NCBI GenBank assembly: GCA_038078555.1
Contig: JBBTYQ010000001.1
Location: 60,966-124,965, forward strand
Direction of reading: 5' to 3'
DNA length: 64,000 nt
Source: Patescibacteria group bacterium
GTDB lineage: Bacteria; Patescibacteriota; Minisyncoccia; UBA6257; UBA9933
Shown: positions 1 through 64,000 of the stretch, one piece after another
Numbering within the stretch: the first letter of the stretch is position 1
Layout of the letters: every line of letters starts with the position of its first letter
The notes under the pieces: model-generated
Told to the model about the DNA's origin: nothing
Seen by the model: the letters and a program-made list of their open reading frames with translations, nothing else
Database searches by the model: none
Made by a program: the position numbers and the translations under genes

Positions 1-117
1 GGTAGTTGAATTAGAATTCGTGGAAGTTGCGGTTTGTCCGAAAACAACGCCTGACACGACAAACAAACCGATCATCAAAATAATTCCTGTTGTTAAAATT
101 AAATTTGTTTTTTTCAT
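1..117 (-). CDS. N-terminal fragment of a secreted protein; the start codon is near 115-117 and the gene runs off the left edge of the window
   Basis: Reverse-complement translation reads MKKTNLILTTGIILMIGLFVVSGVVFGQTATSTNSNSTT, a signal-peptide-like N-terminus. The ORF is open to the window edge. Confidence 0.4.
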   Translation of the reverse strand, partial: MKKTNLILTTGIILMIGLFVVSGVVFGQTATSTNSNSTT

Positions 118-294
118 ATTAAATTAAACTTAATAAATCTGGTTTTTCGACCTTTGCCTGCGCCTATGTAAAATCGCGAGAGCATTAGCTTCTCCTTGTA
201 AAAGACGAGGAGGAGACTTGCGTATTACACTCTCTACTAAAACACGGCTTAGTTTATTATATGCTAAAAATCATAAAAAGTCCTGCTAATAAAC

Positions 295-1461
295 TTAAAT
301 TTCCCCGTTTTTTATGTCTTTCCTGATTTTCTCCGCAAAACTGTTAAAAAAATGAAGGTTGTGAAAAGTAAGAAGGCTTAGAGCGGTAATTTCCTTGGCT
401 CTAAATAAATGCGCAATATAATCTCTCCGATAATTATTGCAAACAAAGCAATCGCAGTTTTTATCCAAGGGGTTTTCCCCATTTTTTTTATTGACTGGAA
501 GATTTAAAAATTTTGATTTCCCCAAATCCAGTCTGCCTAAACTCGTAAAAGCAATACCGCGGCGGGCGTAATGAGTCGGCGCTATGCAGTCAAAAGTATC
601 GATTCCTGATTTAATAATTATCGGCATGTCTTCCAAATGTCCGATACCCAATAAATGCCTTGGCTTGGTCTCGGGAAGCTCGTTGATAGTCCAGTTTATT
701 ATTTTTGCCATTTCCTTTTTATCGTCTCCGAATTCTCCGCCTATGCCGAATCCTCCAAAATCCAAAGAACTGATAAATTTTGCGCTCTCTATTCTTAAGT
801 CCTTAAATTTGCCTCCTTGAACAATGCCAAAAAGAGCTTGTTTTTTTCTTTGACTAGCGGATTTTACTTCCAAACATTTTTTTGCCCAAGCATGCGTTTT
901 TATAAGAGAATTTTTTGTATATTTATAATCAGCCAGCGGCGGAGTGCACTCATCAAAAGCAAAAATAATATCCGCTCCCAGGCTTTCCTGAATTTTAATT
1001 GATTCTTTGGGACCCAAAAAAAGTTCTCTTCCGTCTATAGGAGACCGAAAAATAACTCCTTGGTCGTTAATTTTTAAAAAAGAAGGCTGAGCTCCGATGC
1101 CGATTTTTATGTTTTGCTTTTCTTTTAAAATCTTGCCCACTCCGAAATCTCTGCCAAACCCAAGGCTAAAAACTTGAAATCCTCCGGAGTCAGTCATAAG
1201 CGGACGCGGCCAATTCATAAACTTATGAAGCCCTCCGATTTTTTTAATAATGTTTTCTCCGGGTTTTAAATGCAGGTGAAAAGTATTGCAAATGAGCATC
1301 TGGCACTTGGCTTTAATCGCTTCTTCGCTGGTTAAAGTTTTAACCGTTGCCTGCGTAGCCACCGGCACAAATGCCGGCGTTTCAATTTCTCCATGAGCGG
1401 TTTTTAAAATTCCCAAACGCGCTTTACTTTTCTTTGATTTTTTTAAAATTTTAAATTCCAT
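295..1461 (-). CDS. tgt: Queuine tRNA-ribosyltransferase (tRNA-guanine transglycosylase)
   Basis: 388 aa. Motifs NTFHLHLKPG and LMTDSGGFQVFSLG are present, with a C-terminal Zn site CDCFVCNNY...H. Collinear with bacterial Tgt. Confidence 0.9.
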   Translation of the reverse strand: MEFKILKKSKKSKARLGILKTAHGEIETPAFVPVATQATVKTLTSEEAIKAKCQMLICNTFHLHLKPGENIIKKIGGLHKFMNWPRPLMTDSGGFQVFSLGFGRDFGVGKILKEKQNIKIGIGAQPSFLKINDQGVIFRSPIDGRELFLGPKESIKIQESLGADIIFAFDECTPPLADYKYTKNSLIKTHAWAKKCLEVKSASQRKKQALFGIVQGGKFKDLRIESAKFISSLDFGGFGIGGEFGDDKKEMAKIINWTINELPETKPRHLLGIGHLEDMPIIIKSGIDTFDCIAPTHYARRGIAFTSLGRLDLGKSKFLNLPVNKKNGENPLDKNCDCFVCNNYRRDYIAHLFRAKEITALSLLTFHNLHFFNSFAEKIRKDIKNGEI

Positions 1462-1495
1462 CGTTTTCCGTGATTTAGATAAATACTATCAAAAC

Positions 1496-1531
1496 AAAAA
1501 CAGCCCCGCAATGCAGAGCTGTTTTTTTTAT
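1496..1531. terminator. Bidirectional hairpin terminator between tgt and the large secreted-protein gene
   Basis: aaaacagccccgcaatgcagagctgtttttttt: a GC-containing stem flanked by an A-run and a T-run. Confidence 0.4.
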
Positions 1532-1540
1532 TGTTTATTT

Positions 1541-4500
1541 CTACTCCCCTATCTTCAACCAATTCCTATTCATAATGGAGAAGTCTATGGAATTAACTAT
1601 AGTGTCTTTGTTGATGTCAGAGATTGGGTCTGATAGAAACCATTTGGAAGATAACATGGAGTAATCAAGAGAATTGATGACATTGTCTTGATTTAAGTCT
1701 CCGGCTGGTAAGGTTGGAATAGTGATGGTTGAGTTATTGGTAAGACTGATATTAGTTTGTTTTTTGGATAAGTAATAAGGTGATGATACTTTAACGTCGT
1801 AAGTGCTTGGAGCAATGGTTATTGAAGATAAAGTTATTGAGTTAGCAGTCGGGTTTTGAGTTGCGGTGTAGATTGCGGTTGAAGAACCCGGATTGTAAAT
1901 AGAGATGGTAAAGCTGTTGGAATTAATAGTAGTGTTTCTTTCAAGAGATAGGTTGAAAGAAACATTGGAGGTAGTGGAGACTGGCGGAGCTTGAGTCGTG
2001 GCTGAGGCTGATACTGATTGAGCTGATACATTATTTGCGGCGTCATAAGCGGAAACCGTATAAGAGTATGAAGTGCTTGGAGATAAGCCGGTGTCTGAAT
2101 AACTGGTAGTATTGGAAGTTCCAATTTGCGTACCTCCCCGATATATTCTATAGCCTGTTACTCCGACGTTATCAGTCGAAGCAATCCAAGAGAGATTAAT
2201 TTGAGTTGAAGAGATTGCAGTGGCTGATAGGTTTGTGGGTACTGATGGAGCCGTGGTGTCAGAAGGCGGCGGAGGCGGGATGACTGAACCAGTATAATTA
2301 GAAACACTGGAAAGTTCTTGCAAGGAAAGAATTCTATTATAAATCATTACTTCGTCGATTTTTCCGTTAAATGCTTGAGAACCGCTTGTAAAGGCGCCGA
2401 TTATAAAATTACTGGCTGAATCGTCAGTGGGAGCGCCGCTGCCTATTGATCTTGAAGTATAAGCGGTCTCGCTTACGCTTCCACCTGAAGGCGCGGTATA
2501 AAATCTTATGCCGTCAGCGCTGGAAAATGTTATAGCCGCAAACTGCCAGGCGCCCAGCGTGATGGAATCACTGGCCGCCACGGTTGACGCAATTCCATTT
2601 GCTCTTGTAATAAACGAGGAGAAAGTATTTGGTGTTTGAAGTTTTGTTCTTTTGTATTCGGTTGTTAAAGTGGCCTTATTAAATAATCTTCCGGATGAAC
2701 TGCCTCCCAAAGTATTGGGTAAAATCCACATGGTAATGGTAAAAGGGTCTAAATTATCCATGATTGTCGGACTGCCCAAGTCAACCATGTCGTTTACTCC
2801 GTCAAAGTTTATGGCTCCATTTACTTTTCCGGTTGTCCAGGTCGGTCCATTGGTCAATGTTCCGCTGTTGTTACTTGAAGAATCATTGGCAATTAAGCCG
2901 CTTCCTTCGTCAAAATTCCAATAGCCTATTAAGTTAGAAGGTAGCTGACTTGAACCTCCTGCTAAAGCCACGGAAAAAGATATTAGATAATCATCAGGAT
3001 TAGAATTATTGGATTGGTCTTGGCATCTGATGTAATAGGAGTAAGCTGAACCGCTTGATAAACCTGTTATCAAGACTGAATGATTGGTTGAGTTGGTAGT
3101 GGAGAAAGTATTGGGTATTGAGGCGTATGAAGTATTTGCCGTAGTTGAATATTTGCAAGTGGCAGTTTCATTGGTTGATAAGGATAAGGTAGTTTGAGTG
3201 GTTGAAGAAGGCAGACTGCCTGATGGAGCTCCACTTGATCTTACAGGAGGAGTGATGTCAGCTGTCGGAGCTTGAGTTGTAGCTGAGGCTGAACTTGATT
3301 GAGCTGATACATTACCAGCCGCGTCATAAGCGGCAACTGTATAAGAGTAGGCTGTAGAAGCCGTAAGTCCGGTATTTGAATAAGTTGTATTGGCGGTGGT
3401 AGCAATTTGCGTACCTGCTCGATATATTCTATAGCCTGTTACTCCGACATTATCAGTAGAAGCAGTCCAAGAAAGATTAATTTGAGATTGGGAGATTGCA
3501 GTGGCGGATAAGCCAGTGGAAACTGAAGGAGCGGTAGTATCAGAAGGCGGTGGTGGTGGTGGCGGCAGAGTTCCCGAACAAGTTGATAAAAGACCGATAC
3601 ATTCAGTGCCTGTTTGATAAGCGCCCATTACTTGACTCGAGCGTCCATTGGCCGGATATGAAGTTCTTTTGAAATCAGCGGGTTGATTGAATGTTCCAGA
3701 AGAATTAAGAAAATTAGGATTTGTTGTTATAGAGTTTTCATCGCAATTTATTCCGGTCGTACAACCAGCCCCAGCCAAAAAAGATTTCCAAGCCGAAAGA
3801 GTGGTTCCTTTGGAAGAACCGTTTACCCACCAACTAGTATTGCCGGCTCCGCTGTAATAATCGTTGTAATCTATATAATCAAAATCAGAGATCGTCCAGT
3901 TGGAAGAATCAAAACCCAAAAAATTTCCGCCTGTAGCATGATAATGAATATTATTCCAAAAATGAGACGCCTGAGACGTGCTTTGCCAATAACCGATGTC
4001 TCTGATATTGTTGTAAAACGTATTATTCCTTACGTAAAAGTAATTAGGCGCCCCGTTAGCCACGGAAACAGCCGTGCCGTTGTTTATAAAAACATTCTGA
4101 TAAATATCCGACCAATCAATGCCTACTTGAGTGTCTCCTTCAATTCCTTGAGGCATATTATGAAAAAAATTATAGCGCGCAGTCATTTGATTACCGCGGT
4201 CTTTCCACTTTATGCCTGTATTAAGGCCATCATAGAATTCGTTATTCTCTAAAATCATGCCTTTTGTCCCGTATGTTAAAATAAGAACGTCATTTCCCGA
4301 CCCTTGGGCCATTGCAGGCAAATTGTCGTGAATTTTATTATTTCGAACAAGCAAGTTTTCCATCCAGTCTGTAGGCGTTGTATTGGGAGGATTGCCTGTG
4401 GTGCGGATAACTGCGGGAAATCCCTGATAATCGCCACCGCCAGATAAATCGTTATTCTGTATAATAGAATTATCTCCGCCAGCGCCGACGTGAATATTAC

Positions 4501-4933
4501 CCCAGACATAAAATCCATCAATCGTAACATTGGCCGCGCCGATGGAAATCGTTTTGCAAAATCCGCAAGTGTTATAAACATTGCTTGAATGATTATTTGT
4601 GCTGGAGATCCAGACTACTTCTCCTGGCGCGGCTTTCCAGGTTGTATTTGCCACCGTGGCCTGAATGGCAGCGGCTGTGGTTCCGCTGGTATAAACCGCT
4701 CCGCCGGCTCGGGCATGCACGATTACCGTATCGCCGGGAACAACTCGCGTTCCCGCGTACCAAGGAGTTTTCCAAGGAGTAGACGCTGAACCGTTGTTAG
4801 TATCGCTGCCATTGTCATAATCAACATGATAAGTGGCGGCTTGAACGCTTAAAGTACTAAATAAAATTCCGAAAAATAAAAGCAACGCGAAAAAACCGAA
4901 CCATTTTAATTTTGTTAAAATCATTGCAAGCAC
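1541..4933 (-). CDS. Large secreted multidomain surface protein: signal peptide, right-handed beta-helix region, FN3-like domain, concanavalin/LamG-like lectin domain, second FN3-like domain, Ig-like segment, C-terminal dockerin-like repeat pair
   Basis: 1130 aa with an N-terminal hydrophobic signal peptide. Parallel beta-helix style motifs (NNDLSGGG, NNKIHDN, many N/G-rich turns). Two near-identical modules of about 100 aa begin PPPPSDTTAPSV..INLSW.ASTDNVGVTGYRIYR. (FN3-like). The MVDLGSP..FTITMWI segment is typical of the LamG/ConA-like fold. The C-terminus GDLNQDNVINSLDYSMLSSKWF...SDINKDTIVNSIDFSIMNRNWL resembles a dockerin Ca-binding repeat pair. Confidence 0.75.
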   Translation of the reverse strand: MLAMILTKLKWFGFFALLLFFGILFSTLSVQAATYHVDYDNGSDTNNGSASTPWKTPWYAGTRVVPGDTVIVHARAGGAVYTSGTTAAAIQATVANTTWKAAPGEVVWISSTNNHSSNVYNTCGFCKTISIGAANVTIDGFYVWGNIHVGAGGDNSIIQNNDLSGGGDYQGFPAVIRTTGNPPNTTPTDWMENLLVRNNKIHDNLPAMAQGSGNDVLILTYGTKGMILENNEFYDGLNTGIKWKDRGNQMTARYNFFHNMPQGIEGDTQVGIDWSDIYQNVFINNGTAVSVANGAPNYFYVRNNTFYNNIRDIGYWQSTSQASHFWNNIHYHATGGNFLGFDSSNWTISDFDYIDYNDYYSGAGNTSWWVNGSSKGTTLSAWKSFLAGAGCTTGINCDENSITTNPNFLNSSGTFNQPADFKRTSYPANGRSSQVMGAYQTGTECIGLLSTCSGTLPPPPPPPSDTTAPSVSTGLSATAISQSQINLSWTASTDNVGVTGYRIYRAGTQIATTANTTYSNTGLTASTAYSYTVAAYDAAGNVSAQSSSASATTQAPTADITPPVRSSGAPSGSLPSSTTQTTLSLSTNETATCKYSTTANTSYASIPNTFSTTNSTNHSVLITGLSSGSAYSYYIRCQDQSNNSNPDDYLISFSVALAGGSSQLPSNLIGYWNFDEGSGLIANDSSSNNSGTLTNGPTWTTGKVNGAINFDGVNDMVDLGSPTIMDNLDPFTITMWILPNTLGGSSSGRLFNKATLTTEYKRTKLQTPNTFSSFITRANGIASTVAASDSITLGAWQFAAITFSSADGIRFYTAPSGGSVSETAYTSRSIGSGAPTDDSASNFIIGAFTSGSQAFNGKIDEVMIYNRILSLQELSSVSNYTGSVIPPPPPSDTTAPSVPTNLSATAISSTQINLSWIASTDNVGVTGYRIYRGGTQIGTSNTTSYSDTGLSPSTSYSYTVSAYDAANNVSAQSVSASATTQAPPVSTTSNVSFNLSLERNTTINSNSFTISIYNPGSSTAIYTATQNPTANSITLSSITIAPSTYDVKVSSPYYLSKKQTNISLTNNSTITIPTLPAGDLNQDNVINSLDYSMLSSKWFLSDPISDINKDTIVNSIDFSIMNRNWLKIGE
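1975..2290. repeat. DNA-level copy B of the intragenic FN3-module repeat; partner at about 3245-3570
   Basis: Both copies encode nearly identical protein segments (poly-Pro, SDTTAPSV...TGYRIYR...ATTQAP). The nucleotide sequences are visibly similar. Confidence 0.6.
3245..3570. repeat. DNA-level copy A of the intragenic FN3-module repeat
   Basis: See the partner copy at 1975-2290. Confidence 0.6.
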
Positions 4934-4947
4934 TTTATTTCCTTAAA

Positions 4948-6771
4948 TTACCAGATTATGCTTTTAAATGCTTTTATAAATATTGTAAGTATATTAGGCA
5001 TAATATCAGAAGGCGGCGGCGAAATAAATTTTTCTGAAGGAACCGGACTTAAAAACGGCTCTTTATAAAGTAAATTATCAACTGACTCCTGCGGTATCGG
5101 CATTAAAGGAGCAAATGGCGAAATTATCCTTTGGGGAGACATTATTTCCTGAGTTGGCATTTGTCCTTCCTCCATCATTTTCTTAATCATATCGGGGCTA
5201 GGAATTATATTCTGATAATTATTAGGCGCCTCTCCGTAAAATGGCATTTCTTTAGCCGGCATCATTTGACCTTCGAATCCTTCACGGAACATTTCGCTTG
5301 GAATTTCTCCTTGAGGCATTTCACGATAAGGTGCTTCTTTGAATCCTTCAGGAAGTCCTTTGGGCAAATTAGCTGGTTTAAATTTTTCGCATTCTTCTTT
5401 ATGTGTTTGGTCAGAACAATATCTCGTGCAATCTTCGAATCCCGAACAACCGCCCGGTCCTCTCATTCTTTCCGGACTGCCAATCATTGGCATGCCCTCT
5501 TGCAATCTTCCTTCTTGAAGTCTCGCTGATTCGCCTTGAATCATAGACTTAGGCCTAAACCCTTCAAAACATTTTCTCATAGAATCTCCTATTTGCGGTC
5601 CGGGCATCAAAACGCCGGCTTGAATTTTCTCCAAAATTTCCAGACCTAAGTTTGATTTTAAACATTCTTGAACCTCAGAAGGCGCTCCAGAAAAATCATT
5701 CTTCATATGTTCAATCCCTTCTCTCATGTTTTCAATATCTTTTTCCGGAATCAGTCCGTGCTCTTTAGCAAAACCAAAACAAACTTCTGCGTTATTTGAG
5801 TTATTACAATATGCTTCGCATTCTTCTTTGCCCCGGCAATCGCCCGGTCCTTTACCGCCGGTTTTTCTAAACATTTCAGCTTCTTCCGGTTTCATAAAAC
5901 CGGCTTTAATAGCAAAATTAGCGCATTCTTCCGAATGTGTTCCATCTTCGCAATATGCTTCGCATTCTTCTTTGCCCCGGCAATCGCCCGGCATCTCGCC
6001 CGCTATCATCAATGGCATAATTCTTCTGGCTTCTTCAACTTCTTTCTCCTCAATAAAACCGGCCGCCACGGCAAAATTAAAACATTCTTCCATGTGAATT
6101 GATTCGGAACAATACACATCGCATTCTTTTCTCCCTCGGCAGTTGCCCGGCGGATTAATACCGGACTTAATCGCTTTCATTGCTTTTTTTGCTTCTTTAA
6201 GTTCTTTCTCAGGCATAAAACCCGCTTGTTCGGCAAAAGCCAAACACTCTTCCATGTGCTCGGAGTTATCACAATATAATTCGCAGTCTTTTTTGTTTTT
6301 ACAGCCGCCAGGAAGAGTTGCTCCTTCTTTCACTGTCTTAGCAACTAGTCTAGCTTCCCTTAGCTCTTCTTCGGAAATCAAATCATTTTCCTCGGCAAAA
6401 TTCAAACAAACTTCCATATTATTGGGATTATCACAAAAAGTCTCGCATTCTTTTTTATTTTTGCAGCCAGCCGGACCTTCGCCTATTTTAATAAAAGCTT
6501 TTGCCTTTCTAGCTTCTTCCTTGGAAATTAAATTATTTTTTTCGGCAAAATTAACGCAAGCACCAATATTTTCCGGCTTATCACAATAAGTCCGGCATTG
6601 AGTTTCATTTTTACAATTGCCTAGTTCTTTTACTGGATAGCTGATATCTAATTGTTGTGTTCCGATTTCTGTTTCCTGCGCCTGAGCGATTATAAAATAG
6701 CTGGTAAAAAATCCAGTAGCAATGATAGCTGCGCCTAATATTAAATTTATATTTATTCGCATTATTTTCAT
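4948..6771 (-). CDS. Secreted Cys-rich tandem-repeat protein: eight repeats of about 42 aa of the form C-x6-C-x3-C-x7/8-C-x2-FA, followed by a Met/Pro/Gln-rich low-complexity tail
   Basis: 607 aa. Signal peptide MKIMRININLILGAAIIATGFF. Repeat units include CKNKKECETFCDNPNNMEVCLNFAEENDLISEEELREARL, CRGKEECEAYCEDGTHSEECANFAIKAGFM and similar. The tail is rich in MP..QM motifs. Confidence 0.75.
   Translation of the reverse strand: MKIMRININLILGAAIIATGFFTSYFIIAQAQETEIGTQQLDISYPVKELGNCKNETQCRTYCDKPENIGACVNFAEKNNLISKEEARKAKAFIKIGEGPAGCKNKKECETFCDNPNNMEVCLNFAEENDLISEEELREARLVAKTVKEGATLPGGCKNKKDCELYCDNSEHMEECLAFAEQAGFMPEKELKEAKKAMKAIKSGINPPGNCRGRKECDVYCSESIHMEECFNFAVAAGFIEEKEVEEARRIMPLMIAGEMPGDCRGKEECEAYCEDGTHSEECANFAIKAGFMKPEEAEMFRKTGGKGPGDCRGKEECEAYCNNSNNAEVCFGFAKEHGLIPEKDIENMREGIEHMKNDFSGAPSEVQECLKSNLGLEILEKIQAGVLMPGPQIGDSMRKCFEGFRPKSMIQGESARLQEGRLQEGMPMIGSPERMRGPGGCSGFEDCTRYCSDQTHKEECEKFKPANLPKGLPEGFKEAPYREMPQGEIPSEMFREGFEGQMMPAKEMPFYGEAPNNYQNIIPSPDMIKKMMEEGQMPTQEIMSPQRIISPFAPLMPIPQESVDNLLYKEPFLSPVPSEKFISPPPSDIMPNILTIFIKAFKSIIW
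5770..6620. repeat. Tandem repeats of about 126 bp encoding the Cys-rich modules
   Basis: Recurring nucleotide strings such as gcattcttctttgccccggcaatcgcccgg and ttcggcaaaattaa... at roughly 126-bp spacing. Confidence 0.55.
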
Positions 6772-6798
6772 TTATTAGTAGCTTATTATTATATTGTT

Positions 6799-7083
6799 CT
6801 ATTGAAAGGGGTTTTTATAAACCTCTTTAAACGGATTGATTTTGGCCTCAAAAGGGTTGGTTTTTGTCTCATACGGATTAGTTTGCGGAATTTCCGCGGC
6901 TGGATTTTTTATTTCTTCATAGATCTGGCCCCCTAAACTCTCCGTTGATTCTTTAACCGGAACAATTGGCACAATTGACTCGGTTATTTTTTGATAATAT
7001 TTTTTCCAGACATAAAATCCGGCGAAAATAGACAAGACCAAAATTATCCCTGAAATTATTAAAACAATTTTCTTCTTATTCAT
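6799..7083 (-). CDS. Small membrane-anchored protein with TNPxE/NPF repeats
   Basis: 94 aa. N-terminal TM helix. C-terminal repeats TNPYETKTNPFEAKINPFKEVYKNPF. Confidence 0.4.
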   Translation of the reverse strand: MNKKKIVLIISGIILVLSIFAGFYVWKKYYQKITESIVPIVPVKESTESLGGQIYEEIKNPAAEIPQTNPYETKTNPFEAKINPFKEVYKNPFQ

Positions 7084-7176
7084 TTCCTTTTATTATATTA
7101 GATTGCGTAATAAAAAGCACTAATAATTAATGAATTGTGGATAAGATAAGTTTAATAAAGATGCTATAATTTCAAA

Positions 7177-9504
7177 ATGAAAATCCTGCTTATTATCGAC
7201 GCCAACGCCTTAATTCATCGCTGTTTTCACGCCTTGCCCGGCTTAACTACTAAAGATGGCCAGGCTTCCGGCGCCTTGTATGGCTTATCAAGTATTTTGA
7301 TAAAAATTTTTCGGGAAGAGCCGCCGGATTTTATAACGGCTTTTTTTGACCGGCCGGAACCGACTTTTAGAAAAGAAGCTTTTAAGGAATATAAAATTCA
7401 CCGGCCCAAAGCGCCGAACGAATTAATTTCTCAGATCATTGAAGCTCATGAACTGTTCAATCAGTTTGGCGTGAAAACCTTTGAAGCGCCAGGTTTTGAA
7501 GCGGACGACCTAATCGGCACAGCTGTGGAAAAATTCAAAGATACTGCGGATTTAAAAATAATCATTTTAACCGGCGATCTTGATACGCTACAATTAATTG
7601 AAAATGAAAAAGTTGTCGTTAAAACTTTAAAAAAAGGCATCACTGAAACCATAACTTATAATGAAGCGTCGGTTAAAGAGCGCTTTAGCATATCACCAGA
7701 CCAGCTGCCCGATTACAAAGGCCTGGTTGGCGATCAATCAGATAATATCTTGGGAGTCCCGGGAATTGGTCCCAAAACCGCCGGCTCGCTGATTCAAAAA
7801 CACCAAAATTTGGAAGCTATTATTGAATTCAGCAAAAAAAACAAAGAAGAAAAAGCTTATAAGAAAATTTTTGATTTCTGGGAACAAGCTTTGCTTTCTA
7901 AAAAACTGGCTGTCATTCGCCGCGATGCTCCTCTGCTGATAAAAAATATAGCCGAGTTAAAATACCACGGCTTAAATCTTAAAACCATTTCTGATTATTT
8001 TGAAAAACTTGGCTTTAAAAGCCTTGTATCCAGAATAAATAATTTTCACGAGCCTCAAAAAAACAAATCCCAAAAAGAAGAAAAAACAGCGGAATTGATT
8101 ATTGATAAAAATATAGCCAGCCAAGAAAAAAATTTTAACCTTCTAATCGCCTTACAATTAATTGATCCCGGCTTAAAAAAATTTTCCGTTTTTAGCCTGA
8201 CTAAAAAATTCTTAAAAAAAGATTTTGTTGATTCCAAAGAAGCGATTGAAACGCTTTTTGATTTTGCTAAAGCTAAAATCAAAGAATACGGCTTAGAAAA
8301 AGTTTTTTTTGAAATTGAACTGCCTTTAATTCCCATCTTAGAAGAAATGAATGATTGGGGCATCAAAATCGATCTCGAAAAACTCGAAGAAATCAAAGAG
8401 GAATACGCAGAAAAAATAACTGTGCTGACCGAAGAAATTCATCAAGCCAGCGGTCAGCCATTTAATATCAATTCTCCTAAGCAGATGCTTGATATTTTTA
8501 CTGAAAAATTTCAAACAAAGATTTCCTCTACCGGCGCGGATAAGCTTATTTTATTAAAAACATCCGCCTCAAAAAACAATCGAAAACTTGAAGAATTTAT
8601 AGATTTAATTTTAAAATATCGCGAAGTTTTTAAGCTTCAATCAACTTACATTGAACCTCTTTTAAGAAATTCAAGCGGCCGAGTGCATACAACTTTTCTC
8701 CAGCTCGGCGCCGCTACCGGCCGAATGTCTTCGGAAAATCCTAATCTTCAAACTATTCCCGACGAAATAAAGCACGTTTTTATCCCTTCTGAAGAATTTC
8801 GACTTGTTTCTTTTGATTATTCCCAGATTGAATTGAGAATAATGGCTCATTTAAGTGATGATCCAAAAATGAATCAGGCGTTTAATCAGGGAAAAGACAT
8901 TCACACTATTACCGCCAGCCAAGTTTTTCACGTTAGGCCGGAAAACGTCACTCCCCAAATGAGAAAAATAGCTAAAACATTGAATTTCGGCGTAATTTAC
9001 GGCATGGGCTCCCGAGCTTTTTCTCAAACCAGCGGCTTATCTAAAGCCGAATCGCAAAAATTCATCCGGGAATATTTTAATGACTTTCAAAATATAAAAA
9101 TTTGGCAGGAAGAAATTTTAAAACAGGCAAAATCTTTCGGCTATGTTAGAAATATAAATGGCCGAAGACGCTGGCTTTTTGATATTGTCTCGTTTAATCC
9201 CCGGCTTGCTTCAGAAGCCGAACGAGCGGCAATAAATATGCCAGTTCAAAGTTTGGCCGCTGATATTATTAAACTGGCAATGATTAAAACAAAAGATGAG
9301 CTTGAAAAAAAGAGCTGGTGGGGAACTTCCGTCCGTTTGCTTCTTTCTATTCATGACGAATTGCTTTTTGAAATAAAAAATGATCTCTTGAAAAACGATT
9401 TGGAAAGCGAAGTTGTCGCTTTGATAAAAAACTCGATGGAAAATATTTTTCCTTTATCAGTGCCGCTAAAAGTAGAAACAAAAATAGAAAAAAATTGGAG
9501 CTAA
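7177..9504 (+). CDS. polA: DNA polymerase I: 5'-3' exonuclease domain plus polymerase domain, with a short or degenerate 3'-5' exonuclease region
   Basis: 775 aa. The N-terminus matches the 5'-nuclease family. Polymerase motif A DYSQIELRIMAHLS, motif B RKIAKTLNFGVIYGMG, motif C SIHDELLFE. Confidence 0.9.
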   Translation: MKILLIIDANALIHRCFHALPGLTTKDGQASGALYGLSSILIKIFREEPPDFITAFFDRPEPTFRKEAFKEYKIHRPKAPNELISQIIEAHELFNQFGVKTFEAPGFEADDLIGTAVEKFKDTADLKIIILTGDLDTLQLIENEKVVVKTLKKGITETITYNEASVKERFSISPDQLPDYKGLVGDQSDNILGVPGIGPKTAGSLIQKHQNLEAIIEFSKKNKEEKAYKKIFDFWEQALLSKKLAVIRRDAPLLIKNIAELKYHGLNLKTISDYFEKLGFKSLVSRINNFHEPQKNKSQKEEKTAELIIDKNIASQEKNFNLLIALQLIDPGLKKFSVFSLTKKFLKKDFVDSKEAIETLFDFAKAKIKEYGLEKVFFEIELPLIPILEEMNDWGIKIDLEKLEEIKEEYAEKITVLTEEIHQASGQPFNINSPKQMLDIFTEKFQTKISSTGADKLILLKTSASKNNRKLEEFIDLILKYREVFKLQSTYIEPLLRNSSGRVHTTFLQLGAATGRMSSENPNLQTIPDEIKHVFIPSEEFRLVSFDYSQIELRIMAHLSDDPKMNQAFNQGKDIHTITASQVFHVRPENVTPQMRKIAKTLNFGVIYGMGSRAFSQTSGLSKAESQKFIREYFNDFQNIKIWQEEILKQAKSFGYVRNINGRRRWLFDIVSFNPRLASEAERAAINMPVQSLAADIIKLAMIKTKDELEKKSWWGTSVRLLLSIHDELLFEIKNDLLKNDLESEVVALIKNSMENIFPLSVPLKVETKIEKNWS

Positions 9505-9929
9505 TTTATCGGCCTTATTATAATGTGCCTTTCTTTCCCGTCGCCCATGCTTTCGGTCTTAATATCGGGATTTGGAGCCAGCTCTAAATGAACCAAGCGC
9601 CGCTCATAGGCATTCATAGCCGGCAAAGACACTTCTTTTTTTTCTGCCAATGATTTTCTTGCCGAAGCTTTAGCTAATTCCACAATAAGACCCTCTCTCT
9701 TGCGGCGATAGTTATTCACATCAACAAATATTGTGCTGATTTCTTCCTTTTTTATCATTAATTTCACAAGATGGTCGAAGTTTTCGACAAAACCCGGTAA
9801 AAATTTTTCCACCAATTCATCATTGATAAAAACAGAAATTTTGTTTTCACCGGCATCGCAATTTACTGAAAAATCGTCAAATCCCATCAGCCCAATCATT
9901 GTTTTTATTTTCTCTTGAAGTTTATCCAT
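9501..9929 (-). CDS. R3H-domain RNA-binding protein (Jag/KhpB-like)
   Basis: 142 aa. C-terminal R3H-like segment MNAYERRLVHLELA. Lies immediately downstream of yidC, as in the canonical cluster. Confidence 0.7.
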   Translation of the reverse strand: MDKLQEKIKTMIGLMGFDDFSVNCDAGENKISVFINDELVEKFLPGFVENFDHLVKLMIKKEEISTIFVDVNNYRRKREGLIVELAKASARKSLAEKKEVSLPAMNAYERRLVHLELAPNPDIKTESMGDGKERHIIIRPIN

Positions 9930-9946
9930 GGTCTTAATTATGCTTA

Positions 9947-10699
9947 TTATTTCTTCTCGTGCAACTTTTTATCTATTTCCACCAATTTTTCTTCTCCCAC
10001 ATTTAATTGCTTATTGATGACTATTTGTTGGATAACAGAAAACACCGAGCTCGTCAACCAATAAAGTCCGATTGCCGAAGACAGATAAAACAAAAATACC
10101 AGCGTCATGCCCGGACCAATAAAGACCATTTGCCGGCTCATTTGCTCGGCCATAGTCATATCTTTAATGGGTTTCTTATTTTTAGACAAAGATAATTTCC
10201 CTTGAAAATATTGGGCTATCGCCGCCAAAACAACTATTACAGCATTGCGCTTGCTCAAATCAATTAAACCCAAAAAATAATGGTTAATCTCTTGGGGCGT
10301 TGGAACAAAATTATACAAAACAATAAAAGATTCCGTGTTTAATCCTTTTAAAAAAACCTGATAAAGCGCAAAAATTATCGGCAATTGAATTAATATTAGA
10401 GACAAAAATCCGGAAAACGGATTTACTTTGTGTTCCTTATAAAGATCCATCATTGCTTTTGCCTGCTTTGCCTTATCATTTTTATGACTCTCCTGAATTT
10501 CTTTCATTTTAGGCGCCAAGCGCTGAATAATTGACTGGTCTTTGGCGCTCTTATAAAACAAGGGCAGAAGTATCAGCCTTATTAAAATCGTTAAAATAAT
10601 TATAGCTATTCCAAAATCGCTGAAAGAAAAATAATCATATAACAAAATAAGGGCGTTAAATAGCGGCCGATAAAAAATTTCATTGAATATTGCAATCAT
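9947..10699 (-). CDS. yidC: Membrane protein insertase YidC/Oxa1, short form
   Basis: 250 aa polytopic membrane protein located between rnpA and jag. The hydrophobic profile fits YidC core helices. Confidence 0.8.
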   Translation of the reverse strand: MIAIFNEIFYRPLFNALILLYDYFSFSDFGIAIIILTILIRLILLPLFYKSAKDQSIIQRLAPKMKEIQESHKNDKAKQAKAMMDLYKEHKVNPFSGFLSLILIQLPIIFALYQVFLKGLNTESFIVLYNFVPTPQEINHYFLGLIDLSKRNAVIVVLAAIAQYFQGKLSLSKNKKPIKDMTMAEQMSRQMVFIGPGMTLVFLFYLSSAIGLYWLTSSVFSVIQQIVINKQLNVGEEKLVEIDKKLHEKK

Positions 10700-10717
10700 A
10701 AAGTTAATAGTTATCTC

Positions 10718-11056
10718 TTAGTAATTAATGGTTAATATTTTTTTTAATTCTTTCTCAATATCTTCTTTTTTTAATTTATCGGATTTTGTCAAAACTGTTA
10801 TTAAAATATCTCTTCCTGATAATTCATGATATTTATTAAGTCGAATAAAATTAAAAATGATTCTTTTTATTCTGTTCCGCCTGACTGCCGCCTTACTGAC
10901 TTGTTTGCTGATAATTAAGCCGTACCGGGAAAATGATAAATTATTGGCCGCCGTCTTTATAATAAAAAATTCGCTTTTGCGAATATTTATTTTTTTTCTC
11001 TCTTTAAGCCAGTCCTGAATTGGAATCCGGTATTTTTTTGCAAGCATATTTTTCAC
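10718..11056 (-). CDS. rnpA: RNase P protein component
   Basis: 112 aa. The basic segment SFSRYGLIISKQVSKAAVRRNRIKR matches the RnpA RNR motif region. Confidence 0.8.
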   Translation of the reverse strand: MKNMLAKKYRIPIQDWLKERKKINIRKSEFFIIKTAANNLSFSRYGLIISKQVSKAAVRRNRIKRIIFNFIRLNKYHELSGRDILITVLTKSDKLKKEDIEKELKKILTINY

Positions 11057-11159
11057 AAATAATGCAAATTTATTTATATTGCCATTACTTGCTGTTAATT
11101 CGCATTATGGTTCTGCAGGCGCATTATCCTAAGCTACTTCGAAGGATTTGCGATGACTC

Positions 11160-11294
11160 TTACGTACTGAGTTTTTTCCTTCCCTTTCTCCTTCTTCTTC
11201 GCAAAACATTTCTGCCGCCCGGCGTTCTTGAACGCTTTAAAAATCCGTGCACTCTTTTCCTTTTTTTCTTTTTCGGCTGGTAGGTTACCGACAT
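11160..11294 (-). CDS. rpmH: 50S ribosomal protein L34 (not in the supplied ORF track because it is under 60 aa)
   Basis: Reverse-complement translation gives [44 protein letters not shown], a clear L34 signature. It sits just upstream of rnpA. Confidence 0.8.
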
Positions 11295-11372
11295 AATTTA
11301 AATAATAGCAGGAATCGGAATAAAAACAAGTCTTGCTTTATTAATTAAATATGTTATCATATATAAATACCT

Positions 11373-11663
11373 ATGGATCTCAACCGGCCTATCGGAATTA
11401 AAAAAAATAATTTTGGTCTTACATCTCTTATAGGCGGAATTGTGGTTTTCTTTTTTGGCGGCAGTGGTTTATTGGCTTATATCGTTATACCACTTACTAT
11501 CACTACCGCAATCCTTTCTTTTAAAAAAGAAAGTGATGATGCGCGCAGTAAAAAAATGGCCATTGGAGGCGTTATTATCGCAATAATCGCGATTATTCTT
11601 TCCTTTATTTTCAACTGGAACGGCCTAATATACGAATTCCTGTTGGAAAATTATCTGTCTTAA
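11373..11663 (+). CDS. Small two-TM membrane protein (DUF4190-like)
   Basis: 96 aa with two hydrophobic helices flanking the KKESDDARSKK loop. Confidence 0.4.
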   Translation: MDLNRPIGIKKNNFGLTSLIGGIVVFFFGGSGLLAYIVIPLTITTAILSFKKESDDARSKKMAIGGVIIAIIAIILSFIFNWNGLIYEFLLENYLS

Positions 11664-11763
11664 TTTAGATAATTTTTAATAGCTTATGGTTGACTTGCGC
11701 TTTTTCAGGTTAAAAACTTTAAAATGCGGTCTCTCAAGGATTTTTTTGTACGCTTTGTTTATA

Positions 11764-11792
11764 TTGACAAAAAAGTAAATTTGCGATATAAT
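11764..11792 (+). promoter_or_regulatory. Consensus sigma-70-type promoter (TTGACA-17-TATAAT) for the lipoprotein gene
   Basis: ttgacaaaaaagtaaatttgcgatataat is a perfect -35/-10 pair with a 17-nt spacer. A strong SD (gagggagg) lies before the ATG at 11842. Confidence 0.5.
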
Positions 11793-11841
11793 TAATAAAG
11801 CTAAAAACTTGAAAACTTAATAACTTGTCGAGGGAGGTTAT

Positions 11842-12309
11842 ATGAAAACGCTGAAAGCAACTCTTTTTTTCCTCTTCTCCGCTTTCTTGCTTGGCTGCGC
11901 GCCTTATGATCAGTTGATTGTCCGGCCGGACATTTATGTTTCCGGCGACTTTAGAGGACCGCGCAGTCCCTACTCGAACTTTTATGACTACGGATTATAT
12001 TTCCCGTATGTCACGATTGTTCCGGTAAACGGAACGCCTTTTGAACTGGAAATATTCATCAACGGCAAACGAGCTGATATTTCGCTTGAAGGCAGCGTTA
12101 AGACAAAACGGATTCCGCCCGGAATGCCGGCTCAAATAAAGGCTTTTGTTGATTACCGCGTCAGCCGTCAGTTATCGGTAGTTGCCGTGGCTTACAAAAG
12201 CAATAAAGTTGTCGGCTCGGCAAACAGAGTGTTTTATTTTTACGGCCATGCCAACGCCGAACAAGTTGAGGACTGGCCGATACGCATCTGGGATCTCCGT
12301 GACCCGTGA
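11842..12309 (+). CDS. Lipoprotein of unknown function
   Basis: 155 aa. The signal peptide ends in lipobox LLGC. Confidence 0.55.
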   Translation: MKTLKATLFFLFSAFLLGCAPYDQLIVRPDIYVSGDFRGPRSPYSNFYDYGLYFPYVTIVPVNGTPFELEIFINGKRADISLEGSVKTKRIPPGMPAQIKAFVDYRVSRQLSVVAVAYKSNKVVGSANRVFYFYGHANAEQVEDWPIRIWDLRDP

Positions 12310-12425
12310 CCCTTGAAAATCTGCTCTTTATTCTTTGCCCGCATCGCCAAAAGGTGCGGGTTTTTATTACTCGCTAATCACTATTTACTATTCACTGATC
12401 CCTGATTACTATTTAAAATAATAAT

Positions 12426-12953
12426 ATGTCCGGACATTCCAAGTGGTCTCAAATAAAACACCAAAAAGGCACAGCTGACCAGAAGCGCGGCGCTTTATTT
12501 TCTAAATTATTAAGCGCGATTTCTGTTGCCGCAAAAACCGAATCAAATCCTCAATTTAATCCTCGCCTGCGAACCGCCATTGAAAAAGCCAAGGAGAATA
12601 ACGTGCCTCAAGACAAAATAGAATCAGCCGTAAAACGCGCCCTTCAGGCCGCTGACAATATTGAAGAATTGCTTATTGAAGCCTATGGACCTGAAGGCGT
12701 CGCTATTTTAATTGAAGCAACAACCGATAGCCGCAACCGCTCAATTGCTGAAATCAAAAAAATATTAAGCGACAGCAATGCTAAGCTCGCTGAACCCGGA
12801 AGCGTTTTGTGGACTTTTGAAAAACAAGATGGCGCTTGGCTTGCCAAATTTAATCAGGAAATATCCGAAAGCGGCAAAACACAATTACAAAAACTTATTG
12901 AAAAACTAGAAGAACATAGCGATATTCAAAAAATTATAACCAACAGCCAATAA
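12426..12953 (+). CDS. YebC/PmpR-family transcriptional regulator, short form
   Basis: The N-terminus MSGHSKWSQIKHQKGTADQKRGALFSKL matches the YebC signature. It lies upstream of ruvC, the conserved yebC-ruvC neighbourhood. Confidence 0.75.
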   Translation: MSGHSKWSQIKHQKGTADQKRGALFSKLLSAISVAAKTESNPQFNPRLRTAIEKAKENNVPQDKIESAVKRALQAADNIEELLIEAYGPEGVAILIEATTDSRNRSIAEIKKILSDSNAKLAEPGSVLWTFEKQDGAWLAKFNQEISESGKTQLQKLIEKLEEHSDIQKIITNSQ

Positions 12954-12988
12954 TCACTCAATAATCATTATTACCAGTTGTTAATTAT

Positions 12989-13471
12989 ATGTTAATCCTT
13001 GGTATTGATCCTGGCTCAACTCGCACGGGCTACGGAATTATAAAAAAAGACGGAAATAATTTAAGGCTTATCAAGAGCGGTTTATTAAAAATTTCCTCCA
13101 AAGACAAACAGCAAAGATTGGTTGAGCTGGCTCAATCTTTTTCCGGTCTAATCAAAAAACAAAAGCCCCAATTAATTGCCATAGAAAAACTTTTCTTTAT
13201 GAAAAATATTAAAACTGCCCTTGATGTGGCTCAAAGCCGGGGGGTCTTGACATTAATAGCTCTTGAGCACAAAATACCGTTATTGGAATATTCGCCGTCA
13301 GAAATAAAAGCAGCTGCCACGGGATACGGCTTGGCCGATAAAAAAGCAGTGGCAAAAATGGTTGCGATAATTTTAAAAGTTGATAAAATAAACAAAATTG
13401 ACGATGTCACCGACGCTCTGGCTACGGCAATTACTGCGGCTAATAATTTAAACAAAAATAATTTTCTTTAA
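12989..13471 (+). CDS. ruvC: Holliday junction resolvase RuvC
   Basis: 160 aa. Begins ILGIDPGSTRTGYGII, the RuvC catalytic N-terminus. Confidence 0.85.
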   Translation: MLILGIDPGSTRTGYGIIKKDGNNLRLIKSGLLKISSKDKQQRLVELAQSFSGLIKKQKPQLIAIEKLFFMKNIKTALDVAQSRGVLTLIALEHKIPLLEYSPSEIKAAATGYGLADKKAVAKMVAIILKVDKINKIDDVTDALATAITAANNLNKNNFL

Positions 13472-13504
13472 AAATTTAAAAGGTCGTTTATTATTTATAA
13501 AAAA

Positions 13505-13705
13505 ATGTCTATCACCGAATTAAAAATCACCAAACTGACCAACTACGCAGAAGACGAAGAAGAAGGAGAAAGTAAATCCAGCGAAGAGCCTTGTGAAGAA
13601 TGCGGGGAAAAATTAAATGAATACGGCGCCTGTCCCAATTGCGAACCGGAAGAAGGAATTTTGGAAGATAAGCCCGGCGAAGCAGGAGAAGAAAATATCG
13701 AATAA
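13505..13705 (+). CDS. Small acidic zinc-ribbon protein
   Basis: 66 aa, very acidic, with CEECGEKLNEYGACPNCE (CxxC-x9-CxxC). Confidence 0.4.
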   Translation: MSITELKITKLTNYAEDEEEGESKSSEEPCEECGEKLNEYGACPNCEPEEGILEDKPGEAGEENIE

Positions 13706-13709
13706 AATT

Positions 13710-13734
13710 AAAAACCCCCGCAAGGGGGTTTTTA
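13710..13734 (+). terminator. Rho-independent terminator
   Basis: aaaaacccccgcaagggggttttt. Confidence 0.65.
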
Positions 13735-13782
13735 ATTGAAATTTCGCTGTTTTTTATATTATAATTTAAACTAATTATTAAC

Positions 13783-15906
13783 ATGTCTTTATTTAATAAA
13801 AAAACCTGGCTCTGGCTGAAAATAATAGGCGTTTTTTTTCTATTTATTTTTATTTTAGCGCTTATTGGACTAGCCAAACTTGCTAAAATTACCAAAGAGC
13901 TTCCTGACCCGACTCAATTCGGCAGCCATCAAGTCGCTCAATCAAGTAAAATCTACGACCGCACCGGAGAAGTTCTTCTTTATGAAATTTTTGGAGAAGA
14001 AAAAAGAACGATTATTGCAAGCGACCAAATTCCTGATTATGTAAAAAAATCTGTTATAGCTATCGAAGACCAAGGTTTTTATACTCATCAAGCTTATGAC
14101 TTGCGCGCTATTATTCGTGCTTTTGCGGCAAATATCATAAAAGGCCGCGTTAGCCAAGGCGGCTCCACTATTACTCAACAATTAGCTAAAAACGCTTTTT
14201 TGTCTTCAGAGCAGACGGTGGAAAGAAAAATAAAGGAATTAATTTTAGCCTATTGGATGGAAAAAAATTATTCCAAAGATGAAATTTTAACTCTTTATCT
14301 TAATACTATCCCTTATGGCTCTAATGCTTATGGAATAGAAGCCGCTTCCCAGATTTTTTTCGGGCATCCAGCCAAAGAACTTTCTTTAGCTGAAGCTGCC
14401 TTACTGGTCAGCTTGCCGAAAGCTCCCACTTATTATTCTCCTTGGGGCAGCCACACGGATGAATTGCTTCACAGAAAAAATTATGTTTTAGAACAAATGT
14501 TTAAACTCGGTTTTATCGACCAAGAAGAGCTGGAACGGGCAAAAAGTTATCCGCTTGAGTTTAGCAGCCAAAACCTTGGTTCGATTAAAGCGCCGCATTT
14601 TGTAATAATGGTAAAAGATTACCTGGCTAATAAATACGGCGAAGACGCATTAAAAGCAGGTGGTTTAAAAATTATTACAACGCTTAATTGGGACTACCAA
14701 CAAATTGCGGAGCGTGTAGTTTCTGAAGGCGCCTCTCGAAACGAAAATTTATACAAAGGAAAAAATGCGGCGCTTGTTGCTCAAGACCCAAAAACCGGAG
14801 AGGTTCTTGCTTTGGTTGGATCTCGCGATTATTTTGACACAAAAAACGAAGGCAATTTTAATGTTGCAGCCAACGGCCTCAGGCAACCGGGCTCTTCTTT
14901 TAAACCGTTTGCTTATATTACCGCTTTTCAAAAAGGCTTATCTCCGGAAACAATTGTTTTTGATTTGCCGACCGAATTTGTTCCCAATAACCCGAGCTGT
15001 CCGATTGCTGTAGATTTTTTAAATGATCTTAAGGATTGTTATCATCCGGAAAATTTTGATAAAAACTTCAAGGGTCCGATTAACTTAAGAAATGCGCTGG
15101 CCCAATCAATCAATATTCCCGCTGTTAAAACTCTTTATCTCGCTGGAATTCCCGAAACCATAAAAACCGCTCAGGATTTTGGCATCACTACATTAAATAA
15201 TCCGTCGCGTTATGGTCTGTCGCTGGTTTTGGGCGGCGGAGAAGTTAAACTGCTGGATTTAGTCGGCGCTTATTCTGTTTTTTCTCAAAATGGCGTAAAG
15301 CACAATCAAAAAATAGTACTGAAAGTTGAAAATCAAAACGGAAAAATCTTAGAATCGGCTTCTAATCAGGCAACTCAAGTAATTGAATCTTATTATGCGG
15401 AACTTATAAACGATATCCTCTCCGACGAAGAAGCCAGGAGACCTCTTTATCAAAATAGCTTTTATTTAACTTCTTTTGACGACCGGCAAGTTGCTTTAAA
15501 AACCGGCACAACCAACGACTACCGGGATGCTTGGACGATTGGCTACGCGCCATACCTGGTAGTTGGCGTCTGGGCCGGCAACAACCACCAAGAACCGATG
15601 CAAAAACAAGCTGGCAGTATTTTAGCCGCTTTGCCGATTTGGAATGATTTTATGAAAAAAACTTTGTTAAATTATCCAAACGAGGTTTTTTCTAAACCCA
15701 TAGCTAAGGAGTCCCCTCTTCCCAACAAAACCATGCTTAACGGCCAATATATATCCCCAGAAGGACAAATTCACGATATTCTTTACTATATCAACAAAAA
15801 CGATTTGTTTTCCTTGTCCTTTTTTAATCCGGAAGCTGACCCTCAATTTAAAAATTGGGAAGCCCCGGTTCAATTGTGGATCGAGCAAAATGTTTTAAAA
15901 AAATAA
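13783..15906 (+). CDS. Class A penicillin-binding protein (glycosyltransferase plus transpeptidase), PBP1A-like
   Basis: 707 aa. N-terminal TM. GT51 motifs EDQGFYTH and GGSTITQQL. Transpeptidase motifs SSFKP, SIN and KTGTT. Confidence 0.9.
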   Translation: MSLFNKKTWLWLKIIGVFFLFIFILALIGLAKLAKITKELPDPTQFGSHQVAQSSKIYDRTGEVLLYEIFGEEKRTIIASDQIPDYVKKSVIAIEDQGFYTHQAYDLRAIIRAFAANIIKGRVSQGGSTITQQLAKNAFLSSEQTVERKIKELILAYWMEKNYSKDEILTLYLNTIPYGSNAYGIEAASQIFFGHPAKELSLAEAALLVSLPKAPTYYSPWGSHTDELLHRKNYVLEQMFKLGFIDQEELERAKSYPLEFSSQNLGSIKAPHFVIMVKDYLANKYGEDALKAGGLKIITTLNWDYQQIAERVVSEGASRNENLYKGKNAALVAQDPKTGEVLALVGSRDYFDTKNEGNFNVAANGLRQPGSSFKPFAYITAFQKGLSPETIVFDLPTEFVPNNPSCPIAVDFLNDLKDCYHPENFDKNFKGPINLRNALAQSINIPAVKTLYLAGIPETIKTAQDFGITTLNNPSRYGLSLVLGGGEVKLLDLVGAYSVFSQNGVKHNQKIVLKVENQNGKILESASNQATQVIESYYAELINDILSDEEARRPLYQNSFYLTSFDDRQVALKTGTTNDYRDAWTIGYAPYLVVGVWAGNNHQEPMQKQAGSILAALPIWNDFMKKTLLNYPNEVFSKPIAKESPLPNKTMLNGQYISPEGQIHDILYYINKNDLFSLSFFNPEADPQFKNWEAPVQLWIEQNVLKK

Positions 15907-15914
15907 CAGTATTA

Positions 15915-17030
15915 TTACTGGTTTTTAATTGGCATTAAAACATAAAACCAAGACTCGTCTTCGTTTGATCTAATAAGAGCTGGCTTGTTGGAACTGTTTA
16001 AGCCGAGAAAAATATTTTCTGATTTTATATTTTTTAATCCATCCAAAACAAATCGCCAATTAAAAACCGCCTCCATTGTCGCGCCGTTTATTTTTGCGGG
16101 TATTAAGTATTTATTTTCTCCAATAATTTGACTAAAAGAAAAAACCTCTATGCTTTTATTGCTTTCTTTTGTTATTATTTTTACCTCACTTAGTCTCTCC
16201 GCGAATATTCCGGCCAACTTAACCGCATTGATCAATTCTTCTTTGTTTATTATCACTTCGGTTTCGTAATTTTTTGGGATAATTTGCGTATATTCAGGAA
16301 ATTCGCCATTTATTAATCTTGAAATTATTTCTGTTTTTTCTGTTTTAAAAAGTATTTGATTTTGATCTAGGAAGATTGTTGTTTTTTCTTCGTCGTTGTT
16401 TTGCAATTCTTTTATTACCTCTTGAACTGCTTTTGATGGGATTATTATTTTGAATGGTTTATTAAAATTTGTATTGAATTGATTATTGTTGATTGTTTTT
16501 TCTGATAATCTAAAGCTGTCGGTTGTTACTATTTTTAGTGAATTTATTTGAAAATCAAATAAAACGCCGTTTAATTCTGGTTTGTTTTCAGCGGCAGTTG
16601 AATTAATAACAGAAGCCAGGGCGTCTCTTAAAATAAAATTTTTAATTTCTAAATGATTTTGCGTATTGGTAATTTGGGGAATAATCGGAAACTCTTCTTT
16701 TTTGGTGCCGTTTATTTCTGCTTGATAATTATCGGTTTTTATTAGTAATTTATTATTAATAATTTCTAGGGTTATTCTTTCGGTTTGAATATTATTAATA
16801 ATCGCTGAAAAAATATTTAAGGGAATTGTTAGTTCGCCGGTATTAATAATTTTTCCCGTTACAAAACTTGTTACTGCTAATTCCAGGTCGGTTGCTGATA
16901 ATTTTATTTTATTATCTTGAGTTTCTATTAAAAAATTTTTAAGTATCGGCAAACTAGAATTAGCCACGCTGATTCTTTCCAAAGATTTAATTCCTTCTTT
17001 TAAATTATTTTTTAAAATAATTAGATTCAT
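15915..17030 (-). CDS. dnaN: DNA polymerase III beta sliding clamp
   Basis: 371 aa, immediately downstream of dnaA. Three-domain length and the N-terminus MNLIILKNNLKEGIKSLERIS are typical of DnaN. Confidence 0.8.
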   Translation of the reverse strand: MNLIILKNNLKEGIKSLERISVANSSLPILKNFLIETQDNKIKLSATDLELAVTSFVTGKIINTGELTIPLNIFSAIINNIQTERITLEIINNKLLIKTDNYQAEINGTKKEEFPIIPQITNTQNHLEIKNFILRDALASVINSTAAENKPELNGVLFDFQINSLKIVTTDSFRLSEKTINNNQFNTNFNKPFKIIIPSKAVQEVIKELQNNDEEKTTIFLDQNQILFKTEKTEIISRLINGEFPEYTQIIPKNYETEVIINKEELINAVKLAGIFAERLSEVKIITKESNKSIEVFSFSQIIGENKYLIPAKINGATMEAVFNWRFVLDGLKNIKSENIFLGLNSSNKPALIRSNEDESWFYVLMPIKNQ

Positions 17031-17195
17031 AGCAATTTTGTTTATACTATTATTACTATTACTATTATTAATATATTAATATAGTAGCAGTAGTAGGGGG
17101 TTGTTAATTTGTGGACAAACGCATTTTCCCTTTATTTAAATAGATTTTTTAATAGAAATTATTTAATTACCTGGGGAAAAGCAGTGGATTTATTT
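17031..17195. promoter_or_regulatory. AT-rich dnaA-dnaN intergenic region with DnaA-box-like 9-mers; candidate oriC or DUE component
   Basis: tgtggacaa (1 mismatch to the reverse complement of TTATCCACA) and agtggattt, plus AT-rich tracts such as tattattactattactattattaatatattaatata. Confidence 0.3.
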
Positions 17196-18551
17196 CTAAA
17201 CACTTTCGTAAATATTTTCTTTAATTAATAAAATTTTTTGATTTAAATCGTGATTCTTGTTGATTTCCCTGGATATTTTTTCAAAAGAATGAATTGCTGT
17301 TGTGTGGTCCCTTTTCCCTATCTTATCCCCAATGTCAGGGTAAGACATCCTCAGGATATCCCGAAGCAAAAACACCGCAACTTGCCTTGGTTCAATAACT
17401 CTTTTTCTTCTTGAATGGTTGCTTATTTCTTCCGGAAGAATTTCAAAAAAAGCAGCAACCGCCTTAATTACTTGGTCAGAAGAAATTTTCTTAGTTGATT
17501 GCTGAAGAGTGTTATTAATGATTTCTTCTATCATTTTAGGCTGGAGCTCTATATTTTTAACTTCTTGGTAAAATATTATTTTATTTATAATACCCTCAAC
17601 CTCTCTGATGTTTCTTTGGACTTTTGAGGCGATGATTGAGCATAAATTATCCGGCAACACTTTTTTCATCTCCTGAAGCTTTGTTTTTATGATTGCCATG
17701 CGCATTTCATAATCAGGATAAGTAATATCAGCCGCCATGCCTCCCTCAAAGCGCGATCGGAGCCTTTCGTGGAGCGTAGGAATGGCTGACGGCGGGCGAT
17801 CCGAAGAAATAATTATTTGCTTATTGTTTTCATAAAGAACATTGAATGTGTGGAAAAATTCTTCTTCGCTTCGCTCCTTGCCGCCGATAAATTGAATATC
17901 GTCAATTATTAAAACATCAACATTACGGTAAATATTTTTTATATCATCCATTCTTTTATTACGGATCGCCGAAACTACTTCGTTGACAAATTTTTCTGAA
18001 TGAACATATTTAACTCTCACTTTATTTTTATGAGTTTTTTTTATTTCGTTGCCGATGGCCTGGATAAGATGTGTTTTACCAAGCCCTGTTCCGCCGTAAA
18101 TGAAAAAAGGATTATATTTTTTTCCGGGGTTTTTAATAATAGCCAATGACGCGGCATAGGCCAGTTCGTTTGACGAGCCGACGACAAAAGATTCTAAATT
18201 ATATTTCGGATGAAGGCCGGACTCCGGATCTATTTTAAATTCCGGAAAAACCAACTGCTTTTCTGTTTCATTTTCTTGGATAGTTTTAAACAGATCAGCT
18301 TTTTCGTTAAGAATGGCATATTCTATTTTTTTTATCGAAGGGTCGTGAGACCTAAGAGATTCAAAAATAATTTTATGGTACTTATTGGCCACCCATTCTT
18401 TGGCAAAATTATTGGATAAGCCGATAGAAACGCATCCCTCATCTGTTTTTTTGAGCAAACGGCTGTTTTTCATCCAAGTAAGGAAATTAGGCCGCGATAT
18501 TTGAATTTCTATTTCCGCTAAAGCGGTTTGCCAAAGCTGTTCAATGTCCAT
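17196..18551 (-). CDS. dnaA: Chromosomal replication initiator DnaA
   Basis: 451 aa. Walker A GGTGLGKTHL, AAA+ motifs, and a C-terminal DnaA-box-binding HTH region. Confidence 0.9.
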   Translation of the reverse strand: MDIEQLWQTALAEIEIQISRPNFLTWMKNSRLLKKTDEGCVSIGLSNNFAKEWVANKYHKIIFESLRSHDPSIKKIEYAILNEKADLFKTIQENETEKQLVFPEFKIDPESGLHPKYNLESFVVGSSNELAYAASLAIIKNPGKKYNPFFIYGGTGLGKTHLIQAIGNEIKKTHKNKVRVKYVHSEKFVNEVVSAIRNKRMDDIKNIYRNVDVLIIDDIQFIGGKERSEEEFFHTFNVLYENNKQIIISSDRPPSAIPTLHERLRSRFEGGMAADITYPDYEMRMAIIKTKLQEMKKVLPDNLCSIIASKVQRNIREVEGIINKIIFYQEVKNIELQPKMIEEIINNTLQQSTKKISSDQVIKAVAAFFEILPEEISNHSRRKRVIEPRQVAVFLLRDILRMSYPDIGDKIGKRDHTTAIHSFEKISREINKNHDLNQKILLIKENIYESV

Positions 18552-18733
18552 AAATAAAAATAATATTAAATATAAGCAAAATTAATAATTCTAATTGTTA
18601 TCCTATTTCAGTTTCCTGATTTAAGAAATAGCAAAAAAACGATAAATGTGGATTACTTGTGGAAAACTATTATTAACCGCATTTCCTCTGGACAAACCAA
18701 TCGCTTTTTTATTTTATTTTTCGTTATGCTATT
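18552..18733. promoter_or_regulatory. dnaA upstream region with degenerate DnaA boxes; dnaA promoter or oriC candidate
   Basis: ttatcctat, tgtggatta and tgtggaaaa lie within an AT-rich 180-bp spacer. Confidence 0.3.
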
Positions 18734-20428
18734 ATGTATATGCACTATAGCATGAATAATTCAAATTTTAATATTAAGGAAAAACTAAAGCAAATCTGGC
18801 AAGCCGGAAAAGAAAGAGAAGCCCAAAAACTTGCCAAAAATTTAAACCAAAACTATCTTGATTTGACAACTGCTTCAATAAACATTGAGGCTCTAGCTCT
18901 GATTCCCGAAGAAAATGCCAAAAAAGCCAAGGCTTTGGCGGTTAGTTTAAAAAATAATAATCTTGCCGTGGCGGTTGTTGATTTAAGCCTGACCGAAACT
19001 AAGGAAGAGATTAAAAATTTGGAAGCCAAAGGATTCAAGCTGAAGATTTTTATAGTTTCTTTAAAAAGTTTTGACTACGGATTTGGTTTTTATAAGTTTA
19101 TTTCCGAAAAAAAAAATCAAATTACCGGAAAAGTAGGGCTGGAAAAAGAAAAATTTTCGGAAATCAGAAAAAAAATTAATTCACTGAAAGATTTTACCGA
19201 ATTACTTTCTTCGGCATATGAAGAAAAAGGTGATGTCGCCGAAATTTTGGAAATAATTTTTGCCGGCGCTTTAATTAATCGAGCTTCCGATATTCACCTT
19301 GAGTCTGAAGAAAAAAGCGTCAATTTGAAAATTAGAGTTGACGGTTTGATGCGCAAAGTTTTTTCCGGAATAGAAAAAGAATTTTATGAACACCTGCTTT
19401 CCAGAATTAAACTGCTTTCCGGTTTAAAGATTAATATTCACGACGAGCCGCAAGACGGCCGGTTTACCATCGAATTTCCCGAAAAAAAAATTGAAACAAG
19501 AATAGCGATTGCGCCGTCAGAATTTGGAGAAGTGATTGTCATGCGCTTGCTTGATCCCGACAGCATTAATATTTCTTTAATTAGTTTAGGATTAAGAACA
19601 GACGATTTAAAAATTATAGAAAACGAGCTTAAAAAACCCAACGGTCTTATTTTAAATACCGGACCGACCGGTTCCGGAAAAACCACCACTCTTTATGCTT
19701 TTTTAAGCCACAAAAAAAATCCCGAAATTAAGCTAATCACCATAGAAGACCCGATAGAATATCACATGGAAGGCATTGAACAAACCCAGGTTGATGCAGA
19801 AAGCGGTTATACTTTTGCCACTGGGCTAAGGTCTTTAATGAGGCAAGATCCGGACGTTATTTTAGTTGGAGAAATAAGAGACAAAGAAACCGCTGAAATA
19901 GGTATTCAAGCGGCTTTAACGGGCCACCTGGTGTTTTCCACGATTCACGCCAACGCTTCAAGCGGCGCTATCCCCCGCTTGCTTGATTTGGGCGTAAAAG
20001 CAACAAGCATCGGCCCGGCTTTAAATTTAATTATCGGACAAAGGCTGGTTCGCCGGCTTTGTCCTGATTGTAAAAAAACCAAATCAATTGAGCCTGACTT
20101 AGAAAGCAAAATCCGCTCTTTTTTAAAAAAACTGCCTTCTCGAGCAAGCGCGGAACAATATAATGATATTAAAATCTATGAGGCTGTGGGCTGTGATAAG
20201 TGCGGCAATTTTGGATATAAAGGAAGAATCGCTATTTATGAGCTTTTAATAGTTGATAACTCTTTAGAAGAATTAATTGCGCAAGAAGCTGGCGAGCCTA
20301 GAATACAAGAGCTCGCCTCAAAACAAGGCATGACAACAATGCAGCAGGATGGTATATTAAAAACGATTTCAGGCATTACCACTTTTGATGAGGTTGAAAA
20401 TGTTACCGGGCCGCTCGAGTGGCAGTAA
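18734..20428 (+). CDS. Type II/IV secretion-system ATPase (GspE/PilB family)
   Basis: 564 aa. Walker A GPTGSGKTTTLYA, Walker B and His box, and a C-terminal Zn tetracysteine CPDC...CDKCG. The true start may be an internal Met. Confidence 0.85.
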   Translation: MYMHYSMNNSNFNIKEKLKQIWQAGKEREAQKLAKNLNQNYLDLTTASINIEALALIPEENAKKAKALAVSLKNNNLAVAVVDLSLTETKEEIKNLEAKGFKLKIFIVSLKSFDYGFGFYKFISEKKNQITGKVGLEKEKFSEIRKKINSLKDFTELLSSAYEEKGDVAEILEIIFAGALINRASDIHLESEEKSVNLKIRVDGLMRKVFSGIEKEFYEHLLSRIKLLSGLKINIHDEPQDGRFTIEFPEKKIETRIAIAPSEFGEVIVMRLLDPDSINISLISLGLRTDDLKIIENELKKPNGLILNTGPTGSGKTTTLYAFLSHKKNPEIKLITIEDPIEYHMEGIEQTQVDAESGYTFATGLRSLMRQDPDVILVGEIRDKETAEIGIQAALTGHLVFSTIHANASSGAIPRLLDLGVKATSIGPALNLIIGQRLVRRLCPDCKKTKSIEPDLESKIRSFLKKLPSRASAEQYNDIKIYEAVGCDKCGNFGYKGRIAIYELLIVDNSLEELIAQEAGEPRIQELASKQGMTTMQQDGILKTISGITTFDEVENVTGPLEWQ

Positions 20429-20451
20429 ATTTATAAAAAAGAAAATAAAAA

Positions 20452-20587
20452 CCGCCTAACTCTGTGGGCGTTATGAAACTCTTAATTGCAAAGAGGTTGA
20501 GAATTCCTTCGAGGAGAGGTCCAGCCAAGACCAGACCATCCAAAGTCTAAAAGAAATTCCTTTTGGTTTGCCCACAGGGTTAGGCAG
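20452..20587 (+). ncRNA. Candidate structured RNA of unknown class, closed by a long-range stem of about 15 bp; strand uncertain
   Basis: 5' cctaactctgtgggc pairs with 3' gcccacagggttagg (15 bp including G-U pairs). Internal hairpins are present, for example ctctt-aattgca-aagag. No ORF. The element sits just upstream of the ruvB extended -10 tgtataat. Confidence 0.25.
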
Positions 20588-20681
20588 TCTTTAATGTATA
20601 ATAGCACGCTTATTATAAAATGTCAATACCCCTAAAGTATATAAAGTATATTTTAGGCAAACGAATTTCCAATATAGCAAA

Positions 20682-21683
20682 ATGAAAAAAACTGTCAATA
20701 GGACTCAAGACGATAAATATATTGACTCGCTTCTGCGGCCTAATTCTTGGCAAGAGTATATTGGCCAGGAAAAAATAAAAAAAAGTTTAAAAATAATTTT
20801 AGGCGCCGCAAAAAAAAGAAAAGAATCAAGCGACCACTTATTATTTTACGGCCAGCCCGGTTTGGGAAAAACAACCTTGGCGGTTTTGGTGGCTAAAGAA
20901 ATGGGCGCTAATTTAAAAACCGTTTCCGGTCCGAACATCGAAAAAACCGGAGACTTAGCCGCCTTGCTCTCAAATTTAGAAACCCGGGATATTTTATTTA
21001 TTGATGAAGCTCATCGGTTAAGGCCGGAAATCGAAGAAATTCTTTACCCGGCAATGGAATCAAGAAAAATTTATTTAACTATTGGCAAAGGCCCGTCAAG
21101 CCGGATAGTCGCCTTAGACCTCCCTCCTTTTACTTTAATTGCCGCTACCACGAGAATTAATTTGCTTTCCTCCCCTTTGCGCTCTAGATTCGGGGCGACC
21201 TTTAAGTTTGATTATTACGGCAACGAAGATATTGAAAAAATTATTTTACATTCTGCCGAGGTGCTGGGTATAAATATTTTAGAAAGCGCAGTTGCCATGA
21301 TTGCTAAAGCTTCTCGTTTTACGCCAAGGACAGCTAACCGGCTTCTCAAGCGCAGTCGAGATGTCGCTGAAATTAAAAATAATGATTTGATAGACCAAGA
21401 AATAGTTAAAGAAACTTTTCATATGCTGGAAATCGATGAAATGGGGCTGGAATGGCATGACCGTCGCTTATTGGAGGTTATCATTAAAAAATTTAAAGGC
21501 GGCCCGGTTGGCGTTGGAGCTCTTTCCGCTATTTTAGGAGAGGAAAAAGGCGTAATAGAAGAGGTTTATGAGCCTTATTTATTAAAAACCGGCCTTATCC
21601 AAAGAACTCCGCATGGCCGGAAAGCAAGCCTAGAAGCTTATAAATGGCTGGGCGAATTAAAGCAGACAAAATTAATCCATTAA
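20682..21683 (+). CDS. ruvB: Holliday junction branch-migration helicase RuvB
   Basis: 333 aa. Walker A GQPGLGKTTLA and Walker B IDEAHRL. Confidence 0.9.
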   Translation: MKKTVNRTQDDKYIDSLLRPNSWQEYIGQEKIKKSLKIILGAAKKRKESSDHLLFYGQPGLGKTTLAVLVAKEMGANLKTVSGPNIEKTGDLAALLSNLETRDILFIDEAHRLRPEIEEILYPAMESRKIYLTIGKGPSSRIVALDLPPFTLIAATTRINLLSSPLRSRFGATFKFDYYGNEDIEKIILHSAEVLGINILESAVAMIAKASRFTPRTANRLLKRSRDVAEIKNNDLIDQEIVKETFHMLEIDEMGLEWHDRRLLEVIIKKFKGGPVGVGALSAILGEEKGVIEEVYEPYLLKTGLIQRTPHGRKASLEAYKWLGELKQTKLIH

Positions 21684-21697
21684 AAAATTAGAAATAA

Positions 21698-21720
21698 AAA
21701 GCGCCCGCCCGGCGTTTTTT
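21698..21720 (+). terminator. Rho-independent terminator after ruvB
   Basis: aaagcgcccgcccggcgtttttt. Confidence 0.55.
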
Positions 21721-21795
21721 AATAAACCGCAATAATCCCAAAAATTTAAATCAAGCAATAATTTTTCAATGATTTTTAACATTTAATAATCCTGC

Positions 21796-22263
21796 ATGCA
21801 CAAAACAAATTCTTTTAAGCAAACTCAAAAATTAGCCAAAACGATGGCAAAAAAAATTTCAACGGCAAAAATAAAGCGAAAAAACGCCTTAGTATTTGCT
21901 TTTGAAGGCGATTTAGGAAGCGGCAAAACGACTTTTGCTCAAGGATTTTTAAAAGGTTTGGGTTTGAAAAAGAAAGTCATTAGCCCGACTTTTGTCATCA
22001 TTAAAAATTATAAAATTAAAAAATCGGGAAGCTTTAGCAATATTTACCACATTGACCTTTATCGCATAAAGAAAGCGAAAGAAGCTTTAGATTTAGGATT
22101 AAAGCAAATTTTAAAAAATCCGAAAAACATAATTTTAATAGAGTGGCCGCAAATTATAAAGCGATATTTGCCAAAAAACGCAATTCGTATAAAATTTAAT
22201 CATGGAGAAAAAGAAAATAAAAGAATAATCGTTTTCAATAAAATCGACTTTCACCGGCTTTAA
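21796..22263 (+). CDS. tsaE: tRNA t6A biosynthesis ATPase TsaE (YjeE)
   Basis: 155 aa. P-loop FEGDLGSGKTTFAQG followed by SPTF, typical of TsaE. Confidence 0.75.
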   Translation: MHKTNSFKQTQKLAKTMAKKISTAKIKRKNALVFAFEGDLGSGKTTFAQGFLKGLGLKKKVISPTFVIIKNYKIKKSGSFSNIYHIDLYRIKKAKEALDLGLKQILKNPKNIILIEWPQIIKRYLPKNAIRIKFNHGEKENKRIIVFNKIDFHRL

Positions 22264-22281
22264 AAAAATAATTTAATTATT

Positions 22282-23640
22282 ATGAAACTAACTTTTTGCG
22301 GCGGCGCCAAAACAGTAACCGGCGCCAATTATTTATTAGAAGAGGATAAAACAAAAATTTTGATTGATTGCGGCCTTTTTCAAGGTTCTAATTTTTGTGA
22401 AAAATCCAATTTTGACGAATTTTTATATGACCCGAAAAGCATTGATGCCGTGCTCGTTACGCACGCTCATGTCGACCATACCGGAAGGCTTCCGCGTCTT
22501 TATAAATCAGGCTTTCGGGGCAAGATTTATTCTACGCCTCCGACTAAAGAATTCGGCAAGTATTTATTGCTTGATTCCGAGCATATTTTAGCCAAAGAAA
22601 ATGAAGGCAAAAATATTCCGCCTTTTTATACTATTGACGATATTAACGGCACTATGGAGCTTTGGGAGGGGAAAAAATACCACCAAAAATTTAAAATAAA
22701 AAATTTTGAAATAGAATTTTTTGACGCCGGCCATATTTTAGGCTCAGCTTTTATTTTAATTTCAGGGAAAAACGGCAAAAAAATAATTTTTTCCGGCGAT
22801 CTGGGCAATAAAGCTACGCCTTTGGTAAAAGACACGGAGAATATCGCCAAAGCTGATTATGTTGTGATGGAATCAACTTACGGCAACCGGCTTCATGAAG
22901 ATTTGGAAATTCGCAAAAATATTTTAGAAGATTTAATAGAAGATACGGTAAAAACTAAAGGCACTTTGCTTATCCCCGCTTTTGCCATGGAGCGGACTCA
23001 AGACCTGCTCTATGAATTAAATGATTTGGTGGAGAACGGCCGCATTCCCAAGCTTCCGGTTTTTATTGACAGTCCCTTGGCGATAAGGCTTACGGAGATT
23101 TATAAGAGACACGCCAAAGACAAAGATTATTTTGACGAAGAAACTTTGTCCTTAATGCGCCAAGGCGATTCTGTTTTTGATTTTCCCGGATTGAAATTTA
23201 CTTTAACTGTTGAACAATCAAAGGAAATTAATGATATTAAGCCTCCCAAAATAATTATTGCCGGCTCGGGCATGTCTCAAGGCGGCCGGATTCTTCATCA
23301 CGAGATGCGTTATTTGCCAGATAAGAAAAGCGCTATTTTATTTATTGGCTATCAAGCAAAAGATTCGCTTGGCCGGAAGATTTTAGATGGTCAAAAAAGC
23401 GTAAGAATTTTCGGCGAAGAAGTGGCGGTTAATTGCAAAGTGAAAAACATTTCCGGATATTCTGCGCACGCCGACCAAGCAAAATTATTGAGCTGGGTTG
23501 AGCCGGCTCATCACCAACTAAAAAAGATTTTTCTGGTTCAAGGCGAAGAGGATCAATCAGCTTCTCTAGCTCAGAAAATTGAGGATAATTTGGCTATAGA
23601 AACCGCGATTCCTTCTTTAGGCGAAGAAGTTTTGCTATAA
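22282..23640 (+). CDS. MBL-fold / beta-CASP RNA-metabolising hydrolase (CPSF/Ysh1-like)
   Basis: 452 aa. Motifs HAHVDHTG and ESTYGNR, plus beta-CASP motifs. Confidence 0.7.
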   Translation: MKLTFCGGAKTVTGANYLLEEDKTKILIDCGLFQGSNFCEKSNFDEFLYDPKSIDAVLVTHAHVDHTGRLPRLYKSGFRGKIYSTPPTKEFGKYLLLDSEHILAKENEGKNIPPFYTIDDINGTMELWEGKKYHQKFKIKNFEIEFFDAGHILGSAFILISGKNGKKIIFSGDLGNKATPLVKDTENIAKADYVVMESTYGNRLHEDLEIRKNILEDLIEDTVKTKGTLLIPAFAMERTQDLLYELNDLVENGRIPKLPVFIDSPLAIRLTEIYKRHAKDKDYFDEETLSLMRQGDSVFDFPGLKFTLTVEQSKEINDIKPPKIIIAGSGMSQGGRILHHEMRYLPDKKSAILFIGYQAKDSLGRKILDGQKSVRIFGEEVAVNCKVKNISGYSAHADQAKLLSWVEPAHHQLKKIFLVQGEEDQSASLAQKIEDNLAIETAIPSLGEEVLL

Positions 23641-23647
23641 TAATTTT

Positions 23648-24247
23648 ATGAACAACAATATGTGCCACATAGTTTATAAGTATAAAATTTGCGTTTCCGG
23701 CGCAGCGGAAACCGGCCATTGCGGGCCTGACGCTTTTAGCGCGGCCGAAGAATTAGGCCGGGAAATCGTAAAGCATGATTCCGTGCTTGTGACCGGCGCT
23801 ACAACCGGCTTTCCTTTTTGGGCGGCTAAAGGCGCTAAAGACGCCGGAGGTATTGTGGTCGGGTTTTCTCCGGCTGCTACCGAGCGCGAGCATATTCAGG
23901 ATTTTCAACTGCCTCTTGATTACCATGACCTTATAGTTTATACGGGCTTTAATTATTCCGGCCGAAACTTGATTTTAGTAAGAGCGGCTGACGCGGTGAT
24001 TTTCGGTTGCGGACGCATGGGCACTCTGAATGAATTTACTATAACTTTTGAAGATAAAAAACCTATTGGCATTTTACAAGGCAAATGGGAAACTGATGAA
24101 ATGTTTCAAACTTTGATTGAAAAATCCCATCGCGCCGAAGAGATGAAGGGCAAAATAGTTTATGACACTGACCCCAAAGCGCTTTTAGATAAATTAGTTG
24201 AGGTGATAAAAAAAGATAAAGAAAGCAATCAACATCACGCAAAGTAA
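23648..24247 (+). CDS. LOG-family / TIGR00725-like Rossmann-fold protein
   Basis: 199 aa. Motifs VSGAAETG...VTGATTGFPFWAAKGAKDAGG and GCGRMGTLNEF are LOG-like (GGxGTxxE). Confidence 0.5.
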   Translation: MNNNMCHIVYKYKICVSGAAETGHCGPDAFSAAEELGREIVKHDSVLVTGATTGFPFWAAKGAKDAGGIVVGFSPAATEREHIQDFQLPLDYHDLIVYTGFNYSGRNLILVRAADAVIFGCGRMGTLNEFTITFEDKKPIGILQGKWETDEMFQTLIEKSHRAEEMKGKIVYDTDPKALLDKLVEVIKKDKESNQHHAK

Positions 24248-24274
24248 TTTTTTAGCGCGTTTTAGTTTAATTTA

Positions 24275-25399
24275 ATGTACAAAAATTTCATTCTGCCAAT
24301 CGGTTTGCTGGCTGGTACAATTATCGGGGCGGGAATATTCGCCTTGCCTTATGCATTTAATCAATCCGGTCTTCTGCTTGGATTTTTTTATTTAATTTTT
24401 TTGACCATTGTTATGATTTTGATGCATTTAATGTACGCTGACATTATTGCCAGGACGCCTAAAAATCACCGCTTTGCCGGTTACGCAAAAACTTACCTCG
24501 GGAATGCAGGTTTTTATTTCGGAATTTTAATGACAATCATTGGAGCGATTTTTTCCTTGGTTGCCTATCTGGTGCTTTCAGTGAGTTTTATAAATTTAAT
24601 CACACCTGATGCTTTAGACAATTATAGAGTTTTAATCTTCTGGTTTTTAGGTTCAATCACTTTTTTTCTCAATATCAGCAAAATAAGCGCTTTCGAATTG
24701 TTTACCGAAATGCCTCTTTTTTTGGTTATTTTACTGATGTTATTTTGGGGCTTAACTGATTTTAATATAACAACTCAGTCTATTTTTGGAGAATCAGGTA
24801 AAATTTTTTTCCCTTTTGGCATAATTTTGTTTTCTTTGGCTGGTCGGGTGGCCATTCCCGCGGTCTTGGGATATTTCCGAAATAACGGCCAATCCGCGGC
24901 TCTGGCAAAAAAACCTATTATTTTAGGCACGATTTTACCGGCAATTATTTATGCTTTGTTTATTGTGGCAGCTTTGTCTCTTGTTGATGATATTTCTCCG
25001 GATGTTGTTTCTAGTTTGAAGGGAATTTTTCCGACTTGGGCGTTATTTGCTTTGGTGTTGGCGGGCGCATTTTCTTTATGGAGTACTTATATTGTTGTTG
25101 GCCGCGATGTAAAAAAAAGCTTGGAGCACGACTTGAATATAAATAGTTTCTTGTCAACGCTGATAGTTTCAATTTCTGCGCTGCTGCTTTATTTCGCCGG
25201 ATTTAATAATTTTATAAGTTTAATTGAGTTAGTGGGCGGAGTTTTTATAGGCTTAGAAGGGATTTTTATAATTTTAATGTGGAAAAAAGCCTCAAAAATT
25301 GAAAGCTCGGAGCATATTTTAACAAAAATCCATCCGATAATAATTTATTTAATGGCTCTTGTTTTTGCCTCGGGGATTATCTATGCTGTGATATATTAA
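24275..25399 (+). CDS. Amino-acid permease-like polytopic membrane transporter
   Basis: 374 aa with about 11 TM helices. N-terminal GAGIFALPYAF is typical of amino-acid transporters. Confidence 0.5.
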   Translation: MYKNFILPIGLLAGTIIGAGIFALPYAFNQSGLLLGFFYLIFLTIVMILMHLMYADIIARTPKNHRFAGYAKTYLGNAGFYFGILMTIIGAIFSLVAYLVLSVSFINLITPDALDNYRVLIFWFLGSITFFLNISKISAFELFTEMPLFLVILLMLFWGLTDFNITTQSIFGESGKIFFPFGIILFSLAGRVAIPAVLGYFRNNGQSAALAKKPIILGTILPAIIYALFIVAALSLVDDISPDVVSSLKGIFPTWALFALVLAGAFSLWSTYIVVGRDVKKSLEHDLNINSFLSTLIVSISALLLYFAGFNNFISLIELVGGVFIGLEGIFIILMWKKASKIESSEHILTKIHPIIIYLMALVFASGIIYAVIY

Positions 25400-25416
25400 A
25401 TGATATATTAATATCT

Positions 25417-25926
25417 ATGGAAAAGAGAAAACAATACGACAATAAAATAATTTTACCCAGAAGGGAAGAGCATGAATTGCCCAAAGGCAAAGCCGGGCTT
25501 GTTTTGTGCCGAGATTGCGGCGCTTCTTATTATAAAAAATATTGGCATCATAATTTGAGAAACTATAAAAATCCCAAAGAAGACGCCTTGGTCAGATTTT
25601 CTGTTTGCCCAGCTTGCAAAATGATTGAAAATCGGCAGTTTGAAGGAAAAATTGTTGTGGAAAATATACCAGCAAAAATTTTGAGCGACCTAACAAATTT
25701 AGCAGAAAATTTTTGCCGCAAAGCTTATTTAAGCGACCCCTTAGACCGGCTTATTAAAATAAAAAAAATCAAAGAAGGAGTTTTGGAAATTACGACAACT
25801 GAAAATCAGCTTGCCGTAAGACTGGCAAAAAAAATAAAAGAAACTTTTAAAAAAGATAAAAACGAGATATCTTATTCTCCCAGGCCCAGCGATGTAGTTT
25901 ATGTAAAAATATCATTCAAGCTGTAA
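25417..25926 (+). CDS. Hypothetical zinc-ribbon protein
   Basis: 169 aa. CRDCGASYY...CPACK (CxxC-x39-CxxC), basic. Confidence 0.4.
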   Translation: MEKRKQYDNKIILPRREEHELPKGKAGLVLCRDCGASYYKKYWHHNLRNYKNPKEDALVRFSVCPACKMIENRQFEGKIVVENIPAKILSDLTNLAENFCRKAYLSDPLDRLIKIKKIKEGVLEITTTENQLAVRLAKKIKETFKKDKNEISYSPRPSDVVYVKISFKL

Positions 25927-25946
25927 TTTCTTTTGGCTTGTTATTT

Positions 25947-26018
25947 GCGCCTATAGTTCAACGGACAGAGCGCAGGCTTCCGAAGCCTGAGGTCGAGGTT
26001 CGATTCCTCGTAGGCGCA
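25947..26018 (+). tRNA. tRNA-Arg (anticodon CCG)
   Basis: Cloverleaf folded by hand. Acceptor gcgccta/taggcgc, D stem gttc/gagc, anticodon stem caggc/gcctg with loop ttCCGaa, T arm cgagg-ttcgatt-cctcg. No encoded CCA. Confidence 0.8.
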
Positions 26019-26050
26019 CTATTCATAGTAAACTGCGATAATATACGACC

Positions 26051-26317
26051 ATGTATTATTATTTAATTCTTTATTTCTTAGCTGGTATTCTTCAGGATTT
26101 TCTACTCACTCTTAATTGGCGTTTTATTGCGAAAGAAAAAGCAATTCCTGCTGCCGTTTTTTCAGTTATAGTGACCGTTGTCTCAATGTTGGTGTTATAT
26201 AACATTATTACCCAACTTGATAAAGAAAGAAGCATTATTGCAATTATAATTTATGCGCTAGGCATAGGCGTGGGTACGATTTTGGGAATGAAAATGAAAA
26301 TCAGCTCAAAAAATTAA
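26051..26317 (+). CDS. Small membrane protein
   Basis: 88 aa with two to three hydrophobic helices. Confidence 0.35.
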   Translation: MYYYLILYFLAGILQDFLLTLNWRFIAKEKAIPAAVFSVIVTVVSMLVLYNIITQLDKERSIIAIIIYALGIGVGTILGMKMKISSKN

Positions 26318-26566
26318 AGAGTCGTATTAGCGGATTCCTAAAATTTTAAGGTTTTAATAATTTAGTTAGAAGACGTTCTTAAAAAGAAGAAAAATCTTCA
26401 GTTAAAATTGGTTTATTTGGAAAATTTTATGATGAGCCGATTTCTAATCAGTAATAGTGCGGATTTTCGAAAAATCGCCTGCCTGCCGGCAGGCAGGGCT
26501 CATTGCCAAACAGGTGGCTGAGCCGATTTTTTTATGCTAAAATTATTCAAATAAATTATCTAAGCT

Positions 26567-27541
26567 ATGGAATCATTAAAAAATTTTCCAACTCAATTTG
26601 AATTTGAGCCAAAGATTGAAAATTACAATAATTTAAAACATGCTGAAAAAATTATTGTAATTGGTATGGGCGGGTCTCATTTGGCTGCCGGGCTCTTACA
26701 GTCAGCCTTGCCGGAACTTGATTTAATAATTCATAAAAATTACGGCCTGCCGAAACTGTCTCAAGAAATTTTAGCTAAAAGTTTGATTATCGCCAGCTCT
26801 TACTCCGGCAATACTGAAGAAGTTATCGATGCTTTTAAAGATGCTTTAGGCAAAAAATTAAATTTAGCGGTAATTTCAGTCGGCGGAGAACTTTTGAATT
26901 TAGCCAAAGAAAACAATATCCCCTATGTTCAAATGCCTGATACCGGCATTCAGCCCAGAATGGCTTTAGGGTTGAACTTGATGGCTCTGGCAAAGCTTAT
27001 TAACCGAGATGATTTAATTAATGAATTTAAAGATTTAAAAGATTATTTAAATGGCCTTTCCGTGGACGAGATGAATGAAAAAGGCAAAGAATTAGCGGAA
27101 AAAATAAAGAACAAGATTCCTGTTATTTATTCTTCTGCGGAAAATTCCGCTTTGTCTTGCAACTGGAAAATAAAATTTAATGAATCAGCGAAGATTCCGG
27201 CTTTTTATAATGTTTTTTCCGAACTTAATCACAATGAAATGGCTGGCTTTAGCAGGACGCAAAAAACCAGCAGTCTTTCCGATGGTTTTTGCTTTATTTT
27301 CTTAAAAGATCCAAGCGACCACCCAAGAATCATAAAAAGAATGGCAGTTTGCCAAAAGCTTTTTGAGAGTTATGGCTTTGAAGTTGAGCTAATCGAGCTT
27401 AAAGGCGAGTCTTTTTGGCAAAAAGCGTTTTCTAATTTATTATTGGCTGATTGGACAGTTTATAATTTAGCTGATATTTATGATGTTGAATTTGAGCGCG
27501 TGCCAATCGTGGAAGAATTTAAAAAATTAATAAACGAATAA
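26567..27541 (+). CDS. Bifunctional phosphoglucose/phosphomannose isomerase (SIS-domain, archaeal-type PGI/PMI)
   Basis: 324 aa. SIS motifs IIVIGMGGSHLAAGLL and IIASSYSGNTEE. Confidence 0.65.
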   Translation: MESLKNFPTQFEFEPKIENYNNLKHAEKIIVIGMGGSHLAAGLLQSALPELDLIIHKNYGLPKLSQEILAKSLIIASSYSGNTEEVIDAFKDALGKKLNLAVISVGGELLNLAKENNIPYVQMPDTGIQPRMALGLNLMALAKLINRDDLINEFKDLKDYLNGLSVDEMNEKGKELAEKIKNKIPVIYSSAENSALSCNWKIKFNESAKIPAFYNVFSELNHNEMAGFSRTQKTSSLSDGFCFIFLKDPSDHPRIIKRMAVCQKLFESYGFEVELIELKGESFWQKAFSNLLLADWTVYNLADIYDVEFERVPIVEEFKKLINE

Positions 27542-27550
27542 AATAAATCA

Positions 27551-27576
27551 AAAAACCCCCGCATTCGGGGGTTTTT
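27551..27576. terminator. Bidirectional terminator between convergent genes
   Basis: aaaaacccccgcattcgggggttttt. Confidence 0.65.
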
Positions 27577-27596
27577 GATATCTAAGCTAAAAGTCC

Positions 27597-28271
27597 TTAT
27601 TCTGTGTGTTCTCTTAGCCGATTAATAAGAGAAGCGGCGTAATCTTTGCCGCCAAGGCCAATGGCGATGCCGCCGCCTAGTGCAATCATTGCGACAATGC
27701 CGGTAATGATTGTATTAAGCAAAACCGGAGCAATGCCAAGCTGCATTAAAGCTGCAACAAAGCCGAAAATGATGGTTAGCCACCAGACTAAAGTCCCCAA
27801 GAATTTTGAGGCATGAAGCCGGGCACTCATTACAGAAGCTCTGATGAGCGATCTTAGGAAATTTGCCACTACTATCGTGGCCAATAATATCAAAGCCGCG
27901 ATAATAACATTGGGAGCGTAGCTTACGACTTCGCGCAAAAATTGCGAAAGTCCAAAGAGTCCCAAAACATCAGAAATAGCCAAAATAATTACGATTATAA
28001 AAAACCAGTAAACCAAGGCTCCGACAAATCTTCCGGAATTGACTTGGAGACCAGCTCTTTCAATATAAGAGGCTAATCCTGATCGGCGGATAAGATTATC
28101 AATTTTAACCATACTGATAATTCTTTCCACTAATGACCCTAAGCCCGCAGCGATGATTAATCCAACGATTAGAATAACCAAAGAGCCTATTAAAGCCGGG
28201 ATAAAATTAATTATTCCGCCCCAGACATTAAGAAGCGAACCCATAGTAGCATCCACTAATTGATTCAACAT
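27597..28271 (-). CDS. Polytopic membrane protein with two conserved-TM-helix repeats; function unknown
   Basis: 224 aa. Repeated hydrophobic modules ...IPALIGSLVILIVGLIIAAGLGSLVERII... and ...VIIAALILLATIVVANFLRSLIRA... Confidence 0.45.
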   Translation of the reverse strand: MLNQLVDATMGSLLNVWGGIINFIPALIGSLVILIVGLIIAAGLGSLVERIISMVKIDNLIRRSGLASYIERAGLQVNSGRFVGALVYWFFIIVIILAISDVLGLFGLSQFLREVVSYAPNVIIAALILLATIVVANFLRSLIRASVMSARLHASKFLGTLVWWLTIIFGFVAALMQLGIAPVLLNTIITGIVAMIALGGGIAIGLGGKDYAASLINRLREHTE

Positions 28272-28366
28272 GTTGAAATATTTTGTTTATAATCGACCTT
28301 TTAAATGTGATTTGATTATATTATAATATAAATAAGTTATCAAGCCAATAGTTCTTGTGGATAAGT

Positions 28367-28738
28367 ATGACCTTAATTTATCGGATAATCTTCTTCTTTT
28401 TTTTAAACGTAATAGCGCTTTGGACCGCAGCTTATTTTGTCAAAGATTTTGAAATTTCCTCTGATTTTTTGAATTTTGCCACAGCCGCGGCTATTTTCGC
28501 GCTTATTAATATTTTTATCAAACCGGTTCTTAAGCTTGTTTTAGGCCCGATAATTATCATTACCTTCGGTTTGGGTATAATTTTGGTAAATGCTTTAGCG
28601 CTTTATATTCTTGACATTTTTTCCAGTGGCATTAATATTAAAGGATTATTGCCCTTGATTTATGCCACGCTTATTATAGGCGCGATAAACGTGCTTATAA
28701 GTTTTTCCGCTAAGCGACTTTATAAGAACAACGATTGA
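28367..28738 (+). CDS. Small four-TM membrane protein (DUF360 / phage-holin-4-like family); start taken at ATG 28367 rather than the track's TTG at 28355
   Basis: About 123 aa. Four hydrophobic helices with a YvlD-like pattern. Confidence 0.4.
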   Translation: MTLIYRIIFFFFLNVIALWTAAYFVKDFEISSDFLNFATAAAIFALINIFIKPVLKLVLGPIIIITFGLGIILVNALALYILDIFSSGINIKGLLPLIYATLIIGAINVLISFSAKRLYKNND

Positions 28739-28789
28739 TTATTTTTGATTCAATCAATTTTAAGTTCAGCGAGTCGTTAGCTTAACAAT

Positions 28790-29008
28790 ATGCTTATATC
28801 AATTATTCAAATTATTGTTTCCGTTATTTTAATCATTTTGATTCTTCTTCAGGAAAGATCTTCCGGATTGTCGGGAATTTTTGGCGGCAGTGAGGGGGGC
28901 GTTTATTCTGTTCGCCGGGGAATGGAAAAAATTATTTTCAGCGCAACTATTGTTTTAATAATTATCCTTATAATTTTATCTTTAATCAGCCTTTTTGGGG
29001 TTAAATAA
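28790..29008 (+). CDS. secG: Preprotein translocase subunit SecG
   Basis: 72 aa. TM1 followed by LLQERSSGLSGIFGG, matching the SecG LLQxGKG..G..FG motif, then TM2. Confidence 0.55.
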   Translation: MLISIIQIIVSVILIILILLQERSSGLSGIFGGSEGGVYSVRRGMEKIIFSATIVLIIILIILSLISLFGVK

Positions 29009-30664
29009 ATGATTTTCGGACTTATCAAACTTTTTAAGTCTTTCTCGCGGAAAGAAATTATTGTTTTTGTTGTACTTTTTTTGGCATTTTTAGTTTCTGC
29101 TTCCTTGTTGCTTGCAAAATTTATCAGCGTTAATACTAAAATTTTGGCGGTTAGCGGAGGAAAATACGCGGAAGGAGCGGTAGGGCAACCGGCTTTTGTT
29201 AATCCGGTTTTGGCTTCAACTGATGTTGACAGAGATTTAGTTGAGCTTATTTTTAGCGACCTGGAGCGCATGGCGGAAAATTATAAGTCAGATGAAACCG
29301 GGAAAATTTGGCGCTATCGGCTTAAAGAAAACCTGTTTTGGCACGATAATAGGCCGATTACCAGCGATGATATAATTTTCACTATTGAGGCGATTAAGAA
29401 TCCCGATTCTTATTCCCCTCTTTTTATAAGCTGGCAGGGCGTTTCTGTTAATCGAATCAGCGAGCGCGAGATTGAGTTTAAATTGCCCGGATCTTATGTT
29501 TTTTTTAAAGATGCTTTGCGTGGCTTAAAGCCGATTCCTAAGCATATTTTTGCTGATATTCCAGCGGCTAATTTTCGGCTTTCCAATTATAATCTTGAGC
29601 CCATTGGAAGCGGGCCGTTTAAATTCGCCGGGTTTAAGAAAAAATCAGACGGCTATATTGTTTCTTATGATTTGGCTAAAAATGAAAATTATTTCGGAGA
29701 CAAAGCTTACTTGGACGGATTTAGTTTTGTTTTTTATACCGATGAATCTAGCTTGGTAAAGGCTTTTAATATGGGCATTATTGACGGCTTGGGCAATGTC
29801 AGCAAAGAAAGTCTTGGCAAAATTAATTTTCCAAGCAAAATTTTTTCTTTCAGAATGCTTAAATACTATGCGATTTTTTTAAATCCTTATGCCCAGCAGG
29901 GTCTAAAGGATAAAAATGTGAAAATGGCCTTAAGTTTAGCGATAGATAAAAATAAAATCATCGAAAAATCTTTTGGTCGTTATGCAGTGCCTGTTGCCGG
30001 GCCGTTAGTTGATGGAGCTGATGGATTTTCTAGCCTTGTTTATCCGGAAGAGATTTTTTCTTTGGAAAAATCCGTTCAAGTTTTTGAAGCCTCTGGTTGG
30101 ACTCTAGGCGAAGATAATATCAGGCAAAAGCAGTTTGGCAATGAGCTTGTCAGGTTGGATTTTAATTTGGTGGTGCCCAATAATCAGTTTCTGGTTGAAA
30201 CCGCTAATTTGATAAAAGAAGACTGGTTTAAAGCGGGCGTAAAATTAAATCTTTCTATCCTCCCGCTTTCGAGCATCAACGGCGATATTATTAAAAACAG
30301 AGATTATCAAATGATTCTGTTTGGAAATATAATAGGAGAAAGCCCGGATTTATTTTCCTTTTGGCATTCTTCGGAAAGATTTTATCCGGGTTATAACTTG
30401 GCGCTTTATGAAAATAAGTCGGCGGATAATCTAATAGAATTAATAAGAAAAAATTTTAACGATGAGAAAAGATATTCCGATTTGGCAAGTTTGCAGTCGC
30501 TGATTATCGGCGACCAACCCGCGTTTTTTCTTTATTCCCCTAATTATGTTTATGTCAGCAAGAAAAAACTTGGCGGCTTGGAGGAATATGCCATTTCTCT
30601 GCCCAGCGATCGGTTTAAGAACGCTGAAAAATTGTTTGTGAAAACAGCAAGAGCGCTGAAATAA
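29009..30664 (+). CDS. Membrane-anchored extracellular solute-binding protein, family 5 (peptide/nickel OppA/DppA-like); orphan
   Basis: 551 aa. N-terminal TM anchor. The length and motif pattern are typical of the SBP_bac_5 fold. Confidence 0.65.
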   Translation: MIFGLIKLFKSFSRKEIIVFVVLFLAFLVSASLLLAKFISVNTKILAVSGGKYAEGAVGQPAFVNPVLASTDVDRDLVELIFSDLERMAENYKSDETGKIWRYRLKENLFWHDNRPITSDDIIFTIEAIKNPDSYSPLFISWQGVSVNRISEREIEFKLPGSYVFFKDALRGLKPIPKHIFADIPAANFRLSNYNLEPIGSGPFKFAGFKKKSDGYIVSYDLAKNENYFGDKAYLDGFSFVFYTDESSLVKAFNMGIIDGLGNVSKESLGKINFPSKIFSFRMLKYYAIFLNPYAQQGLKDKNVKMALSLAIDKNKIIEKSFGRYAVPVAGPLVDGADGFSSLVYPEEIFSLEKSVQVFEASGWTLGEDNIRQKQFGNELVRLDFNLVVPNNQFLVETANLIKEDWFKAGVKLNLSILPLSSINGDIIKNRDYQMILFGNIIGESPDLFSFWHSSERFYPGYNLALYENKSADNLIELIRKNFNDEKRYSDLASLQSLIIGDQPAFFLYSPNYVYVSKKKLGGLEEYAISLPSDRFKNAEKLFVKTARALK

Positions 30665-30689
30665 TTTTTATTTGTAAATAATAATATTT

Positions 30690-30775
30690 GCCCCCGTGGC
30701 GGAACTGGCAGACGCGTACGCTTCAGGAGCGTATAGCCTATGGCTGTAGAGGTTCAAGTCCTCTCGGGGGCACCA
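30690..30775 (+). tRNA. tRNA-Leu (anticodon CAG), type II with long variable arm, CCA encoded
   Basis: Acceptor gcccccg/cgggggc, 3-bp D stem gcg/cgc, anticodon stem tacgc/gcgta with loop ttCAGga, variable hairpin agcc-tat-ggct, T arm agagg-ttcaagt-cctct, 3' end acca. Confidence 0.85.
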
Positions 30776-30937
30776 AACTGGATATAGAGAAATACTTTTG
30801 GGCCAAGTATTTTACGCTGGCAAAAAAACATTAAATTAAAAAATAAAATATAATAAAAAAAACGAAACATTGATTTTGCGAGAACGACAAAATTAATCTG
30901 TCATCCTCGTAATCAATTAATGATTTCGCATTATTAA

Positions 30938-32659
30938 ATGATTAAGCAAAAAATAATTAAACCGATTCGTAAAGCTGTCACAGTACCAGTAAAAGAAAAT
31001 GAAGCAGTGCGTTTTGTCGCTTTGGGCGGATTGGAAGAAATCGGCCGCAATATGATGTTTTTCGAGCATAAAGATGAGATTGTTATTATTGATGCCGGCT
31101 TGCAATTTCCTGAAGAAACTACTCCGGGCATCGATTTTATTATCCCCAATGTTTCTTATTTGGAGGCAAAAAAGAAAAACATAAAAGCCTTGGTTATTAC
31201 TCACGGGCATTACGATCACATTGGTGCCATTCCTTATATTATGGAAAAAATCGGCAACCCCACTATTTATACTACGGCTTTAAATAAAGCTATTATCAGC
31301 CGGCGTCAGGAAGAATTTACAAATGCGCCGAAGATTGATTTTGAATTGATAAAAGCCGGAGAAACCCGTCAATTATCGGAGCATTTCAAAGCGATATTTT
31401 TCGGCGTTGCTCATACTATTCCCGACAGCATCGGCGTTATTCTGGATACGCCCGCCGGAAATATGGTTTATCCCGGAGATTTTAGGCTTGATTATGATAT
31501 TGATGGAAAGCCGAAAGATATGGAAGTTTGGAAATTCATAAGCGAACATAAAATTCACTCGTTATTTTTAGATTCCACTGGAGCGGATAAAGAAGGTTAT
31601 TCTATTTCGGAAAGAGTTGTGGAGGCGGAAATCGAAAAAATTTTCAAAAAATCAGACGGCCGCATTATCATCGGAACATTTGCTTCGTTGCTGGAACGAT
31701 TGGCGGAAATTATAAAAATCTCGGAACGCCACAACCGGAAAGTATTTATCAGCGGTTTTTCAATGAAAGCCAATATTCAAATCGCCCAAAGTCTGGGCTA
31801 TATGAAAATTAAAAAAGAAACAATTATTCCTTTGGAGGAGATTAATAAATATCGGGACGATAAAATCGTGGTGTTATGCACCGGCGCTCAAGGAGAGCCA
31901 AATGCAAGCTTAATGCGCATTGCCAATGGCGAACACAAGCAAATTCAAATTAAAAAAGGCGACACCATTATTCTGTCGTCTTCAATTGTGCCCGGTAATG
32001 AGCGCAGTGTTCAGATTTTAATGGACGACATTTCCCGTCAAGGCGGCATTATTTATCATTCCAAAATGGTTGATATCCACTCCAGCGGCCATGCGCCTCA
32101 AGAAGAATTGAAAATAGTGATGAAAACAATAAAGCCAAGATTTTTTATTCCCGTGCACGGTTATTATTTCATGCGCTGGAGAAGTACTCAGCTCGCTCAA
32201 GAAACTTTAAAGCTTAAAGAAGAAGAAACTGTTTTGGTTGATAACGGCCAAGTTGTTTCTTTAACAAAAAATTCAGCTACTATTACCGAAGAAACAGTGC
32301 CGATTTATTATGTGATGGTTGATGGACTAGGAGTGGGCGATGTTGGCGAGGTGGTTTTAAGAGACCGAAGAGTATTGGCTCAAGAAGGCATGGTGGTGAT
32401 TATTACCACATTAGACCGGAAAACCGGACGATTTTTGAAAAATCCGGATATTATTTCCCGCGGATTTATTTATCTTAAAGAAAATAAAGAATTAGTGGAA
32501 GAATTAAGAAAACGCATTCGCGGACTTATTAGCCGCGTTCCTTATCAGCAAATTGAAGCTGATTATCTTAAGGCGATGATGCGCGATCAATTAGGCCAAT
32601 TTCTTTATACTAAGACCAAACGCCGGCCGATGATTTTGCCGGTAGTTATTGAAGTATAG
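30938..32659 (+). CDS. rnj: Ribonuclease J
   Basis: 573 aa. N-terminus ALGGLEEIGRNMMFFEHKDEIVIIDAGLQFPEE and ITHGHYDHIGAIPY are RNase J MBL motifs. Beta-CASP and C-terminal domain are present. Confidence 0.85.
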   Translation: MIKQKIIKPIRKAVTVPVKENEAVRFVALGGLEEIGRNMMFFEHKDEIVIIDAGLQFPEETTPGIDFIIPNVSYLEAKKKNIKALVITHGHYDHIGAIPYIMEKIGNPTIYTTALNKAIISRRQEEFTNAPKIDFELIKAGETRQLSEHFKAIFFGVAHTIPDSIGVILDTPAGNMVYPGDFRLDYDIDGKPKDMEVWKFISEHKIHSLFLDSTGADKEGYSISERVVEAEIEKIFKKSDGRIIIGTFASLLERLAEIIKISERHNRKVFISGFSMKANIQIAQSLGYMKIKKETIIPLEEINKYRDDKIVVLCTGAQGEPNASLMRIANGEHKQIQIKKGDTIILSSSIVPGNERSVQILMDDISRQGGIIYHSKMVDIHSSGHAPQEELKIVMKTIKPRFFIPVHGYYFMRWRSTQLAQETLKLKEEETVLVDNGQVVSLTKNSATITEETVPIYYVMVDGLGVGDVGEVVLRDRRVLAQEGMVVIITTLDRKTGRFLKNPDIISRGFIYLKENKELVEELRKRIRGLISRVPYQQIEADYLKAMMRDQLGQFLYTKTKRRPMILPVVIEV

Positions 32660-32710
32660 TTCGTTAGCTTGATAGATCGTTAGCTTGGCAGCCTATTAAA
32701 ATAAGTTAAT

Positions 32711-34003
32711 TTATTTCCCCTCTCCTCTCTTCTTTTTATTCTCTTTTTGTTCGAAAATTTTAATCACGCCGTATTCGCCGTCATAGCCAGGACGGATTTT
32801 TACTCTGCCTTCTCTTACGCGTTTTATGCCTTCGGCAATACGGCCGTCAGTTGACGACTTAAGTTCGTTTTCATTTACGTTTAGTAGGATATTCAATTCA
32901 TTATTAAAATTTTTAATGAGCTTATCGTATTCTTTCTTTACTGCTTTGGTTTTGACGCCCGCATCAAATACTTCGGCAATGATTTCATCAAGCTTAATGA
33001 GATTGTAATATGGGATACGATTGTTATGTTGGTGAAAATTAGTGCCGGAAGAAATTTTTATCTCCGGCCGGTCGGCTAATTGTTTTATGCGATTCATTAC
33101 TCCGATAGTCAAAGGTTTGCCGCATACAGGGCAAAGACCGCCATGTTTTTTTGTTTCTTCCGGATTAAAAACAATTCCGCATGCGCGATGGCCGTCAAAA
33201 TGGTATTTACCCTCCTCTGGAAAAAATTCTATAGTGGCGATGAATTTTTTAGGGTCTCGGGATTTGATTGCTTTGATTATTCCCGCATAAGAAAGTTCTG
33301 TATCAAAAATATTCGCTTCTCGGCCAATGCGTTCCAAGCTATGGGAATCGGAATTGGAGATAAAAGAGATATTGTCTAGCTTTGATAAGCGCCAGTTCAT
33401 AGCCGGGTCGCTGGATAGCCCCGTTTCAATAGCAAAAATATTTTTTGAGTATTTTCCGAAACATTCCTTAATAGAATCAAAACCGCTCATTGAGCCGAAA
33501 ACAGAAAACCATGGAGTCCATGCATGAGCCGGAATAATTACCGCCTCGGGATTAACGGTAAAAACAATTCTTGCCAATTTTTCGCTATCAAGCCCTAAAA
33601 TCGGCCGGCCGTCGGATTTCAAATTGCCGATATAGGAAAGCTGAGCGTTGATTTTTTCTGCCGTTTCAATATCAGGCGCAAAAACCAAGTTATGAACTCT
33701 CCGCGTTTTTCCTGCTCTGGAATAAATGCCGGATATTTCCACGCTTAACAAAAATCTAGTATTGCTGAAAGTTCCTTTAATCGTTTCTTTCTTATATTGA
33801 TTTTTTAATTTAAAAAGACCCGGTTCGGCTGGCTCAAGTTTTTCTTTTATTTCTCCTAGCCATTTTGGATGAGTAAAGTCCCCTGTTCCCATCACAAGAA
33901 TTCCCTTGTCGTCAGCCCAAGCGTCAAGACTTTCTAAATTCATTGATTTGCTGGTGGCGCGGGAGTATTTGGAATGGATATGAAGGTCCGCGATAAATTT
34001 CAT
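32711..34003 (-). CDS. PHP-domain protein of the endonuclease-Q-like (TIGR00375) family
   Basis: 430 aa. N-terminal PHP motif DLHIHSKYS. C-terminal Zn finger GGLCPVCGK. Confidence 0.5.
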   Translation of the reverse strand: MKFIADLHIHSKYSRATSKSMNLESLDAWADDKGILVMGTGDFTHPKWLGEIKEKLEPAEPGLFKLKNQYKKETIKGTFSNTRFLLSVEISGIYSRAGKTRRVHNLVFAPDIETAEKINAQLSYIGNLKSDGRPILGLDSEKLARIVFTVNPEAVIIPAHAWTPWFSVFGSMSGFDSIKECFGKYSKNIFAIETGLSSDPAMNWRLSKLDNISFISNSDSHSLERIGREANIFDTELSYAGIIKAIKSRDPKKFIATIEFFPEEGKYHFDGHRACGIVFNPEETKKHGGLCPVCGKPLTIGVMNRIKQLADRPEIKISSGTNFHQHNNRIPYYNLIKLDEIIAEVFDAGVKTKAVKKEYDKLIKNFNNELNILLNVNENELKSSTDGRIAEGIKRVREGRVKIRPGYDGEYGVIKIFEQKENKKKRGEGK

Positions 34004-34115
34004 TTTTAAATTTTATCACAAAAAACGTTAAAGAGCGTTAAAAGGCTAAAAGGCAAAGGCACCGAGCCATTTTTTGATTCTCTGATTATAGGTTTTGCTC
34101 GAACAAGTTAGTTCT

Positions 34116-34185
34116 GGTGCCGAGGGCGGGACTTGAACCCGCATGCCTTACGGCGCTAGCTCCTAAAGCTAGTGCGCCCCGCACT
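34116..34185 (-). tRNA. 3' portion of a tRNA-Leu(TAG)-like gene (D-stem 3' strand, anticodon arm, long variable arm, T arm, acceptor 3' strand, encoded CCA). It has no adjacent 5' acceptor strand
   Basis: Minus-sense sequence gtgcggggcgc a ctagc-tttagga-gctag cgccgtaaggcat gcggg-ttcaagt-cccgc cctcggc a cca. The anticodon loop ttTAGga gives anticodon TAG. The matching 5' strand gccgagg is found about 180 nt upstream. Confidence 0.4.
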
Positions 34186-34187
34186 AA
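34177..34187. repeat. Left arm of an 11-bp inverted repeat (TTAGTGCGGGG/CCCCGCACTAA) flanking the embedded tRNA
   Basis: The plus strand reads ccccgcactaa here. Its reverse complement ttagtgcgggg recurs at 34297-34307. Confidence 0.6.
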
Positions 34188-34209
34188 ATTTTTAAACTTT
34201 GCTTACTTG

Positions 34210-34292
34210 TGCCGGAGGAGAGATTTGAACTCTCACGAGCTTACGCTCACAGCGCCCTAAACGCTGCGTGTCTGCCATTTCACCACTCCGGC
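34210..34292 (-). tRNA. tRNA-Leu (anticodon TAG), type II, complete cloverleaf, no encoded CCA
   Basis: Minus sense: gccggag tg gtg-aaatggcaga-cac g cagcg-ttTAGgg-cgctg tgagcgtaagctcgtg gagag-ttcaaat-ctctc ctccggc a. Confidence 0.8.
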
Positions 34293-34296
34293 AAAA

Positions 34297-34307
34297 TTAG
34301 TGCGGGG
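34297..34307. repeat. Right arm of the 11-bp inverted repeat
   Basis: ttagtgcgggg on the plus strand. Confidence 0.6.
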
Positions 34308-34344
34308 TAAATCTGCCAGCCTGCCCCGTATACAGCTTTGCTGT

Positions 34345-34368
34345 TCTGCGGGGTTTCGCCACCTCGGC
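34345..34368 (-). other. Orphan tRNA 5' segment (acceptor 5' strand gccgagg, nt 8-9 tg, D-stem 5' strand gcg) that matches the 3' portion at 34116-34185
   Basis: The minus-sense start gccgaggtggcgaaaccccgcag is collinear with the 5' end of type-II Leu tRNAs (compare gcccccgtggcggaa in the Leu-CAG gene). A -10-like tatact lies about 12 nt upstream. Confidence 0.35.
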
Positions 34369-34442
34369 TTTATTGACTTCAGTATAAATAGATGTTTTGT
34401 TTAATCAAGCACCTTAACTTTAACAAAAATGGAGAGCCTAAG

Positions 34443-34811
34443 ATGGAAGAGATAAAAGAGACGAAAGGAGGAATTGAGGTCAGAGAAACGGCAAGATCGC
34501 TTAAAAATAAATTTATAGCCCTTGTTCAGAAATATTGTCCCAATTTTCAAGTAGACGACGGCATAGAAAACCTCGCTTTTTTTAAAAAAGAAAGTTTATT
34601 TTCAAAAATTTTTATCGGCAAAGAAAAATCAGTTATGTATGTGTTTCGTTTGGACGGAAATATTGGAGGTTTGGATCTTTTCGAAGCCGGAGAATGGTCG
34701 GATATAAAAATTGTGGCTGAAGAGGAAAAATATCTTGTTGGTGTTATAAAGATTGCCGGTGAGTATGGAAAAATCAGCGGGAAAAGAGTGGTTATTGATA
34801 GAAGTTTTTAA
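34443..34811 (+). CDS. Hypothetical protein; start taken at the internal Met with SD ggagag
   Basis: About 123 aa with no recognisable motifs. The track ORF begins at 34392, which would overlap the tRNA promoter region. Confidence 0.4.
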   Translation: MEEIKETKGGIEVRETARSLKNKFIALVQKYCPNFQVDDGIENLAFFKKESLFSKIFIGKEKSVMYVFRLDGNIGGLDLFEAGEWSDIKIVAEEEKYLVGVIKIAGEYGKISGKRVVIDRSF

Positions 34812-34962
34812 TTTTCGGAAATTTATTTAAATATGCCAGGCATTGCTTGGCATATTTTATTTATTGACTTTTGCAAAGAAGTATGGTATATTTAAAACTT
34901 AAATAAGCTCTTTAACACTAAGTCAATAAGGAAGAAATGATATAAAAACAACTTAAAGGAGG

Positions 34963-36174
34963 ATGTTTATGAATGGCGAGAAAATAAAGAGTTTTGGCAA
35001 AGTTTTTTGGGGACCAGTGGTGATTGTTTGCGGAGTTTCTTTTTTTCTTGATCTTGTTTGGTTATCAAGATACTCAATGTCAGGAGAAGCGTTTGGTTTA
35101 GATATAAAGTGGAACTGGGGTTTGGCCGCGTTTCTTGCTCAATTGTTTTATCTTATAGCCAGTCTTCGGATGGTTGGACCTACGGAACTCGGGGCAAGGC
35201 TTTTTTTCGGAAAGCCTTTAAGCGAAATTTCATCTGGCTTGGTTTTTATTCCATTCGGGATTTGTGAGCTTAAGACAGAAACTCGGCTTACAATTCAGGA
35301 TGAAATTCCTGGTCCGCCCGAGCGCATCTGGAGAGAAAAGAAAGGGGAAGAAGGAGGAGAAGTTCCTTTAGGATATGTCCCTCCCATTAGGATTCCCTTC
35401 GGGTTTCCAAGAAGCGCAAAAGATCTCAAGGATTTAAGCATCAAGACTCCGGGGGGAGATGGGAAGCATTTAGATGCTCCGCCTGAAAATGATGCGCTCA
35501 ATATCAGAATTACAGCTGAAGTTGTTCCGGTAATACGTTGGCGAATTTCGGACTATCTTAAATTTTTAACCACAATCGGAAGCAGAGAAGAGGCGCGCAG
35601 GCAATTAGAAGACTGCGCTGTCGGCTCTCTTATAAGAGAATTTGCTAAGATTGCGCCTGCAGTTGCCTTGGCGAATCTCGGGACATACAGCTTTAATCTA
35701 GGAAAAGAAATAGAAGAACGGATTAAAGGATGGGGCATCGAGTTGGTGAGCTCTCAGATCAAAATGATTCAGTTTCATCGCGACTTGAATGAAGCCATAA
35801 GTAAGGTGTCGCAGGCAAAACTTGAAGCCGAAGCTCTTATTGCTTCGGCTGAAGCAAGAAAAAAAGAAGAACATCTTTTAGGTGAAGGAAAAGGAGCTGC
35901 GGAAAAAGCTGTACTTGACGGAAGAACGGAAGGTTTAAGAAATATGATAAAAGCGCTTGAAGTGCCGGCGCAGGTTATAATCGGCGCAGAAACAGCCAGG
36001 AAGATTACAGAAAATCCGGGTCAGAAAACAATAGTTGCCGGATCAGCTGGATTTGCTGATCTTATGGCAATAGGTTCTGTTTTAGGAGAGTCTCTCAAGG
36101 GAGAATCTCCAAAAAAAGAGTCTCTTAAGAAAGATTTTAAGAAAGAAGAGAATAAAAAGGAGGAGAAAAAATGA
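34963..36174 (+). CDS. SPFH/band-7 (stomatin/flotillin/HflKC-like) membrane protein
   Basis: 403 aa. N-terminal TM. SPFH core GLVFIPFGICELKTETRLTIQDE ... NIRITAEVVPVIRWRISDYLKF ... REEARRQLEDCAVGSLIREF. Ala/Glu-rich coiled coil AKLEAEALIASAEARKKEE. Strong SD aaaggagg. Local GC is visibly higher than in neighbouring genes. Confidence 0.65.
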   Translation: MFMNGEKIKSFGKVFWGPVVIVCGVSFFLDLVWLSRYSMSGEAFGLDIKWNWGLAAFLAQLFYLIASLRMVGPTELGARLFFGKPLSEISSGLVFIPFGICELKTETRLTIQDEIPGPPERIWREKKGEEGGEVPLGYVPPIRIPFGFPRSAKDLKDLSIKTPGGDGKHLDAPPENDALNIRITAEVVPVIRWRISDYLKFLTTIGSREEARRQLEDCAVGSLIREFAKIAPAVALANLGTYSFNLGKEIEERIKGWGIELVSSQIKMIQFHRDLNEAISKVSQAKLEAEALIASAEARKKEEHLLGEGKGAAEKAVLDGRTEGLRNMIKALEVPAQVIIGAETARKITENPGQKTIVAGSAGFADLMAIGSVLGESLKGESPKKESLKKDFKKEENKKEEKK

Positions 36175-36716
36175 GATTGGAGATGATTGTCTTCTTTGGT
36201 GCATTAGCGGCGATGATTTTTTATATGCTTCGCCGTCAAAGAATCAGAACTAAAGAAGCTAAAACAAATGGGCAGATAGGACCTGAAAAGCCAGCTAAGG
36301 ATGTTGTTAAAAAAGAAAAGAAAAAAAGCAGCATTTTTGGCACGGTGATAGTTCTTCTGATACTCGTACCTATCGGTTATTTGGGGTATGAGAAGTTAAG
36401 AGAAACTCAGCCGAGAACGCAGGCGATGGAATACGCGCTTTGCGCCGGAGGCGTTTATGACTTTGCCAATAACAAAATTCCTGGTAAAGTGCGAGTTGTT
36501 TTTAGGAATGATTGCTGGACTCAAGTAACTCTTCCTGCCACGGTAAGAGCCAGGACCGATTTCGACACAGATGCCGAGCTTGTTTTCATCGACGGAGCGC
36601 GGTATGTCGACGGTCCGGGCCGTCAGATATGGTACGGGAAATTCAGTCGCGAACTTTTTAAAGTTCGCGGAATAACTTCAAATGGGATTTTAAAAATCTC
36701 GTTTGAAGTAAGGTAG
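36171..36716 (+). CDS. Membrane protein translationally coupled to the SPFH gene (ATGA overlap); possible NfeD-like partner, function unknown
   Basis: 181 aa. Two TM helices, then a Cys-containing soluble C-terminal domain. Confidence 0.45.
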   Translation: MRLEMIVFFGALAAMIFYMLRRQRIRTKEAKTNGQIGPEKPAKDVVKKEKKKSSIFGTVIVLLILVPIGYLGYEKLRETQPRTQAMEYALCAGGVYDFANNKIPGKVRVVFRNDCWTQVTLPATVRARTDFDTDAELVFIDGARYVDGPGRQIWYGKFSRELFKVRGITSNGILKISFEVR

Positions 36717-36751
36717 TAAGAAAAAAAGAAAGGAGAGTGATAAAAATCAAA

Positions 36752-36786
36752 AGCCCCCGCATTTTATTGCGAGGGCTTTTTTATTT
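36752..36786. terminator. Bidirectional terminator
   Basis: aaaagcccccgcattttattgcgagggctttttt. Confidence 0.55.
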
Positions 36787-36809
36787 AACTGTAAAAACTA
36801 AAAACTAAT

Positions 36810-37166
36810 TTATCCTAAGAAGTTTGCCACAATTCTGTCTAAGGCAAATGCCAGAAGCGCAACAACTATTGCTATTGCGGCGTAAATAATTTGGTTTTTT
36901 GCATTGCCGACTTTTTCCGGATCGCCTCCGGATGTCAAATAAGTGAATGCCGCAAAAAGAATAAAGAACGCGGCAACCACAAAGAAAAGCGTATAAACCC
37001 AGCCTAAAATTCTCGTTACCACCGCATATAATCCCTGAATGTCGCTTATATTAGAAGGATTCGGCGCTCCGCCTCCGGGAAGAGGTGGTATTGTCAAAGC
37101 TAATGATGAGCTTGCGAATATCGATAAGCCGATAAGGACAGTTAATAAAATTAGGGAAATTTTCAT
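36810..37166 (-). CDS. Pilin-like small secreted two-TM protein, paralog 4 (VirB2/TrbC-like topology; putative T4SS-type pilin)
   Basis: 118 aa. Signal peptide, then TM1 LFFVVAAFFILFAAFTYL, loop TSGGDPEKVGNAKNQ, TM2 IIYAAIAIVVALLAFAL. Confidence 0.55.
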   Translation of the reverse strand: MKISLILLTVLIGLSIFASSSLALTIPPLPGGGAPNPSNISDIQGLYAVVTRILGWVYTLFFVVAAFFILFAAFTYLTSGGDPEKVGNAKNQIIYAAIAIVVALLAFALDRIVANFLG

Positions 37167-37237
37167 TGAAATTTTTATAACTTTTATAATTACGAGCCTG
37201 ATATGTTCTCGACCTTTTTAATCTATAAATTATAGCA

Positions 37238-37585
37238 TCATTGCAGGAATTTACTAATAATTACGTCAAAACTGAACGCTAATAAAGCTACTATAATGGC
37301 AATCACCGCATAAAGAATCCGCTTATTGGATTCTGTGATTTTTGTCGGGTCGCCTTGGGCGGTTAAATAAGAGAAAGCGGCTATAATAATAAAAAAAGCC
37401 GCAACAATGAAAAATAGCGTATAAGCCCAACCGAGAATTTTTTCAAAAATGCGGAATATGTCATTAAAACTTTTTATCGGCGAATCAGAAGGCGCGCCAG
37501 CCGCATTGATAAAAAAGATAGGGATAAAAATCAATAAGGCAGATAGCGAGAGTTTTTTAAAATATTTCTTGGATAATATTGTCAT
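37238..37585 (-). CDS. Pilin-like small secreted two-TM protein, paralog 3
   Basis: 115 aa. ...ILGWAYTLFFIVAAFFIIIAAFSYLTAQGDPTKITESNKRILYAVIAIIVALLAFSF.. is about 70% identical to paralog 4 over the core. Confidence 0.55.
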   Translation of the reverse strand: MTILSKKYFKKLSLSALLIFIPIFFINAAGAPSDSPIKSFNDIFRIFEKILGWAYTLFFIVAAFFIIIAAFSYLTAQGDPTKITESNKRILYAVIAIIVALLAFSFDVIISKFLQ

Positions 37586-37592
37586 AAAAAGT

Positions 37593-37955
37593 TTAAATTA
37601 ATTTTGCTCCTAAGGCTTCTTGAATAATGTAAATTACGCCCCACGAACAGATGATAACGGCATAACCTATTGCGGCCCACATAATTGTCTTCCTTCCGCT
37701 TATTACTTGATCCGGCTTGTCGCCGGCGGTAAGTATCAAAAATCCGCCGTAAAGCACCATTAAAGCGACAATTGGGGCGCCGAGCTTGATTAAATAGCCG
37801 ATAATTCTTTGAACTAATTGAAGAAAAGTTTGGTCTTGCAAAGGATCTCTTAATCCTCCTGTTTCAAGAACTCCGGCAGCCAAAGCTGTTTGAAGCGAAA
37901 AGAAATAAGCAGAAACAAAAAACGATAAAATGTATTTTTTTGAGAAATTACCCAT
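37593..37955 (-). CDS. Pilin-like small secreted two-TM protein, paralog 2
   Basis: 120 aa. Signal peptide. ...LMVLYGGFLILTAGDKPDQVISGRKTIMWAAIGYAVII.. Same topology and the same LT(A/S)xGD motif. Confidence 0.5.
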   Translation of the reverse strand: MGNFSKKYILSFFVSAYFFSLQTALAAGVLETGGLRDPLQDQTFLQLVQRIIGYLIKLGAPIVALMVLYGGFLILTAGDKPDQVISGRKTIMWAAIGYAVIICSWGVIYIIQEALGAKLI

Positions 37956-38025
37956 TTATTTTATTATTTGATAATTGATATTTAAAGTCAATCCCGCGCG
38001 ATTTATGATTTTGTGGCACAGATAT

Positions 38026-38436
38026 TTAACAGTGGATTGCCGTTCTTATTTCCAATGGATTAAACGGCTGGCCGGTTAAAAGCATAAGCAATTCTTTGAT
38101 TATCAGCCAGGCGGCTAGCGCTATTAAGAGCCCGATTACCGCGGCTTTAATAACATCTCCCCCTCTTTTGAGTTCGCTGGCAGAGTCTCGGCTTATCATA
38201 ATTACAAAACCGCCGTAAATTATGAAAATAACTGTTAAAGGAATAGCAACGCTATAAAGCGCAAAATTTATAATATTTTCTCCGAGAGTCAGTAAATCGC
38301 AAAACTTGCAACTTGCTCCTTCGCAAGGAATAAGCCCGGCGGCGCTTGCCATAAAAGGAGAATTTAAAATCGTAAACAAAAAAATAACAGCATAAAAAGC
38401 AAAAATTTTAAATTTTAAATAATTTTGACTTTTCAT
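38026..38436 (-). CDS. Pilin-like small secreted two-TM protein, paralog 1 (more divergent, Cys-containing)
   Basis: 136 aa. Signal peptide. ...FIIYGGFVIMISRDSASELKRGGDVIKAAVIGLLIALAAWLI... Confidence 0.45.
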   Translation of the reverse strand: MKSQNYLKFKIFAFYAVIFLFTILNSPFMASAAGLIPCEGASCKFCDLLTLGENIINFALYSVAIPLTVIFIIYGGFVIMISRDSASELKRGGDVIKAAVIGLLIALAAWLIIKELLMLLTGQPFNPLEIRTAIHC

Positions 38437-38438
38437 TT

Positions 38439-39746
38439 TTATTTTAGCGAATTTATTTTACTTTCCGCTTCTTCGAGCGCTTTTTGAGGCGATAATCGGC
38501 CGGCTAAAACCGCTTCAATCGCATCAGAAAAAATTTTTCTTGATTCATTGGCATCCGGCTGGGGCCAGGATTCTGCGGTTAAGGCTTGAGCGGCAAAAAT
38601 TCCCAAATTATCATCAGCTTGGTATTTTGTGATTAGAGACCTCAAAGCCGGAGGCCGTTTGCTGGCTTCTAAATATTTTTCAGCGATCTCGGGATTGCCA
38701 AAGCTTGAGACAATAAAATTCCATGCCCAAGCATTATTTTTGCTTTGCTTGGAAACTGCCAATCCCCAATAATCAGGATAATTTTTTTTATCAGTAGCTT
38801 CAATATTTTCCATTTGCAGCATTGGCGCAATTGCAATGTTTAAAAAGGGATTTTTTGATTTAATTATTGAAATAGCCGAGCTGTAATCAAAGATTGCGGC
38901 TGTTTGGCCTTGACTGAAGCTATCCAAAGAATTTCGCAGATTATCGCTCCATGTGTAATAAATATTTTGCGGATTGCTAAAACTCAAATAAAAATTGAAA
39001 GCTTCCAGTCCTTCGTCGTGGCTGAAAATAGGTTTGTCTCGCTCGTCGATTATACTTGATCCGAATTGCATCATTATCAAATTTAATAAGTCCGAAGCAT
39101 TGGCAATGCTTTTTCCCGAGCCGCCGATAGCTGCCGCTGATTTGATAATTCTGTTACTAGGGTCAACTTCTGTTAATCGCGGAATAATATATTTAAATTG
39201 AGTCCAATTATTTGGAGCAATTGCTATGCCTTTGGCATCGAAAATGCCTTTATTGTAAATAAAAGCCAAAGTGTCGATATAAATTGGTAAAGCGTAAATT
39301 TTTTCTGATTCTTCAGGCGTTTGTTTAAGGACAAAATCCTGTTTTACGACACTCGGAAAACTTTCGCTGAAACTTTTTAAAGTTAATTGTTCGGAATTTA
39401 TCGGAGAAATAATTTCCGAGTATTTCGGCAGCCAGCTGTTATGAATCATGAAAATATCCGGTCCTTTTCCGCCGGCTAGCGAAGAAATAAGCTGGCTCTC
39501 ATAATTCTTTTCGCTTAATTGGAGATAATTTATCTGTACGCTCTGATAAATTTGATTATAGGCTTCAATTAAAGGGCGCATATTGTTTTCTTCCTCAATG
39601 CCCCAGATGTTTATTGTCACTCCTTCTCCGCTTCCGTTATTTGACGACCTTAATCCCGGAATAACGCCGATAATTACCAAAATAAAAAATAAAATAATTC
39701 CGCCGGCAGCGGCAATAATGATAATTTGGTTACGGGAAAAATTCAT
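38439..39746 (-). CDS. Membrane-anchored extracellular solute-binding protein, family 1 (sugar-binding MalE-like); orphan
   Basis: 435 aa. N-terminal TM anchor. The SBP_bac_1-like pattern includes PDIFMIHNSWLPKY and the C-terminal helix AIEAVLAGRLSPQKALEEAESKIN. Confidence 0.6.
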   Translation of the reverse strand: MNFSRNQIIIIAAAGGIILFFILVIIGVIPGLRSSNNGSGEGVTINIWGIEEENNMRPLIEAYNQIYQSVQINYLQLSEKNYESQLISSLAGGKGPDIFMIHNSWLPKYSEIISPINSEQLTLKSFSESFPSVVKQDFVLKQTPEESEKIYALPIYIDTLAFIYNKGIFDAKGIAIAPNNWTQFKYIIPRLTEVDPSNRIIKSAAAIGGSGKSIANASDLLNLIMMQFGSSIIDERDKPIFSHDEGLEAFNFYLSFSNPQNIYYTWSDNLRNSLDSFSQGQTAAIFDYSSAISIIKSKNPFLNIAIAPMLQMENIEATDKKNYPDYWGLAVSKQSKNNAWAWNFIVSSFGNPEIAEKYLEASKRPPALRSLITKYQADDNLGIFAAQALTAESWPQPDANESRKIFSDAIEAVLAGRLSPQKALEEAESKINSLK

Positions 39747-39765
39747 AAAATTTACGCCTTTATTT

Positions 39766-42210
39766 TTATAATATAACCACGCCTGCCACCTTATCCCCTG
39801 CTTTTAATTTCATTATTCTCACTCCGGAAGTGGCGCGGCCGGCAGTTCTGATATCAGCGATTTTTGTTTTAATGATTTGGCCTTTGCTTGAGAGCGCTAA
39901 AAGCTCTTCTTCATCGCTGATAATTTGAGCTGAAATAATCAAACCGGTTTTAGCCGAGATTTTTGCGGTTTTGATTCCACTGCCTCCCCGGCTTTGGATT
40001 TTGTATTCTTTGAGATTGGTTTGCTTGGCAAATCCGTTCTCGGTTACTATCAACAATTTCTCGTTTTTTCCCAATCCTTTTTCGCTTGTTTTCATTATAT
40101 CAAGTCCAGCCACAAAATCACCTTTTTTTAATCTGATTGATTTCACGCCGGAGGCGTTTCGTCCCATTGGCCGCAGTTGAGATTCTTTAAATCTTATTGC
40201 CTGGCCTTGAGCTGTCGGAGTTATTACTTCGTCTTTTCCCGAAGACAGCTTCACCCATTTTAATTCGTCGCCCTTGGAAAGATTTATAGCGATTATTCCA
40301 GTTTTTCTGATATTAAAAAAATCTTCTAAGGGCGTTTTCTTAATAACTCCTTCCTTGGTGGCCATTACCAAAAAGTTATCGATTAATTTTTCCGGATAAC
40401 TTACAATTGCGCTTACTTTTTCTTCAGACGGAATTTCCAAAAAATTTTGGATTAATTTGCCTTTGGAAATTCGGCTGGCGGCGGGAATTTCATAAACTTT
40501 GGTTTGATAAACTCTGCCTCGGTCGGTAAAAAATAAAATATTGTCGTGAGTGTCGGCCGCAAGAAAATGGCTGATAAAATCTTCTTCCCCGACTTCCGAA
40601 CCAATCAGGCCTTTGCCGCCTCGGCGCTGGATTTTAAATGTCGTCGGCGGCACTCTTTTGATATAACCGCTTGAAGACAGCGTGATAACCGCCTCTTCCT
40701 GAGGAATCAAATCTTCTTCTTTGAATTCTTTGAGTACTCCGCTTGCCACCTTTGTTCTGCGTTCATCGCCGTATTTTTCCTTGATTTCTAAAAGCTCGTC
40801 TTTGACAACTTTAAGTATTTTGGCCGGGCTTTTAAGAAGCGCTTCCAGTTCAGCGATTAATTTTTTCTTTTCCTTGAGCTCATCTTCTATTTTTTGTCTC
40901 TCTAAAGCCGCTAACGCTCTTAGCTTCATTTCCAAAATCGCCTGAGCCTGAATATCGGTAAGCTTGAATTCTTTTATCAGCTTTTGCCGGGCTTCTTCCG
41001 TGTCTTTTGATTTTTTAATTGTGGCAATTATTTTATCAATTACCGAAAGAGCCTTTGCCAAGCCTTCCAATATATGAGCTCTTTCTTTGGCTTTTTTAAG
41101 GTCAAATTGGACTCGGTGTTCAATAACTTTTTTGCGGTGTTCCGAATAGGCCGCCAAAATGTCCTTTAATGACATTAGTTGCGGCTGAATTCCATTTGCC
41201 AGCGCAATCAAATTAAGATGAAAATCTTTTTGAAGGTCAGTGTGCTTATAAAGAGAATTTAAAATCTTCTGGGCCGAGGCGCTGCCTTTGACTTCAATTA
41301 CTATTCGTATGCCTTCGCGGTCGCTTTCGTCCCGAACGTCTTTAATGCCTTCAATTCTTTTATCCTGAACCAGCTCTGCTATTTTTATTATTAACTCCGA
41401 TTTATTTACCTGATAAGGAATTTCGGTGATTACTATATTAAATTGGCCTTCTTTGCCGCGTTCTATTATTTCTGCTTTGGCTCTGGTGGTAATCGGCCCT
41501 TTGCCGGAGCTATAAGTTTCCACCATGGATTTTTTGTCATAAATAATTCCGCCGGTGGGAAAATCAGGGCCTTGGACGAATTGCAATAAATCTTCAGTTG
41601 ATGACTTGGGGTTATCAATAAGATGAACAGTCGCATCGACAATTTCTGATAAGTTATGGGGAGGAACATTGGTAGTCATGCCGACCGCAATGCCGGAAGT
41701 TCCATTAAGGAGAAAATTAGGCAATTTTGAAGGAAGTACTTTTGGCTCTAATTTTGTGGCATCGTAATTTTGCTGCCAATCAACAGTTTCTTTTTCTATA
41801 TCAACAAGCATTTCTTCCGCAATTTTTGATAATCGGCACTCTGTGTATCTCATCGCCGCTTGATTATCGCCGTCGATTGATCCCCAGTTGCCTTGGCCTT
41901 CTATTAAAGGATAACGCAGAGAAAAATCCTGAGTCATTCTGGCTAAGGCGTCGTAAACCGCAATATCGCCGTGCGGGTGGTATTTACCGAGTACTTCTCC
42001 GACCACATTAGCCGACTTTCTGAATTTAACAGAATGTGTTAATCCGCTTTCCCACATTGCCCAAAGGATTCTTCGGTGAACCGGTTTTAAGCCGTCTCGG
42101 ACATCCGGCAAGGCGCGGGAAACAATTACGGACATTGCATAATCAAGATAAGATTCCTGAAGTTCTTTGGTTATATCCTTTTTTTCAATTTTTTGTGAAC
42201 TATTATCCAT
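39766..42210 (-). CDS. gyrA: DNA gyrase subunit A
   Basis: 814 aa. Motifs [29 protein letters not shown] and the active-site region are present. C-terminal beta-pinwheel repeats. Confidence 0.95.
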
Positions 42211-42214
42211 AAAA

Positions 42215-42505
42215 TTAATTTTCTATAATGATTGTCCTTTGCCCGATAATTTTAGAAATAATTTCTTGGCTATTGTCTTTTATTGACGAGCTGGTAATTT
42301 TTATCCCAGCGCTAAAAATTTGCCAAAAACCAATCTCGGTTTTTTCAGTTTTTTTTGAAACAGTCCTGTCAAAAAAATAATTAAGGTAGACAAGCCAAAA
42401 TGCAATTATTAAAACTGCCGATATTGAGCTTAAGGCGATCAGCCAGATTTTTTTGGCGCTTTCGCTGGAATTTTGAATTTTTTCTAAATGCGTTCTTAGA
42501 GACAT
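42215..42505 (-). CDS. Small membrane protein
   Basis: 96 aa with one TM helix. Confidence 0.35.
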
Positions 42506-42509
42506 ATTT

Positions 42510-43139
42510 TTATATTTTCAAAACAACAACCTGAGCTGATTTGATATCTGCTAAATCTTTCTTTTTAACGGAAAATTTTTCTTGAGGCTCTATTTTTTGA
42601 TGATTTGCTTCTTCTAAAAATTCTTTTAAATCATCGGACGGTCTTTTTAATCCGGAGACTTTATAAAAAGAAGGAATGACTATTTTGGGCTCGATTTGTT
42701 TTATCAGTTTGGCAGCCAAGGCTTGATTCAAAAACGGCTTGCCGCCAGCCGGAATAAATAATACATCAACCTCTTCAAGGAATTCGGAAATTTCCGGGCT
42801 GGGCATTTCTGAAATATGGCCGAGCAGACAAAGTTTCAACCCCTCAGCTTTTAATAAGTAAACGGTTTTAAGAAATTTTTCAGAAGATTCTTTTATCAAG
42901 CCAAAACCTTGGATGTCTATATTTTTTGCGTTGTATTGGCCAGGCCCGAAAATTTCCGTAACCTCCGTATCCAAAAGGTCGGTTTTTTTCAGCGGATAAG
43001 GTGCGAGCGTTTTAATTAATAAGTCAAATTTAAATCTAGGCACGGAAAGGCCGCTTTGAGATTCAAATGGATCAATTAAAACAGTTGCTTCTCCAACTTG
43101 CATTTTGAAACAACCTTCTCCGTAATAAGATATAACCAT
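42510..43139 (-). CDS. MBL-fold metal-dependent hydrolase (UPF0173-like)
   Basis: 209 aa. GEATVLIDPF ... LCLLGHISEMP pattern. Confidence 0.45.
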   Translation of the reverse strand: MVISYYGEGCFKMQVGEATVLIDPFESQSGLSVPRFKFDLLIKTLAPYPLKKTDLLDTEVTEIFGPGQYNAKNIDIQGFGLIKESSEKFLKTVYLLKAEGLKLCLLGHISEMPSPEISEFLEEVDVLFIPAGGKPFLNQALAAKLIKQIEPKIVIPSFYKVSGLKRPSDDLKEFLEEANHQKIEPQEKFSVKKKDLADIKSAQVVVLKI

Positions 43140-43254
43140 AATTTTATTCTCGAGCTCTTTTAACTATTATTAAAAAACGCTTTGCGATTAATGCTAAGCG
43201 GTTTATTCATTATATCACTGCCCCTCTTGATTTTCAACAGCTAGTATTCTATTA

Positions 43255-44370
43255 TTGGCATTACTATTTATATATATGAGCGTTCAAGAAGCAGTCAAAA
43301 AAATATCTTCTTTATCTCAGCTTATTAAGAATTCACCCGAGCTGGCTTCTTTTCTTAGGGCTGGCGATTTAATTGAGGCTAAATTTTTGGGTAAGCGTAA
43401 AGGTGCGGCTTATTTCGATTTAAATAAATTCGGCACTGGTATCGTTTTTGGTTTTGAATTGGTTAATGCAAAGGAAATTGTTAAAAATCTTAAGGTTGGG
43501 GACGTCGTTAGCGCTAAAGTTGTTTCCTTAGAAAACGAAGAGGGTTATGCCGAACTTTCTTTAGCCGGAGCCTCTAAACAGCAAGGCTGGCAAAATCTTA
43601 AAGAGATTATGGAAACTAACGAGATTTTAACTATTAAAGTAATCGGCGCCAATAGCGGCGGATTAATCAGCGAAATTAATGATATTAAAGCGTTTCTTCC
43701 GGTTTCTCATCTTTCTTCCGAGCATTATCCCCGGATGGAAAGCAATGAAAAAGAAAAAATTTTGGCTGAGCTCAGAAAATTTGTCGGTCAAGATTTAAAA
43801 GTAAAAATCCTGGATCTTAATTCCCGCGTTGGCAAGCTAATTATTTCCGAAAGAGGCGCAATTGAGGAAGATATTAAAAAATTACTGGAAAAATATAAAG
43901 TCGGAGATATTGTCGAAGGCATTATTTCCGGCGTGACTAATTTTGGCGCCTTTGTCCGGTTTGTCGATGAGCCGGCTATTGAAGGGCTTATTCACCTTTC
44001 AGAGCTTGAGCATAGAATAATTGAAAGCCCCAAAGAAGTGGTTAAAGTTGATGAAGCGGTAAAAGTAAAAATAATAGAAATTAAAGACAGCCAAGTTTTT
44101 CTTTCGTTGAAAGCCATCAAATTAGACCCTTGGGATAAAATCGAAGAAAAATTCAAGGAAAAGCAAGAAGTTAAAGGAATTGTTTGTAAATTTTATCCGT
44201 TCGGCGCTCTGATTAATCTGGAGCATGGTCTTCAGGGACTTATTAATGTTGCAGAATTTGGCGGAGTTGAAGAAATGAAAAGCAACTTGGAGCCGGGCAA
44301 GGAATACCAATTCATTATTGATTTGATAAAACCTCAGGAGAAAAGAATTATCCTAAAAATAAAAAAATAA
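43255..44370 (+). CDS. rpsA: Ribosomal protein S1-like protein with four S1 domains
   Basis: 371 aa. Repeated S1-domain segments such as GDIVEGIISGVTNFGAFVRF and GDVVSAKVVSLENEEGYAELS. Confidence 0.7.
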   Translation: MALLFIYMSVQEAVKKISSLSQLIKNSPELASFLRAGDLIEAKFLGKRKGAAYFDLNKFGTGIVFGFELVNAKEIVKNLKVGDVVSAKVVSLENEEGYAELSLAGASKQQGWQNLKEIMETNEILTIKVIGANSGGLISEINDIKAFLPVSHLSSEHYPRMESNEKEKILAELRKFVGQDLKVKILDLNSRVGKLIISERGAIEEDIKKLLEKYKVGDIVEGIISGVTNFGAFVRFVDEPAIEGLIHLSELEHRIIESPKEVVKVDEAVKVKIIEIKDSQVFLSLKAIKLDPWDKIEEKFKEKQEVKGIVCKFYPFGALINLEHGLQGLINVAEFGGVEEMKSNLEPGKEYQFIIDLIKPQEKRIILKIKK

Positions 44371-44376
44371 ATTTTT

Positions 44377-44405
44377 AAAACCCCGAAAAATTCGGGGATT
44401 TTTAT
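44377..44405 (+). terminator. Rho-independent terminator
   Basis: aaaaccccgaaaaattcggggattttt. Confidence 0.6.
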
Positions 44406-44492
44406 TGACAAATTTAATTTCTCAGGCAATACTATTCTTTCGTGCGTAAATCGTGCATGGATGTTCTTTGAAAATTTCTAAGGGGGATTGTA

Positions 44493-45281
44493 ATGAAAGA
44501 GATGCTGATAAATCTGTTAGTAGGCGGATCAGGTATTTTAGTTGTGATAGGCATGTATTTTTTTGTCGCCACTCACGGCTCTTTATGGGTTCAAAGATGC
44601 TGGCATTGTAAATATAAAGACATTTATTGGCTTTATAAAAATCCATACTTGATTTGGTTTACCGATCGGCAGCCACTCATCTCCACGATTCTTTTGGGCA
44701 AGTACTTTAAAATGACGAGCGATATAATAAAAGCGATAAATCAGCAAAGCGTTGCCAATAAAAGAATTTTGCAGATAGGCTGTGCTTTCGGCCAGTTTTC
44801 TCAAAAAATAGCGGAGAATTGTCGGGCAGAGTCAGTTTCAGTTGTTGATTTAATTAAATCCGAAATAATCAATAGCCGAAGCAAGATTGGGATGATCAGC
44901 GCAAAATCGGATTTTAATTTTATTGTGGCTAGCGGCGCGCCGCTTCCATATAAAGATGAAACATTTAATTGCGTGATTCTTTTCTTTCTTTTTCACGAGC
45001 TGCCAATAGAAGAAAAAGCTAAGGTTCTTAAAGAAGCGTCTCGGGTTTTAAAAGTTGGTGGCGAAATTGTTTTTGCTGAATTTCACCGGCCTTTTTCCAG
45101 ATTACTAAGGGTTTCCGGGCGCTGTTTTTTCTGGGTTTTTGAGCCTTATGCCAAAGAAATGTGGAATAAGTTTGAACCTATAAAAGTTTTGAACCAGGAA
45201 ACGCCTAATAAATGGCGAGACAAAAGGATAACTTACCTGATGGGAAATTATCAGGTATTAAGAATAAAAAAAATAAATTAA
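44493..45281 (+). CDS. Class I SAM-dependent methyltransferase with N-terminal TM anchor
   Basis: 262 aa. Motif I ILQIGCAFGQFS. Post-I acidic residue and motif II/III pattern are present. Confidence 0.6.
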   Translation: MKEMLINLLVGGSGILVVIGMYFFVATHGSLWVQRCWHCKYKDIYWLYKNPYLIWFTDRQPLISTILLGKYFKMTSDIIKAINQQSVANKRILQIGCAFGQFSQKIAENCRAESVSVVDLIKSEIINSRSKIGMISAKSDFNFIVASGAPLPYKDETFNCVILFFLFHELPIEEKAKVLKEASRVLKVGGEIVFAEFHRPFSRLLRVSGRCFFWVFEPYAKEMWNKFEPIKVLNQETPNKWRDKRITYLMGNYQVLRIKKIN

Positions 45282-45291
45282 TTATGTTTTA

Positions 45292-45318
45292 TAGGCTCCG
45301 CTTGCGGAGCCTATTTTA
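45292..45318 (+). terminator. Hairpin terminator
   Basis: ataggctccgcttgcggagcctatttt. Confidence 0.5.
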
Positions 45319-45357
45319 TTTGACAATTTTTTATTATTATGCTAAGTTAAGGAACAA

Positions 45358-46383
45358 ATGACTAATCTAAAAAATATAATTAATAATTTTGTATCAGTTT
45401 TTTCGCCCCGGCAAAAAGACATTATTGAAAAAAGATTTGGCTTGGCTGGAGAAGTGCAGACTTTGGCGGCCGTTGGAAAAAAATATAACCTAACTCGAGA
45501 AAGAGTAAGGCAGATTGAAGCTATGGCGCTAAAATCAATCGGCGAGAAGCTCAAAAACAGCGCGGCAGAAGAATTTATGAATGCCGCCCTGGCTTATCTT
45601 GAAAAAACTGGCGGAGTAAGAAAAGAAGAGGACTTTTTAAGCGACCTTAAAAATTTGTTCGGCGATCAAACCATTAGCCGCTCGCAGTTGAAATTCATTT
45701 GTGAAATCAACGGCCGGCCGTATTATCATCCAGGCGATAAAGATTTTTATGATTTTTGGTATTCAAGTAAAGAAGTTTTTGAGAATGTCCGCGCTATAAT
45801 AAATAAATTAGAAAAATTCTTGTCAGACAAGAAAGATAAAATAATTTTAGAAAAAAAGTTTAACGAGTTTTTTAGCCAATTTATCAAATCAAATAATTTG
45901 GAAAAATCAACTGTTCAAAATTACCTGCTTATTTCCAAAAAATTTGCCATTAATCCTTACGGTGATTTCGGGCTTTCCTCTTGGGATGAAATAAGCCCCA
46001 AAACAATCAGGGCCAAAATTTTGCTGATTTTAAAAAAGCAAGGCAAGCCTTTGCATTTCCGCGAAATTACCAAGCAGATAAATGATATTAAATTAAATAA
46101 GCGGGCGGCTTTGCCGCAGACGGTTCACAATGAATTAATTCGTGACCCGAATTTTGTTTTAGTCGGCCGCGGCATGTATGGCCTTTCGGAATTCGGGCTT
46201 ATGCCGGGCACAGCCAAAGAAGTTATTGCAAGAATTTTAAAAAGCAAAGGCCCGATGGCGGCTAATCGCATTGTTGATTTGGTGCTTCAGGAAAGATTTC
46301 TTAAGCAAAATACTATTTTATTGAATCTTCAAAATAAAAAGCATTTTAAAAAAATGCCCGACGGAAAATATCAGCTTGCTTAA
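45358..46383 (+). CDS. Protein with an N-terminal sigma-70 region-4-like HTH and an uncharacterised C-terminal domain
   Basis: 341 aa. KDIIEKRFGLAGEVQTLAAVGKKYNLTRERVRQIEAMALKSIG closely matches sigma-70 region 4.2. The remaining roughly 270 aa are not recognised. Confidence 0.5.
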   Translation: MTNLKNIINNFVSVFSPRQKDIIEKRFGLAGEVQTLAAVGKKYNLTRERVRQIEAMALKSIGEKLKNSAAEEFMNAALAYLEKTGGVRKEEDFLSDLKNLFGDQTISRSQLKFICEINGRPYYHPGDKDFYDFWYSSKEVFENVRAIINKLEKFLSDKKDKIILEKKFNEFFSQFIKSNNLEKSTVQNYLLISKKFAINPYGDFGLSSWDEISPKTIRAKILLILKKQGKPLHFREITKQINDIKLNKRAALPQTVHNELIRDPNFVLVGRGMYGLSEFGLMPGTAKEVIARILKSKGPMAANRIVDLVLQERFLKQNTILLNLQNKKHFKKMPDGKYQLA

Positions 46384-46468
46384 TTTTAAGCCGTCGATCA
46401 TTGACATTAGTCATTTTCAATTAAGTTTTGTAAAATATTAAGAATTAAAGATTGGCCGCGTTCAATTT

Positions 46469-47770
46469 ATGGTTGAAATTTATAAAGGCATTCTTCAGAG
46501 TATTTTTCAGGCGTTTTCTTACAGCTGGTGGATTGTTTTGCCGATTTTTTTGTTTTCGATTTTTTGGAAAGTTTGGATAATTTATATTCGGACAAGGACT
46601 ATCAGCAAAATCAAATGGAAGCTTTTTGAAATTAAAGTTACCACGGAAGTTTTGAAAACTCCTAAATCAATGGAGCAAGTGATTGCCGGTCTTTATGCTT
46701 CTTATTCTTACGGCCTTAATTGGCTAAAGAAATACGTTGATGGTGAAGTTGAAAAACGGTTTTCTTTGGAAATGGTCGGCACTTCCAGCGGCGTTTATTT
46801 TTATATTTATGCTCCGGCTGACAGCCAGAATTTGGTGGAATCGGCTGTTTACGGTCAGTATCCTGAAGCGGAAATAAATGAAGTTGAAGATTATGCCGAT
46901 TTTGTTTCTTCGGTTTTGCCCAATGAAGTTTATGATGTTTTTGGCATGGAACTGGGACTGGCTAGAGATAGTTTTTATCCGATTAAAAGATATTATTATT
47001 TTGAGGCAATGGTTGAAGAACAGCGCATTGACCCTATAGCTGCCATTTCCGAAGTAATGTCAAAATTAAAAGAAGACGAAAAAATCTGGATTCAGATTTT
47101 AATCAGTCCGACCGGATCAGCTACCGGCAACGACTGGAAAAAAGAAGGTGAGAAAAAAATAGACGAAATTATCGGCCGGAAAAAAGACAAGAAATCCGGA
47201 GGATTTTTTAGCGACATCAATGTTTTTATCAATAATTTTTTATGGGCGCCGGTGGAGCCTCCGATTTGGCCGGGCGAAAAAAAACCCGATGCGCCGACTA
47301 ATAGAACTCTTTCTCCGGATGAACAGGACTTAGTTAAAGAAATTTACAATAAAATTTCTTATTTGGGTTTTGAGTTTTTAATCCGGTTCGTTTATATTGA
47401 CCGGCAAGATAGTTTTTCGCCCGCCAATGTTTCGGCGATAATGGGCGCTTTGCATCAGTTTAACACCCAAAATCTTAATGCTTTTAAGCCCAATACCATG
47501 ACTATAACTAATTACGATTCTTTATTAGCCAGAATTTTTCCCTCGTATAAAAAAATGATAGTGCTTTACAAAAAAAGAAGATTATTCAATTATTATAAAC
47601 AAAGAAGATTCGGGCAATTTAATAAAATCAGAGAAGAGAAGTTTTCCGTATTAAATACGGAAGAATTGGCAACTATTTTTCACTTCCCGACCGTTATTGT
47701 GAAAGCGCCTTCGCTTAAGAGGGTTGAAGCCAAAAAAGGAAGTCCGCCTTCTGGGTTGCCCACAGAATAA
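46469..47770 (+). CDS. Hypothetical membrane-anchored protein (N-terminal TM, large soluble domain)
   Basis: 433 aa with no recognisable motifs. Located immediately upstream of the VirD4-like ATPase. Confidence 0.45.
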   Translation: MVEIYKGILQSIFQAFSYSWWIVLPIFLFSIFWKVWIIYIRTRTISKIKWKLFEIKVTTEVLKTPKSMEQVIAGLYASYSYGLNWLKKYVDGEVEKRFSLEMVGTSSGVYFYIYAPADSQNLVESAVYGQYPEAEINEVEDYADFVSSVLPNEVYDVFGMELGLARDSFYPIKRYYYFEAMVEEQRIDPIAAISEVMSKLKEDEKIWIQILISPTGSATGNDWKKEGEKKIDEIIGRKKDKKSGGFFSDINVFINNFLWAPVEPPIWPGEKKPDAPTNRTLSPDEQDLVKEIYNKISYLGFEFLIRFVYIDRQDSFSPANVSAIMGALHQFNTQNLNAFKPNTMTITNYDSLLARIFPSYKKMIVLYKKRRLFNYYKQRRFGQFNKIREEKFSVLNTEELATIFHFPTVIVKAPSLKRVEAKKGSPPSGLPTE

Positions 47771-47797
47771 TTTAATGAATAATTAATCAATCTTCAG

Positions 47798-49264
47798 ATG
47801 GATAATAACAGCGAAACAACTTTATTCGGAAAAACTACTTTTAGAAATCAAATGGTTCGTTTTGGCATCAAAACCGACGATCGTCGCCGGCATGTTTATA
47901 TTGTTGGTAAAACCGGTGTCGGCAAAACAACGCTTTTGGAGAGTTTGACTATAGCTGACATTAGAGCTGGCCGCGGTTTGGCTGTGGTTGACCCTCACGG
48001 CGAGTATGCTGAACGAATGTTGGAATTTATTCCGGAAAATAGAATTGACGATGTTATTTATTTTAACCCGGCTGACCTTAGTAATCCGATTGCTTTTAAT
48101 CCCCTGGAGTCAATTGACCCGGAATATCGCCATTTAGTTGCCTCAGGCATTATGGGCGTGTTTAAAAAAATTTGGCCCGATGTTTGGTCAGCCAGAATGG
48201 AATATATATTAAACAACGCTCTTGTGTCGCTTTTGGAATATCCCGGCGCAACTTTGCTTGGCATCATGAGAATGCTTTCGGAAAAAGATTATCGAGCTAA
48301 GGTGGTGGAAAATTTGAAAGACCCGGTTGTAAAAGCTTTCTGGGTTAATGAGTTCGCCCGTTATACTCAAAGACTTGAAACCGAAGCAGTAGCGGCTATT
48401 CAAAACAAAGTCGGCCAATTCGTGACTAATCCTATGGTGAGAAATATTATAGGCCAGCCTCATTCCACTATCGATATGAGAAAAATAATGGATGAAGGAA
48501 AAATTTTAATTGTTAATCTTTCTAAGGGAAGAATCGGCGAAGATAATTCAGCTCTTTTGGGAGCAATGATGATTACCAAGCTTCAGTTGGCGGCTATGTC
48601 GAGAGTTGACACGCCGATGGAAAAGCGCCGTGATTTTTATCTTTACGTTGACGAATTTCAGAATTTTGCCACCGAATCTTTCGCTGATATTTTATCGGAA
48701 GCGAGGAAATACCGCCTTAATTTAATCTTGGCCCATCAATATATTGAACAGCTTTCCGAAGAAGTTCAGGCTGCTGTTTTCGGCAATGTCGGCACCTTGG
48801 TTTGTTTTAGAGTCGGCGCCACAGATGCTGAATTCCTGGAAAAAGAATTAATGCCGGAATTTAATGCTCAAGACTTAGTCAATTTGTCAAAATATAATAT
48901 TTATTTGAAGCTGATGATTGACGGCATGGCTTCCAAGGCTTTTTCCGCTCAGACTCTTGACCCGTTTGAGCCGGCCATAGAATCTTTTAAAGACGTTATT
49001 ATTCAAAACAGCCAAAACAAATACGGCGTCCCCCGTTCTATTATTGAAGAAAAAATCGCTGAAGAGTGGAAATCTGAAGCGAAAATTTTTGAAGATAAAA
49101 CTTTGCGCCGCAGCGAACAGCCTCTTTCCAAAATTCTTACTCCTCAAGGCGTACCTTTTAAAAAAGAAGCTGCACCTTCAAGAGAAAGAGAAAAAAAAGA
49201 AGTTGATGTTGATGAATTAAGGAGAGCGATAGAGGAATCGTTAAGAAAAAGAGAAGATAAATAA
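47798..49264 (+). CDS. Soluble P-loop ATPase of the VirD4/TraD/TrwB (FtsK-HerA superfamily) coupling-protein type
   Basis: 488 aa. Walker A GKTGVGKTTLLE followed by VVDPHGEY. Walker B FYLYVDEFQNF. ARKYRLNLILAHQYIEQL matches the RK(F/Y)G...Q...QL signature of TraD/TrwB/VirD4. No TM segments. Confidence 0.5.
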   Translation: MDNNSETTLFGKTTFRNQMVRFGIKTDDRRRHVYIVGKTGVGKTTLLESLTIADIRAGRGLAVVDPHGEYAERMLEFIPENRIDDVIYFNPADLSNPIAFNPLESIDPEYRHLVASGIMGVFKKIWPDVWSARMEYILNNALVSLLEYPGATLLGIMRMLSEKDYRAKVVENLKDPVVKAFWVNEFARYTQRLETEAVAAIQNKVGQFVTNPMVRNIIGQPHSTIDMRKIMDEGKILIVNLSKGRIGEDNSALLGAMMITKLQLAAMSRVDTPMEKRRDFYLYVDEFQNFATESFADILSEARKYRLNLILAHQYIEQLSEEVQAAVFGNVGTLVCFRVGATDAEFLEKELMPEFNAQDLVNLSKYNIYLKLMIDGMASKAFSAQTLDPFEPAIESFKDVIIQNSQNKYGVPRSIIEEKIAEEWKSEAKIFEDKTLRRSEQPLSKILTPQGVPFKKEAAPSREREKKEVDVDELRRAIEESLRKREDK

Positions 49265-49426
49265 TCTCGAATTTTTGAGGGCAAACTTGACACATAGCAA
49301 CGACATTGATTTAATTGACGAATGCGAAAATAAAGTAAAAAATTTTCAGCGAATTTAAAAAGAATTTCAAATCGAAATTCGATAAACTAAAAAGCTAACG
49401 AGCTGGCAAGCTAATTGGCTAAAATC

Positions 49427-49501
49427 GCTCCTATCGTCTAGTCTGGTCTAGGACATCGGCTTTTCAAGCCGGTAACCCGGGTTCGAATCCCGGTGGGAGC
49501 A
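49427..49501 (+). tRNA. tRNA-Glu (anticodon TTC)
   Basis: Acceptor gctccta/tgggagc with one G-U pair, D arm gtctagtctggtctaggac, anticodon stem cggc/gccg with loop ttTTCaa, T arm ccggg-ttcgaat-cccgg. No encoded CCA. Confidence 0.75.
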
Positions 49502-49528
49502 CAGAATAAATAAACACAGAATAAATAA

Positions 49529-49557
49529 AAAAGCGCAAACTTAGTTTGCGCTTTTTT
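49529..49557. terminator. Bidirectional terminator
   Basis: aaaaagcgcaaacttagtttgcgctttttt. Confidence 0.55.
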
Positions 49558-49918
49558 GACACTGCCTGATTCGCTCGCCGTTTATAATAACATTTACTGT
49601 AATATCAGAGGAAAGAATCTCTATTTTTTGAAGAAAGATAATGCAATCTTTATCATTGCCGGTGTTATTGGCATTAGATCGATAAATGCCAATAATCAAT
49701 ATTTTCCCGCTGATATTATTTCTTTCCATTACTACCGCGTCTCCCGGATATAAAACAAATAGTCTATCTTCGTAGTCGCCATTCCCTATCACTTCTTTCC
49801 AGATGGTGATTTGTCCGATATATCGGTCCACCGGTAAAGCAAACGCTTTTTCGCTTAGGATAATCATTGCGCACATCATTACTGCCAGCATCATGACCAG
49901 TTTTTTCATATCAGCCAT
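49541..49918 (-). CDS. Small secreted protein of unknown function
   Basis: 125 aa. Signal peptide MADMKKLVMMLAVMMCAMIILSEKAFA. Confidence 0.45.
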   Translation of the reverse strand: MADMKKLVMMLAVMMCAMIILSEKAFALPVDRYIGQITIWKEVIGNGDYEDRLFVLYPGDAVVMERNNISGKILIIGIYRSNANNTGNDKDCIIFLQKIEILSSDITVNVIINGERIRQCQKSAN

Positions 49919-50051
49919 CCTTATTTAAATTGTCAAATAAGCTGTTTATTCTTTTATATATTATACATTATTTTTTATAATTATGCAAGTTGCGTATTTT
50001 TTTGTAGCAATGCTTCTTCTTTTTGTTTGCCGACCATTAATTTTATTAAGA

Positions 50052-50088
50052 AACGGCTCATCTAAAAAAAACGGATGAGCCGTTTTTT
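50052..50088 (+). terminator. Hairpin terminator following a 27-codon hydrophobic mini-ORF upstream of tsaD
   Basis: aacggctcatc-taaaaaaaac-ggatgagccgtttttt, a 10-bp perfect stem. Confidence 0.5.
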
Positions 50089-50176
50089 ATTCAGCAGCTA
50101 TGCTGGTTTTTAGAGAATCGGCTCATCGCTATTTTGCCATTTTCATTAAATTTTTTGTTTGCTATGATGAATTTAT

Positions 50177-51289
50177 ATGAAAATTTTAGCTGTTGAAACT
50201 TCTTGCGATGAAACAGCCATTGCCCTGCTTGAAGTAAGTAGGGGGCTTAAAAACCCAAAATTTAAAATTATCGAGAATCTAGTCGCTTCGCAAATTAAAA
50301 TCCATCAACCTTATGGCGGCGTGGTGCCTAATTTGGCAAAAAGAGAGCATTTAAGAAATCTGCCACTGCTATGGCAGAAAATTATGAATAGTGAAATAGG
50401 AATTAAGGGGAAGATCAAAAATAAAAAAACAATAACTCATAATTCCAAATCCATAATTCCTGATATTATCGCCGTTACTGTTGGTCCGGGTTTGGAGCCG
50501 GCTTTATGGACCGGCATTAATTTTGCCAAAGATCTGGCTAAAAAACTAAAAAAACCGATTATCGGCGTAAGTCATTTGGAAGGGCATTTATACAGCTTTT
50601 TGCTTCAGCAAAAAGATACAAAAAAAAATACAAAAAAAAATAAAAGCGGAAAACAAAAAATAAAGGTCAAAAAAATATTTCCGGCCATTGCTTTAATTGT
50701 GAGCGGCGGACACACGATTTTATTATTGATGAAGGATGAATCTCATTATAAGAAGCTGGGAGAGACTAGAGATGACGCGATTGGCGAAGCGTTTGATAAA
50801 GTTGCAAGATTGTTAAAGCTGAGCTATCCGGGTGGTCCGGAAATAGAGAGACTTGCTAAATTAGGCGACTCGAAAGCGATTGATTTTCCCCGGCCGATGA
50901 TAAATCAAAAAAATTACGATTTCAGCTTTTCCGGACTTAAAACCGCTGTTTTGTATTATTTAAGAGACCAAAAAAATACGAAGCTCAATGACGTGGCAGC
51001 GAGTTTTCAGGCATCAGCTTTTGATGTTGTAATCGCCAAAGCTATTCGTGCGGCAAAAGAATTTAAAGCAGAATCAATTATGGTCTCCGGCGGCGTGGCC
51101 GCAAATCAGGAATTAAAAAAAGAATTCAAACTGGCAATAAAAGATAAATTTTCAAAAAAAGAAGCGCCTGAATTAATAATAACAAAATTTCCCACTGACA
51201 ATGCCGCTATGATTGCCGCGGCCGCGTATTTTAATCATTTAAACAAAAAAAAGCGCCGTTTGGTTGCTCAGGGCAGTCTTTCTTTATAA
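50177..51289 (+). CDS. tsaD: tRNA N6-adenosine threonylcarbamoyltransferase TsaD (Kae1/Gcp family), with a Lys-rich insertion
   Basis: 370 aa. N-terminus MKILAVETSCDETAIALLEV, GGGVAAN-like motif SGGVAANQELKK, insertion KKNTKKNKSGKQKIKVKK. Confidence 0.85.
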   Translation: MKILAVETSCDETAIALLEVSRGLKNPKFKIIENLVASQIKIHQPYGGVVPNLAKREHLRNLPLLWQKIMNSEIGIKGKIKNKKTITHNSKSIIPDIIAVTVGPGLEPALWTGINFAKDLAKKLKKPIIGVSHLEGHLYSFLLQQKDTKKNTKKNKSGKQKIKVKKIFPAIALIVSGGHTILLLMKDESHYKKLGETRDDAIGEAFDKVARLLKLSYPGGPEIERLAKLGDSKAIDFPRPMINQKNYDFSFSGLKTAVLYYLRDQKNTKLNDVAASFQASAFDVVIAKAIRAAKEFKAESIMVSGGVAANQELKKEFKLAIKDKFSKKEAPELIITKFPTDNAAMIAAAAYFNHLNKKKRRLVAQGSLSL

Positions 51290-51365
51290 GATTAGTTAAT
51301 TGAATATCAATTTCTAATAATATTTTAATCTGATTAAAAGCAGTTCAACGTTAAAAGTTTGAAAT

Positions 51366-52442
51366 ATGATTTCCTTTATCAAGCAATTAAATTGGAAGCT
51401 TATCTTGCCTGTTTTATTTTTGGCTCTAATGGGATTTTTGAGTTTTTTAAGCACCAAGCCGGATTTATTTTATAAGCAATTTTTTTGGTATCTTGCGGGA
51501 TTTGTCGCAATTTTTTTTATTATTCGGTTTGATTGGCGGCCGTATATCAATTATCGCGGCGCTATTTTTGGAATTTATTTTTTCAGTATTTTTCTTTTGG
51601 TTTTGACTTATTTTGTTGCGCCGTCCATAAGAGGCGTCAGAAGCTGGCTGCCTTTGGGTCCGATTCAGTTTCAGAGTTCTGAATTGCTGAAACTAGCTTT
51701 GATTATTTTGTATGCTTATTTTTTTAGCCGCAAGCATTTGGCTATTGCCCGGGTTTCTAATTTAATCGCTTCTTTTATTTATTTTTTTCTGCCGGTAGTT
51801 TTAATCGCGCTTCAGCCCGATTTAGGTTCGGCTTTAGTGGTTTTCTTTTTATGGTTCGGCTTTCTTCTGGTTTCCGGTATTCGCTGGCGGCATCTTGTGG
51901 GAGCTTTCCTTATTTTTATTGTTTTAGGCGCTTTTCTTTGGACTAGTGTTTTACGGGATTATCAAAAAGAAAGGATCCTGGGAGTTTTTTTTCCGGAACG
52001 GGATCCTCTAGGAATCAGTTATAATGTAATCCAGTCAAAAATTACTATTGGTTCGGCTGGATTTTTCGGCAAAGGGTTTAATCAAGGCACTCAATTGCAA
52101 TTAGGATTTTTACCCGAGGCTCAGACGGACTTTGTTTTTGCCGCTATTATCGAGGAATGGGGGTTGATTGCCGGATTTTTAATAATTACTGCTTTTACGC
52201 TGATGGTTTTTGAAATAACAAAGATCGGACTTTATTCAGAAAATAATTTCAATCGTTTTATTTGTTTGGGTTCGGTTATGCTTTTTTCCAGTCAGTTTAT
52301 TTTAAATGTCGGTTCCAATCTTGGGCTTACGCCGGTAATCGGCGTCACTTTTCCTTTTTTAAGTTATGGCGGTTCGAGTTTGTTGATTAACCTTGCTTTA
52401 ATAGGTATTATTCAGTCAATTGATTTGAGGCGCTCGGCTTAA
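51366..52442 (+). CDS. SEDS-family peptidoglycan polymerase (FtsW/RodA)
   Basis: 358 aa with about 10 TM helices. Conserved GISYNVIQSKITIGSAGFFGKG and PEAQTDFVFAAI motifs. Confidence 0.8.
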   Translation: MISFIKQLNWKLILPVLFLALMGFLSFLSTKPDLFYKQFFWYLAGFVAIFFIIRFDWRPYINYRGAIFGIYFFSIFLLVLTYFVAPSIRGVRSWLPLGPIQFQSSELLKLALIILYAYFFSRKHLAIARVSNLIASFIYFFLPVVLIALQPDLGSALVVFFLWFGFLLVSGIRWRHLVGAFLIFIVLGAFLWTSVLRDYQKERILGVFFPERDPLGISYNVIQSKITIGSAGFFGKGFNQGTQLQLGFLPEAQTDFVFAAIIEEWGLIAGFLIITAFTLMVFEITKIGLYSENNFNRFICLGSVMLFSSQFILNVGSNLGLTPVIGVTFPFLSYGGSSLLINLALIGIIQSIDLRRSA

Positions 52443-52468
52443 TATTCTCGTCAAATTTAATTTTAGTA

Positions 52469-53479
52469 ATGAATAAAAAAAATAATTTTTTTATTATTCC
52501 GGCTATTGTTCTCGCGATTTTTTTATTTATTTTTATAGAAATTCAAGCGCCTGATTTTAATAGCCAGGAGGTGCCGGTAATTATAGATATTTCTTCCGGC
52601 CAGGGACTTTCTGAAATTGCCGGAATGGTTCACGATAAAAACCTTGCTAAGTCTGAAATTTTTTTTAAAGTATATGCGATTTTAAGGGGTCGGGCTCATC
52701 GCTTTCAAGCCGGCCGTTATATTTTTAGCGAGCCGGTTTCTGTTTCCGGGCTCGTCGAAATATTTTCTCAAGGACCAAAAGAAATTTCAGTTACTATCGT
52801 TCCCGGCATGACTATCGGGGAAATCGACCATCAATTGGCCTTGGCGGGTGTGATTAAAAAAAATGAGCTGATAAATTTTAAAGAAGAGTCGCCAAAATTA
52901 GCAAAATTAGAAAGATTAGAAAAAATATCAGGATCAAATATTAAAAATCTTGAAGGATTTCTTTTGCCGGATACTTATAGATTTTACCAAAATTCAAAGG
53001 TTGATTTTGTCGTGGATAAGGTTTTAAGCAACTTTGAAGATAAGGCCTTGACTTTTTTAAGAGGTAATGATAATATTTATCAAATTTTGATTCTCGCCTC
53101 TTTGTTGGAAAAAGAAGTGCCTGATTATGGCGAGCGTCAAATAGCCGCGGCAATTTTTAAGCGAAGGCTGAAAGTTGGAATGGCTTTGCAAGTTGATGCT
53201 ACGATTATTTACGCTAAATGCCAAGAGGCTTATTTAATAAATTGTCCGGAGCTGAAAAAAGAAGACTATAAAATCGATTCGCCTTATAATACCTATCTTT
53301 ATCCCGGCTTGCCCCCTGCGCCAATAAGTAACCCATCTCTGGAGTCAATTCAAGCAGTTATTAATTCAAAAGATTTAGGATATTGGTATTATCTCTCTGA
53401 TCCCAAAACTAAAAAAACAATTTTTTCCAAGACCCTAGATGAGCACAACCAAAACCGCGCCATATATCTATTAAATTGA
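52469..53479 (+). CDS. mltG: Endolytic murein transglycosylase MltG (YceG-like)
   Basis: 336 aa. N-terminal TM. YceG-like domain with LLPDTYRF and LASLLEKE motifs. Confidence 0.8.
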   Translation: MNKKNNFFIIPAIVLAIFLFIFIEIQAPDFNSQEVPVIIDISSGQGLSEIAGMVHDKNLAKSEIFFKVYAILRGRAHRFQAGRYIFSEPVSVSGLVEIFSQGPKEISVTIVPGMTIGEIDHQLALAGVIKKNELINFKEESPKLAKLERLEKISGSNIKNLEGFLLPDTYRFYQNSKVDFVVDKVLSNFEDKALTFLRGNDNIYQILILASLLEKEVPDYGERQIAAAIFKRRLKVGMALQVDATIIYAKCQEAYLINCPELKKEDYKIDSPYNTYLYPGLPPAPISNPSLESIQAVINSKDLGYWYYLSDPKTKKTIFSKTLDEHNQNRAIYLLN

Positions 53480-53543
53480 TTTTACCCTTGGGGAGGGGCG
53501 TTTTTTGTTTTAAAAATAACAATAAAAAAATTTTAATAATATT

Positions 53544-56500
53544 ATGTCTAAATTAACGACTAAAGTTTTTTCGTCTCGCCCGGGAACATTCATTAATCAG
53601 CCCGCTTTGTCCGAGGTTCAGTCTGTTTCCTGGAATTGGTTTGTAAAAAAAGGATTGCGCGAACTTTTCGATGAAATTTCTCCGATTAAAGATGCTACTG
53701 GAAAAGAAATCGAAATCTATTTTTTAGATTATTATTTTGACGAACCTAAATACGACGAAGAAACAACTTGGCTTAAGGATTTAACTTACGAGGCGCCTTT
53801 GCGGGCAAAAGTCCGATTGGTTAATCATAGGACAAAAGAAACCAAAGACCAGGAAATTTATCTTGGTGATTTTCCTATAATGACCTCTCGGAGCACATTT
53901 ATTATTAACGGCGTAGAGCGCGTGGTTGTTTCCCAGATTATTCGTTCTTCCGGAGTTTATTTTATAGCCGACCTTTATCGCGGCAGAAAACTTTTTGGCG
54001 CCAAAATAATTCCAGATCGAGGCGCTTGGCTGGAGTTTTCCACTGACCCTGACGGTTTTTTGGGCGTTAAAATTGACCGGCATCGCAAAGCTCCGGTAAC
54101 GGATTTATTAAGAGTTTTCGCGAGTATCTCGGGCCGTAAAGATTTGGAAACGAATGAAGGAATTCTTAAATTTTTTTCCGATGTCGATACCGGATCTATT
54201 AAGTTTATAGAAGCAACGCTTAAAAAAAGCGAGACCAAGACCTCTCTTGAGTCTTATACGGAAATTTATAAGAGATTAAGGCCGGGAGATTTAGCTACTC
54301 CGGAAAATGCCAAAAGTTTGATTGATGCCATGTTTGAAAGAACTGACCGTTATAGTCTTTCCGCAGTCGGCCGGTTCAAGCTTAATCAAAGATTGGAAAT
54401 CGACCGGAAGAAAAGCAGTACTCTTATAGATATTGAAGATATCATCGCAATAATAAAAGAAATAATTAGGCTTAACGATAATCCGTCGGCTGAAATAGAC
54501 GATATTGACCATTTAGGCAATCGTCGAATCAGGGCGGTTGGCGAGCTTCTCCAAAGCCGTTTAAGAATCGGTTTTGCCCGGTTGCGTCGTATTGCTCAAG
54601 ACCGGATGTCGACGCTTGAAACCAATCTTTTAACTCCGATTCAAATTGTTAATGCTCGTCCGCTTACCGCTATTGTAAAGGAATTTTTTACTTCGTCTCA
54701 GCTTTCTCAATTCATGGACCAGGTTAATCCTTTAGCGGAATTGGAGCACAAAAGACTTTTTTCTTCGCTTGGTCCCGGAGGCTTAACCAGAGAAAGAGCG
54801 GGTTTTGAAGTAAGAGATGTCCATATATCTCACTATGGCCGCATTTGTCCGATTCAAACTCCTGAAGGCCAGAACATCGGCTTAATTAATCGTTTGGCTA
54901 ATTACGCCCGAGTTAATGAATTGGGATTTTTAGAAACTCCTTATGCCAAAGTAAAAAAAGGAAAAGTTATTAATGAAATAATTTGGCTTAATGCCTTAGA
55001 TGAAGAAAAATATAAAATCGCTCAAGGCAGCACGAGATTGGACAACGATGGAAAAATTATCGATGAAATTGTCGGCATTAGAATTAACGGCGAGCCGGCA
55101 ACTTGTTCTAAAGATGAAATTGATCTTATTGATGTTGCGCCTAATCAGATGACCAGCGTGGCTACGGCTTTGATTCCTTTTCTTGAGCACGATGACGCTA
55201 ACAGAGCTTTGATGGGATCAAACATGCAGCGCCAAGCCGTGCCCTCAATTATAGCCTCAGCGCCTTTTGTTTCTACTGGTATGGAAGAAAAAGCCGCTCA
55301 TGATTCCGGCCGACTTATTATTTCTGATATGAACGGAGAAGTTGTGTCTGTTGACGCTAATCATATTGTTATTCAGGAAGATAAAAATAAAAATAGAAAA
55401 ACTTATAATCTCCACAAATTTAAGCGGTCAAACTATTACACTGCTATTTCCCAAAAACCGCTTGTTGAAATCGGGCAGAAAGTGAAAAAAGGCGATGTTT
55501 TGGCTGACGCTTCTTCGACTGACAATGGAGTCCTGGCTTTAGGTCAGAATCTTCTTGTGGCTTTCTCATCGTGGGAAGGCGCTAATTTTGAAGATGCTAT
55601 TATTCTTTCGGAAAAAGTTGTTAAAGATGATTTATTCACCTCCATTCATATAGAAGATTTTTATTGCGATATCAGAGATACTAAGCTTGGTCCGGAAATG
55701 ACTACTCCTGATATTCCGAATGTTTCCGAAGAAAAATTAAAAAATCTTGATGAAGAAGGAATTATAAGAATCGGAGCCGAAGTAAGAGCTGGCGATATTT
55801 TGGTTGGAAAAATTTCTCCTAAGGGAGAAACAGAATTTTCCGCTGAAGAAAAATTGCTTAAAGCTATTTTCGGGGAAAAAGCCAGAGAAATCAAAGACAC
55901 TTCTTTGGTTTTACCTCACGGAAAATCCGGCCGAGTCACCAGTATTAAAATTTTTTCCCGCGATCGAGGCGATAAGCTTGACCCTGGAGTTATTAAAAGA
56001 ATTCAGGTTGAAGTGGCTCAATTAAGACGCGTAAGAGCCGGCGATAAATTGGCTGGCCGCCACGGCAACAAAGGTGTAATTTCTCAAATTCGTCCGGTTG
56101 AGGATATGCCTTATCTTGAAGACGGTACGCCGGTTGATATTATTTTAAATCCTTTAGGCGTTGCTTCGCGTATGAATTTAGGCCAGATTTTGGAAACCCA
56201 TTTAGGTCTGGCTGCTAATAAATTGGGCTATCGGGCGGTTTCCCCTATTTTTGTCGGCGCTACTGAAGAAGATATTAAAGGAGAGCTTAAAAAAGCCGGT
56301 TTGCCGGAGAGCGGAAAAATTCAGCTTTTCGACGGACGAACCGGTAAGGTTTTTTCCCGGCCAATTACTGTTGGCTATATATATATGTTAAAGCTTAACC
56401 ATTTAGTTGAAGACAAAATTCACATGAGGTCTATCGGCCCTTATTCCCTGATTACTCAGCAGCCTTTAGGCGGCAAGGCTCAATTCGGCGGACAAAGATT

Positions 56501-56774
56501 TGGAGAAATGGAAGTATGGGCTTTGGAGGGTTACGGCTCCGCCTACACTTTACAGGAAATGTTGACCATTAAATCTGACGATGTCTTGGGAAGAGCGGCC
56601 GCTTTTGAAGCAATTATCAAAGACGAGCCGATTAAAAGTCCGCACATTCCTTCTGCGTTTAATGTTTTGGTCAATGAAATTAAAGCTTTGGGTCTTGATG
56701 TTGAAATTATGACTAACTTGGAAGAAGTAAGAGAACCAAATAAAAATTCAAATAAAAAAGAAAATAACGATTAA
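53544..56774 (+). CDS. rpoB: DNA-directed RNA polymerase beta subunit
   Basis: 1076 aa. Hallmark motifs GRHGNKGVIS and NMQRQAVP, plus rifampicin-cluster regions. Confidence 0.95.
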   Translation: MSKLTTKVFSSRPGTFINQPALSEVQSVSWNWFVKKGLRELFDEISPIKDATGKEIEIYFLDYYFDEPKYDEETTWLKDLTYEAPLRAKVRLVNHRTKETKDQEIYLGDFPIMTSRSTFIINGVERVVVSQIIRSSGVYFIADLYRGRKLFGAKIIPDRGAWLEFSTDPDGFLGVKIDRHRKAPVTDLLRVFASISGRKDLETNEGILKFFSDVDTGSIKFIEATLKKSETKTSLESYTEIYKRLRPGDLATPENAKSLIDAMFERTDRYSLSAVGRFKLNQRLEIDRKKSSTLIDIEDIIAIIKEIIRLNDNPSAEIDDIDHLGNRRIRAVGELLQSRLRIGFARLRRIAQDRMSTLETNLLTPIQIVNARPLTAIVKEFFTSSQLSQFMDQVNPLAELEHKRLFSSLGPGGLTRERAGFEVRDVHISHYGRICPIQTPEGQNIGLINRLANYARVNELGFLETPYAKVKKGKVINEIIWLNALDEEKYKIAQGSTRLDNDGKIIDEIVGIRINGEPATCSKDEIDLIDVAPNQMTSVATALIPFLEHDDANRALMGSNMQRQAVPSIIASAPFVSTGMEEKAAHDSGRLIISDMNGEVVSVDANHIVIQEDKNKNRKTYNLHKFKRSNYYTAISQKPLVEIGQKVKKGDVLADASSTDNGVLALGQNLLVAFSSWEGANFEDAIILSEKVVKDDLFTSIHIEDFYCDIRDTKLGPEMTTPDIPNVSEEKLKNLDEEGIIRIGAEVRAGDILVGKISPKGETEFSAEEKLLKAIFGEKAREIKDTSLVLPHGKSGRVTSIKIFSRDRGDKLDPGVIKRIQVEVAQLRRVRAGDKLAGRHGNKGVISQIRPVEDMPYLEDGTPVDIILNPLGVASRMNLGQILETHLGLAANKLGYRAVSPIFVGATEEDIKGELKKAGLPESGKIQLFDGRTGKVFSRPITVGYIYMLKLNHLVEDKIHMRSIGPYSLITQQPLGGKAQFGGQRFGEMEVWALEGYGSAYTLQEMLTIKSDDVLGRAAAFEAIIKDEPIKSPHIPSAFNVLVNEIKALGLDVEIMTNLEEVREPNKNSNKKENND

Positions 56775-56775
56775 T

Positions 56776-59700
56776 ATGGACATCAAATCTTTAAAATTAA
56801 AAGTTGCTTCGCCGGAAAAAATTTTGTCTTGGTCTTTTGGAGAAGTAATAAAGCCAGAAACTATAAATTATAGGACTCAGCGTCCGGAGCGCGACGGGCT
56901 TTTTTCTGAGCGAATTTTCGGTCCAACTAAAGATTACGAATGTTATTGCGGAAAATACCGCAGGATTCGCTATAAGGGCGTTGTTTGCGACAAATGCAAT
57001 GTTGAAGTTACCCGCTCTGCAGTGCGCCGGGAGAGGATGGGCCATATTAAATTAGCTTCGCCGGTTTCCCATATTTGGTTTTTAAGGAACATTCCTTCAA
57101 AGATCGCCTTATTTGTTGACGCTCCGATTCAAAAGCTGGTTAAAGTTATTTATTATGCCGCTTATATCGTCATATCGGTAAATGATGAGAATAAAAAGAA
57201 ATTTTTGGAAGAAATAGACCGGGAATTTCAAACAAGAAAAAAAACTATTTCCAAAGATAGCCAAAAAGATTTTGAAGCCGCTACAGCTCAAGCCAAGGAA
57301 GATTTAAAGTCTTTGGTCCCGGGAAAAATATTAACCGAGCTTGAATATCATAATCTGGCTAAGCGTTTTGCCGGAGCTTTTGAAGCTGGTAGCGGAGCGG
57401 AAGCCATAAGGAAAATTTTAGAAAATATTAATTTAGAAAAAGAAGCGGCTAGAATAGAAAATGAATTAAAAGGGACAAAGGAAGGAATCAGAGAAAAAAA
57501 GCTTCTTTATAAATTAAAAATAATCCGTTCTTTTATTAAAAATCAAATGCGTCCGGAATGGATGATTTTTACGGTTATTCCGGTTATTCCTCCGGATCTT
57601 CGGCCGATGGTGGCGCTTGATGGCGGCCGTTTTGCCACTTCTGATCTTAATGACCTTTATAGAAGAGTGATAAATCGTAATAACCGTTTAAGGAAGCTCA
57701 TGGAAATTAAAGCTCCGGAAGTGATTATTACTAACGAAAAAAGAATGTTACAGGAAGCAGTTGACGCTTTGATTGATAATTCCGCCCGATTCGGCACTCA
57801 GCAGCAGCTTTCCAGCCAAAGAAGGCCGCTTAAATCTTTAGCTGATATTTTGAAAGGCAAACAGGGCCGGTTCCGGCAGAATTTACTTGGCAAGCGCGTT
57901 GATTATTCCGGCCGTTCGGTTATCGTGGTCGGTCCTGAGCTTAAACTTAATGAATGCGGTTTACCTAAAAAAATGGCGCTTGAACTTTTCCGGCCTTTTG
58001 TGATTAGTAAAATAATTCAAAGAGGCTTGGCTTACAATATTAGGAATGCCAATCGCTTGATTGAACAAGCTACGCCTGAAATTTGGGGCATTTTAGAAGA
58101 AGTGATTGAAAAAAAGAAGGTTTTGCTTAACCGAGCGCCGACTTTACACCGTTTAGGCATCCAGGCTTTTAAGCCTATTCTTATTGAAGATTTGGCGATT
58201 AGAATTCCGCCTATGGTTTGCGCCGCTTTTAACGCTGATTTCGACGGCGACCAAATGGCCGTACATTTGCCTTTGTCAGATGAAGCTCAACATGAGGCAA
58301 CTGAGCGAATGCTTGCGTCTAATAATATTTTAAAGCCGTCTACCGGCGATCCTATTGCCCAGCCAACGCAGGACATTGTTTTGGGCTGCTATTATCTTAC
58401 AAAAATAAAGGAGTCGTCAGAACCAATTAAAAAATATTTTGCTAATGCCGAAGAAGCTATTTTGGCTTATAATTTCGGTTCGACAAAAATCAACGAGCCG
58501 GTCAAGGTCAGCCTTAACGGAGAACTTGTTGAAACCAGTATCGGCCGGATAATTTTCAACCAAGCTCTTCCTGAAAGTTTTGAATTTACCAATAAAACAA
58601 TGAGCAAAAAAGAGTTAGGCAAGCTCCTATCAATTTTTATTGATAAATACGGCATAGAAGAAATTTGGAAAATTTTGGATCAAATTAAAAGATTGGGATT
58701 TGAATATGCCACGGTTTCCGGCGTAAGCTGGGGCATGGATGATTTAACGATTCCGGTAGAGAAGAAAGAAATTTTTATTGAAGCGGAAAAAGAGGAAAAT
58801 TTAGTTCGCGAACAATACGAGCAGGGACTTTTAACAAATCTTGAACGCAAAGCCAGAATTATCAATGTTTGGGATAAAGCCAAGGATCAGATTGCTAAAG
58901 TTATTCCTAAGGCGCTTGATCCTTTTGGATCGGTCTACACTATTATTGATTCCGGAGCGCGCGGTTCTTGGTCTCAGCCCTTGCAAATGATGGGTATGAA
59001 AGGTTTGGTGCAAAATCCTAAAGGCGAAACGATTGAATTGCCGATTAAATCTTCTTATAAAGAAGGTCTTGATGTGCTTGAGTTTTTTATTAATACTCAC
59101 GGCGCTAGAAAAGGCTTAACTGACACAGCTTTAAAAACTGCTTCTGCCGGATATTTGACGCGGCGCTTGGTTGATGTAGTTCAAGATATCACTATTAAAG
59201 AAAAAGATTGTCGCACTGCTGAAGGTTTGCATATTATTAGGGCCGAGGGCGATGAATACGGCCATCCTTTCAGCCAAAGGATTTTAGGTCGTACTGTGTT
59301 AGAAGACGTTAAATTAAGCAATAAAATTTTGATCAGAGAAGGAGAAATAATCAGCCGAGAAGTTTCGGAAATTATCAATAATTCCAAGGTTGAATCGGTT
59401 AAAGTTAGATCCCCTATTTCGTGCAAAACTCTTGGCGGGATTTGTTCCAAATGTTACGGATATGATTTATCAAAAATTAAGCCGATTGAAATCGGGGAAG
59501 CGATTGGCGTAGTAGCCGCTCAATCAATTGGCGAGCCGGGCACTCAATTAACGCTAAGGACGTTTCATACCGGCGGCGTGGCTGGAGCTGATATCACTCA
59601 CGGATTGCCGAGAGTTCAGGAGCTTTTTGAGGTTAGAATTCCAAAAGGCAAGGCTCATTTAGCCGAAGAAGACGGCACAGTGGAAGATATTGAGGACAGA

Positions 59701-60348
59701 AAACAGCTTAAAATAATAAAATTGAAAATTTCCAAAGCTTTGGCTTCAGGCAAAGGTAAAAAAACTAAAATTATTGAGTATCCAGTTTCTCGATCAACCG
59801 TTATATTTGTTAAATCAGGCGATAAAGTGTCTAAAGGCGAGCAATTGTGCGAAGGCAGTCTTGATTTGCAGGAGCTTTTCAAATTCCGGGATCGTGAAGC
59901 AGTAGAGCGTTATATTATAAATGAAGTTCAGAAAATTTATGCTTCTGAAGGCAGCGCAATCAGCGATAAACACATTGAGATTATCGTCAGAGCAATGTTT
60001 TCCAGAGTGATGATTAAAGATGCCGGAGGTACGGATTTTGTTGTGGGAGAAGTTATTGAAAAGTCTAAATTTTTAGCTGCTAATCGCGAAACAAAAGAAA
60101 AAGGCAAGTCTCCGGCTAAGGCAAAGCAAATGCTTATGGGTATTACCAAGGTATCATTATCAACCGAGAGCTTCCTTTCATCCGCTTCTTTCCAGGAGAC
60201 TGCTAGAGTCTTGGTAATGGCAGCCAGCGAAGGCAGAGAGGACAAGCTTAAGGGTCTTAAAGAAAACGTAATTATTGGAAAGCTTATCCCCGCTGGCACT
60301 GGTCTCAGGCAAAGGCAGGTTGAAAATAAAGCCAGCGAAGAAAAATAG
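56776..60348 (+). CDS. rpoC: DNA-directed RNA polymerase beta' subunit
   Basis: 1190 aa. Zn-finger [19 protein letters not shown], catalytic NADFDGD, G-loop and trigger-loop regions. Confidence 0.95.
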
Positions 60349-60353
60349 TAAAA

Positions 60354-60386
60354 ATACGGTTCCGCGTTGCGGAGCCGTATTTTTAT
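60354..60386 (+). terminator. Terminator after rpoC
   Basis: aaaatacggttccgcgttgcggagccgtattttt. Confidence 0.6.
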
Positions 60387-60440
60387 TAGTCTATATTGAG
60401 ATAAGTTGACAAATATTTTAAATGGCTTTATTATGCTTCC

Positions 60441-60875
60441 ATGACAGAAGATAAGAAAAATTATGAAATCAGTTTTCTTACCGTTGCTGACGAAGATATA
60501 AATGAAGTTGCTAAGATTATTTCTAAGCACGGAGCCTCAATTATTGACGAGGTGAAAACTTCCAAAATAAAATTGGCTTATCCTATAAAACGCGAGAATT
60601 TCGCCAATTTCAGCTATCTTTGTTTTTCCGCTGCCACTGATGTTATTAAAAAAATAAACAATGATTTAAAGTTGAATTCTAAGGTTTTGCGATTTTTAAT
60701 TATCACTCCTCCGGTCGTCAAATCGGTTATTTCTCAAAAAGAAAGAAGAAGAATCACTGAGCCAATGATTACCGGCAAAGAAGAAAAAAGCGAGCATCGA
60801 AAGAGCGAATCAAAACCAGCGCCAGCATTAAGCAATGAAGAATTGGAAAAGAAATTAGAGGAGATATTAAAGTAA
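60441..60875 (+). CDS. rpsF: 30S ribosomal protein S6 with a charged C-terminal extension
   Basis: 144 aa. Position in the rpsF-ssb-rpsR operon. The N-terminal roughly 95 aa fit the S6 fold length. Confidence 0.7.
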   Translation: MTEDKKNYEISFLTVADEDINEVAKIISKHGASIIDEVKTSKIKLAYPIKRENFANFSYLCFSAATDVIKKINNDLKLNSKVLRFLIITPPVVKSVISQKERRRITEPMITGKEEKSEHRKSESKPAPALSNEELEKKLEEILK

Positions 60876-60889
60876 TCGCTAATAACGCG

Positions 60890-60922
60890 AATTTGCATTA
60901 TTTGCTATAAATTTGCATTATT
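60890..60922 (+). promoter_or_regulatory. Direct repeat AATTTGCATTATT (two copies, 20-bp period) in the rpsF-ssb spacer
   Basis: gcgaatttgcattatttgctataaatttgcattattcgtgaacg. Confidence 0.3.
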
Positions 60923-60934
60923 CGTGAACGCTTC

Positions 60935-61402
60935 ATGAATTTAAATAAAGTTTTTATAATAGGAAATTTAACAAGAAATCCTGAGCTTAGAATGTTGCCT
61001 TCGGGTGCGCCGGTGGCTTCTTTCGGAGTGGCTACTAATCGGGTTTGGAAAAATCAGCAAGGAGAGAAACAAGAAGAAGTGGAATTTCACAATGTAGTTG
61101 TTTTTGGAAGACAAGCGGAGATTGCTAATCAATACTTGGCCAAAGGACGCTCGGTTTTTGTGGAAGGCAGGCTTCAGACAAGAAGCTGGGATGCGCCTGA
61201 CGGCGCCAAGCGCAATCGAACGGAAATTATTGCGGAGCGCATTCAATTCGGTCCGAGAGCTTCCGGAGGATTTTCCAAGTCAGAGTATGAGCCAAAAAAT
61301 GATTCAGCTGGCACAGAAAGCGTGGACGCGGCTTCTAAAAACGAGCTTCCGGAAATTGATATTAATGAAGGAGAAATTAAGCCAGAAGATTTACCGTTTT
61401 AA
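60935..61402 (+). CDS. ssb: Single-stranded DNA-binding protein
   Basis: 155 aa. OB-fold N-terminus MNLNKVFIIGNLTRNPELR...FHNVVVFGRQAE. Acidic tail ending DLPF. Confidence 0.85.
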   Translation: MNLNKVFIIGNLTRNPELRMLPSGAPVASFGVATNRVWKNQQGEKQEEVEFHNVVVFGRQAEIANQYLAKGRSVFVEGRLQTRSWDAPDGAKRNRTEIIAERIQFGPRASGGFSKSEYEPKNDSAGTESVDAASKNELPEIDINEGEIKPEDLPF

Positions 61403-61438
61403 TTAACCATTATCACTAATCACTAACCACTAATTACT

Positions 61439-61636
61439 ATGCAATGTTTCTTTTGTTCGCAAAATTTAAAAGAGATTGATTATAAGGAATCTGACATGCT
61501 CAGGCGTTTTATTTCCTCACAAGGCAAAATTATTGACCCTAAATATACCGGCGCATGTTCCAAGCATCAGCGGATGATTGGCCGCGCTGTTAAAAGAGCA
61601 AGATTTTTAGGATTGCTTTCTCCGATTAGAAAGTAA
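61439..61636 (+). CDS. rpsR: 30S ribosomal protein S18
   Basis: 65 aa. CFFC...IDYK..D.LRRFIS..GKI....[21 protein letters not shown]. Confidence 0.85.
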
Positions 61637-61688
61637 ATTTAATTAAAATAATTTCAATTACAAAACTTATTTTAGCTTTGTAATTTTC

Positions 61689-62279
61689 TTGGCAATTTTC
61701 TTGATGGATACTTTAATTTTTCAAGCTATTTACGGGTTGAGCCATCGTTTTTGGTTTTTAGACTATTTGGGCATTTTCCTTGCCCAGTATCTGCCTTATT
61801 TTTTGATTTTAATTACTTTATTTTTAATTTTAAATCTAAAAAAATGGCAAGAAAAAATTTATTTTATCTCCTTAATTGCATTTTCAGTGATTATTTCAAG
61901 AGGCCTAATTACCGAAATTATCAGATTTGTTTATGATAAACCAAGGCCTTTTGCCGTTTTAGATATCGAAACCTTAGTTAGTCATATTAGTTCGCCGGCT
62001 TTTCCTTCGGGGCACGCCGCCGCTTATTTTGCCCTAGCATCTGCCATTTTTTTTCTAAATAAAAAATGGGGCATCAGATTTTTAATTGCAGCAGCTTTAA
62101 TGGCTTTAGGCAGGATTTTTGTAGGCGTTCATTGGCCGGCTGATGTTTTTGTTGGCGCGCTTATCGGAATTTTAAGCGCTGTTGCATCTTATAAATTATT
62201 AGTAAAATATGACGATCATCACCAAGTGAATTCTTTAGTTGATGATAATATCGGAATTTCTCCTGAAAAAAATGCCTAA
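61689..62279 (+). CDS. PAP2-family membrane phosphatase (undecaprenyl-diphosphatase / PgpB-like)
   Basis: 196 aa. PAP2 motifs KPRPF, PSGH and SRIFVGVHWPADV. Confidence 0.75.
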   Translation: MAIFLMDTLIFQAIYGLSHRFWFLDYLGIFLAQYLPYFLILITLFLILNLKKWQEKIYFISLIAFSVIISRGLITEIIRFVYDKPRPFAVLDIETLVSHISSPAFPSGHAAAYFALASAIFFLNKKWGIRFLIAAALMALGRIFVGVHWPADVFVGALIGILSAVASYKLLVKYDDHHQVNSLVDDNIGISPEKNA

Positions 62280-63135
62280 TATCAAACGCTCGGCTCCGGT
62301 TTTAATTATTTTAGCGGTTTTAAATTTATTTATTTGGCAGCAGATTGTTTTTAAAGCTCCAGCTGGCGCGCTGGAGCTTTATTTTTTTGATGTCGGTCAA
62401 GGCGACAGCGGGCTTATTATTTTGCCCGGTAATGTCAAAATTTTAGTTGACGGCGGTCCGAGTAATAAAGTAATTGGTCAATTAGAGGAAGTCATGTCGC
62501 CTTCTGACCGGTATATTGATTTAGTTATGCTTTCTCATCCTCAGCTTGACCATTTTTCCGGATTGATTGATGTTTTGAAGAGATATGAGATTGGAGCCTT
62601 TATTTTTAACGGTCAGGCTGGAAGCACATTGGCTTTTAATGATTTGGAAAAAATTATTGAAGAAAATAAAATTAAAACTTTGGTTTTGTCCGGCGGAGAC
62701 AAAATCAGCCATCAAGACAGCGAGATAGAGTTTTTATTCCCCAACAAAGAATTTTTATCAGGCAAGGACTTGAATGATACTTCGCTGACTTTTATTTTAA
62801 GAAGCCAAGAAGCAAAAGCTTTTTTTGGCGGAGATATCGGATTCAAGGCGGAAAAATATTTAATGAAAAATTTTGATATTAATGTCGATATTTTAAAAGT
62901 ATCCCATCACGGCTCTAAATATTCTTCGTCTGAAGAATTTTTAGAGCATGCCAGTCCGCTCGTTTCGGTTATTGATGTTGGCAAAAACAGCTACGGACAC
63001 CCAACCAACGAAACATTGAGCCGATTAGCCAAAATTGGTTCCTTGATTTTTCGCACTGATAAAGACAACCTGGTTAAATTGACGGTAAAAGACGGCGCTC
63101 TTAACATTTTTAAAAATAAGATTTATAATCAATAA
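62272..63135 (+). CDS. Membrane-anchored ComEC/Rec2-type metallo-beta-lactamase domain protein (the MBL domain only, no competence channel domain). The start is ambiguous: track TTG at 62239, ATG at 62242 or ATG at 62272
   Basis: DVGQGDSGLIILPGNVKILVDGG, HPQLDHFSGL and ILKVSHHGSKYSS are ComEC C-terminal MBL motifs. N-terminal TM anchor. Confidence 0.6.
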   Translation: MPNIKRSAPVLIILAVLNLFIWQQIVFKAPAGALELYFFDVGQGDSGLIILPGNVKILVDGGPSNKVIGQLEEVMSPSDRYIDLVMLSHPQLDHFSGLIDVLKRYEIGAFIFNGQAGSTLAFNDLEKIIEENKIKTLVLSGGDKISHQDSEIEFLFPNKEFLSGKDLNDTSLTFILRSQEAKAFFGGDIGFKAEKYLMKNFDINVDILKVSHHGSKYSSSEEFLEHASPLVSVIDVGKNSYGHPTNETLSRLAKIGSLIFRTDKDNLVKLTVKDGALNIFKNKIYNQ

Positions 63136-63185
63136 TTAAAAATAAGCCGTTTTTTAAGAGAATAATAAAATTTATTTTAACTAAA

Positions 63186-63746
63186 ATGCCTGATTTCAAA
63201 GAAGAAAAAACTTTAGTGGTAATAAAGCCCGATGGAGTTAAAAGAGGCTTAGTGGGCGAAATTATCAGCCGGCTGGAAAAAGTCGGTTTGAAAATTATCG
63301 CTATGAAAGCCGTAAGAATCGAAGAGGGAGTGGCTTTAAAACATTACGGCTATAATGAAGAGTGGTTTGAGAAAGTCGGCGCCAAGGTAAAAGATTTTTA
63401 CGTTCGCGTTGGTTTTGATCCAGGCGAAGATTTTAACAAGCTTTCCCATAAAGAAATTGGAAAATTAATTCAAAAATGGAACGTTGATTTTTTAACTGAA
63501 GGAATTGTTGTAGCTGTTATTTTAAAAGGCTTTAATGCGGTTGAAGTGGTAAGAAAAATTGTGGGTTCGACTTATCCCAATGAAGCATCGCCCGGTACTA
63601 TCCGGGGTGATTATTCGGCTGAATCGCCTTTAGTTGCCAATTTAGCCCAAAAAGCCGTGAGGAATTTAATTCACGCTTCTGGTTCAAGTGATGAGGCGAA
63701 AACCGAAATTGAACTTTGGTTTAAAGAATCGGAAATTTACGAATAG
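63186..63746 (+). CDS. ndk: Nucleoside diphosphate kinase, long form with an insertion
   Basis: 186 aa. TLVVIKPDGVKRGLVGEIISRLE. Active-site region NLIHASGSSDEAKTEIELWF. Confidence 0.85.
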   Translation: MPDFKEEKTLVVIKPDGVKRGLVGEIISRLEKVGLKIIAMKAVRIEEGVALKHYGYNEEWFEKVGAKVKDFYVRVGFDPGEDFNKLSHKEIGKLIQKWNVDFLTEGIVVAVILKGFNAVEVVRKIVGSTYPNEASPGTIRGDYSAESPLVANLAQKAVRNLIHASGSSDEAKTEIELWFKESEIYE

Positions 63747-63823
63747 TTTATTCGTGATTCTTCGCATTGTTGCTGTATTTTTTAGGCCTTGATTTTTTCA
63801 TTTTTTTCGTTTTATAATAACAA

Positions 63824-63997
63824 TGAGTCCTGACCGCGATTTCTCGGATCAAGGATTTATAAAGGGAAGGGCAAAGTATTTCATTCTTCGGATTGAAATT
63901 GAGCCTATCCACCTGGTGAAAGCCGGGATAAATCCAACAGTCAGGGCTCTTGCAAGAGCCCCGCAAAGCGGGGTTTTCACATTTTTATATTGACTTT
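63824..63997 (+). CDS. Possible unannotated 57-codon ORF followed by a double-hairpin terminator; speculative
   Basis: Translates to MSPDRDFSDQGFIKGRAKYFILRIEIEPIHLVKAGINPTVRALARAPQSGVFTFLY. It is followed by gggctcttgcaagagccc, then ccccgcaaagcgggg and a T-run. No SD was seen. Confidence 0.2.
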
Positions 63998-64000
63998 CAA

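Follow-up and report, generated by a model that had tools for sequence, protein, structure and literature searches.

Genomic context of the gene

The analysed window is a stretch of 64,000 nucleotides from a contig of a Patescibacterial metagenome-assembled genome (JBBTYQ010000001.1). At positions 1541..4933 of its minus strand, to which all gene and domain coordinates below refer, lies a gene of 1130 codons plus stop, with a GTG start, that encodes a secreted multidomain protein. The open reading frame is genuine and was found exactly where the first-pass annotation had placed it: the 1130-aa product is 100% identical to the NCBI protein 'MAG: LamG-like jellyroll fold domain-containing protein [Patescibacteria group bacterium]' (P0001), which stems from Hainich groundwater and whose record starts at Met4 (1127 aa), and the same gene is called, in identical form, on the ENA contig Hain_H41_01um_R2_16. 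Read by eye, the translation opens with a signal peptide (residues 1-33; 4835..4933) comprising a basic n-region, the hydrophobic core WFGFFALLLFFGILFSTL and a cleavage-type site between VQA and AT.

A terminator-like hairpin with a 14-bp stem and a T-run (1496..1526, minus strand) follows 15 nt past the stop codon. Its stem is by far the longest among the terminator-like sites, which overall are no more numerous than in shuffled sequence. On the upstream side, a 14-nt gap separates the gene from one encoding a 607-aa secreted protein built of four-Cys repeats (4948..6771), for which no similarity to Pfam, PDB or the cohesin HMM was found. This gene is in turn preceded, after 27 nt, by a gene for a 94-aa protein with an N-terminal membrane helix (6799..7083). 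The three genes probably share one operon, with 6799..7083 as the first gene.

The gene is indeed richer in GC than others, as had been pointed out before, if modestly so (0.426 vs a gene mean of 0.381, sd 0.035). Since the excess lies wholly at codon position 2 (0.522 vs 0.333) while GC3 is normal (0.366 vs 0.358), it is an effect of an amino-acid composition rich in Ser, Thr, Ala, Gly and Pro and not a sign of foreign origin.

Domain architecture of the secreted protein

The protein consists, in this order, of the signal peptide, a beta-helix, an FN3 module, an FN3-like module, a LamG domain, a second FN3 module, an Ig-like X module and a dockerin. All domains named in the first-pass annotation were in place, and their FN3, Laminin_G_3 and dockerin assignments, for which a profile check had been proposed, were matched by Pfam (fn3 twice). 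The FN3-like module between the first FN3 and LamG had been overlooked.

Residues 34-455 (3569..4834) form a right-handed parallel beta-helix, as indicated by AlphaFold, Foldseek and homologues. The model consists of stacked short strands (pLDDT 92.5, pTM 0.93) and bears out the pectate-lyase-like fold proposed earlier. The protein's own sequence gave no Pfam match to Beta_helix, NosD or Pectate_lyase at E<=1, and a PDB sequence search with the domain returned none at E<=0.1. Most of its 35 homologues stand alone as proteins 420-500 aa long; the homologues carry PF13229/PF05048/PF22842, with PF13229 matched by most of them. Conserved residues include D163, D169, H203, E230, K245, R254, D356, K423 and R424; the D/D/H/E/K/R set occupies successive rungs of the helix, which also displays an invariant Asn ladder (N281, N304/305, N328/329, N358).

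Foldseek linked the beta-helix with probability 1.0 to many carbohydrate enzymes of the same fold and similar size, such as the PL9 pectate lyase Pel9A (1RU4), a PL9 rhamnogalacturonan lyase (5OLQ), the GH136 lacto-N-biosidases (7V6I, 5GQC) and the GH120 enzyme XylC (3VST). It resembles them in having conserved charged residues on consecutive rungs and differs in sequence, with identities of 11-16%, TM scores of 0.42-0.52 and no profile membership; Pel9A aligned to the model at TM 0.52/0.55. Membership of PL1, PL9, PL6, GH28 or GH136 was rejected at identities of 8-17% and TM <=0.55, with catalytic residues that could not be mapped. As modelled, the domain matches no characterised enzyme family and may act solely as an adhesin. 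Searches of the protein gave no match to a GH, cellulase or CBM family. The earlier expression 'cellulosome-like', taken to mean plant-cell-wall degradation, is thus not appropriate for a protein without a cellulase or GH domain.

A poly-Pro linker (residues 456-463) leads to FN3 module 1 (residues 464-556; 3266..3544), which matches Pfam fn3 and the FN3 domain of chitinase A1 in the PDB (1k85, E 3.8e-17). On the whole protein, Pfam fn3 was found at 468-552 and 898-967 (E 5.5e-17), the latter within FN3 module 2 (residues 886-979; 1997..2278), and the two modules are 81% identical as protein. An NCBIfam assignment as 'exoglucanase CbhB' was discarded, at 194.8 bits against a cutoff of 1950 and with the FN3 region alone covered. 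Between the two modules lie the extra FN3-like beta-sandwich (residues 557-662; 2948..3265), with a weak Pfam match to Pur_ac_phosph_N/DUF7800 at 587-647, and the LamG or concanavalin-A-like lectin domain (residues 663-885; 2279..2947; PDB 4qvs, E 2.7e-5). Laminin_G_3 (PF13385) matched the latter at 711-874 over profile positions 1-150 of 151 (58.5 bits vs 27.6, E 1.1e-15). The FN3, FN3-like and LamG modules are all homologous to modules in cohesin-cluster proteins of relatives. The FN3-like module recurs in Patescibacterial proteins that bear cohesins (e.g., L003:2626-4407, E 8.5e-34), and the LamG domain in a dockerin protein adjoining a cohesin cluster (L016:1035-3974, E 1.3e-21).

That the FN3 modules are also DNA repeats of about 300 bp was confirmed by a repeat search, which mapped copy A to 1981..2278 (FN3 module 2) and copy B to 3262..3559 (FN3 module 1), with 81-86% identity (families D1/D2). 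Because the copies lie 1281 nt apart, equal to 427 codons and in frame, recombination or length variation across them is plausible from the sequence. The FN3 of copy B is in addition ~90% identical to that of a paralogue (P0042), whose contig stops within an FN3.

The C-terminus is an X-dockerin-like unit

The last 151 residues (980-1130) comprise an X-module-like beta-sandwich of the Ig/transthyretin type (residues 980-1075; 1709..1996) and, with no variable linker in between, the dockerin (residues 1076-1130; 1544..1708). Dockerin_1 (PF00404) matched the whole protein at 1077-1123 with 23.5 bits (cutoff 22.9), the isolated C-terminus with 37.2 bits (E 3.3e-9) and 38 of 40 relatives. The two 22-residue repeats seen in the first reading are F-hand repeats at residues 1078-1099 (nt 1637-1702) and 1105-1126 (nt 1556-1621). 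Their Ca loops, DLNQDNVINSLD and DINKDTIVNSID, each carry D/N at positions 1, 3, 5, 9 and 12. In the alignment of the 40 sequences, conservation at the loop positions is complete or reaches at least 90%, D1090, W1098, D1106, N1114, D1117, N1124 and W1125 are invariant, and the junction between X module and dockerin is free of gaps and length variation; CarboxypepD_reg was matched by 7 of the 40. AlphaFold predicted the X module and dockerin together with a pLDDT of 96.1 and a pTM of 0.88, placing the dockerin helices at fragment residues 109-116 and 136-144, and the dockerin of 2y3n_B fits the modelled one with an rmsd of 0.9 A. Profile match, loop motif and modelled structure all lend the dockerin identity good support. 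Previously listed as separate items, the 'Ig-like segment' and dockerin are both present and, judging from alignment and model, are one conserved X-dockerin-like (XDoc) unit.

A PDB sequence search gave no match spanning residues 980-1130. By structure, the ten best PDB matches of the X-dockerin model were all type II XDoc dyads of clostridial scaffoldins (TM 0.62-0.73 over ~160 columns), namely CipA/ScaA XDoc chains from cohesin complexes (2b59_B, 5g5d_B, 4wi0_B and others). At 18-22% identity and an rmsd of 3.1-4.3 A, this likeness is structural only and comes from a predicted model.

An exhaustive search retrieved the X-dockerin unit in 2297 cluster representatives at E<=1e-3, and in 143 of 151 relatives no more than 3 residues separate its end from the C-terminus. 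The best genomic matches came from Parcubacteria, Azambacteria, Doudnabacteria, 'Saccharibacteria' and other Patescibacteria; weaker relatives in Armatimonadota, Chloroflexota and Kiritimatiellota are uninformative on cross-species docking. A dockerin is therefore not 'unexpected in a reduced genome', as had been assumed: Patescibacteria commonly carry the module, and a Saccharibacterium has been reported to possess an essential protein with a dockerin (PMC10633639).

Cohesins in this genome and in relatives

As already noted for the window, no cohesin was found in this part of the genome. Pfam scans of all ORFs of at least 120 aa in the window and its flanks (L080, L082 and L001) and a custom cohesin HMM run against all ORFs of at least 50 aa in the window and the readable contig parts detected none, the protein under study included. 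The searches covered ~97 kb; a further ~146 kb of this contig, and the remainder of the MAG, lie outside this range.

In relatives, cohesins were found both within and beside XDoc proteins. Pfam Cohesin reached 6 of 73 full-length XDoc relatives, among them the closest one (P0156), whose cohesin was matched by 23 of 151 relatives (phmmer), and 12 of the 38 ORFs with a complete X-dockerin module are fused to cohesins. Among 78 related XDoc loci, 24 hold one to five cohesin ORFs (mostly two or three) on the XDoc strand at a distance of up to 6 kb, and 54 have no cohesin within 6 kb. Five of the relatives' cohesins are ~215-aa proteins with an N-terminal membrane helix (29.6-40 bits vs a cutoff of 24.1), and one cohesin-like protein ends in PG_binding_1. 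Furthermore, in one genome (CAZRVD01) a cargo XDoc gene (L013) is located far from the cohesin cluster (L016). The claim that a dockerin implies a cohesin partner has indirect support from relatives, where the modules are often fused to or beside cohesins, and found no counterpart in the ~97 kb searched here. The occurrence of X-dockerins beside membrane-anchored cohesins in relatives suggests a cellulosome-style hanging of surface proteins.

Proposed function and alternative explanations

The best reading, towards which we lean with modest confidence, is that the protein is a glycan-targeting cargo that cohesin-XDoc docking holds at the cell surface. After export by the Sec pathway, this modular protein would act on the surface of a groundwater Patescibacterium. 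The LamG lectin and the beta-helix, whose charged groove is conserved, may jointly target a polysaccharide by binding or cleavage, probably on the envelope of a host cell or in the extracellular matrix, and the FN3-type modules would serve as spacers. By analogy with characterised XDoc dyads, the last 151 residues could form a calcium-dependent plug into the cohesin of a membrane- or cell-wall-anchored protein, and this docking would display the cargo on the cell surface. We infer that this genome would encode a matching cohesin, that this cohesin would bind the X-dockerin and that the beta-helix may be an enzyme.

A different possibility is that the dockerin is an orphan in a genome without cohesin, where the X-dockerin would be a Ca-stabilised C-terminal cap, a direct binder of peptidoglycan or of host-surface glycans or proteins, or a self-association module. 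If the partner cohesin is absent, the gene represents one more modular secreted protein with such a dockerin. The cohesin-free ~97 kb and the 54 loci with no cohesin nearby are in line with this explanation, as are the partnerless dockerins widespread outside cellulosomes (Peer et al. 2009, PMC3035643) and the reading of dockerin repeats in Omnitrophota as adhesins (PMC10066038). However, the frequent fusion to cohesins, the adjacency of X-dockerins to anchored cohesins in many Patescibacteria and the finding that every one of the closest structures is an XDoc dyad bound to a cohesin make it rather unlikely, and the distance between cargo gene and cohesin cluster in CAZRVD01 illustrates that the two can be far apart within one genome.

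We consider it improbable that the protein is released as a soluble polysaccharide lyase or hydrolase that scavenges sugars, with a dockerin that is vestigial or binds cohesins on other cells (host or neighbours) and does not anchor it to its producer. Such a role would agree with the nearest folds (PL9, GH136 and GH120 enzymes), with the conserved charged groove and with the stand-alone, anchorless homologues of the beta-helix, but relatives encode cohesins with membrane or peptidoglycan anchors in the same genomes, and catalysis would be a prediction from the fold alone. Very improbable, finally, is an assembly chimera, i.e., a gene joined across near-identical FN3 or dockerin repeats of paralogues, with an architecture absent from any single cell. 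The ~80-90% identity that FN3 sequences of the gene share with one another and with P0042, the end of the P0042 contig inside an FN3 and the break of a replicate assembly in the first dockerin repeat could all be understood in this way. Against this, the ORF is unbroken across 3.4 kb, two long contigs on record carry the identical protein, the replicate contig agrees with the 3' end of the gene plus tgt with 0 mismatches in 1380 nt, and the Beta_helix, LamG, fn3 and dockerin architecture classes recur in unrelated metagenomes (e.g., P0098).

The discussion of host attachment in Patescibacteria has so far centred on type IV pili. Building on the preferred reading of a tethered cargo, the C-terminal X-dockerin tag offers a concrete molecular hypothesis for how Patescibacterial surface proteins are mounted, with a scope of ~2300 protein clusters and, in many genomes, a linkage to cohesins anchored in the membrane or wall. 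For the gene in the window, it predicts a surface-displayed protein that binds or cleaves glycans. More tentatively, at somewhat less than even chance, Patescibacteria may own a general cohesin-X-dockerin display system that arms the surface for attachment to host cells and feeding on them. Small cohesins would form its base, held by a membrane helix or a peptidoglycan-binding domain; added to these would be cohesin-Ig-XDoc adaptors, possibly stacked, and a large set of cargo proteins with XDoc tags, most of them unannotated, that includes the present protein. In the literature searched, we found no description of such a system. The XDoc module could also serve as a simple sequence handle by which to catalogue the surface 'toolkit' that any such genome encodes.

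Comparison with known systems

Clostridia anchor their scaffoldins by type II cohesin-XDoc pairs. Extending this principle from cellulolytic Firmicutes to Patescibacteria would carry it to a different phylum and purpose. As in the XDocs of C. thermocellum CipA (with SdbA/ScaC cohesins; 2B59, 5G5D) and A. cellulolyticus ScaA (4U3S, 4WI0), an Ig-like X module directly precedes a dockerin with two F-hands, the pair sits at the extreme C-terminus, predicted to pack as one unit, and relatives of the protein have partner-type cohesins on envelope-anchored proteins. In contrast to the cohesin-bearing scaffoldins of clostridia, the carrier here is a cargo-type protein (beta-helix, LamG, FN3), the relatives' anchors are an N-terminal membrane helix or PG_binding_1 instead of SLH domains, the spacing between the dockerin repeats is short (27 residues) and no cellulases are involved.

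Dockerins outside cellulose degradation, in organisms that produce no cellulosome, were surveyed by Peer, Smith, Bayer, Lamed and Borovok 2009 (PMC3035643); many of them have no known cohesin. Their survey is older than the Patescibacteria genomes, and the present dockerin differs from the modules described there in its fixed X-Doc unit, phylum-wide occurrence and gene-level linkage to cohesins. Set beside the present protein by description, SEML1_0315 of Southlakia epibionticum (Saccharibacteria) is likewise a Patescibacterial cell-envelope protein with a dockerin domain, and it is essential (Wang et al. 2023, PMC10633639). It is accompanied by an FN3 (SEML1_0890) and a VCBS (SEML1_0891) protein, and its authors propose host-glycan targeting for adhesion or degradation; cohesins occur 0 times in their paper (PMC10633639). 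The giant adhesin-like ORFs of Omnitrophota (PMC10066038) combine Laminin_G_3 with non-cellulosomal dockerins in surface proteins of ultra-small, host-dependent bacteria as well, whereas their many dockerins contrast with the single C-terminal XDoc of the 1130-aa protein in the window.

The gene and its genomic setting

The gene was found exactly where the first-pass annotation had placed it, at 1541-4933 on the minus strand; in the ORF listing of the window it has a GTG start and 1130 codons. An NCBI protein, with its start set at Met4 (1127 aa), matches it at 100% identity. The gene is also present on the ENA contig Hain_H41_01um_R2_16_length_243117, where the window corresponds to approximately 60,966-124,965. 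Going by its name, this contig originates from Hainich groundwater (well H41, 0.1-µm filter fraction). The Hainich H41 dataset is described in PMC8672522, where dockerins are not mentioned.

The gene is probably the last of a three-gene unit on the minus strand. The 94-aa product of the first gene (6799-7083), which has no family match, combines a membrane helix at its N terminus with a tail rich in NPF/NPY. After 27 nt follows a gene (4948-6771) for a 607-aa secreted protein with five or more four-Cys modules in tandem, each of ~50 aa ('GxCx6Cx2YCx8Cx2FA'). Since this gene lies 14 nt upstream of 1541-4933 on the same strand, the two are probably co-transcribed. A terminator-like hairpin with a 14-bp stem is located 15 nt past the final stop codon.

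The GC content of 1541-4933 is raised, as already noted from the sequence (0.426 vs a mean of 0.381). The excess is confined to codon position 2 (0.522 vs 0.333), and GC3 (0.366) is in line with the genome mean (0.358). The raised GC content therefore reflects a composition rich in Ser, Thr, Ala, Gly, and Pro, and a foreign origin is rejected as its cause.

A predicted X-dockerin module at the C terminus

Pfam matched three families in the whole protein, namely fn3, Laminin_G_3, and Dockerin_1. The dockerin had been proposed by eye, with profile support as the intended check, and Dockerin_1 indeed matched residues 1077-1123 above the cutoff (23.5 vs 22.9 bits). When residues 980-1130 were scanned alone, the score rose to 37.2 bits (E 3.3e-9). 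Both 12-residue Ca loops, DLNQDNVINSLD and DINKDTIVNSID, carry the Ca-coordinating D/N at positions 1, 3, 5, 9, and 12.

The last 151 aa had no relatives in a word-index homology search. When this C-terminal module was instead run exhaustively with HMMER against 1.84 billion representatives, 2297 relatives were recovered at E<=1e-3, of which 409 reached E<=1e-10; the majority of the best ones align over the Ig-like domain and the dockerin together. The module ends at most three residues from the C-terminal end in 143 of 151 relatives. When 40 sequences were aligned, the stretch joining beta-sandwich and dockerin was constant in length, and the loop residues as well as W1098, N1124, and W1125 were invariant. 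AlphaFold modeled the two domains as one unit (pLDDT 96.1, pTM 0.88). The ten best PDB matches of this model were all type II X-module-dockerin chains from cohesin complexes (TM 0.62-0.73 over ~160 columns), including C. thermocellum CipA/CipB (2b59_B, 5g5d_B, 4fl4, 3kcp, 5m0y_B, 5k39_B) and ScaA (4u3s_B, 4wi0_B). Given the constant junction, the joint model, and these matches, the Ig-like segment and the dockerin form, by predicted structure and at 18-22% identity, one X-dockerin-like (XDoc) module. Thus, both elements named in the first-pass annotation are real, but they are not separate items.

The N-terminal beta-helix, FN3, and LamG domains

The proposed domain order was largely borne out by Pfam, which placed fn3 at residues 468-552 and 898-967 and Laminin_G_3 at 711-874. 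An additional FN3-like domain, marked by a weak Pur_ac_phosph_N/DUF7800 signal at residues 587-647, had been overlooked. The two FN3 modules share 81% protein identity. They are also DNA repeats, as claimed, with copies at 1981-2278 and 3262-3559 that are 81-86% identical and lie 1281 nt (427 codons) apart, in frame.

Residues 34-455 gave no Pfam match on their own sequence. Their 35 homologues are mainly stand-alone proteins of 420-500 aa, the majority with Beta_helix/NosD, and from their alignment AlphaFold modeled a right-handed beta-helix (pLDDT 92.5, pTM 0.93). Foldseek neighbours include GH136 lacto-N-biosidases, PL9 Pel9A (TM 0.52/0.55), a PL9 rhamnogalacturonan lyase, and GH120 XylC. 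As identity to these enzymes is only 8-17% and a sequence search of the PDB with this domain found no match, the predicted beta-helix fold is supported but an enzyme family is not, and we ruled out assignment to a CAZy family. The family shows an invariant Asn ladder as well as conserved D163, D169, H203, E230, K245, R254, D356, K423, and R424; lying on successive rungs, these residues may line a putative active-site or ligand groove.

A paralogue with the same beta-helix/FN3/FN3-like N-terminal layout, truncated inside FN3 by the contig end, is encoded elsewhere on the contig (L001, contig coordinates 1-12758, at 10001-12757). It is 54% identical over the beta-helix and ~90% over FN3 and the FN3-like domain. 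The preceding gene (L001 8673-9917) combines a weak pilin-type N_methyl match with a LamG domain homologous to the one studied here (E 2.8e-17).

Cohesins near the gene and in its relatives

The first-pass annotation reported no cohesin in the window, and our scans agree: Pfam found none among all ORFs of at least 120 aa, and with an HMM made for this purpose from 56 cohesin domains of Patescibacteria, no ORF of at least 50 aa scored above 5 bits. This included the unannotated ORFs 11842-12309, 34392-34811, 36171-36716, 46469-47770, and 49541-49918, which were considered as divergent cohesins and rejected. The flanks and the paralogue-bearing contig end (L080, L082, L001) yielded no cohesin either, with ~97 kb covered in all. 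The 607-aa Cys-repeat protein is an unlikely hidden cohesin or scaffold, showing no similarity by cohesin HMM, Pfam, or PDB sequence and no relatives in 78 XDoc loci; it might conceivably be a novel partner, but no result points that way.

These loci were obtained by scanning one genome per species with a 6-sequence XDoc alignment. Every one of the top full-length matches comes from Patescibacteria (Parcubacteria, Azambacteria, Doudnabacteria, Berkelbacteria, Nomurabacteria, Daviesbacteria, and "Saccharibacteria"), and weaker ones fall in Armatimonadota, Chloroflexota, Kiritimatiellota, and others. Of the 78 loci, 24 have cohesin ORFs (1-5 each, mostly 2-3) that share the strand of the XDoc gene and lie no more than 6 kb from it, and cohesins are also present in 12 of 38 ORFs with a complete XDoc module. 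Among 73 full-length relatives, 62 matched Dockerin_1 and six matched Pfam Cohesin. The closest relative (P0156) itself combines a cohesin with an XDoc, and phmmer with its cohesin found matches in 23 of 151 relatives.

Recurrent cluster members are a ~215-aa cohesin behind an N-terminal membrane helix (five score 29.6-40 bits vs the Pfam Cohesin cutoff of 24.1), a signal-peptide protein with cohesin(s), Ig domains, and XDoc, and a signal-peptide protein with cohesin and FN3, one of which has a PG_binding_1 end (L002 7080-8651). This conserved Patescibacterial cluster was located at L016 4030-7562, L011 257-3308, L018 1974-5843, L019 3989-7647, L023 2290-5290, L005 3443-8473, L008 5545-10305, and L002 5644-8651. 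At L016, a LamG-XDoc cargo gene lies immediately upstream of the membrane-anchored cohesin gene. The FN3, FN3-like, and LamG modules of our protein are homologous to modules of the cohesin-cluster proteins (E 1e-21 to 8e-36). In principle, proteins bearing both cohesin and XDoc could form head-to-tail chains.

A candidate surface-display system

We propose that the protein would be exported by Sec via the N-terminal signal peptide read from its sequence, and that its XDoc would dock Ca-dependently into the cohesin of a membrane- or wall-anchored protein. The FN3 spacers would then project the beta-helix and LamG domains, which may bind or cleave a polysaccharide of a host or matrix, as the domain folds and conserved residues suggest. 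The docking step is proposed on account of the fold, the C-terminal position, and the genomic linkage in relatives; release of the protein as an exo-enzyme is improbable. That the dockerin is an orphan with another role is unlikely, though less so. In genome CAZRVD01, a cargo XDoc gene has no nearby cohesin (L013) and the cohesin cluster is on a separate contig (L016), so that the missing neighbour cohesin in our case is weak evidence of absence.

The gene could also be an assembly chimera across its repeats. The paralogue is near-identical in the FN3 region and ends there with its contig, and a second, independent assembly from this population (ENA ERZ1292624; L081 1-213, corresponding to window 1462-1674) breaks off within the first F-hand of the dockerin, beginning ...SLDYSMLSSKWF. 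This suggests that the conserved dockerin DNA occurs in more than one copy within the genome or population and causes assemblies to break. However, over 1380 nt the replicate agrees with the 3' end of the gene and tgt with 0 mismatches, and two long contigs on record encode the full protein, making a chimera highly improbable.

In the working proposed here, display by docking would resemble the type II cohesin-XDoc anchoring pairs, although there the module is on the scaffoldin and here on a cargo protein. We do not claim type II membership because of the 18-22% identity, the cargo position, and the lack of a partner in ~97 kb. Nor does the term cellulosome-like hold in the strict sense, as no cellulases are present. 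Contrary to the first-pass assumption, the module is not unexpected in a reduced genome, being common in Patescibacteria; a cultivated Saccharibacterium is reported to have an essential dockerin protein, which the authors read as targeting host glycans (PMC10633639). Neither cohesins nor cohesin-XDoc clusters of Patescibacteria/CPR turned up in our searches of open-access papers and bioRxiv. The gene points to a possible phylum-wide surface-display system that is open to test.

Other genes in the window

Core genes in the window include dnaA, dnaN, rpoB, and rpoC. The minus-strand dnaN and dnaA (15915-18551) coincide with the cumulative GC-skew minimum at ~15-19 kb, and this region is likely the replication origin. 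The 155-aa ORF at 11842-12309 (plus strand) lacks a Pfam match and is atypical in composition (GC 0.48; GC3 0.52, where genes average 0.36); it may be non-coding or foreign. A PilB/T2SSE-type ATPase (18734-20428), two T4SS-type, TrbC/VirB2-like pilin genes (37593-38436), and a VirD4/TrwB-like coupling ATPase (47798-49264) are parts of the pilus/type IV secretion apparatus discussed for Patescibacteria.

Follow-up and report, generated by a model that had tools for sequence, protein, structure and literature searches.

Sel1-like repeat (SLR) proteins such as HcpA, HcpB and HcpC of Helicobacter are secreted, tandem alpha-helical repeat proteins with a cysteine cross-link in each repeat, and Hcp/SLR structures consist of two-helix repeats of about 36-44 aa with two cysteines each. 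In the twin CX3C/CX9C proteins (small Tim and CHCH) and the plant alpha-hairpinins, disulfides between cysteines spaced by one or more helical turns on neighbouring antiparallel helices staple a helical hairpin in an oxidising compartment outside the cytosol. The exported protein described here resembles the first group, and Hcp/SLR proteins may be the nearest analogue for its mode of working as a disulfide-stapled helical solenoid outside the cytoplasm, but its module is longer (48-54 aa) and contains three helices and four cysteines. No match to Sel1 (PF08238) was obtained in Pfam-A at E-values up to 10, the Foldseek matches of the full-length and single-module models include no Hcp or SLR structure, and the protein is not a Sel1-like/Hcp member by profile, repeat architecture or fold. 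Like the twin CX3C/CX9C proteins it has a C-x3-C pair on helix 1 and a putative partner cysteine on helix 2. Unlike them, it is bacterial, carries CX3C on one helix only, has its fourth cysteine in the loop before helix 1, adds a third helix, and repeats the unit six or seven times in one chain; no CHCH or zf-Tim10_DDP match to it was found in Pfam.

The gene (the target) occupies 4948..6771 on the minus strand of the window, the whole stretch of 64,000 nucleotides that was analysed, and encodes 607 aa plus a stop codon, so that the single ORF called there in an earlier note made from the letters alone is real. The protein is identical to the NCBI MAG protein AAB596_00305 (hypothetical; Patescibacteria group bacterium), a match which shows its Patescibacteria origin. 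The features of the locus, in the direction of transcription, are as follows.

6799..7083, minus strand: partner gene, upstream of the target, encoding a protein of 94 aa that has a single N-terminal membrane helix and, in its tail, four NP[FY] motifs, and that ends in ...YKNPFQ
6682..6771, minus strand: Sec-type signal peptide, aa 1-30, with a positive start, a 19-residue hydrophobic core and A-Q-A, and without a twin-arginine motif
6475..6651, minus strand: N-terminal cap D-I-x-[YF]-P-[VI]-x-E-L-G-N (aa 41-52), conserved in the family, and module 1 (aa 50-99; Cys 53, 59, 63, 72)
6313..6474, minus strand: module 2, aa 100-153 (Cys 103, 109, 113, 122), the module that was modelled singly
6151..6312, minus strand: module 3, aa 154-207 (Cys 157, 163, 167, 176), from sequence and AF2
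5992..6150, minus strand: module 4, aa 208-260 (Cys 211, 217, 221, 230), from sequence and AF2
5848..5991, minus strand: module 5, aa 261-308 (Cys 264, 270, 274, 283), ending in an invariant T-G-G-K-G-P-G linker
5692..5847, minus strand: module 6, aa 309-360 (Cys 312, 318, 322, 331), from sequence and AF2
5542..5691, minus strand: helical insert, aa 361-410, with C370 and C401; AF2 helices at 365-375, 377-384 and 392-404
5458..5541, minus strand: disordered linker rich in Gly, Gln, Glu, Arg and Met, aa 411-438; pLDDT below 50 at aa 414-435
5377..5457, minus strand: module 7, truncated, aa 439-465 (Cys 442, 448, 452, 461), with the first two helices only and without the F-A-x3-G part
5002..5376, minus strand: disordered tail rich in Pro, Glu and Met, aa 466-590; pLDDT below 50 at aa 468-524 and 536-591
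4951..5001, minus strand: C-terminal element, P-P-P-S-D followed by an amphipathic helix (MPNILTIFIKAFKSIIW); AF2 helix at 594-606
1541..4933, minus strand: downstream gene for a secreted protein of 1130 aa with two fn3 domains, Laminin_G_3 and a dockerin (Pfam), starting 14 bp after the target stop
1496..1526, minus strand: intrinsic-terminator-like hairpin with a 14-bp stem and a T run; it outranks all other terminator-like sites on this strand and is the first one met after the three genes

The N-terminus reads MKIMRININ..., and its hydrophobic segment is followed by A-Q-A at residues 28-30. The AF2 helix at aa 8-35 covers this region, and we infer that the signal peptide is cleaved before Q31. 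Among 239 relatives, [AV]-x-A follows the hydrophobic core in 194 and a twin-Arg-like motif occurs in only four. The earlier proposal of a secreted protein is supported by these features, and the N-terminal sequences support Sec, not Tat, as the export route of the family.

Seven four-cysteine modules were counted in the target, six in tandem, with the first cysteine at aa 53, 103, 157, 211, 264 and 312, and one isolated, truncated copy at aa 442. The tandem modules follow one another with a period of 48-54 aa and share the motif PGG-C-x5-C-x3-C-x8-C-x2-F-A-x3-G, after which comes an acidic helix; the six of them together carry a net charge of -19, which makes the array strongly acidic. The earlier note had recognised a recurring four-cysteine module with x2-F-A-x3-G and an acidic helix, all of which is seen in the sequence, but had described eight modules, a 42-aa repeat and the spacing C-x6-C-x3-C-x(7-8)-C, and these values are corrected by the counts given above, by a first gap of x5 and by a third gap of x8 in 7/7 modules. 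It had also reported DNA tandem repeats of about 126 bp. Tandem Repeats Finder reports no tandem repeat, and the in-register DNA copies lie 144-162 bp apart and are 60-75% identical. Module i of the target is closest to module i of orthologues in other lineages, across candidate phyla, and this conservation of module positions between lineages indicates that the array is ancient and fixed and not copy-number variable, contrary to the suggestion that its DNA repeats drive copy-number variation. A contingency or phase-variable surface protein, in which the number of repeats shifts by recombination between DNA repeats, would fit the 5 to 13 modules seen per family member over evolutionary time, but is close to refuted by the negative Tandem Repeats Finder result, by the divergence of the DNA copies and by the position-by-position orthology of the modules.

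The family to which the target belongs falls into at least 1,772 clusters when grouped at 50% identity, spans 423 GTDB species, and by source labels is essentially confined to Parcubacteria-type Patescibacteria. At the level of sequence it is defined by a signal peptide, a D-I-x-[YF]-P-x-x-E-L-G-N cap, at least five C-x5-C-x3-C-x8-C-x2-F-[AG] modules and an upstream NP[FYL] gene, all of which the target has. The family is not described in the literature retrieved by searches on the motif and on Cys-rich repeat proteins of CPR bacteria.

The four-cysteine, three-helix module is previously undescribed, and neither the module nor the partner protein has a counterpart in Pfam, NCBIfam or the PDB. 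When the target was searched with hmmscan against Pfam-A at E-values up to 10, only the plant defensin-like family AtDEF-like (PF25052) was returned, below its cut-off, and it was rejected with a score of 19.2 bits against a gathering threshold of 25 bits and AF2 models without beta sheet; the best AtDEF-like stretch spans the signal peptide into module 1. The relative P0003 reaches 25.6 bits for the same family, yet no single stretch of it passes. Precomputed Pfam labels on relatives (AtDEF-like, SPP1_GP23-1, ADAM10_Cys-rich) are partial, cover 20-30 residues, vary from member to member and were attributed to chance. NCBIfam did not bear out the NCBI name "YppG family protein" given to P0002, and for the target none of its families exceeded the curated cut-off. 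Sequence searches of the PDB with the target protein, the family profile and a profile of 76 modules gave nothing below E = 0.05, the best values being 0.052 for the family profile and 0.61 for the module profile, both on irrelevant helices. Foldseek comparisons of the full and single-module models with the PDB, and of the single-module model with BFVD, gave nothing below E = 0.4, and the best matches of the single module had E-values of at least 1.2. The statement that the repeat is not a known domain therefore stands across Pfam, NCBIfam, PDB sequence and Foldseek searches. An EGF, TNFR or anaphylatoxin match, named beforehand as the result that would overturn it, was not found by Pfam, PDB sequence or Foldseek, and the module is all-alpha.

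The mature chain is predicted to be a rigid, all-alpha array of six tandem modules of about 50 residues. In the full-length AF2 model each module of the array shows three helices. Block pLDDT means are about 88-97 over aa 41-380 and 83-87 from there to aa 400, and values drop below 50 in the linker, in the tail and at the junction (aa 35-39) that follows the signal peptide. Module 2 modelled singly has a pLDDT of 90.7, with helices at residues 7-15, 20-29 and 35-52. The insert that follows the array has block pLDDT means of 92, 92, 83 and 87 over its aa 361-400, and its C370/C401 pair, which is separate from the module cysteines, is invariant in the family alignment.

Cysteine makes up 4.9% of the target (30 residues); for the remaining long ORFs of the window the figure is 0.47%. 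All four cysteines are kept in 687/687 in-register family modules, and the apparent exceptions found in a search among relatives for degenerate modules lacking one cysteine pair, which would have told which cysteines bond with each other, were all spacing variants. In the single-module model a single turn of helix 1 separates C2 from C3, C4 sits on helix 2, and C1 belongs to the loop ahead of helix 1. Most probably the four invariant cysteines within a module pair up as two disulfides, which would fasten helix 1 and the N-terminal loop onto helix 2. Anaerobes are common among Parcubacteria, and disulfides outside their cytoplasm are less certain; a motif scan of the 64-kb window, a weak test since it covers the window only, found no thioredoxin-like CxxC protein. 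Disulfides are favoured, indirectly, by the invariance of the four cysteines, by an even cysteine count in 107/120 relatives, by the C370/C401 pair, by the absence of CxxC (and CxxCH) from the target in a motif scan, by the presence of added disulfide-type domains such as Kazal in some relatives, and by the CPR-enriched family of MdbA-like thiol-disulfide oxidoreductases with VKOR (Meheust et al., bioRxiv 10.1101/335083).

The same cysteines bear on two other explanations. If each module held an Fe-S or other redox cofactor, the array would form an extracellular chain serving as an electron conduit, for which the one argument is the regular Cys4 array on a rigid rod. To our knowledge the cysteine spacing fits no nameable known Fe-S motif, and no maturation or redox partner gene is linked in 85 loci. 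Unlike Tat-exported Fe-S proteins, the target has no twin-arginine signal peptide, the motif being absent in 235/239 relatives, and with a Sec-type signal the export of a folded, cofactor-loaded protein is not expected; the cofactor chain is accordingly very improbable. The second explanation is that each module has a tetrathiolate Cys4 site for Zn, Cu, Cd or Fe and that the Met-rich tail adds Cu(I) sites, which would make the protein an extracytoplasmic metal buffer or scavenger. The four invariant cysteines are placed so that they could converge, and the negative charge of the array is in keeping with metal binding. There is no CxxC knuckle, however, the lone invariant C370/C401 pair fits a disulfide and not a metal site, and in Pfam neither CopC, CusF, cupredoxin and metallothionein nor comparable families match the target. 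The Cys4 set of the module is probably not a metal site.

The tail was taken in the earlier note as about 150 aa rich in Met, Pro, Gln and Glu, with many MxxM and MP motifs, and as typical of periplasmic Cu(I)-binding proteins. Its length (146 residues), low complexity and enrichment in Pro (16%), Glu (11%) and Met (8.2%) hold, with disorder in AF2, but Gln is only 4.8%. The Met content is above a background of 1.7% (binomial p about 1e-5) and speaks for the metal-binding explanation, as does the likeness to Met-rich Cu(I) proteins (CopA/PcoA/CueO inserts, PcoC/CopC, CusF, Ctr1 Mets motifs), which is that of an exported protein with a disordered, Met-enriched segment. Unlike those proteins, the target has no MxxM or MxM clusters, no histidine in its tail and no cupredoxin, CopC or CusF domain. 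The methionine pairs of the tail are limited to two MM dipeptides and three wider pairs, and MP dipeptides are present as had been claimed, six of the eleven in the protein lying in the tail. Across the family, tail Met ranges from 0% to about 21% with a median of 4% (5th-95th percentile 0-11.8%) and is at most 2% in 30% of tails; the enrichment is thus not conserved, and there is no cop/cus/pco linkage, no metal-resistance or transport gene, copper genes included, being a conserved neighbour in the 85 loci. A Cu(I) role is unsupported given a tail without His or MxxM and a Met content that varies in the family, and metal binding or sequestration as a whole is considered unlikely. A structural function is more likely than a metal-binding one.

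The order signal peptide, repeats, Pro-rich disordered stretch and short hydrophobic or amphipathic C-terminus is also that of Gram-positive wall-anchored proteins. Unlike sortase-anchored proteins, the family has no LPxTG, which is absent from the last 50 aa in 258/258 relatives (LP.[TSA]G is absent from the target), and the terminal helix of the target, of about 13-17 residues with two Lys, is amphipathic and has no basic tail. It is too short and too polar to be a transmembrane anchor. A comparable C-terminal element occurs in 146/258 family members, and the C-terminus of many relatives ends in R or K. The element was considered as a shared sorting signal and rejected, as its HMM matched no other ORF in the window and the 85 loci (about 760 kb).

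A small gene encoding NP[FYL] motifs is the only conserved neighbour in the 85 loci, and in 79 of them it lies directly upstream on the same strand, with a median gap of 7 nt; it also adjoins architecturally divergent relatives. The two genes make up a cassette that is conserved across Parcubacteria, with the target as its large product. At least 837 proteins, of about 80-122 aa, belong to the partner family, whose tails end in three or four NP[FYL] motifs. The partner protein belongs to no Pfam family, there is no functional annotation among the at least 837 relatives listed, and FliL labels (JGI) on a few of them appear spurious. No charge complementarity was found between the partner tail and the acidic array.

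Terminator-like sites are absent from the intervals that separate the partner gene from the target and the target from the start of the 1130-aa gene. The 1130-aa gene is probably co-transcribed with the target, in the source genome only; it was not found beside relatives at the other loci examined. A surface context is indicated by this likely co-transcribed fn3/Laminin_G_3/dockerin protein and by the relatives P0151, P0195 and P0199, in which a Laminin_G_3 domain lies C-terminal to the array. Both also fit an adhesin or ligand-display stalk for contact with host or prey, in which the array would be a spacer projecting the tail, the Laminin-G domain of relatives or the co-transcribed lectin-like protein, and attachment has been proposed for Cys-rich extracellular proteins of other CPR bacteria (PMC4736985). 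Against this, the lectin-like gene is unlinked to the family at other loci, most family members have the disordered tail only and no added domain, cleavage of the signal peptide would leave the array without an N-terminal anchor, and the modules are conserved position by position, which is not usual in adhesins for host contact, since these tend towards diversification. We consider a stalk of this kind rather doubtful.

The reading we favour, and put forward tentatively, is that the target is a Sec-exported, disulfide-stapled helical rod of the Parcubacteria envelope that works with its small partner. There is no homologue of known function, and it is the architecture that points to a scaffold role. 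The array would form a fixed-length rod or scaffold, stabilised by oxidation, between membrane and wall; what keeps it at the cell surface may be the small partner, its own C-terminal helix or the two together. The partner has a single membrane helix and a putatively extracytoplasmic tail bearing the NP[FYL] motifs, and in some relatives the array bears extra binding domains such as Laminin-G. A more specific and improbable version is that the two genes form an envelope device found throughout Parcubacteria and that the module is a new class of extracellular peptide-recognition repeat, each module or inter-module groove docking one NP[FYL] motif of the partner and so reeling the rod onto the membrane. 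The partner motif peptide KTNPFKDVYKNPF would then be a candidate ligand of the array, and the rod could be, for example, a ruler or strut for wall or S-layer spacing in ultra-small cells. Classical S-layer proteins usually have few or no cysteines. The near-universal pairing of the two genes, the invariant motifs and the conserved array length are compatible with such docking.

The envelopes and cell contacts of Parcubacteria, a large and almost uncultured share of bacterial diversity, are poorly understood. The family is one of many uncharacterised CPR-specific families and explains no phenotype as yet, but a widespread, lineage-restricted pair of exported proteins is now defined, consisting of a Cys-stapled helical module, which is predicted with confidence and has no structural match, and a tiny NP[FYL] partner. 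With 50 residues in the module and 90 in the partner, the pair is a candidate for a new domain-family entry and offers a compact target for structural and biochemical work on how these envelopes may be built or spaced.

The target, an exported four-cysteine repeat protein with a predicted all-helical array, is encoded by a single minus-strand ORF, and plus-strand ORFs within it were rejected as antisense artefacts. The features of the protein are given below.

4948..6771, minus strand: target ORF, 607 aa
aa 53, 103, 157, 211, 264, 312 and 442: first Cys of modules 1 to 7, by the spacing motif
C370 and C401: the two leftover Cys, in a helical insert between modules 6 and 7
4951..5001, minus strand: C-terminal element, with a P-P-P-type start followed by an amphipathic helix

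At the N-terminus a positively charged segment precedes a hydrophobic core of 19 residues, with A-Q-A following at residues 28-30, and we infer Sec export with cleavage after AQA. In 194 of 239 relatives the hydrophobic core leads into [AV]-x-A, and a twin-arginine-like motif is present in only 4 of the 239; the Sec-type signal speaks against an Fe-S conduit, which is highly improbable. Cysteine makes up 4.9 % of the protein (30 residues) versus 0.47 % in the window's other long ORFs, and 28 of the 30 lie in seven copies of the exact spacing C-x5-C-x3-C-x8-C. Modules 1-6 form a tandem array repeating every 48-54 aa, and in each of them x2-F-A-x3-G comes after the fourth Cys, then two hydrophobic residues and an acidic helix. 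The net charge over the six modules is -19; module 7 is shortened and separate from the array. The earlier note had described a Cys-rich protein of eight 42-aa repeats with C-x6-C spacing; the protein and its repeated four-Cys core are real, but the copy number, the period and the first spacing all differ from that description.

A DNA tandem repeat of about 126 bp had also been proposed, together with copy-number variation. Tandem Repeats Finder detected no array within the target's DNA, where the in-register copies of the modules are 144-162 bp apart and 60-75 % identical; the proposed 126-bp repeat is absent. When modules were compared, each query module i was closest to module i of orthologues in other lineages, which indicates that the array is older than the radiation of these lineages and that each position has been kept individually. 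This position-by-position orthology counts against recent copy-number variation, and the idea of a copy-number-variable antigen is very nearly refuted.

An NCBI MAG protein with a hypothetical annotation, from a Patescibacteria group bacterium, is identical to the target. A 90 %-clustered database contains over 1,300 relatives, nearly all unnamed or hypothetical and one called a ‘YppG family protein’. A profile of the seven window modules matched 1,772 clusters at 50 % identity (909 with E ≤1e-30), and the 150 best of these 1,772 matches carry 6-13 module copies per protein. In the GTDB species set, 423 genomes contain a relative, and the informative names are all of Parcubacteria type (Wolfe-, Yanofsky-, Jorgensen-, Wildermuth-, Nealson-, Terry-, Staskawicz-, Niyogi-, Specht- and Harrisonbacteria, and Paceibacterota). 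Several GTDB records with the family, L010, L015, L029 and L043 among them, bear the names ‘uncultured Candidatus Saccharibacteria’, Gammaproteobacteria, Methylomirabilis or Aenigmatarchaeota, probably because their bins were labelled generically or wrongly and not because the family truly occurs outside Parcubacteria. Ahead of module 1, about 15 residues past the putative cleavage site, lies the conserved cap D-I-x-[YF]-P-[VI]-x-E-L-G-N. Longer relatives (P0151, P0195, P0199, P0141 and P0026; L086 2980..5271, L087 722..3676) extend the module array with an extra N-terminal domain, a C-terminal Laminin_G_3 domain, a segment resembling Kazal, or an ending that is Cys-rich and conserved, ...PSCSY[VL]G.P.[ST]Q.Y..CK.C[FY]P.

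An AlphaFold2 model of the target built on a 53-sequence alignment is all-helical, with block pLDDT means of about 88-97 over aa 41-380 and 83-87 to aa 400. Each module has three predicted helices: a short helix 1 with C2 and C3, helix 2 with C4 and the F-A motif, and a longer, acidic helix 3; C1 lies in a P-G-G loop directly preceding helix 1. Module 2 modelled singly gave the same three helices (pLDDT 90.7). Three stretches, aa 414-435, 468-524 and 536-591, have a pLDDT under 50, and a final helix spans aa 594-606.

The earlier note did not recognise the repeat as a known domain, and searches bear this out. Pfam gave just an AtDEF-like match, which scores 19.2 bits where 25 are required and extends through the signal peptide into the first module, and NCBIfam and BFVD gave none. 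PDB sequence searches, run with the protein, with a profile of the family and with one built from 76 diverse modules, returned nothing below E = 0.05. Foldseek against the PDB found no more than generic TPR- or PPR-like helical proteins for the full model (E ≥0.44, query-normalised TM ≤0.14) and no more than generic helical hairpins for a single module (E ≥5). No EGF, TNFR or anaphylatoxin fold, the kind of match named earlier as refuting, was among the matches from these sources, nor were Sel1, CHCH or copper-binding families. Occasional Pfam labels on relatives were rejected as short, inconsistent partial matches. The module is not a known domain, and the protein fits best as a domain family not described before, among extracytoplasmic Cys-stapled helical repeat proteins.

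None of 687 in-register modules lacks any of the four Cys, and the Cys total is even in 107 of 120 relatives. We infer two disulfides per module and one in the insert. Disulfides are favoured indirectly: by the extracytoplasmic location, by the even and invariant Cys counts, by an invariant lone Cys pair that could not alone make a metal site, by the lack of CxxC or His ligands, and by the MdbA-like oxidoreductase and VKOR families, which are reported to be enriched among CPR bacteria (bioRxiv 10.1101/335083). Judging from helix positions in the model, the helix-1 CX3C pair would face helix 2, and two connectivities are plausible, C3-C4 with C1-C2 and C2-C4 with C1-C3.

The last 146 residues are rich in Pro (16 %), Glu (11 %) and Met (8.2 % against a background of 1.7 %; binomial p ~1e-5); the low-complexity tail reported earlier stands in these respects. 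Gln is only 4.8 %, and there are six MP dipeptides but neither MxxM nor His. Tails in the family are Pro-rich throughout (median 13 %), while their Met content ranges from 0 % to about 21 % (median 4 %), with 30 % of tails at or below 2 %. The suggested copper-binding role is not supported, and a Cys4/Met metal-binding protein is unlikely: the motifs are missing, Met content is not conserved, and metal genes are not linked to the family loci. The C-terminal element consists of P-P-P-[STQ]-S, a short spacer and a helix that is amphipathic (about 14 residues) or, more broadly, amphipathic or hydrophobic (about 14-18) and frequently has R/K as its last residue. It occurs in 146 of 258 relatives (~57 %) and in P0140, P0199 and P0246, with architecturally different relatives included, and was on no other ORF in ~760 kb of sampled sequence. 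It resembles a sorting or anchoring signal; LPxTG is absent from all 258 relatives scanned.

A small membrane protein, the partner, is encoded just upstream. The genes and sites around the target are as follows.

6799..7083, minus strand: partner gene, 94 aa, one membrane helix, four NP[FY] motifs
6829..6884: 21-bp tandem repeat (Tandem Repeats Finder), the DNA trace of part of the partner's tail
1541..4933, minus strand: downstream gene for a 1130-aa secreted protein, starting 14 bp past the target stop
1526..1496, minus strand: terminator-like hairpin after the 1130-aa gene, the strongest on the strand
7177..9504, plus strand: polA, divergent from the partner gene
9501..11056, minus strand: jag/R3H, yidC and rnpA, beyond polA
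295..1461, minus strand: tgt; like polA, jag/R3H, yidC and rnpA, a housekeeping gene flanking the cassette

Clustering placed a partner gene (~90 aa product) directly upstream of the family gene and on its strand in 79 of 85 loci, and the motif did so in 76 of 80; the median gap is 7 nt, and no other conserved neighbour was found in the 85 loci. The partner has a single membrane helix, at its N-terminus, and its tail lacks a hydrophobic core; the window partner's four motifs are 7-8 residues apart, and in the alignment the tail end is near-invariant (...NP[LYF]-E-x-x-P-[DE]-x-NP-x-x-K-[TA]-NPF-K-[DN]-x-[YK]-x-NPF). Its family has at least 837 members, all of ~80-122 aa, all from Patescibacteria and none with an annotated function; a FliL label on a few JGI entries appears spurious. 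Since the partner also stands beside divergent relatives, immediately before P0199 with its Laminin-G domain and, for the Sungbacteria variant P0026, at a distance of 1.3 kb upstream, it follows the module array and not one particular C-terminus. The 1130-aa protein has two near-duplicate fn3 domains, Laminin_G_3 and a C-terminal dockerin, and its gene was not seen beside relatives in other loci. No terminator-like sites of this kind lie between the partner, target and 1130-aa genes, which probably form one transcription unit in this genome.

On the best reading, which has a little less than even confidence, the target may be an envelope rod or scaffold of fixed length, hardened by oxidation; an adhesin stalk is an unlikely alternative. 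Such a rod would be kept at the cell surface via the partner, its own C-terminal helix, or both, and in some lineages would carry extra binding domains. In working principle it has two nearest analogues: the Hcp proteins of Helicobacter, which are secreted and whose Sel1-like repeats are cross-linked by disulfides, and the helix-loop-helix proteins with twin CX3C or CX9C motifs found in the mitochondrial intermembrane space. The target failed every test run for membership of either group, and likewise of the defensin-like, Cu(I)-binding Met-rich, LPxTG-anchored and Tat/Fe-S classes. Exported families that are CPR-specific and uncharacterised are numerous, this one among them, and together with its partner it forms a clean, widespread, lineage-specific two-gene unit with a predicted new small fold.

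What the first reader, a model, noticed from the sequence alone, without database searches (positions are those of the whole stretch)
34116..34368. Split tRNA-Leu(TAG)-like gene with a complete tRNA-Leu(TAG) nested between an 11-bp inverted repeat
On the minus strand, a canonical tRNA 3' portion lies at 34116-34185. It has the D-stem 3' strand cgc, position 26, anticodon arm ctagc-ttTAGga-gctag, a long variable arm, T arm gcggg-ttcaagt-cccgc, acceptor 3' strand cctcggc, discriminator A and an encoded CCA. It has no adjacent 5' acceptor strand. The exactly complementary 5' strand gccgagg, followed by tg and the D-stem 5' strand gcg, sits about 180 nt upstream at 34345-34368, collinear with the 5' ends of type-II Leu tRNAs. 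It is preceded by a -10-like TATACT. Between the two halves is a fully formed, different tRNA-Leu(TAG) at 34210-34292. That embedded tRNA is flanked by a perfect 11-bp inverted repeat TTAGTGCGGGG (34177-34187 and 34297-34307). A third copy of CCCCGCA lies next to the 5' half. In an RNA, the inverted repeats could form a stem that extrudes the embedded tRNA. In DNA, they look like the boundaries of an invertible or inserted segment. The alternatives I can see are an intervening element in a tRNA D-loop, a DNA inversion or insertion scar that left a tRNA pseudogene, or an assembly chimera. A bacterial tRNA disrupted in the D-loop by a segment carrying another tRNA of the same anticodon is not a described arrangement as far as I know.
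Basis: seen in the sequence. Interest (0 to 1): 0.72.

Follow-up and report, generated by a model that had tools for sequence, protein, structure and literature searches.

The report
tRNA gene nested inside broken tRNA
In a groundwater Patescibacteria genome an ordinary leucine tRNA gene is cut into three pieces by two insertions, one carrying a complete replacement leucine tRNA; this is real and unusual, but most likely a scar of tRNA-gene replacement rather than a new kind of bacterial tRNA splicing.

Summary
The 'missing' D-loop core (CTGGCAGA, 34319-34312) lies between the halves, so the gene is in three pieces. They are separated by a 34-nt hairpin insert and a 135-nt insert that carries a complete tRNA-Leu(UAG) bracketed by an 11-bp inverted repeat. 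Joined, the pieces give a canonical 85-nt tRNA-Leu(UAG).

A syntenic relative has one uninterrupted tRNA-Leu(TAG) in the same slot. The junctions cannot form an archaeal bulge-helix-bulge motif. The inserts match no Rfam family and are too small for group I introns.

A second nested case (tRNA-Val inside a tRNA-Val-like gene with no anticodon loop) occurs in a related lineage. Truncated or decayed tRNA fragments next to intact tRNAs, mostly of the same type, occur in several others.

Best reading (about 0.7): a DNA-level gene-replacement scar. The embedded tRNA is the working gene, transcribed from the old gene's promoter and released by RNase P and RNase Z.

The outer pieces show no decay and would stay paired after excision, so RNA-level reuse is not excluded (about 0.07). 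No bacterial precedent was found in the literature searched.

The parts
34381..34408 (-). Sigma-70-like promoter TTGATT-16 nt-TATACT, ending 12 nt upstream of piece 1. It is the only promoter-like site in 33950-34500.
   Evidence: 9 of 12 matches; shuffles give a mean of 0.4 sites; sequence
34354..34368 (-). Piece 1 of the interrupted tRNA-Leu(UAG) gene: GCCGAGG (acceptor 5' strand), U8 G9, GCG (D-stem 5' strand), AAA (positions 13-15).
   Evidence: collinear with other Leu tRNAs
34320..34353 (-). Insertion 1, 34 nt: CCCCGCAGAACAGCAAAGCTGTATACGGGGCAGG. It folds as a CCCCG/CGGGG-closed hairpin with an inner ACAGC/GCTGT stem. Its position is ambiguous by 1 nt (a C on either side).
34312..34319 (-). 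Piece 2: CTGGCAGA, the D-loop core with G18 G19. It is identical to the D-loop of the window's own tRNA-Leu(CAG) and of L012 tRNA-Leu(GAG).
34177..34311 (-). Insertion 2, 135 nt: TTTA, left repeat arm, TTTT, the complete tRNA-Leu(UAG), a 22-nt trailer, right repeat arm.
34297..34307 (-). Left arm of the inverted repeat, CCCCGCACTAA. It contains a direct copy of CGCACTA, the first 7 nt of piece 3.
   Evidence: (I3, D8)
34210..34292 (-). Embedded complete tRNA-Leu(UAG), 83 nt, with no encoded CCA. Its D-arm is GTG-AAATGGCAGA-CAC, unlike the GCG...CGC D-arm of the other Leu tRNAs of the window and its syntenic relative.
   Evidence: ARAGORN; Rfam 51.6 bits; alignment
34177..34187 (-). Right arm of the inverted repeat, TTAGTGCGGGG. 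It can alternatively pair with the start of piece 3 (TAGTGCG-GGG-CGCACTA).
   Evidence: (I3, I10)
34115..34176 (-). Piece 3: D-stem 3' strand CGC, A26, anticodon arm CTAGC-TTTAGGA-GCTAG, variable arm, T arm GCGGG-TTCAAGT-CCCGC, acceptor 3' strand CCTCGGC, discriminator A, encoded CCA.
34104..34114 (-). 3' trailer GAACTAACTTG, shared with the intact tRNA-Leu(TAG) of the syntenic relative and with tRNA-Leu(GAG) genes of other Patescibacteria.

Best explanation
The locus is a resident tRNA-Leu(UAG) gene that was broken at the DNA level and functionally replaced by a second tRNA-Leu(UAG) gene lodged inside it.

Shown:
- The old gene is in three collinear pieces (15 + 8 + 62 nt). They are separated by a 34-nt hairpin insert after position 15 and a 135-nt insert at the junction between the D-loop and the D-stem 3' strand.
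- The second insert carries a complete, divergent tRNA-Leu(UAG) bracketed by an 11-bp inverted repeat.
- A syntenic relative has an uninterrupted tRNA-Leu(TAG) in the same place.

Inferred:
- Transcription starts at the old gene's promoter, the only one detected, and runs through all the pieces.
- The precursor folds so that the repeat forms a stem presenting the embedded cloverleaf.
- RNase P and RNase Z release the embedded tRNA, and CCA is added enzymatically, as it must be for the window's CCA-less tRNA-Arg and tRNA-Glu.
- The outer pieces are by-products and do not give a decoding tRNA.

The insertion was tolerated only because it brought a working isoacceptor. Its origin is unresolved. 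It was most likely illegitimate or microhomology-mediated recombination with incoming or duplicated tRNA DNA, which left a 7-nt direct repeat (CGCACTA) and a quasi-palindrome.
For: 1. The three pieces join into an 85-nt tRNA-Leu(TAG) by ARAGORN. The joined sequence aligns with other Leu tRNAs without a gap at either junction and keeps every invariant column. Its D-arm region GGCGAAACTGGCAGACGCACTA is identical to L012 tRNA-Leu(GAG).
2. L006 and L007 share the gene order Band_7 / tRNA / EndoQ / RNase J / tRNA-Leu(CAG) / SBP_bac_5. They have one intact tRNA-Leu(TAG) with CCA and the same AACTAACTTG trailer in this slot.
3. No RNA-level removal signal was found. The central helix of a bulge-helix-bulge motif never reaches 4 of 4 pairs at either junction pair. 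The inserts match no Rfam family at E<=10. Known Patescibacteria tRNA introns are group I introns in the anticodon loop (PMC13011429).
4. A second nested case, L004/L005, has an outer tRNA-Val-like gene with no anticodon loop at all. That outer gene cannot decode.
5. Related loci hold further broken tRNA genes:
- L097: a 5' piece with a hairpin insert and the D-loop core, but no 3' part.
- L014: a partial tRNA-Val with a D-loop hairpin, then a GIY-YIG ORF, then an intact tRNA-Val.
- L006: a decayed 5' half of tRNA-Leu(CAG).
- L103: the 3' two-thirds of a tRNA starting in its D-loop.
- L056: att-like 3' fragments.
6. The embedded tRNA's D-arm differs from the other Leu tRNAs of the window and its syntenic relative, which is consistent with an incoming gene.
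7. The only promoter-like site lies upstream of piece 1.
8. The genome has other tRNAs without encoded CCA.
Against: - The outer gene shows no decay. The acceptor stem is 7/7, the D stem 3/3, the anticodon stem 5/5, the variable-arm stem 3/3 and the T stem 5/5, and all universal positions are present. This holds for both independent nested cases (window and L004).
- Each insert carries a helix at its base, so in the predicted fold both are extruded and the outer cloverleaf still forms (z = -5.0).
- After excision of the embedded tRNA the two outer pieces would stay associated (ddG about -24 kcal/mol).
- The bracketing repeats (11 nt here, 8 nt in L004, each 4 nt from the embedded tRNA's 5' end) are unlikely by chance. 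A passive-scar model does not explain them.
- No close relative (above 77% EndoQ identity) exists to date the event or test for purifying selection.
- No expression data were available.
Confidence: 0.7

Rival explanations
1. The outer tRNA-Leu is still used at the RNA level. RNase P and RNase Z cut out the embedded tRNA. The two outer pieces stay held together by the acceptor stem, the D stem and the 11-15 bp repeat helix. They then act as a non-covalent split tRNA-Leu(UAG) with the hairpin insert tolerated in the D-loop, or an unknown activity trims and ligates them into a normal 85-nt tRNA.
For: - All outer stems and universal positions are intact.
- Both inserts are closed by helices next to the piece boundaries, and the outer cloverleaf forms in the minimum-energy fold.
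- Cofolding of the two outer pieces gives -76.2 kcal/mol against -21.0 and -31.3 alone.
- The 8-nt D-loop core with G18 G19 is preserved exactly.
Against: - There is no bulge-helix-bulge motif and no intron or ribozyme family match.
- No ligase or splicing endonuclease is among the 40 window ORFs scanned, although that is only 64 kb of the genome.
- RNase P and RNase Z cuts would not remove insertion 1 or the repeat arms, so no known bacterial pathway yields the canonical tRNA.
- The embedded tRNA already supplies the same anticodon, so nothing selects for the outer one.
- In the parallel L004 case the outer gene has no anticodon loop.
- In L097 and L014 similar D-loop hairpin inserts sit in fragments that cannot be functional.
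Confidence: 0.07
2. The repeat-bracketed tRNA is a cassette delivered by a dedicated mechanism that targets tRNA genes of the same type. One possibility is gene conversion started by a free-standing homing endonuclease, as with phage T4 SegB in its tRNA cluster. Another is a small non-autonomous mobile element. Nesting would then be a recurrent product of that mechanism and not a one-off accident. This rival concerns origin and is compatible with the embedded tRNA being the working gene.
For: - There are at least three independent events in which a tRNA gene is interrupted and an intact tRNA of the same anticodon lies inside or next to it: the window (Leu), L004 (Val) and L097 (Val).
- L014 still has a GIY-YIG ORF between a partial and an intact tRNA-Val.
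- Breakpoints recur in the D-loop (window, L097, L014, L103).
- Both nested tRNAs are bracketed by unusual inverted repeats.
- SegB is a GIY-YIG endonuclease that drives inheritance of a tRNA gene region (PMC2330249).
Against: - There is no endonuclease, integrase or transposase near the window's locus, and ORF122/139 is an orphan with no family match.
- The repeats of the two nested cases share no sequence, there is no target-site duplication, and the window holds no other copy of the repeat.
- The shared hairpin motif is not enriched.
- The 'same anticodon' pattern can be explained by survivorship, because only insertions that bring a replacement are viable.
- All loci were sampled next to one gene (EndoQ), so the recurrence estimate is biased.
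Confidence: 0.2
3. The outer pieces are kept because they now serve as a processing scaffold. The outer acceptor/T-arm minihelix and the repeat stem would give RNase P, 3'-end and possibly RNase III sites. These would define the ends of the precursor and present the embedded tRNA, much as leader-trailer stems do for ribosomal RNA.
For: - The 'cloverleaf within a cloverleaf' folds are significantly stable (z = -5.0 and -5.1).
- The repeats lie 4 nt from the 5' end of both embedded tRNAs, and in L004 also 4 nt from the 3' end.
- In L004 the outer CCA is followed directly by the EndoQ start codon. A tRNA directly upstream of EndoQ is common in relatives.
Against: - Ordinary tRNAs in these genomes have no such stems, so no requirement for a scaffold is evident.
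- There is no comparative evidence for selection.
- The idea is purely structural inference.
Confidence: 0.08
4. The arrangement is an assembly chimera.
For: The sequence comes from a metagenome-assembled contig at about 10x coverage.
Against: - A Logan assembly of a different run (SRR32696708) is identical over 1,652 nt spanning the whole locus.
- The adjacent proteins lie on at least 4-5 contigs, most longer than 50 kb.
- The analogous nested tRNA-Val is identical in two separate NCBI assemblies.
Confidence: 0.01

Closest known systems
Archaeal multi-intron, split and tri-split tRNA genes (Thermoproteales, Nanoarchaeum equitans, Caldivirga maquilingensis; reviewed in PMC4390854)
   Same: A tRNA coding sequence is broken into two or three pieces at non-canonical positions, including the D-arm region. 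Complementary sequences next to the pieces bring them together in the precursor.
   Different: This organism is a bacterium. The junctions cannot form the bulge-helix-bulge motif that defines those introns. The pieces are contiguous on one strand behind one promoter. One intervening segment is itself a complete tRNA. No splicing endonuclease is known or seen.
tRNA gene disruption by a mobile element in Caldiarchaeum subterraneum (PMC3293823)
   Same: This is a DNA-level model in which integration and recombination of foreign DNA creates interrupted tRNA genes and scattered 5' fragments. It resembles the set of fragments seen here in L097, L014, L006 and L103.
   Different: That case is archaeal, the inserted 1.8-kb element encodes a recombinase, and the products are spliced through BHB motifs. 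Here no recombinase is present and the inserts are 34 and 135 nt.
Group I introns in Patescibacteria tRNA genes (PMC13011429)
   Same: Same phylum. These are also interrupted tRNA genes that standard annotation tools miss.
   Different: Those are self-splicing introns that Rfam recognises, located in the anticodon loop (33/34 to 36/37). Here the inserts are in the D-loop, far smaller than any group I intron, and match no Rfam family.
Integrase att-site remnants at tRNA genes
   Same: Partial tRNA copies lie next to intact tRNA genes. L056 shows the classic form, with tandem 3' fragments.
   Different: Classic integration restores the tRNA and leaves a direct 3' repeat at the far end of the element. 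Here the resident gene is not restored. The arrangement is nested and bounded by an inverted repeat, and no integrase is nearby.
Phage T4 SegB, a free-standing GIY-YIG homing endonuclease in a tRNA gene cluster (PMC2330249)
   Same: It is a precedent for endonuclease-driven replacement of tRNA gene regions by a donor's version. A GIY-YIG ORF sits between a partial and an intact tRNA-Val in L014.
   Different: There is no endonuclease gene at the window's locus. The 81-aa L014 protein consists of the catalytic domain only and is untested.
Intervening sequences of bacterial rRNA genes, excised by RNase III without religation (from my own knowledge)
   Same: These are helix-closed insertions in a stable-RNA gene of a bacterium, and the mature RNA works as non-covalently associated fragments.
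   Different: They are known for 16S and 23S rRNA, not for tRNA. Nothing here shows RNase III cleavage or a functional fragmented tRNA.

Membership tests
Archaeal/eukaryal endonuclease-spliced tRNA intron | Bulge-helix-bulge motif: a 4-bp central helix flanked by two 3-nt bulges that contain the splice sites | tested here: not met
   at most 3 of 4 central-helix pairs at either junction pair, even with +-2 nt shifts. Manual inspection agrees.
Archaeal/eukaryal endonuclease-spliced tRNA intron | tRNA splicing endonuclease and RNA ligase encoded by the organism | tested here: inconclusive
   None among the 40 window ORFs scanned against Pfam. Only 64 kb of the genome was available.
Group I intron in a bacterial tRNA gene | Match to the group I intron covariance model and a ribozyme-sized insert | tested here: not met
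   no Rfam family other than tRNA on the inserts at E<=10. The inserts are 34 and 135 nt, and 83 nt of the larger one are a tRNA.
Group I intron in a bacterial tRNA gene | Insertion in the anticodon loop | tested here: not met
   Both inserts lie in the D-loop region (after position 15, and between the D-loop and the D-stem 3' strand). Known sites are 33/34 to 36/37 (PMC13011429).
Split / tri-split tRNA (separate genes) | Pieces transcribed from separate loci and joined in trans | tested here: not met
   All three pieces are collinear within 254 nt behind one promoter-like site.
Integrative-element att scar at a tRNA gene | Direct repeat of the tRNA 3' segment flanking an inserted element, with an integrase nearby | tested here: not met
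   No duplicated 3' or 5' fragment of either Leu tRNA was found in the window. Only a 7-12 nt imperfect direct repeat is present, CGCACTA(G/A)(C/T)TTT (D8). No integrase is among the neighbouring genes.
MITE / small transposable element | Terminal inverted repeats | tested here: met
   An 11-bp perfect repeat brackets the embedded tRNA (I3).
MITE / small transposable element | Target-site duplication and multiple genomic copies | tested here: not met
   The flanks ATTTA / CGCAC are not duplicated. The 64-kb window has no other copy of the repeat, and CCCCGCA occurs at the chance level.
Disrupted tRNA gene (pseudogene) with a functional replacement | Not contiguous, and not recognised as a tRNA by standard tools | tested here: met
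   ARAGORN (including intron mode) and Rfam at gathering threshold find only the embedded tRNA.
Disrupted tRNA gene (pseudogene) with a functional replacement | An uninterrupted ortholog in relatives and an intact isoacceptor in the same genome | tested here: met
   L006/L007 carry an intact tRNA-Leu(TAG) in the syntenic slot. The embedded tRNA-Leu(TAG) scores 51.6 bits.
Disrupted tRNA gene (pseudogene) with a functional replacement | Sequence decay of the disrupted copy | tested here: not met
   All outer stems are perfect and all invariant positions are kept. The event is either recent or under some constraint.
rRNA-type intervening sequence (RNase III excision, fragmented mature RNA) | Helix-closed insertion in a stable-RNA gene | tested here: met
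   The minimum-energy fold closes both inserts with helices and keeps the outer cloverleaf.
rRNA-type intervening sequence (RNase III excision, fragmented mature RNA) | Excision in vivo and function of the fragmented RNA | not testable with these tools
   This needs RNA end-mapping and aminoacylation assays.

The most novel reading that the evidence does not exclude
A bacterium makes use of a tRNA gene interrupted twice in its D-loop, where one intervening sequence is itself a tRNA. RNase P and RNase Z liberate the inner tRNA-Leu(UAG). The outer pieces, held together by the acceptor stem, the D stem and the repeat helix, then serve as a non-covalently assembled (or subsequently ligated) second tRNA-Leu(UAG). 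This would be a bacterial, endonuclease-independent counterpart of archaeal split tRNAs.
Probability: 0.07. Interest if true: 0.9.

Novelty: new variant of a known kind. Interest (0 to 1): 0.45.

Why it matters
Disrupted tRNA genes are textbook features of archaea and some eukaryotes. In bacteria the only accepted interruptions are self-splicing introns in the anticodon loop.

This is a reproducibly assembled bacterial tRNA gene cut into three pieces in the D-loop, with a complete tRNA of the same anticodon nested inside it. A second nested case and several partial versions occur in related Patescibacteria.

Even as a scar it is informative. It shows tRNA genes being replaced by insertion into the resident copy, with the newcomer apparently taking over the old promoter. 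That gives a bacterial snapshot of the 'mobile DNA breaks tRNA genes' model proposed for the origin of archaeal introns and split tRNAs.

There is also a practical point. Annotation tools do not report the outer gene. Gene callers run protein ORFs into such tRNA remnants.

If the outer pieces turned out to be used, it would be a new tRNA maturation route.

Tried and rejected
- Dispersed repeat or REP-like element. CCCCGCA occurs 9 times against 5.7 expected, and the other copies lie in coding sequence or a terminator. The 11-mer has no other near-copy. Rejected.
- Shared hairpin motif CCCGC(C)[AT]GAA in the window, L097 and L014 inserts. There are 15 hits against 7.4 +- 2.8 expected in 711 kb, mostly in unrelated contexts. 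Treated as coincidence.
- Archaeal-type intron. The organism is a bacterium (RNase J, PF18895 pilins, dnaA/dnaN) and there is no BHB motif. Rejected.
- Group I intron or small ribozyme. No Rfam hit. Rejected.
- ORF122/139 as the agent of insertion. No Pfam or NCBIfam match and no homolog outside this species. Uninformative.
- Genome-collection scan anchored on T-loop + CCA + trailer. It returned 3 loci, none orthologous. It revealed only the conserved trailer and a tRNA-Leu(GAG) with the same D-arm.
- Viral scans for a donor. The embedded tRNA's first 25 nt match five phage contigs, but the rest differs (81% overall). The T-arm/acceptor patterns of both tRNAs gave 0 hits. No donor was identified.
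- Covariation test of the outer structure. It was not possible. No relative closer than 77% (window lineage) or 81% (L004 lineage) EndoQ identity exists in the databases searched, and none of those fetched keeps the nesting.
- Programmed inversion. Nothing supports it apart from the repeat, and no invertase is nearby.
- A simple Campbell-type crossover at the CGCACTA repeat. It does not reproduce the observed order, because TTTACCC is on the wrong side (manual check).
Full report
**The observation**

On the minus strand, 34368-34113 reads:

- GCCGAGG TG GCG AAA
- CCCCGCAGAACAGCAAAGCTGTATACGGGGCAGG
- CTGGCAGA
- TTTA CCCCGCACTAA TTTT [83-nt tRNA-Leu(TAG), 34292-34210] CAAGTAAGCAAAGTTTAAAAAT TTAGTGCGGGG
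- CGC A CTAGC TTTAGGA GCTAG CGCCGTAAGGCAT GCGGG TTCAAGT CCCGC CCTCGGC A CCA

- ARAGORN and Rfam at gathering threshold see only the embedded tRNA (51.6 bits). Rfam sees the 3' portion as a partial tRNA (22.2 bits, model positions 8-63).
- The 11-bp inverted repeat is perfect and extends to 15 nt at 93%.
- TATACT is the -10 element of the only sigma-70-like site in the region, TTGATT-16-TATACT.

The window's own tRNA-Leu(CAG) has the D-arm GCG-GAACTGGCAGA-CGC. The interrupted gene holds GCG-AAA, then CTGGCAGA 34 nt further on, then CGC 135 nt after that. The gene is therefore in three pieces with two insertions, both in the D-loop region.

- Joining the pieces gives an 85-nt sequence that ARAGORN calls tRNA-Leu(TAG).
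- The joined sequence aligns with seven other Leu tRNAs without a gap at either junction and keeps every invariant column.
- Its segment GGCGAAACTGGCAGACGCACTA is identical to a tRNA-Leu(GAG) from another Patescibacteria genome.
- The boundaries are exact to within one nucleotide.

**Is it real**

- The locus is byte-identical in the ENA contig and the NCBI MAG, which derive from the same assembly.
- It is also identical, with 0 differences in 1,652 nt, in a Logan assembly of a different run, SRR32696708.
- An assembly chimera is excluded for practical purposes.

**The organism and its neighbourhood**

- The window is core chromosome of a Patescibacteria (CPR) bacterium from Hainich groundwater. 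It carries dnaA, dnaN, gyrA, polA, ruvABC, tgt, tsaD, RNase J and several PF18895 pilins, at about 38% GC.
- The 40 ORFs scanned include no integrase, transposase, homing endonuclease, RNA ligase or splicing endonuclease.
- The small ORF next to the locus (34392-34811) has no homolog outside this species.

**Comparative evidence**

- The downstream EndoQ-family gene has no homolog above 77% identity, so no close relatives exist.
- L006 and L007 are 75% identical in EndoQ and share the gene order Band_7 / tRNA / EndoQ / RNase J / tRNA-Leu(CAG) / SBP_bac_5. In the same slot they carry one uninterrupted tRNA-Leu(TAG). It has the D-arm GCG-AAATTGGCAGA-CGC, an encoded CCA and the same AACTAACTTG trailer.
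- The interrupted gene is therefore the positional counterpart of an ordinary gene, and the interruptions are derived.

**A wider pattern**

I scanned the window and 92 loci then in hand for T-arm plus acceptor ends whose matching 5' strand lies too far upstream. The scan recovered the window's locus and one further case. In L004/L005 a tRNA-Val-like gene with perfect acceptor, D and T arms has its anticodon loop replaced by CCCTTTC-ATAT-[complete tRNA-Val(TAC)]-CAAA-GAAAGGG. It lies directly upstream of EndoQ and folds as a cloverleaf within a cloverleaf (z = -5.1). Two separate NCBI assemblies agree on it.

Other relatives show partial versions.

- L097 has a tRNA-Val 5' strand, a GC-rich hairpin insert, the D-loop core, and then an intact tRNA-Val. 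It has no outer 3' part.
- L014 has a partial tRNA-Val with a D-loop hairpin insert, a GIY-YIG ORF (Pfam E = 6e-8) and then an intact tRNA-Val.
- L006 has a decayed 5' half of tRNA-Leu(CAG) upstream of the intact copy.
- L103 has the 3' two-thirds of a tRNA, starting in its D-loop, abutting an intact tRNA-Arg.
- L056 has classic tandem 3' att-like fragments.

Broken tRNA genes beside intact tRNAs are thus common in these genomes, and breakpoints recur in the D-loop. They range from complete nesting to truncated remnants. All these loci were sampled next to one gene (EndoQ), so the frequency is not a genome-wide estimate.

**Tests of RNA-level removal**

- Neither junction pair can form the 4-bp central helix of a bulge-helix-bulge motif, even with +-2 nt shifts.
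- No Rfam family other than tRNA matches the inserts at E<=10.
- Known Patescibacteria tRNA introns are group I ribozymes in the anticodon loop (PMC13011429). Reviews describe bacterial tRNA introns only as self-splicing introns in the anticodon loop (PMC4390854).
- RNase P and RNase Z would release the embedded tRNA but could not remove the hairpin insert or the repeat arms.
- In L004 the outer gene has no anticodon loop and cannot decode.
- In L097 and L014 similar hairpin inserts sit in fragments that cannot be functional.

**What speaks for some constraint on the outer gene**

- All outer stems are perfect in both nested cases.
- Each insert has a helix at its base, so the outer cloverleaf still forms in the minimum-energy structure (z = -5.0).
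- After removal of the embedded tRNA, the two outer pieces cofold at -76.2 kcal/mol, against -21.0 and -31.3 alone.
- The bracketing repeats are exceptional. The window's is 11 nt and L004's is 8 nt, against a background of 5-7 nt in 65 tRNAs.

I cannot tell 'recent event' from 'selection' without closer relatives. The nearest relatives of L004 (79-81%) do not keep the nesting.

**Origin**

- The embedded tRNA has a GTG...CAC D-stem and a D-loop one nucleotide shorter than the GGCGRAAYTGGCAGACGC arm shared by the other Leu tRNAs of the window and its syntenic relative.
- Its anticodon stem is identical to that of the CCA-less tRNA-Leu(TAG) next to EndoQ in L104.
- Its first 25 nt match phage tRNA-Leu genes, but the rest does not. 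It looks like an incoming gene, but no donor was identified.
- The left repeat arm contains a direct copy of CGCACTA, the first 7 nt of piece 3. The right arm is an inverted copy of the same sequence. This points to microhomology and quasi-palindrome formation rather than a transposon, and there is no target-site duplication.
- A simple single crossover at CGCACTA does not reproduce the observed order (manual check).
- Endonuclease-driven replacement, as with T4 SegB (PMC2330249), is plausible given L014 but has no direct support in the window.

**Verdict**

- The most likely explanation (0.7) is a DNA-level replacement scar. The resident tRNA-Leu(UAG) gene was broken, and the embedded tRNA-Leu(UAG) is now the working gene. 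I infer that it is transcribed from the old promoter and released by RNase P and RNase Z.
- A dedicated cassette or homing mechanism for the origin has a probability of about 0.2 and is compatible with the main reading.
- A scaffold role for the outer pieces (about 0.08) or their reuse as a split tRNA (about 0.07) remain possible.
- I found no description of a bacterial tRNA gene nested in another. I rate it a new variant of a known kind (a disrupted tRNA gene) and of moderate interest.

Noticed in passing
L004 3896-4062 (identical in L005): A second nested tRNA. A complete tRNA-Val(TAC) with CCA is bracketed by the 7-8 bp repeat CCCTTTC/GAAAGGG. It replaces the anticodon loop of an otherwise perfect outer tRNA-Val-like gene, whose CCA is followed directly by the EndoQ start codon.
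   Followed up: partly
L014 3516-3990: Several features lie in a row: a partial tRNA-Val copy with a 63-nt GC-rich hairpin inserted just before the D-stem 3' strand, an 81-aa GIY-YIG ORF, an intact tRNA-Val(TAC), and a further decayed tRNA 3' fragment before EndoQ.
   Followed up: partly
L097 about 465-547: An orphan tRNA-Val 5' piece, GGGCGTTTAGCT | 51-nt double hairpin | AGTGGTAGA, lies directly upstream of an intact tRNA-Val(TAC). It has the same two breakpoints as the window but no outer 3' part. A 9-nt direct repeat, TTTAGCTAC, flanks the segment.
   Followed up: no
L006 7074-7127 minus strand (also L007): A decayed 5' half of tRNA-Leu(CAG), with its first 22 nt identical to the intact copy, lies 52 nt upstream of that copy and ahead of its TATAAT box.
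   Followed up: no
L103 1936-2000: The 3' two-thirds of a second tRNA, starting in its D-loop (CGGATTAGAGCG...), directly abuts the 3' end of an intact tRNA-Arg(CCG).
   Followed up: no
L056 3997-4150: Two tandem copies of the last ~20 nt of tRNA-Arg(CCG) lie downstream of the intact gene. This is the classic signature of successive integrase-mediated insertions.
   Followed up: no
window 34104-34114; L006 3949-3959; L010 about 3408-3418; L012 about 6307-6317: The trailer CCA-(A/G)AACTAACTTG follows tRNA-Leu genes with different anticodons (TAG, GAG) in four distinct Patescibacteria genomes. It is a conserved 3' trailer of unknown meaning. The embedded tRNA's own trailer (CAAGTAAG) is 8/9 complementary to it (I20).
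   Followed up: no
window 34392-34811 (+): An orphan ORF (122-139 aa) lies between the tRNA promoter and the Band_7 gene. It is absent from the syntenic relative L006, has no family match and has no homolog outside this species.
   Followed up: yes
P0008, P0020, P0035, P0112 (EndoQ homologs): Gene callers extended EndoQ ORFs 20-40 codons upstream into tRNA genes. The N-terminal 'peptides' (for example GGSIPSAPT and RKGCGFKSHPRH) are translated T-arms and acceptor stems. This annotation artefact can be used to find tRNAs abutting genes.
   Followed up: partly
window 34170-34186: The right repeat arm and the start of piece 3 form an alternative hairpin, TAGTGCG-GGG-CGCACTA. On the minus-strand RNA it would compete with the outer D stem and anticodon stem. 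On the plus strand it scores as terminator-like.
   Followed up: no
window 15915-18551 and 37238-38436: dnaN and dnaA lie in the window, so it is close to the replication origin. Three tandem small T4SS-pilin (PF18895) genes lie 3 kb from the tRNA locus.
   Followed up: no
L100-L102 (IMG/VR contigs): Large phage contigs carry tRNA arrays (Gln, Leu, Asn, Ile, Arg) together with a tmRNA gene. Their tRNA-Leu(TAG) shares its first 27 nt with the window's embedded tRNA.
   Followed up: no
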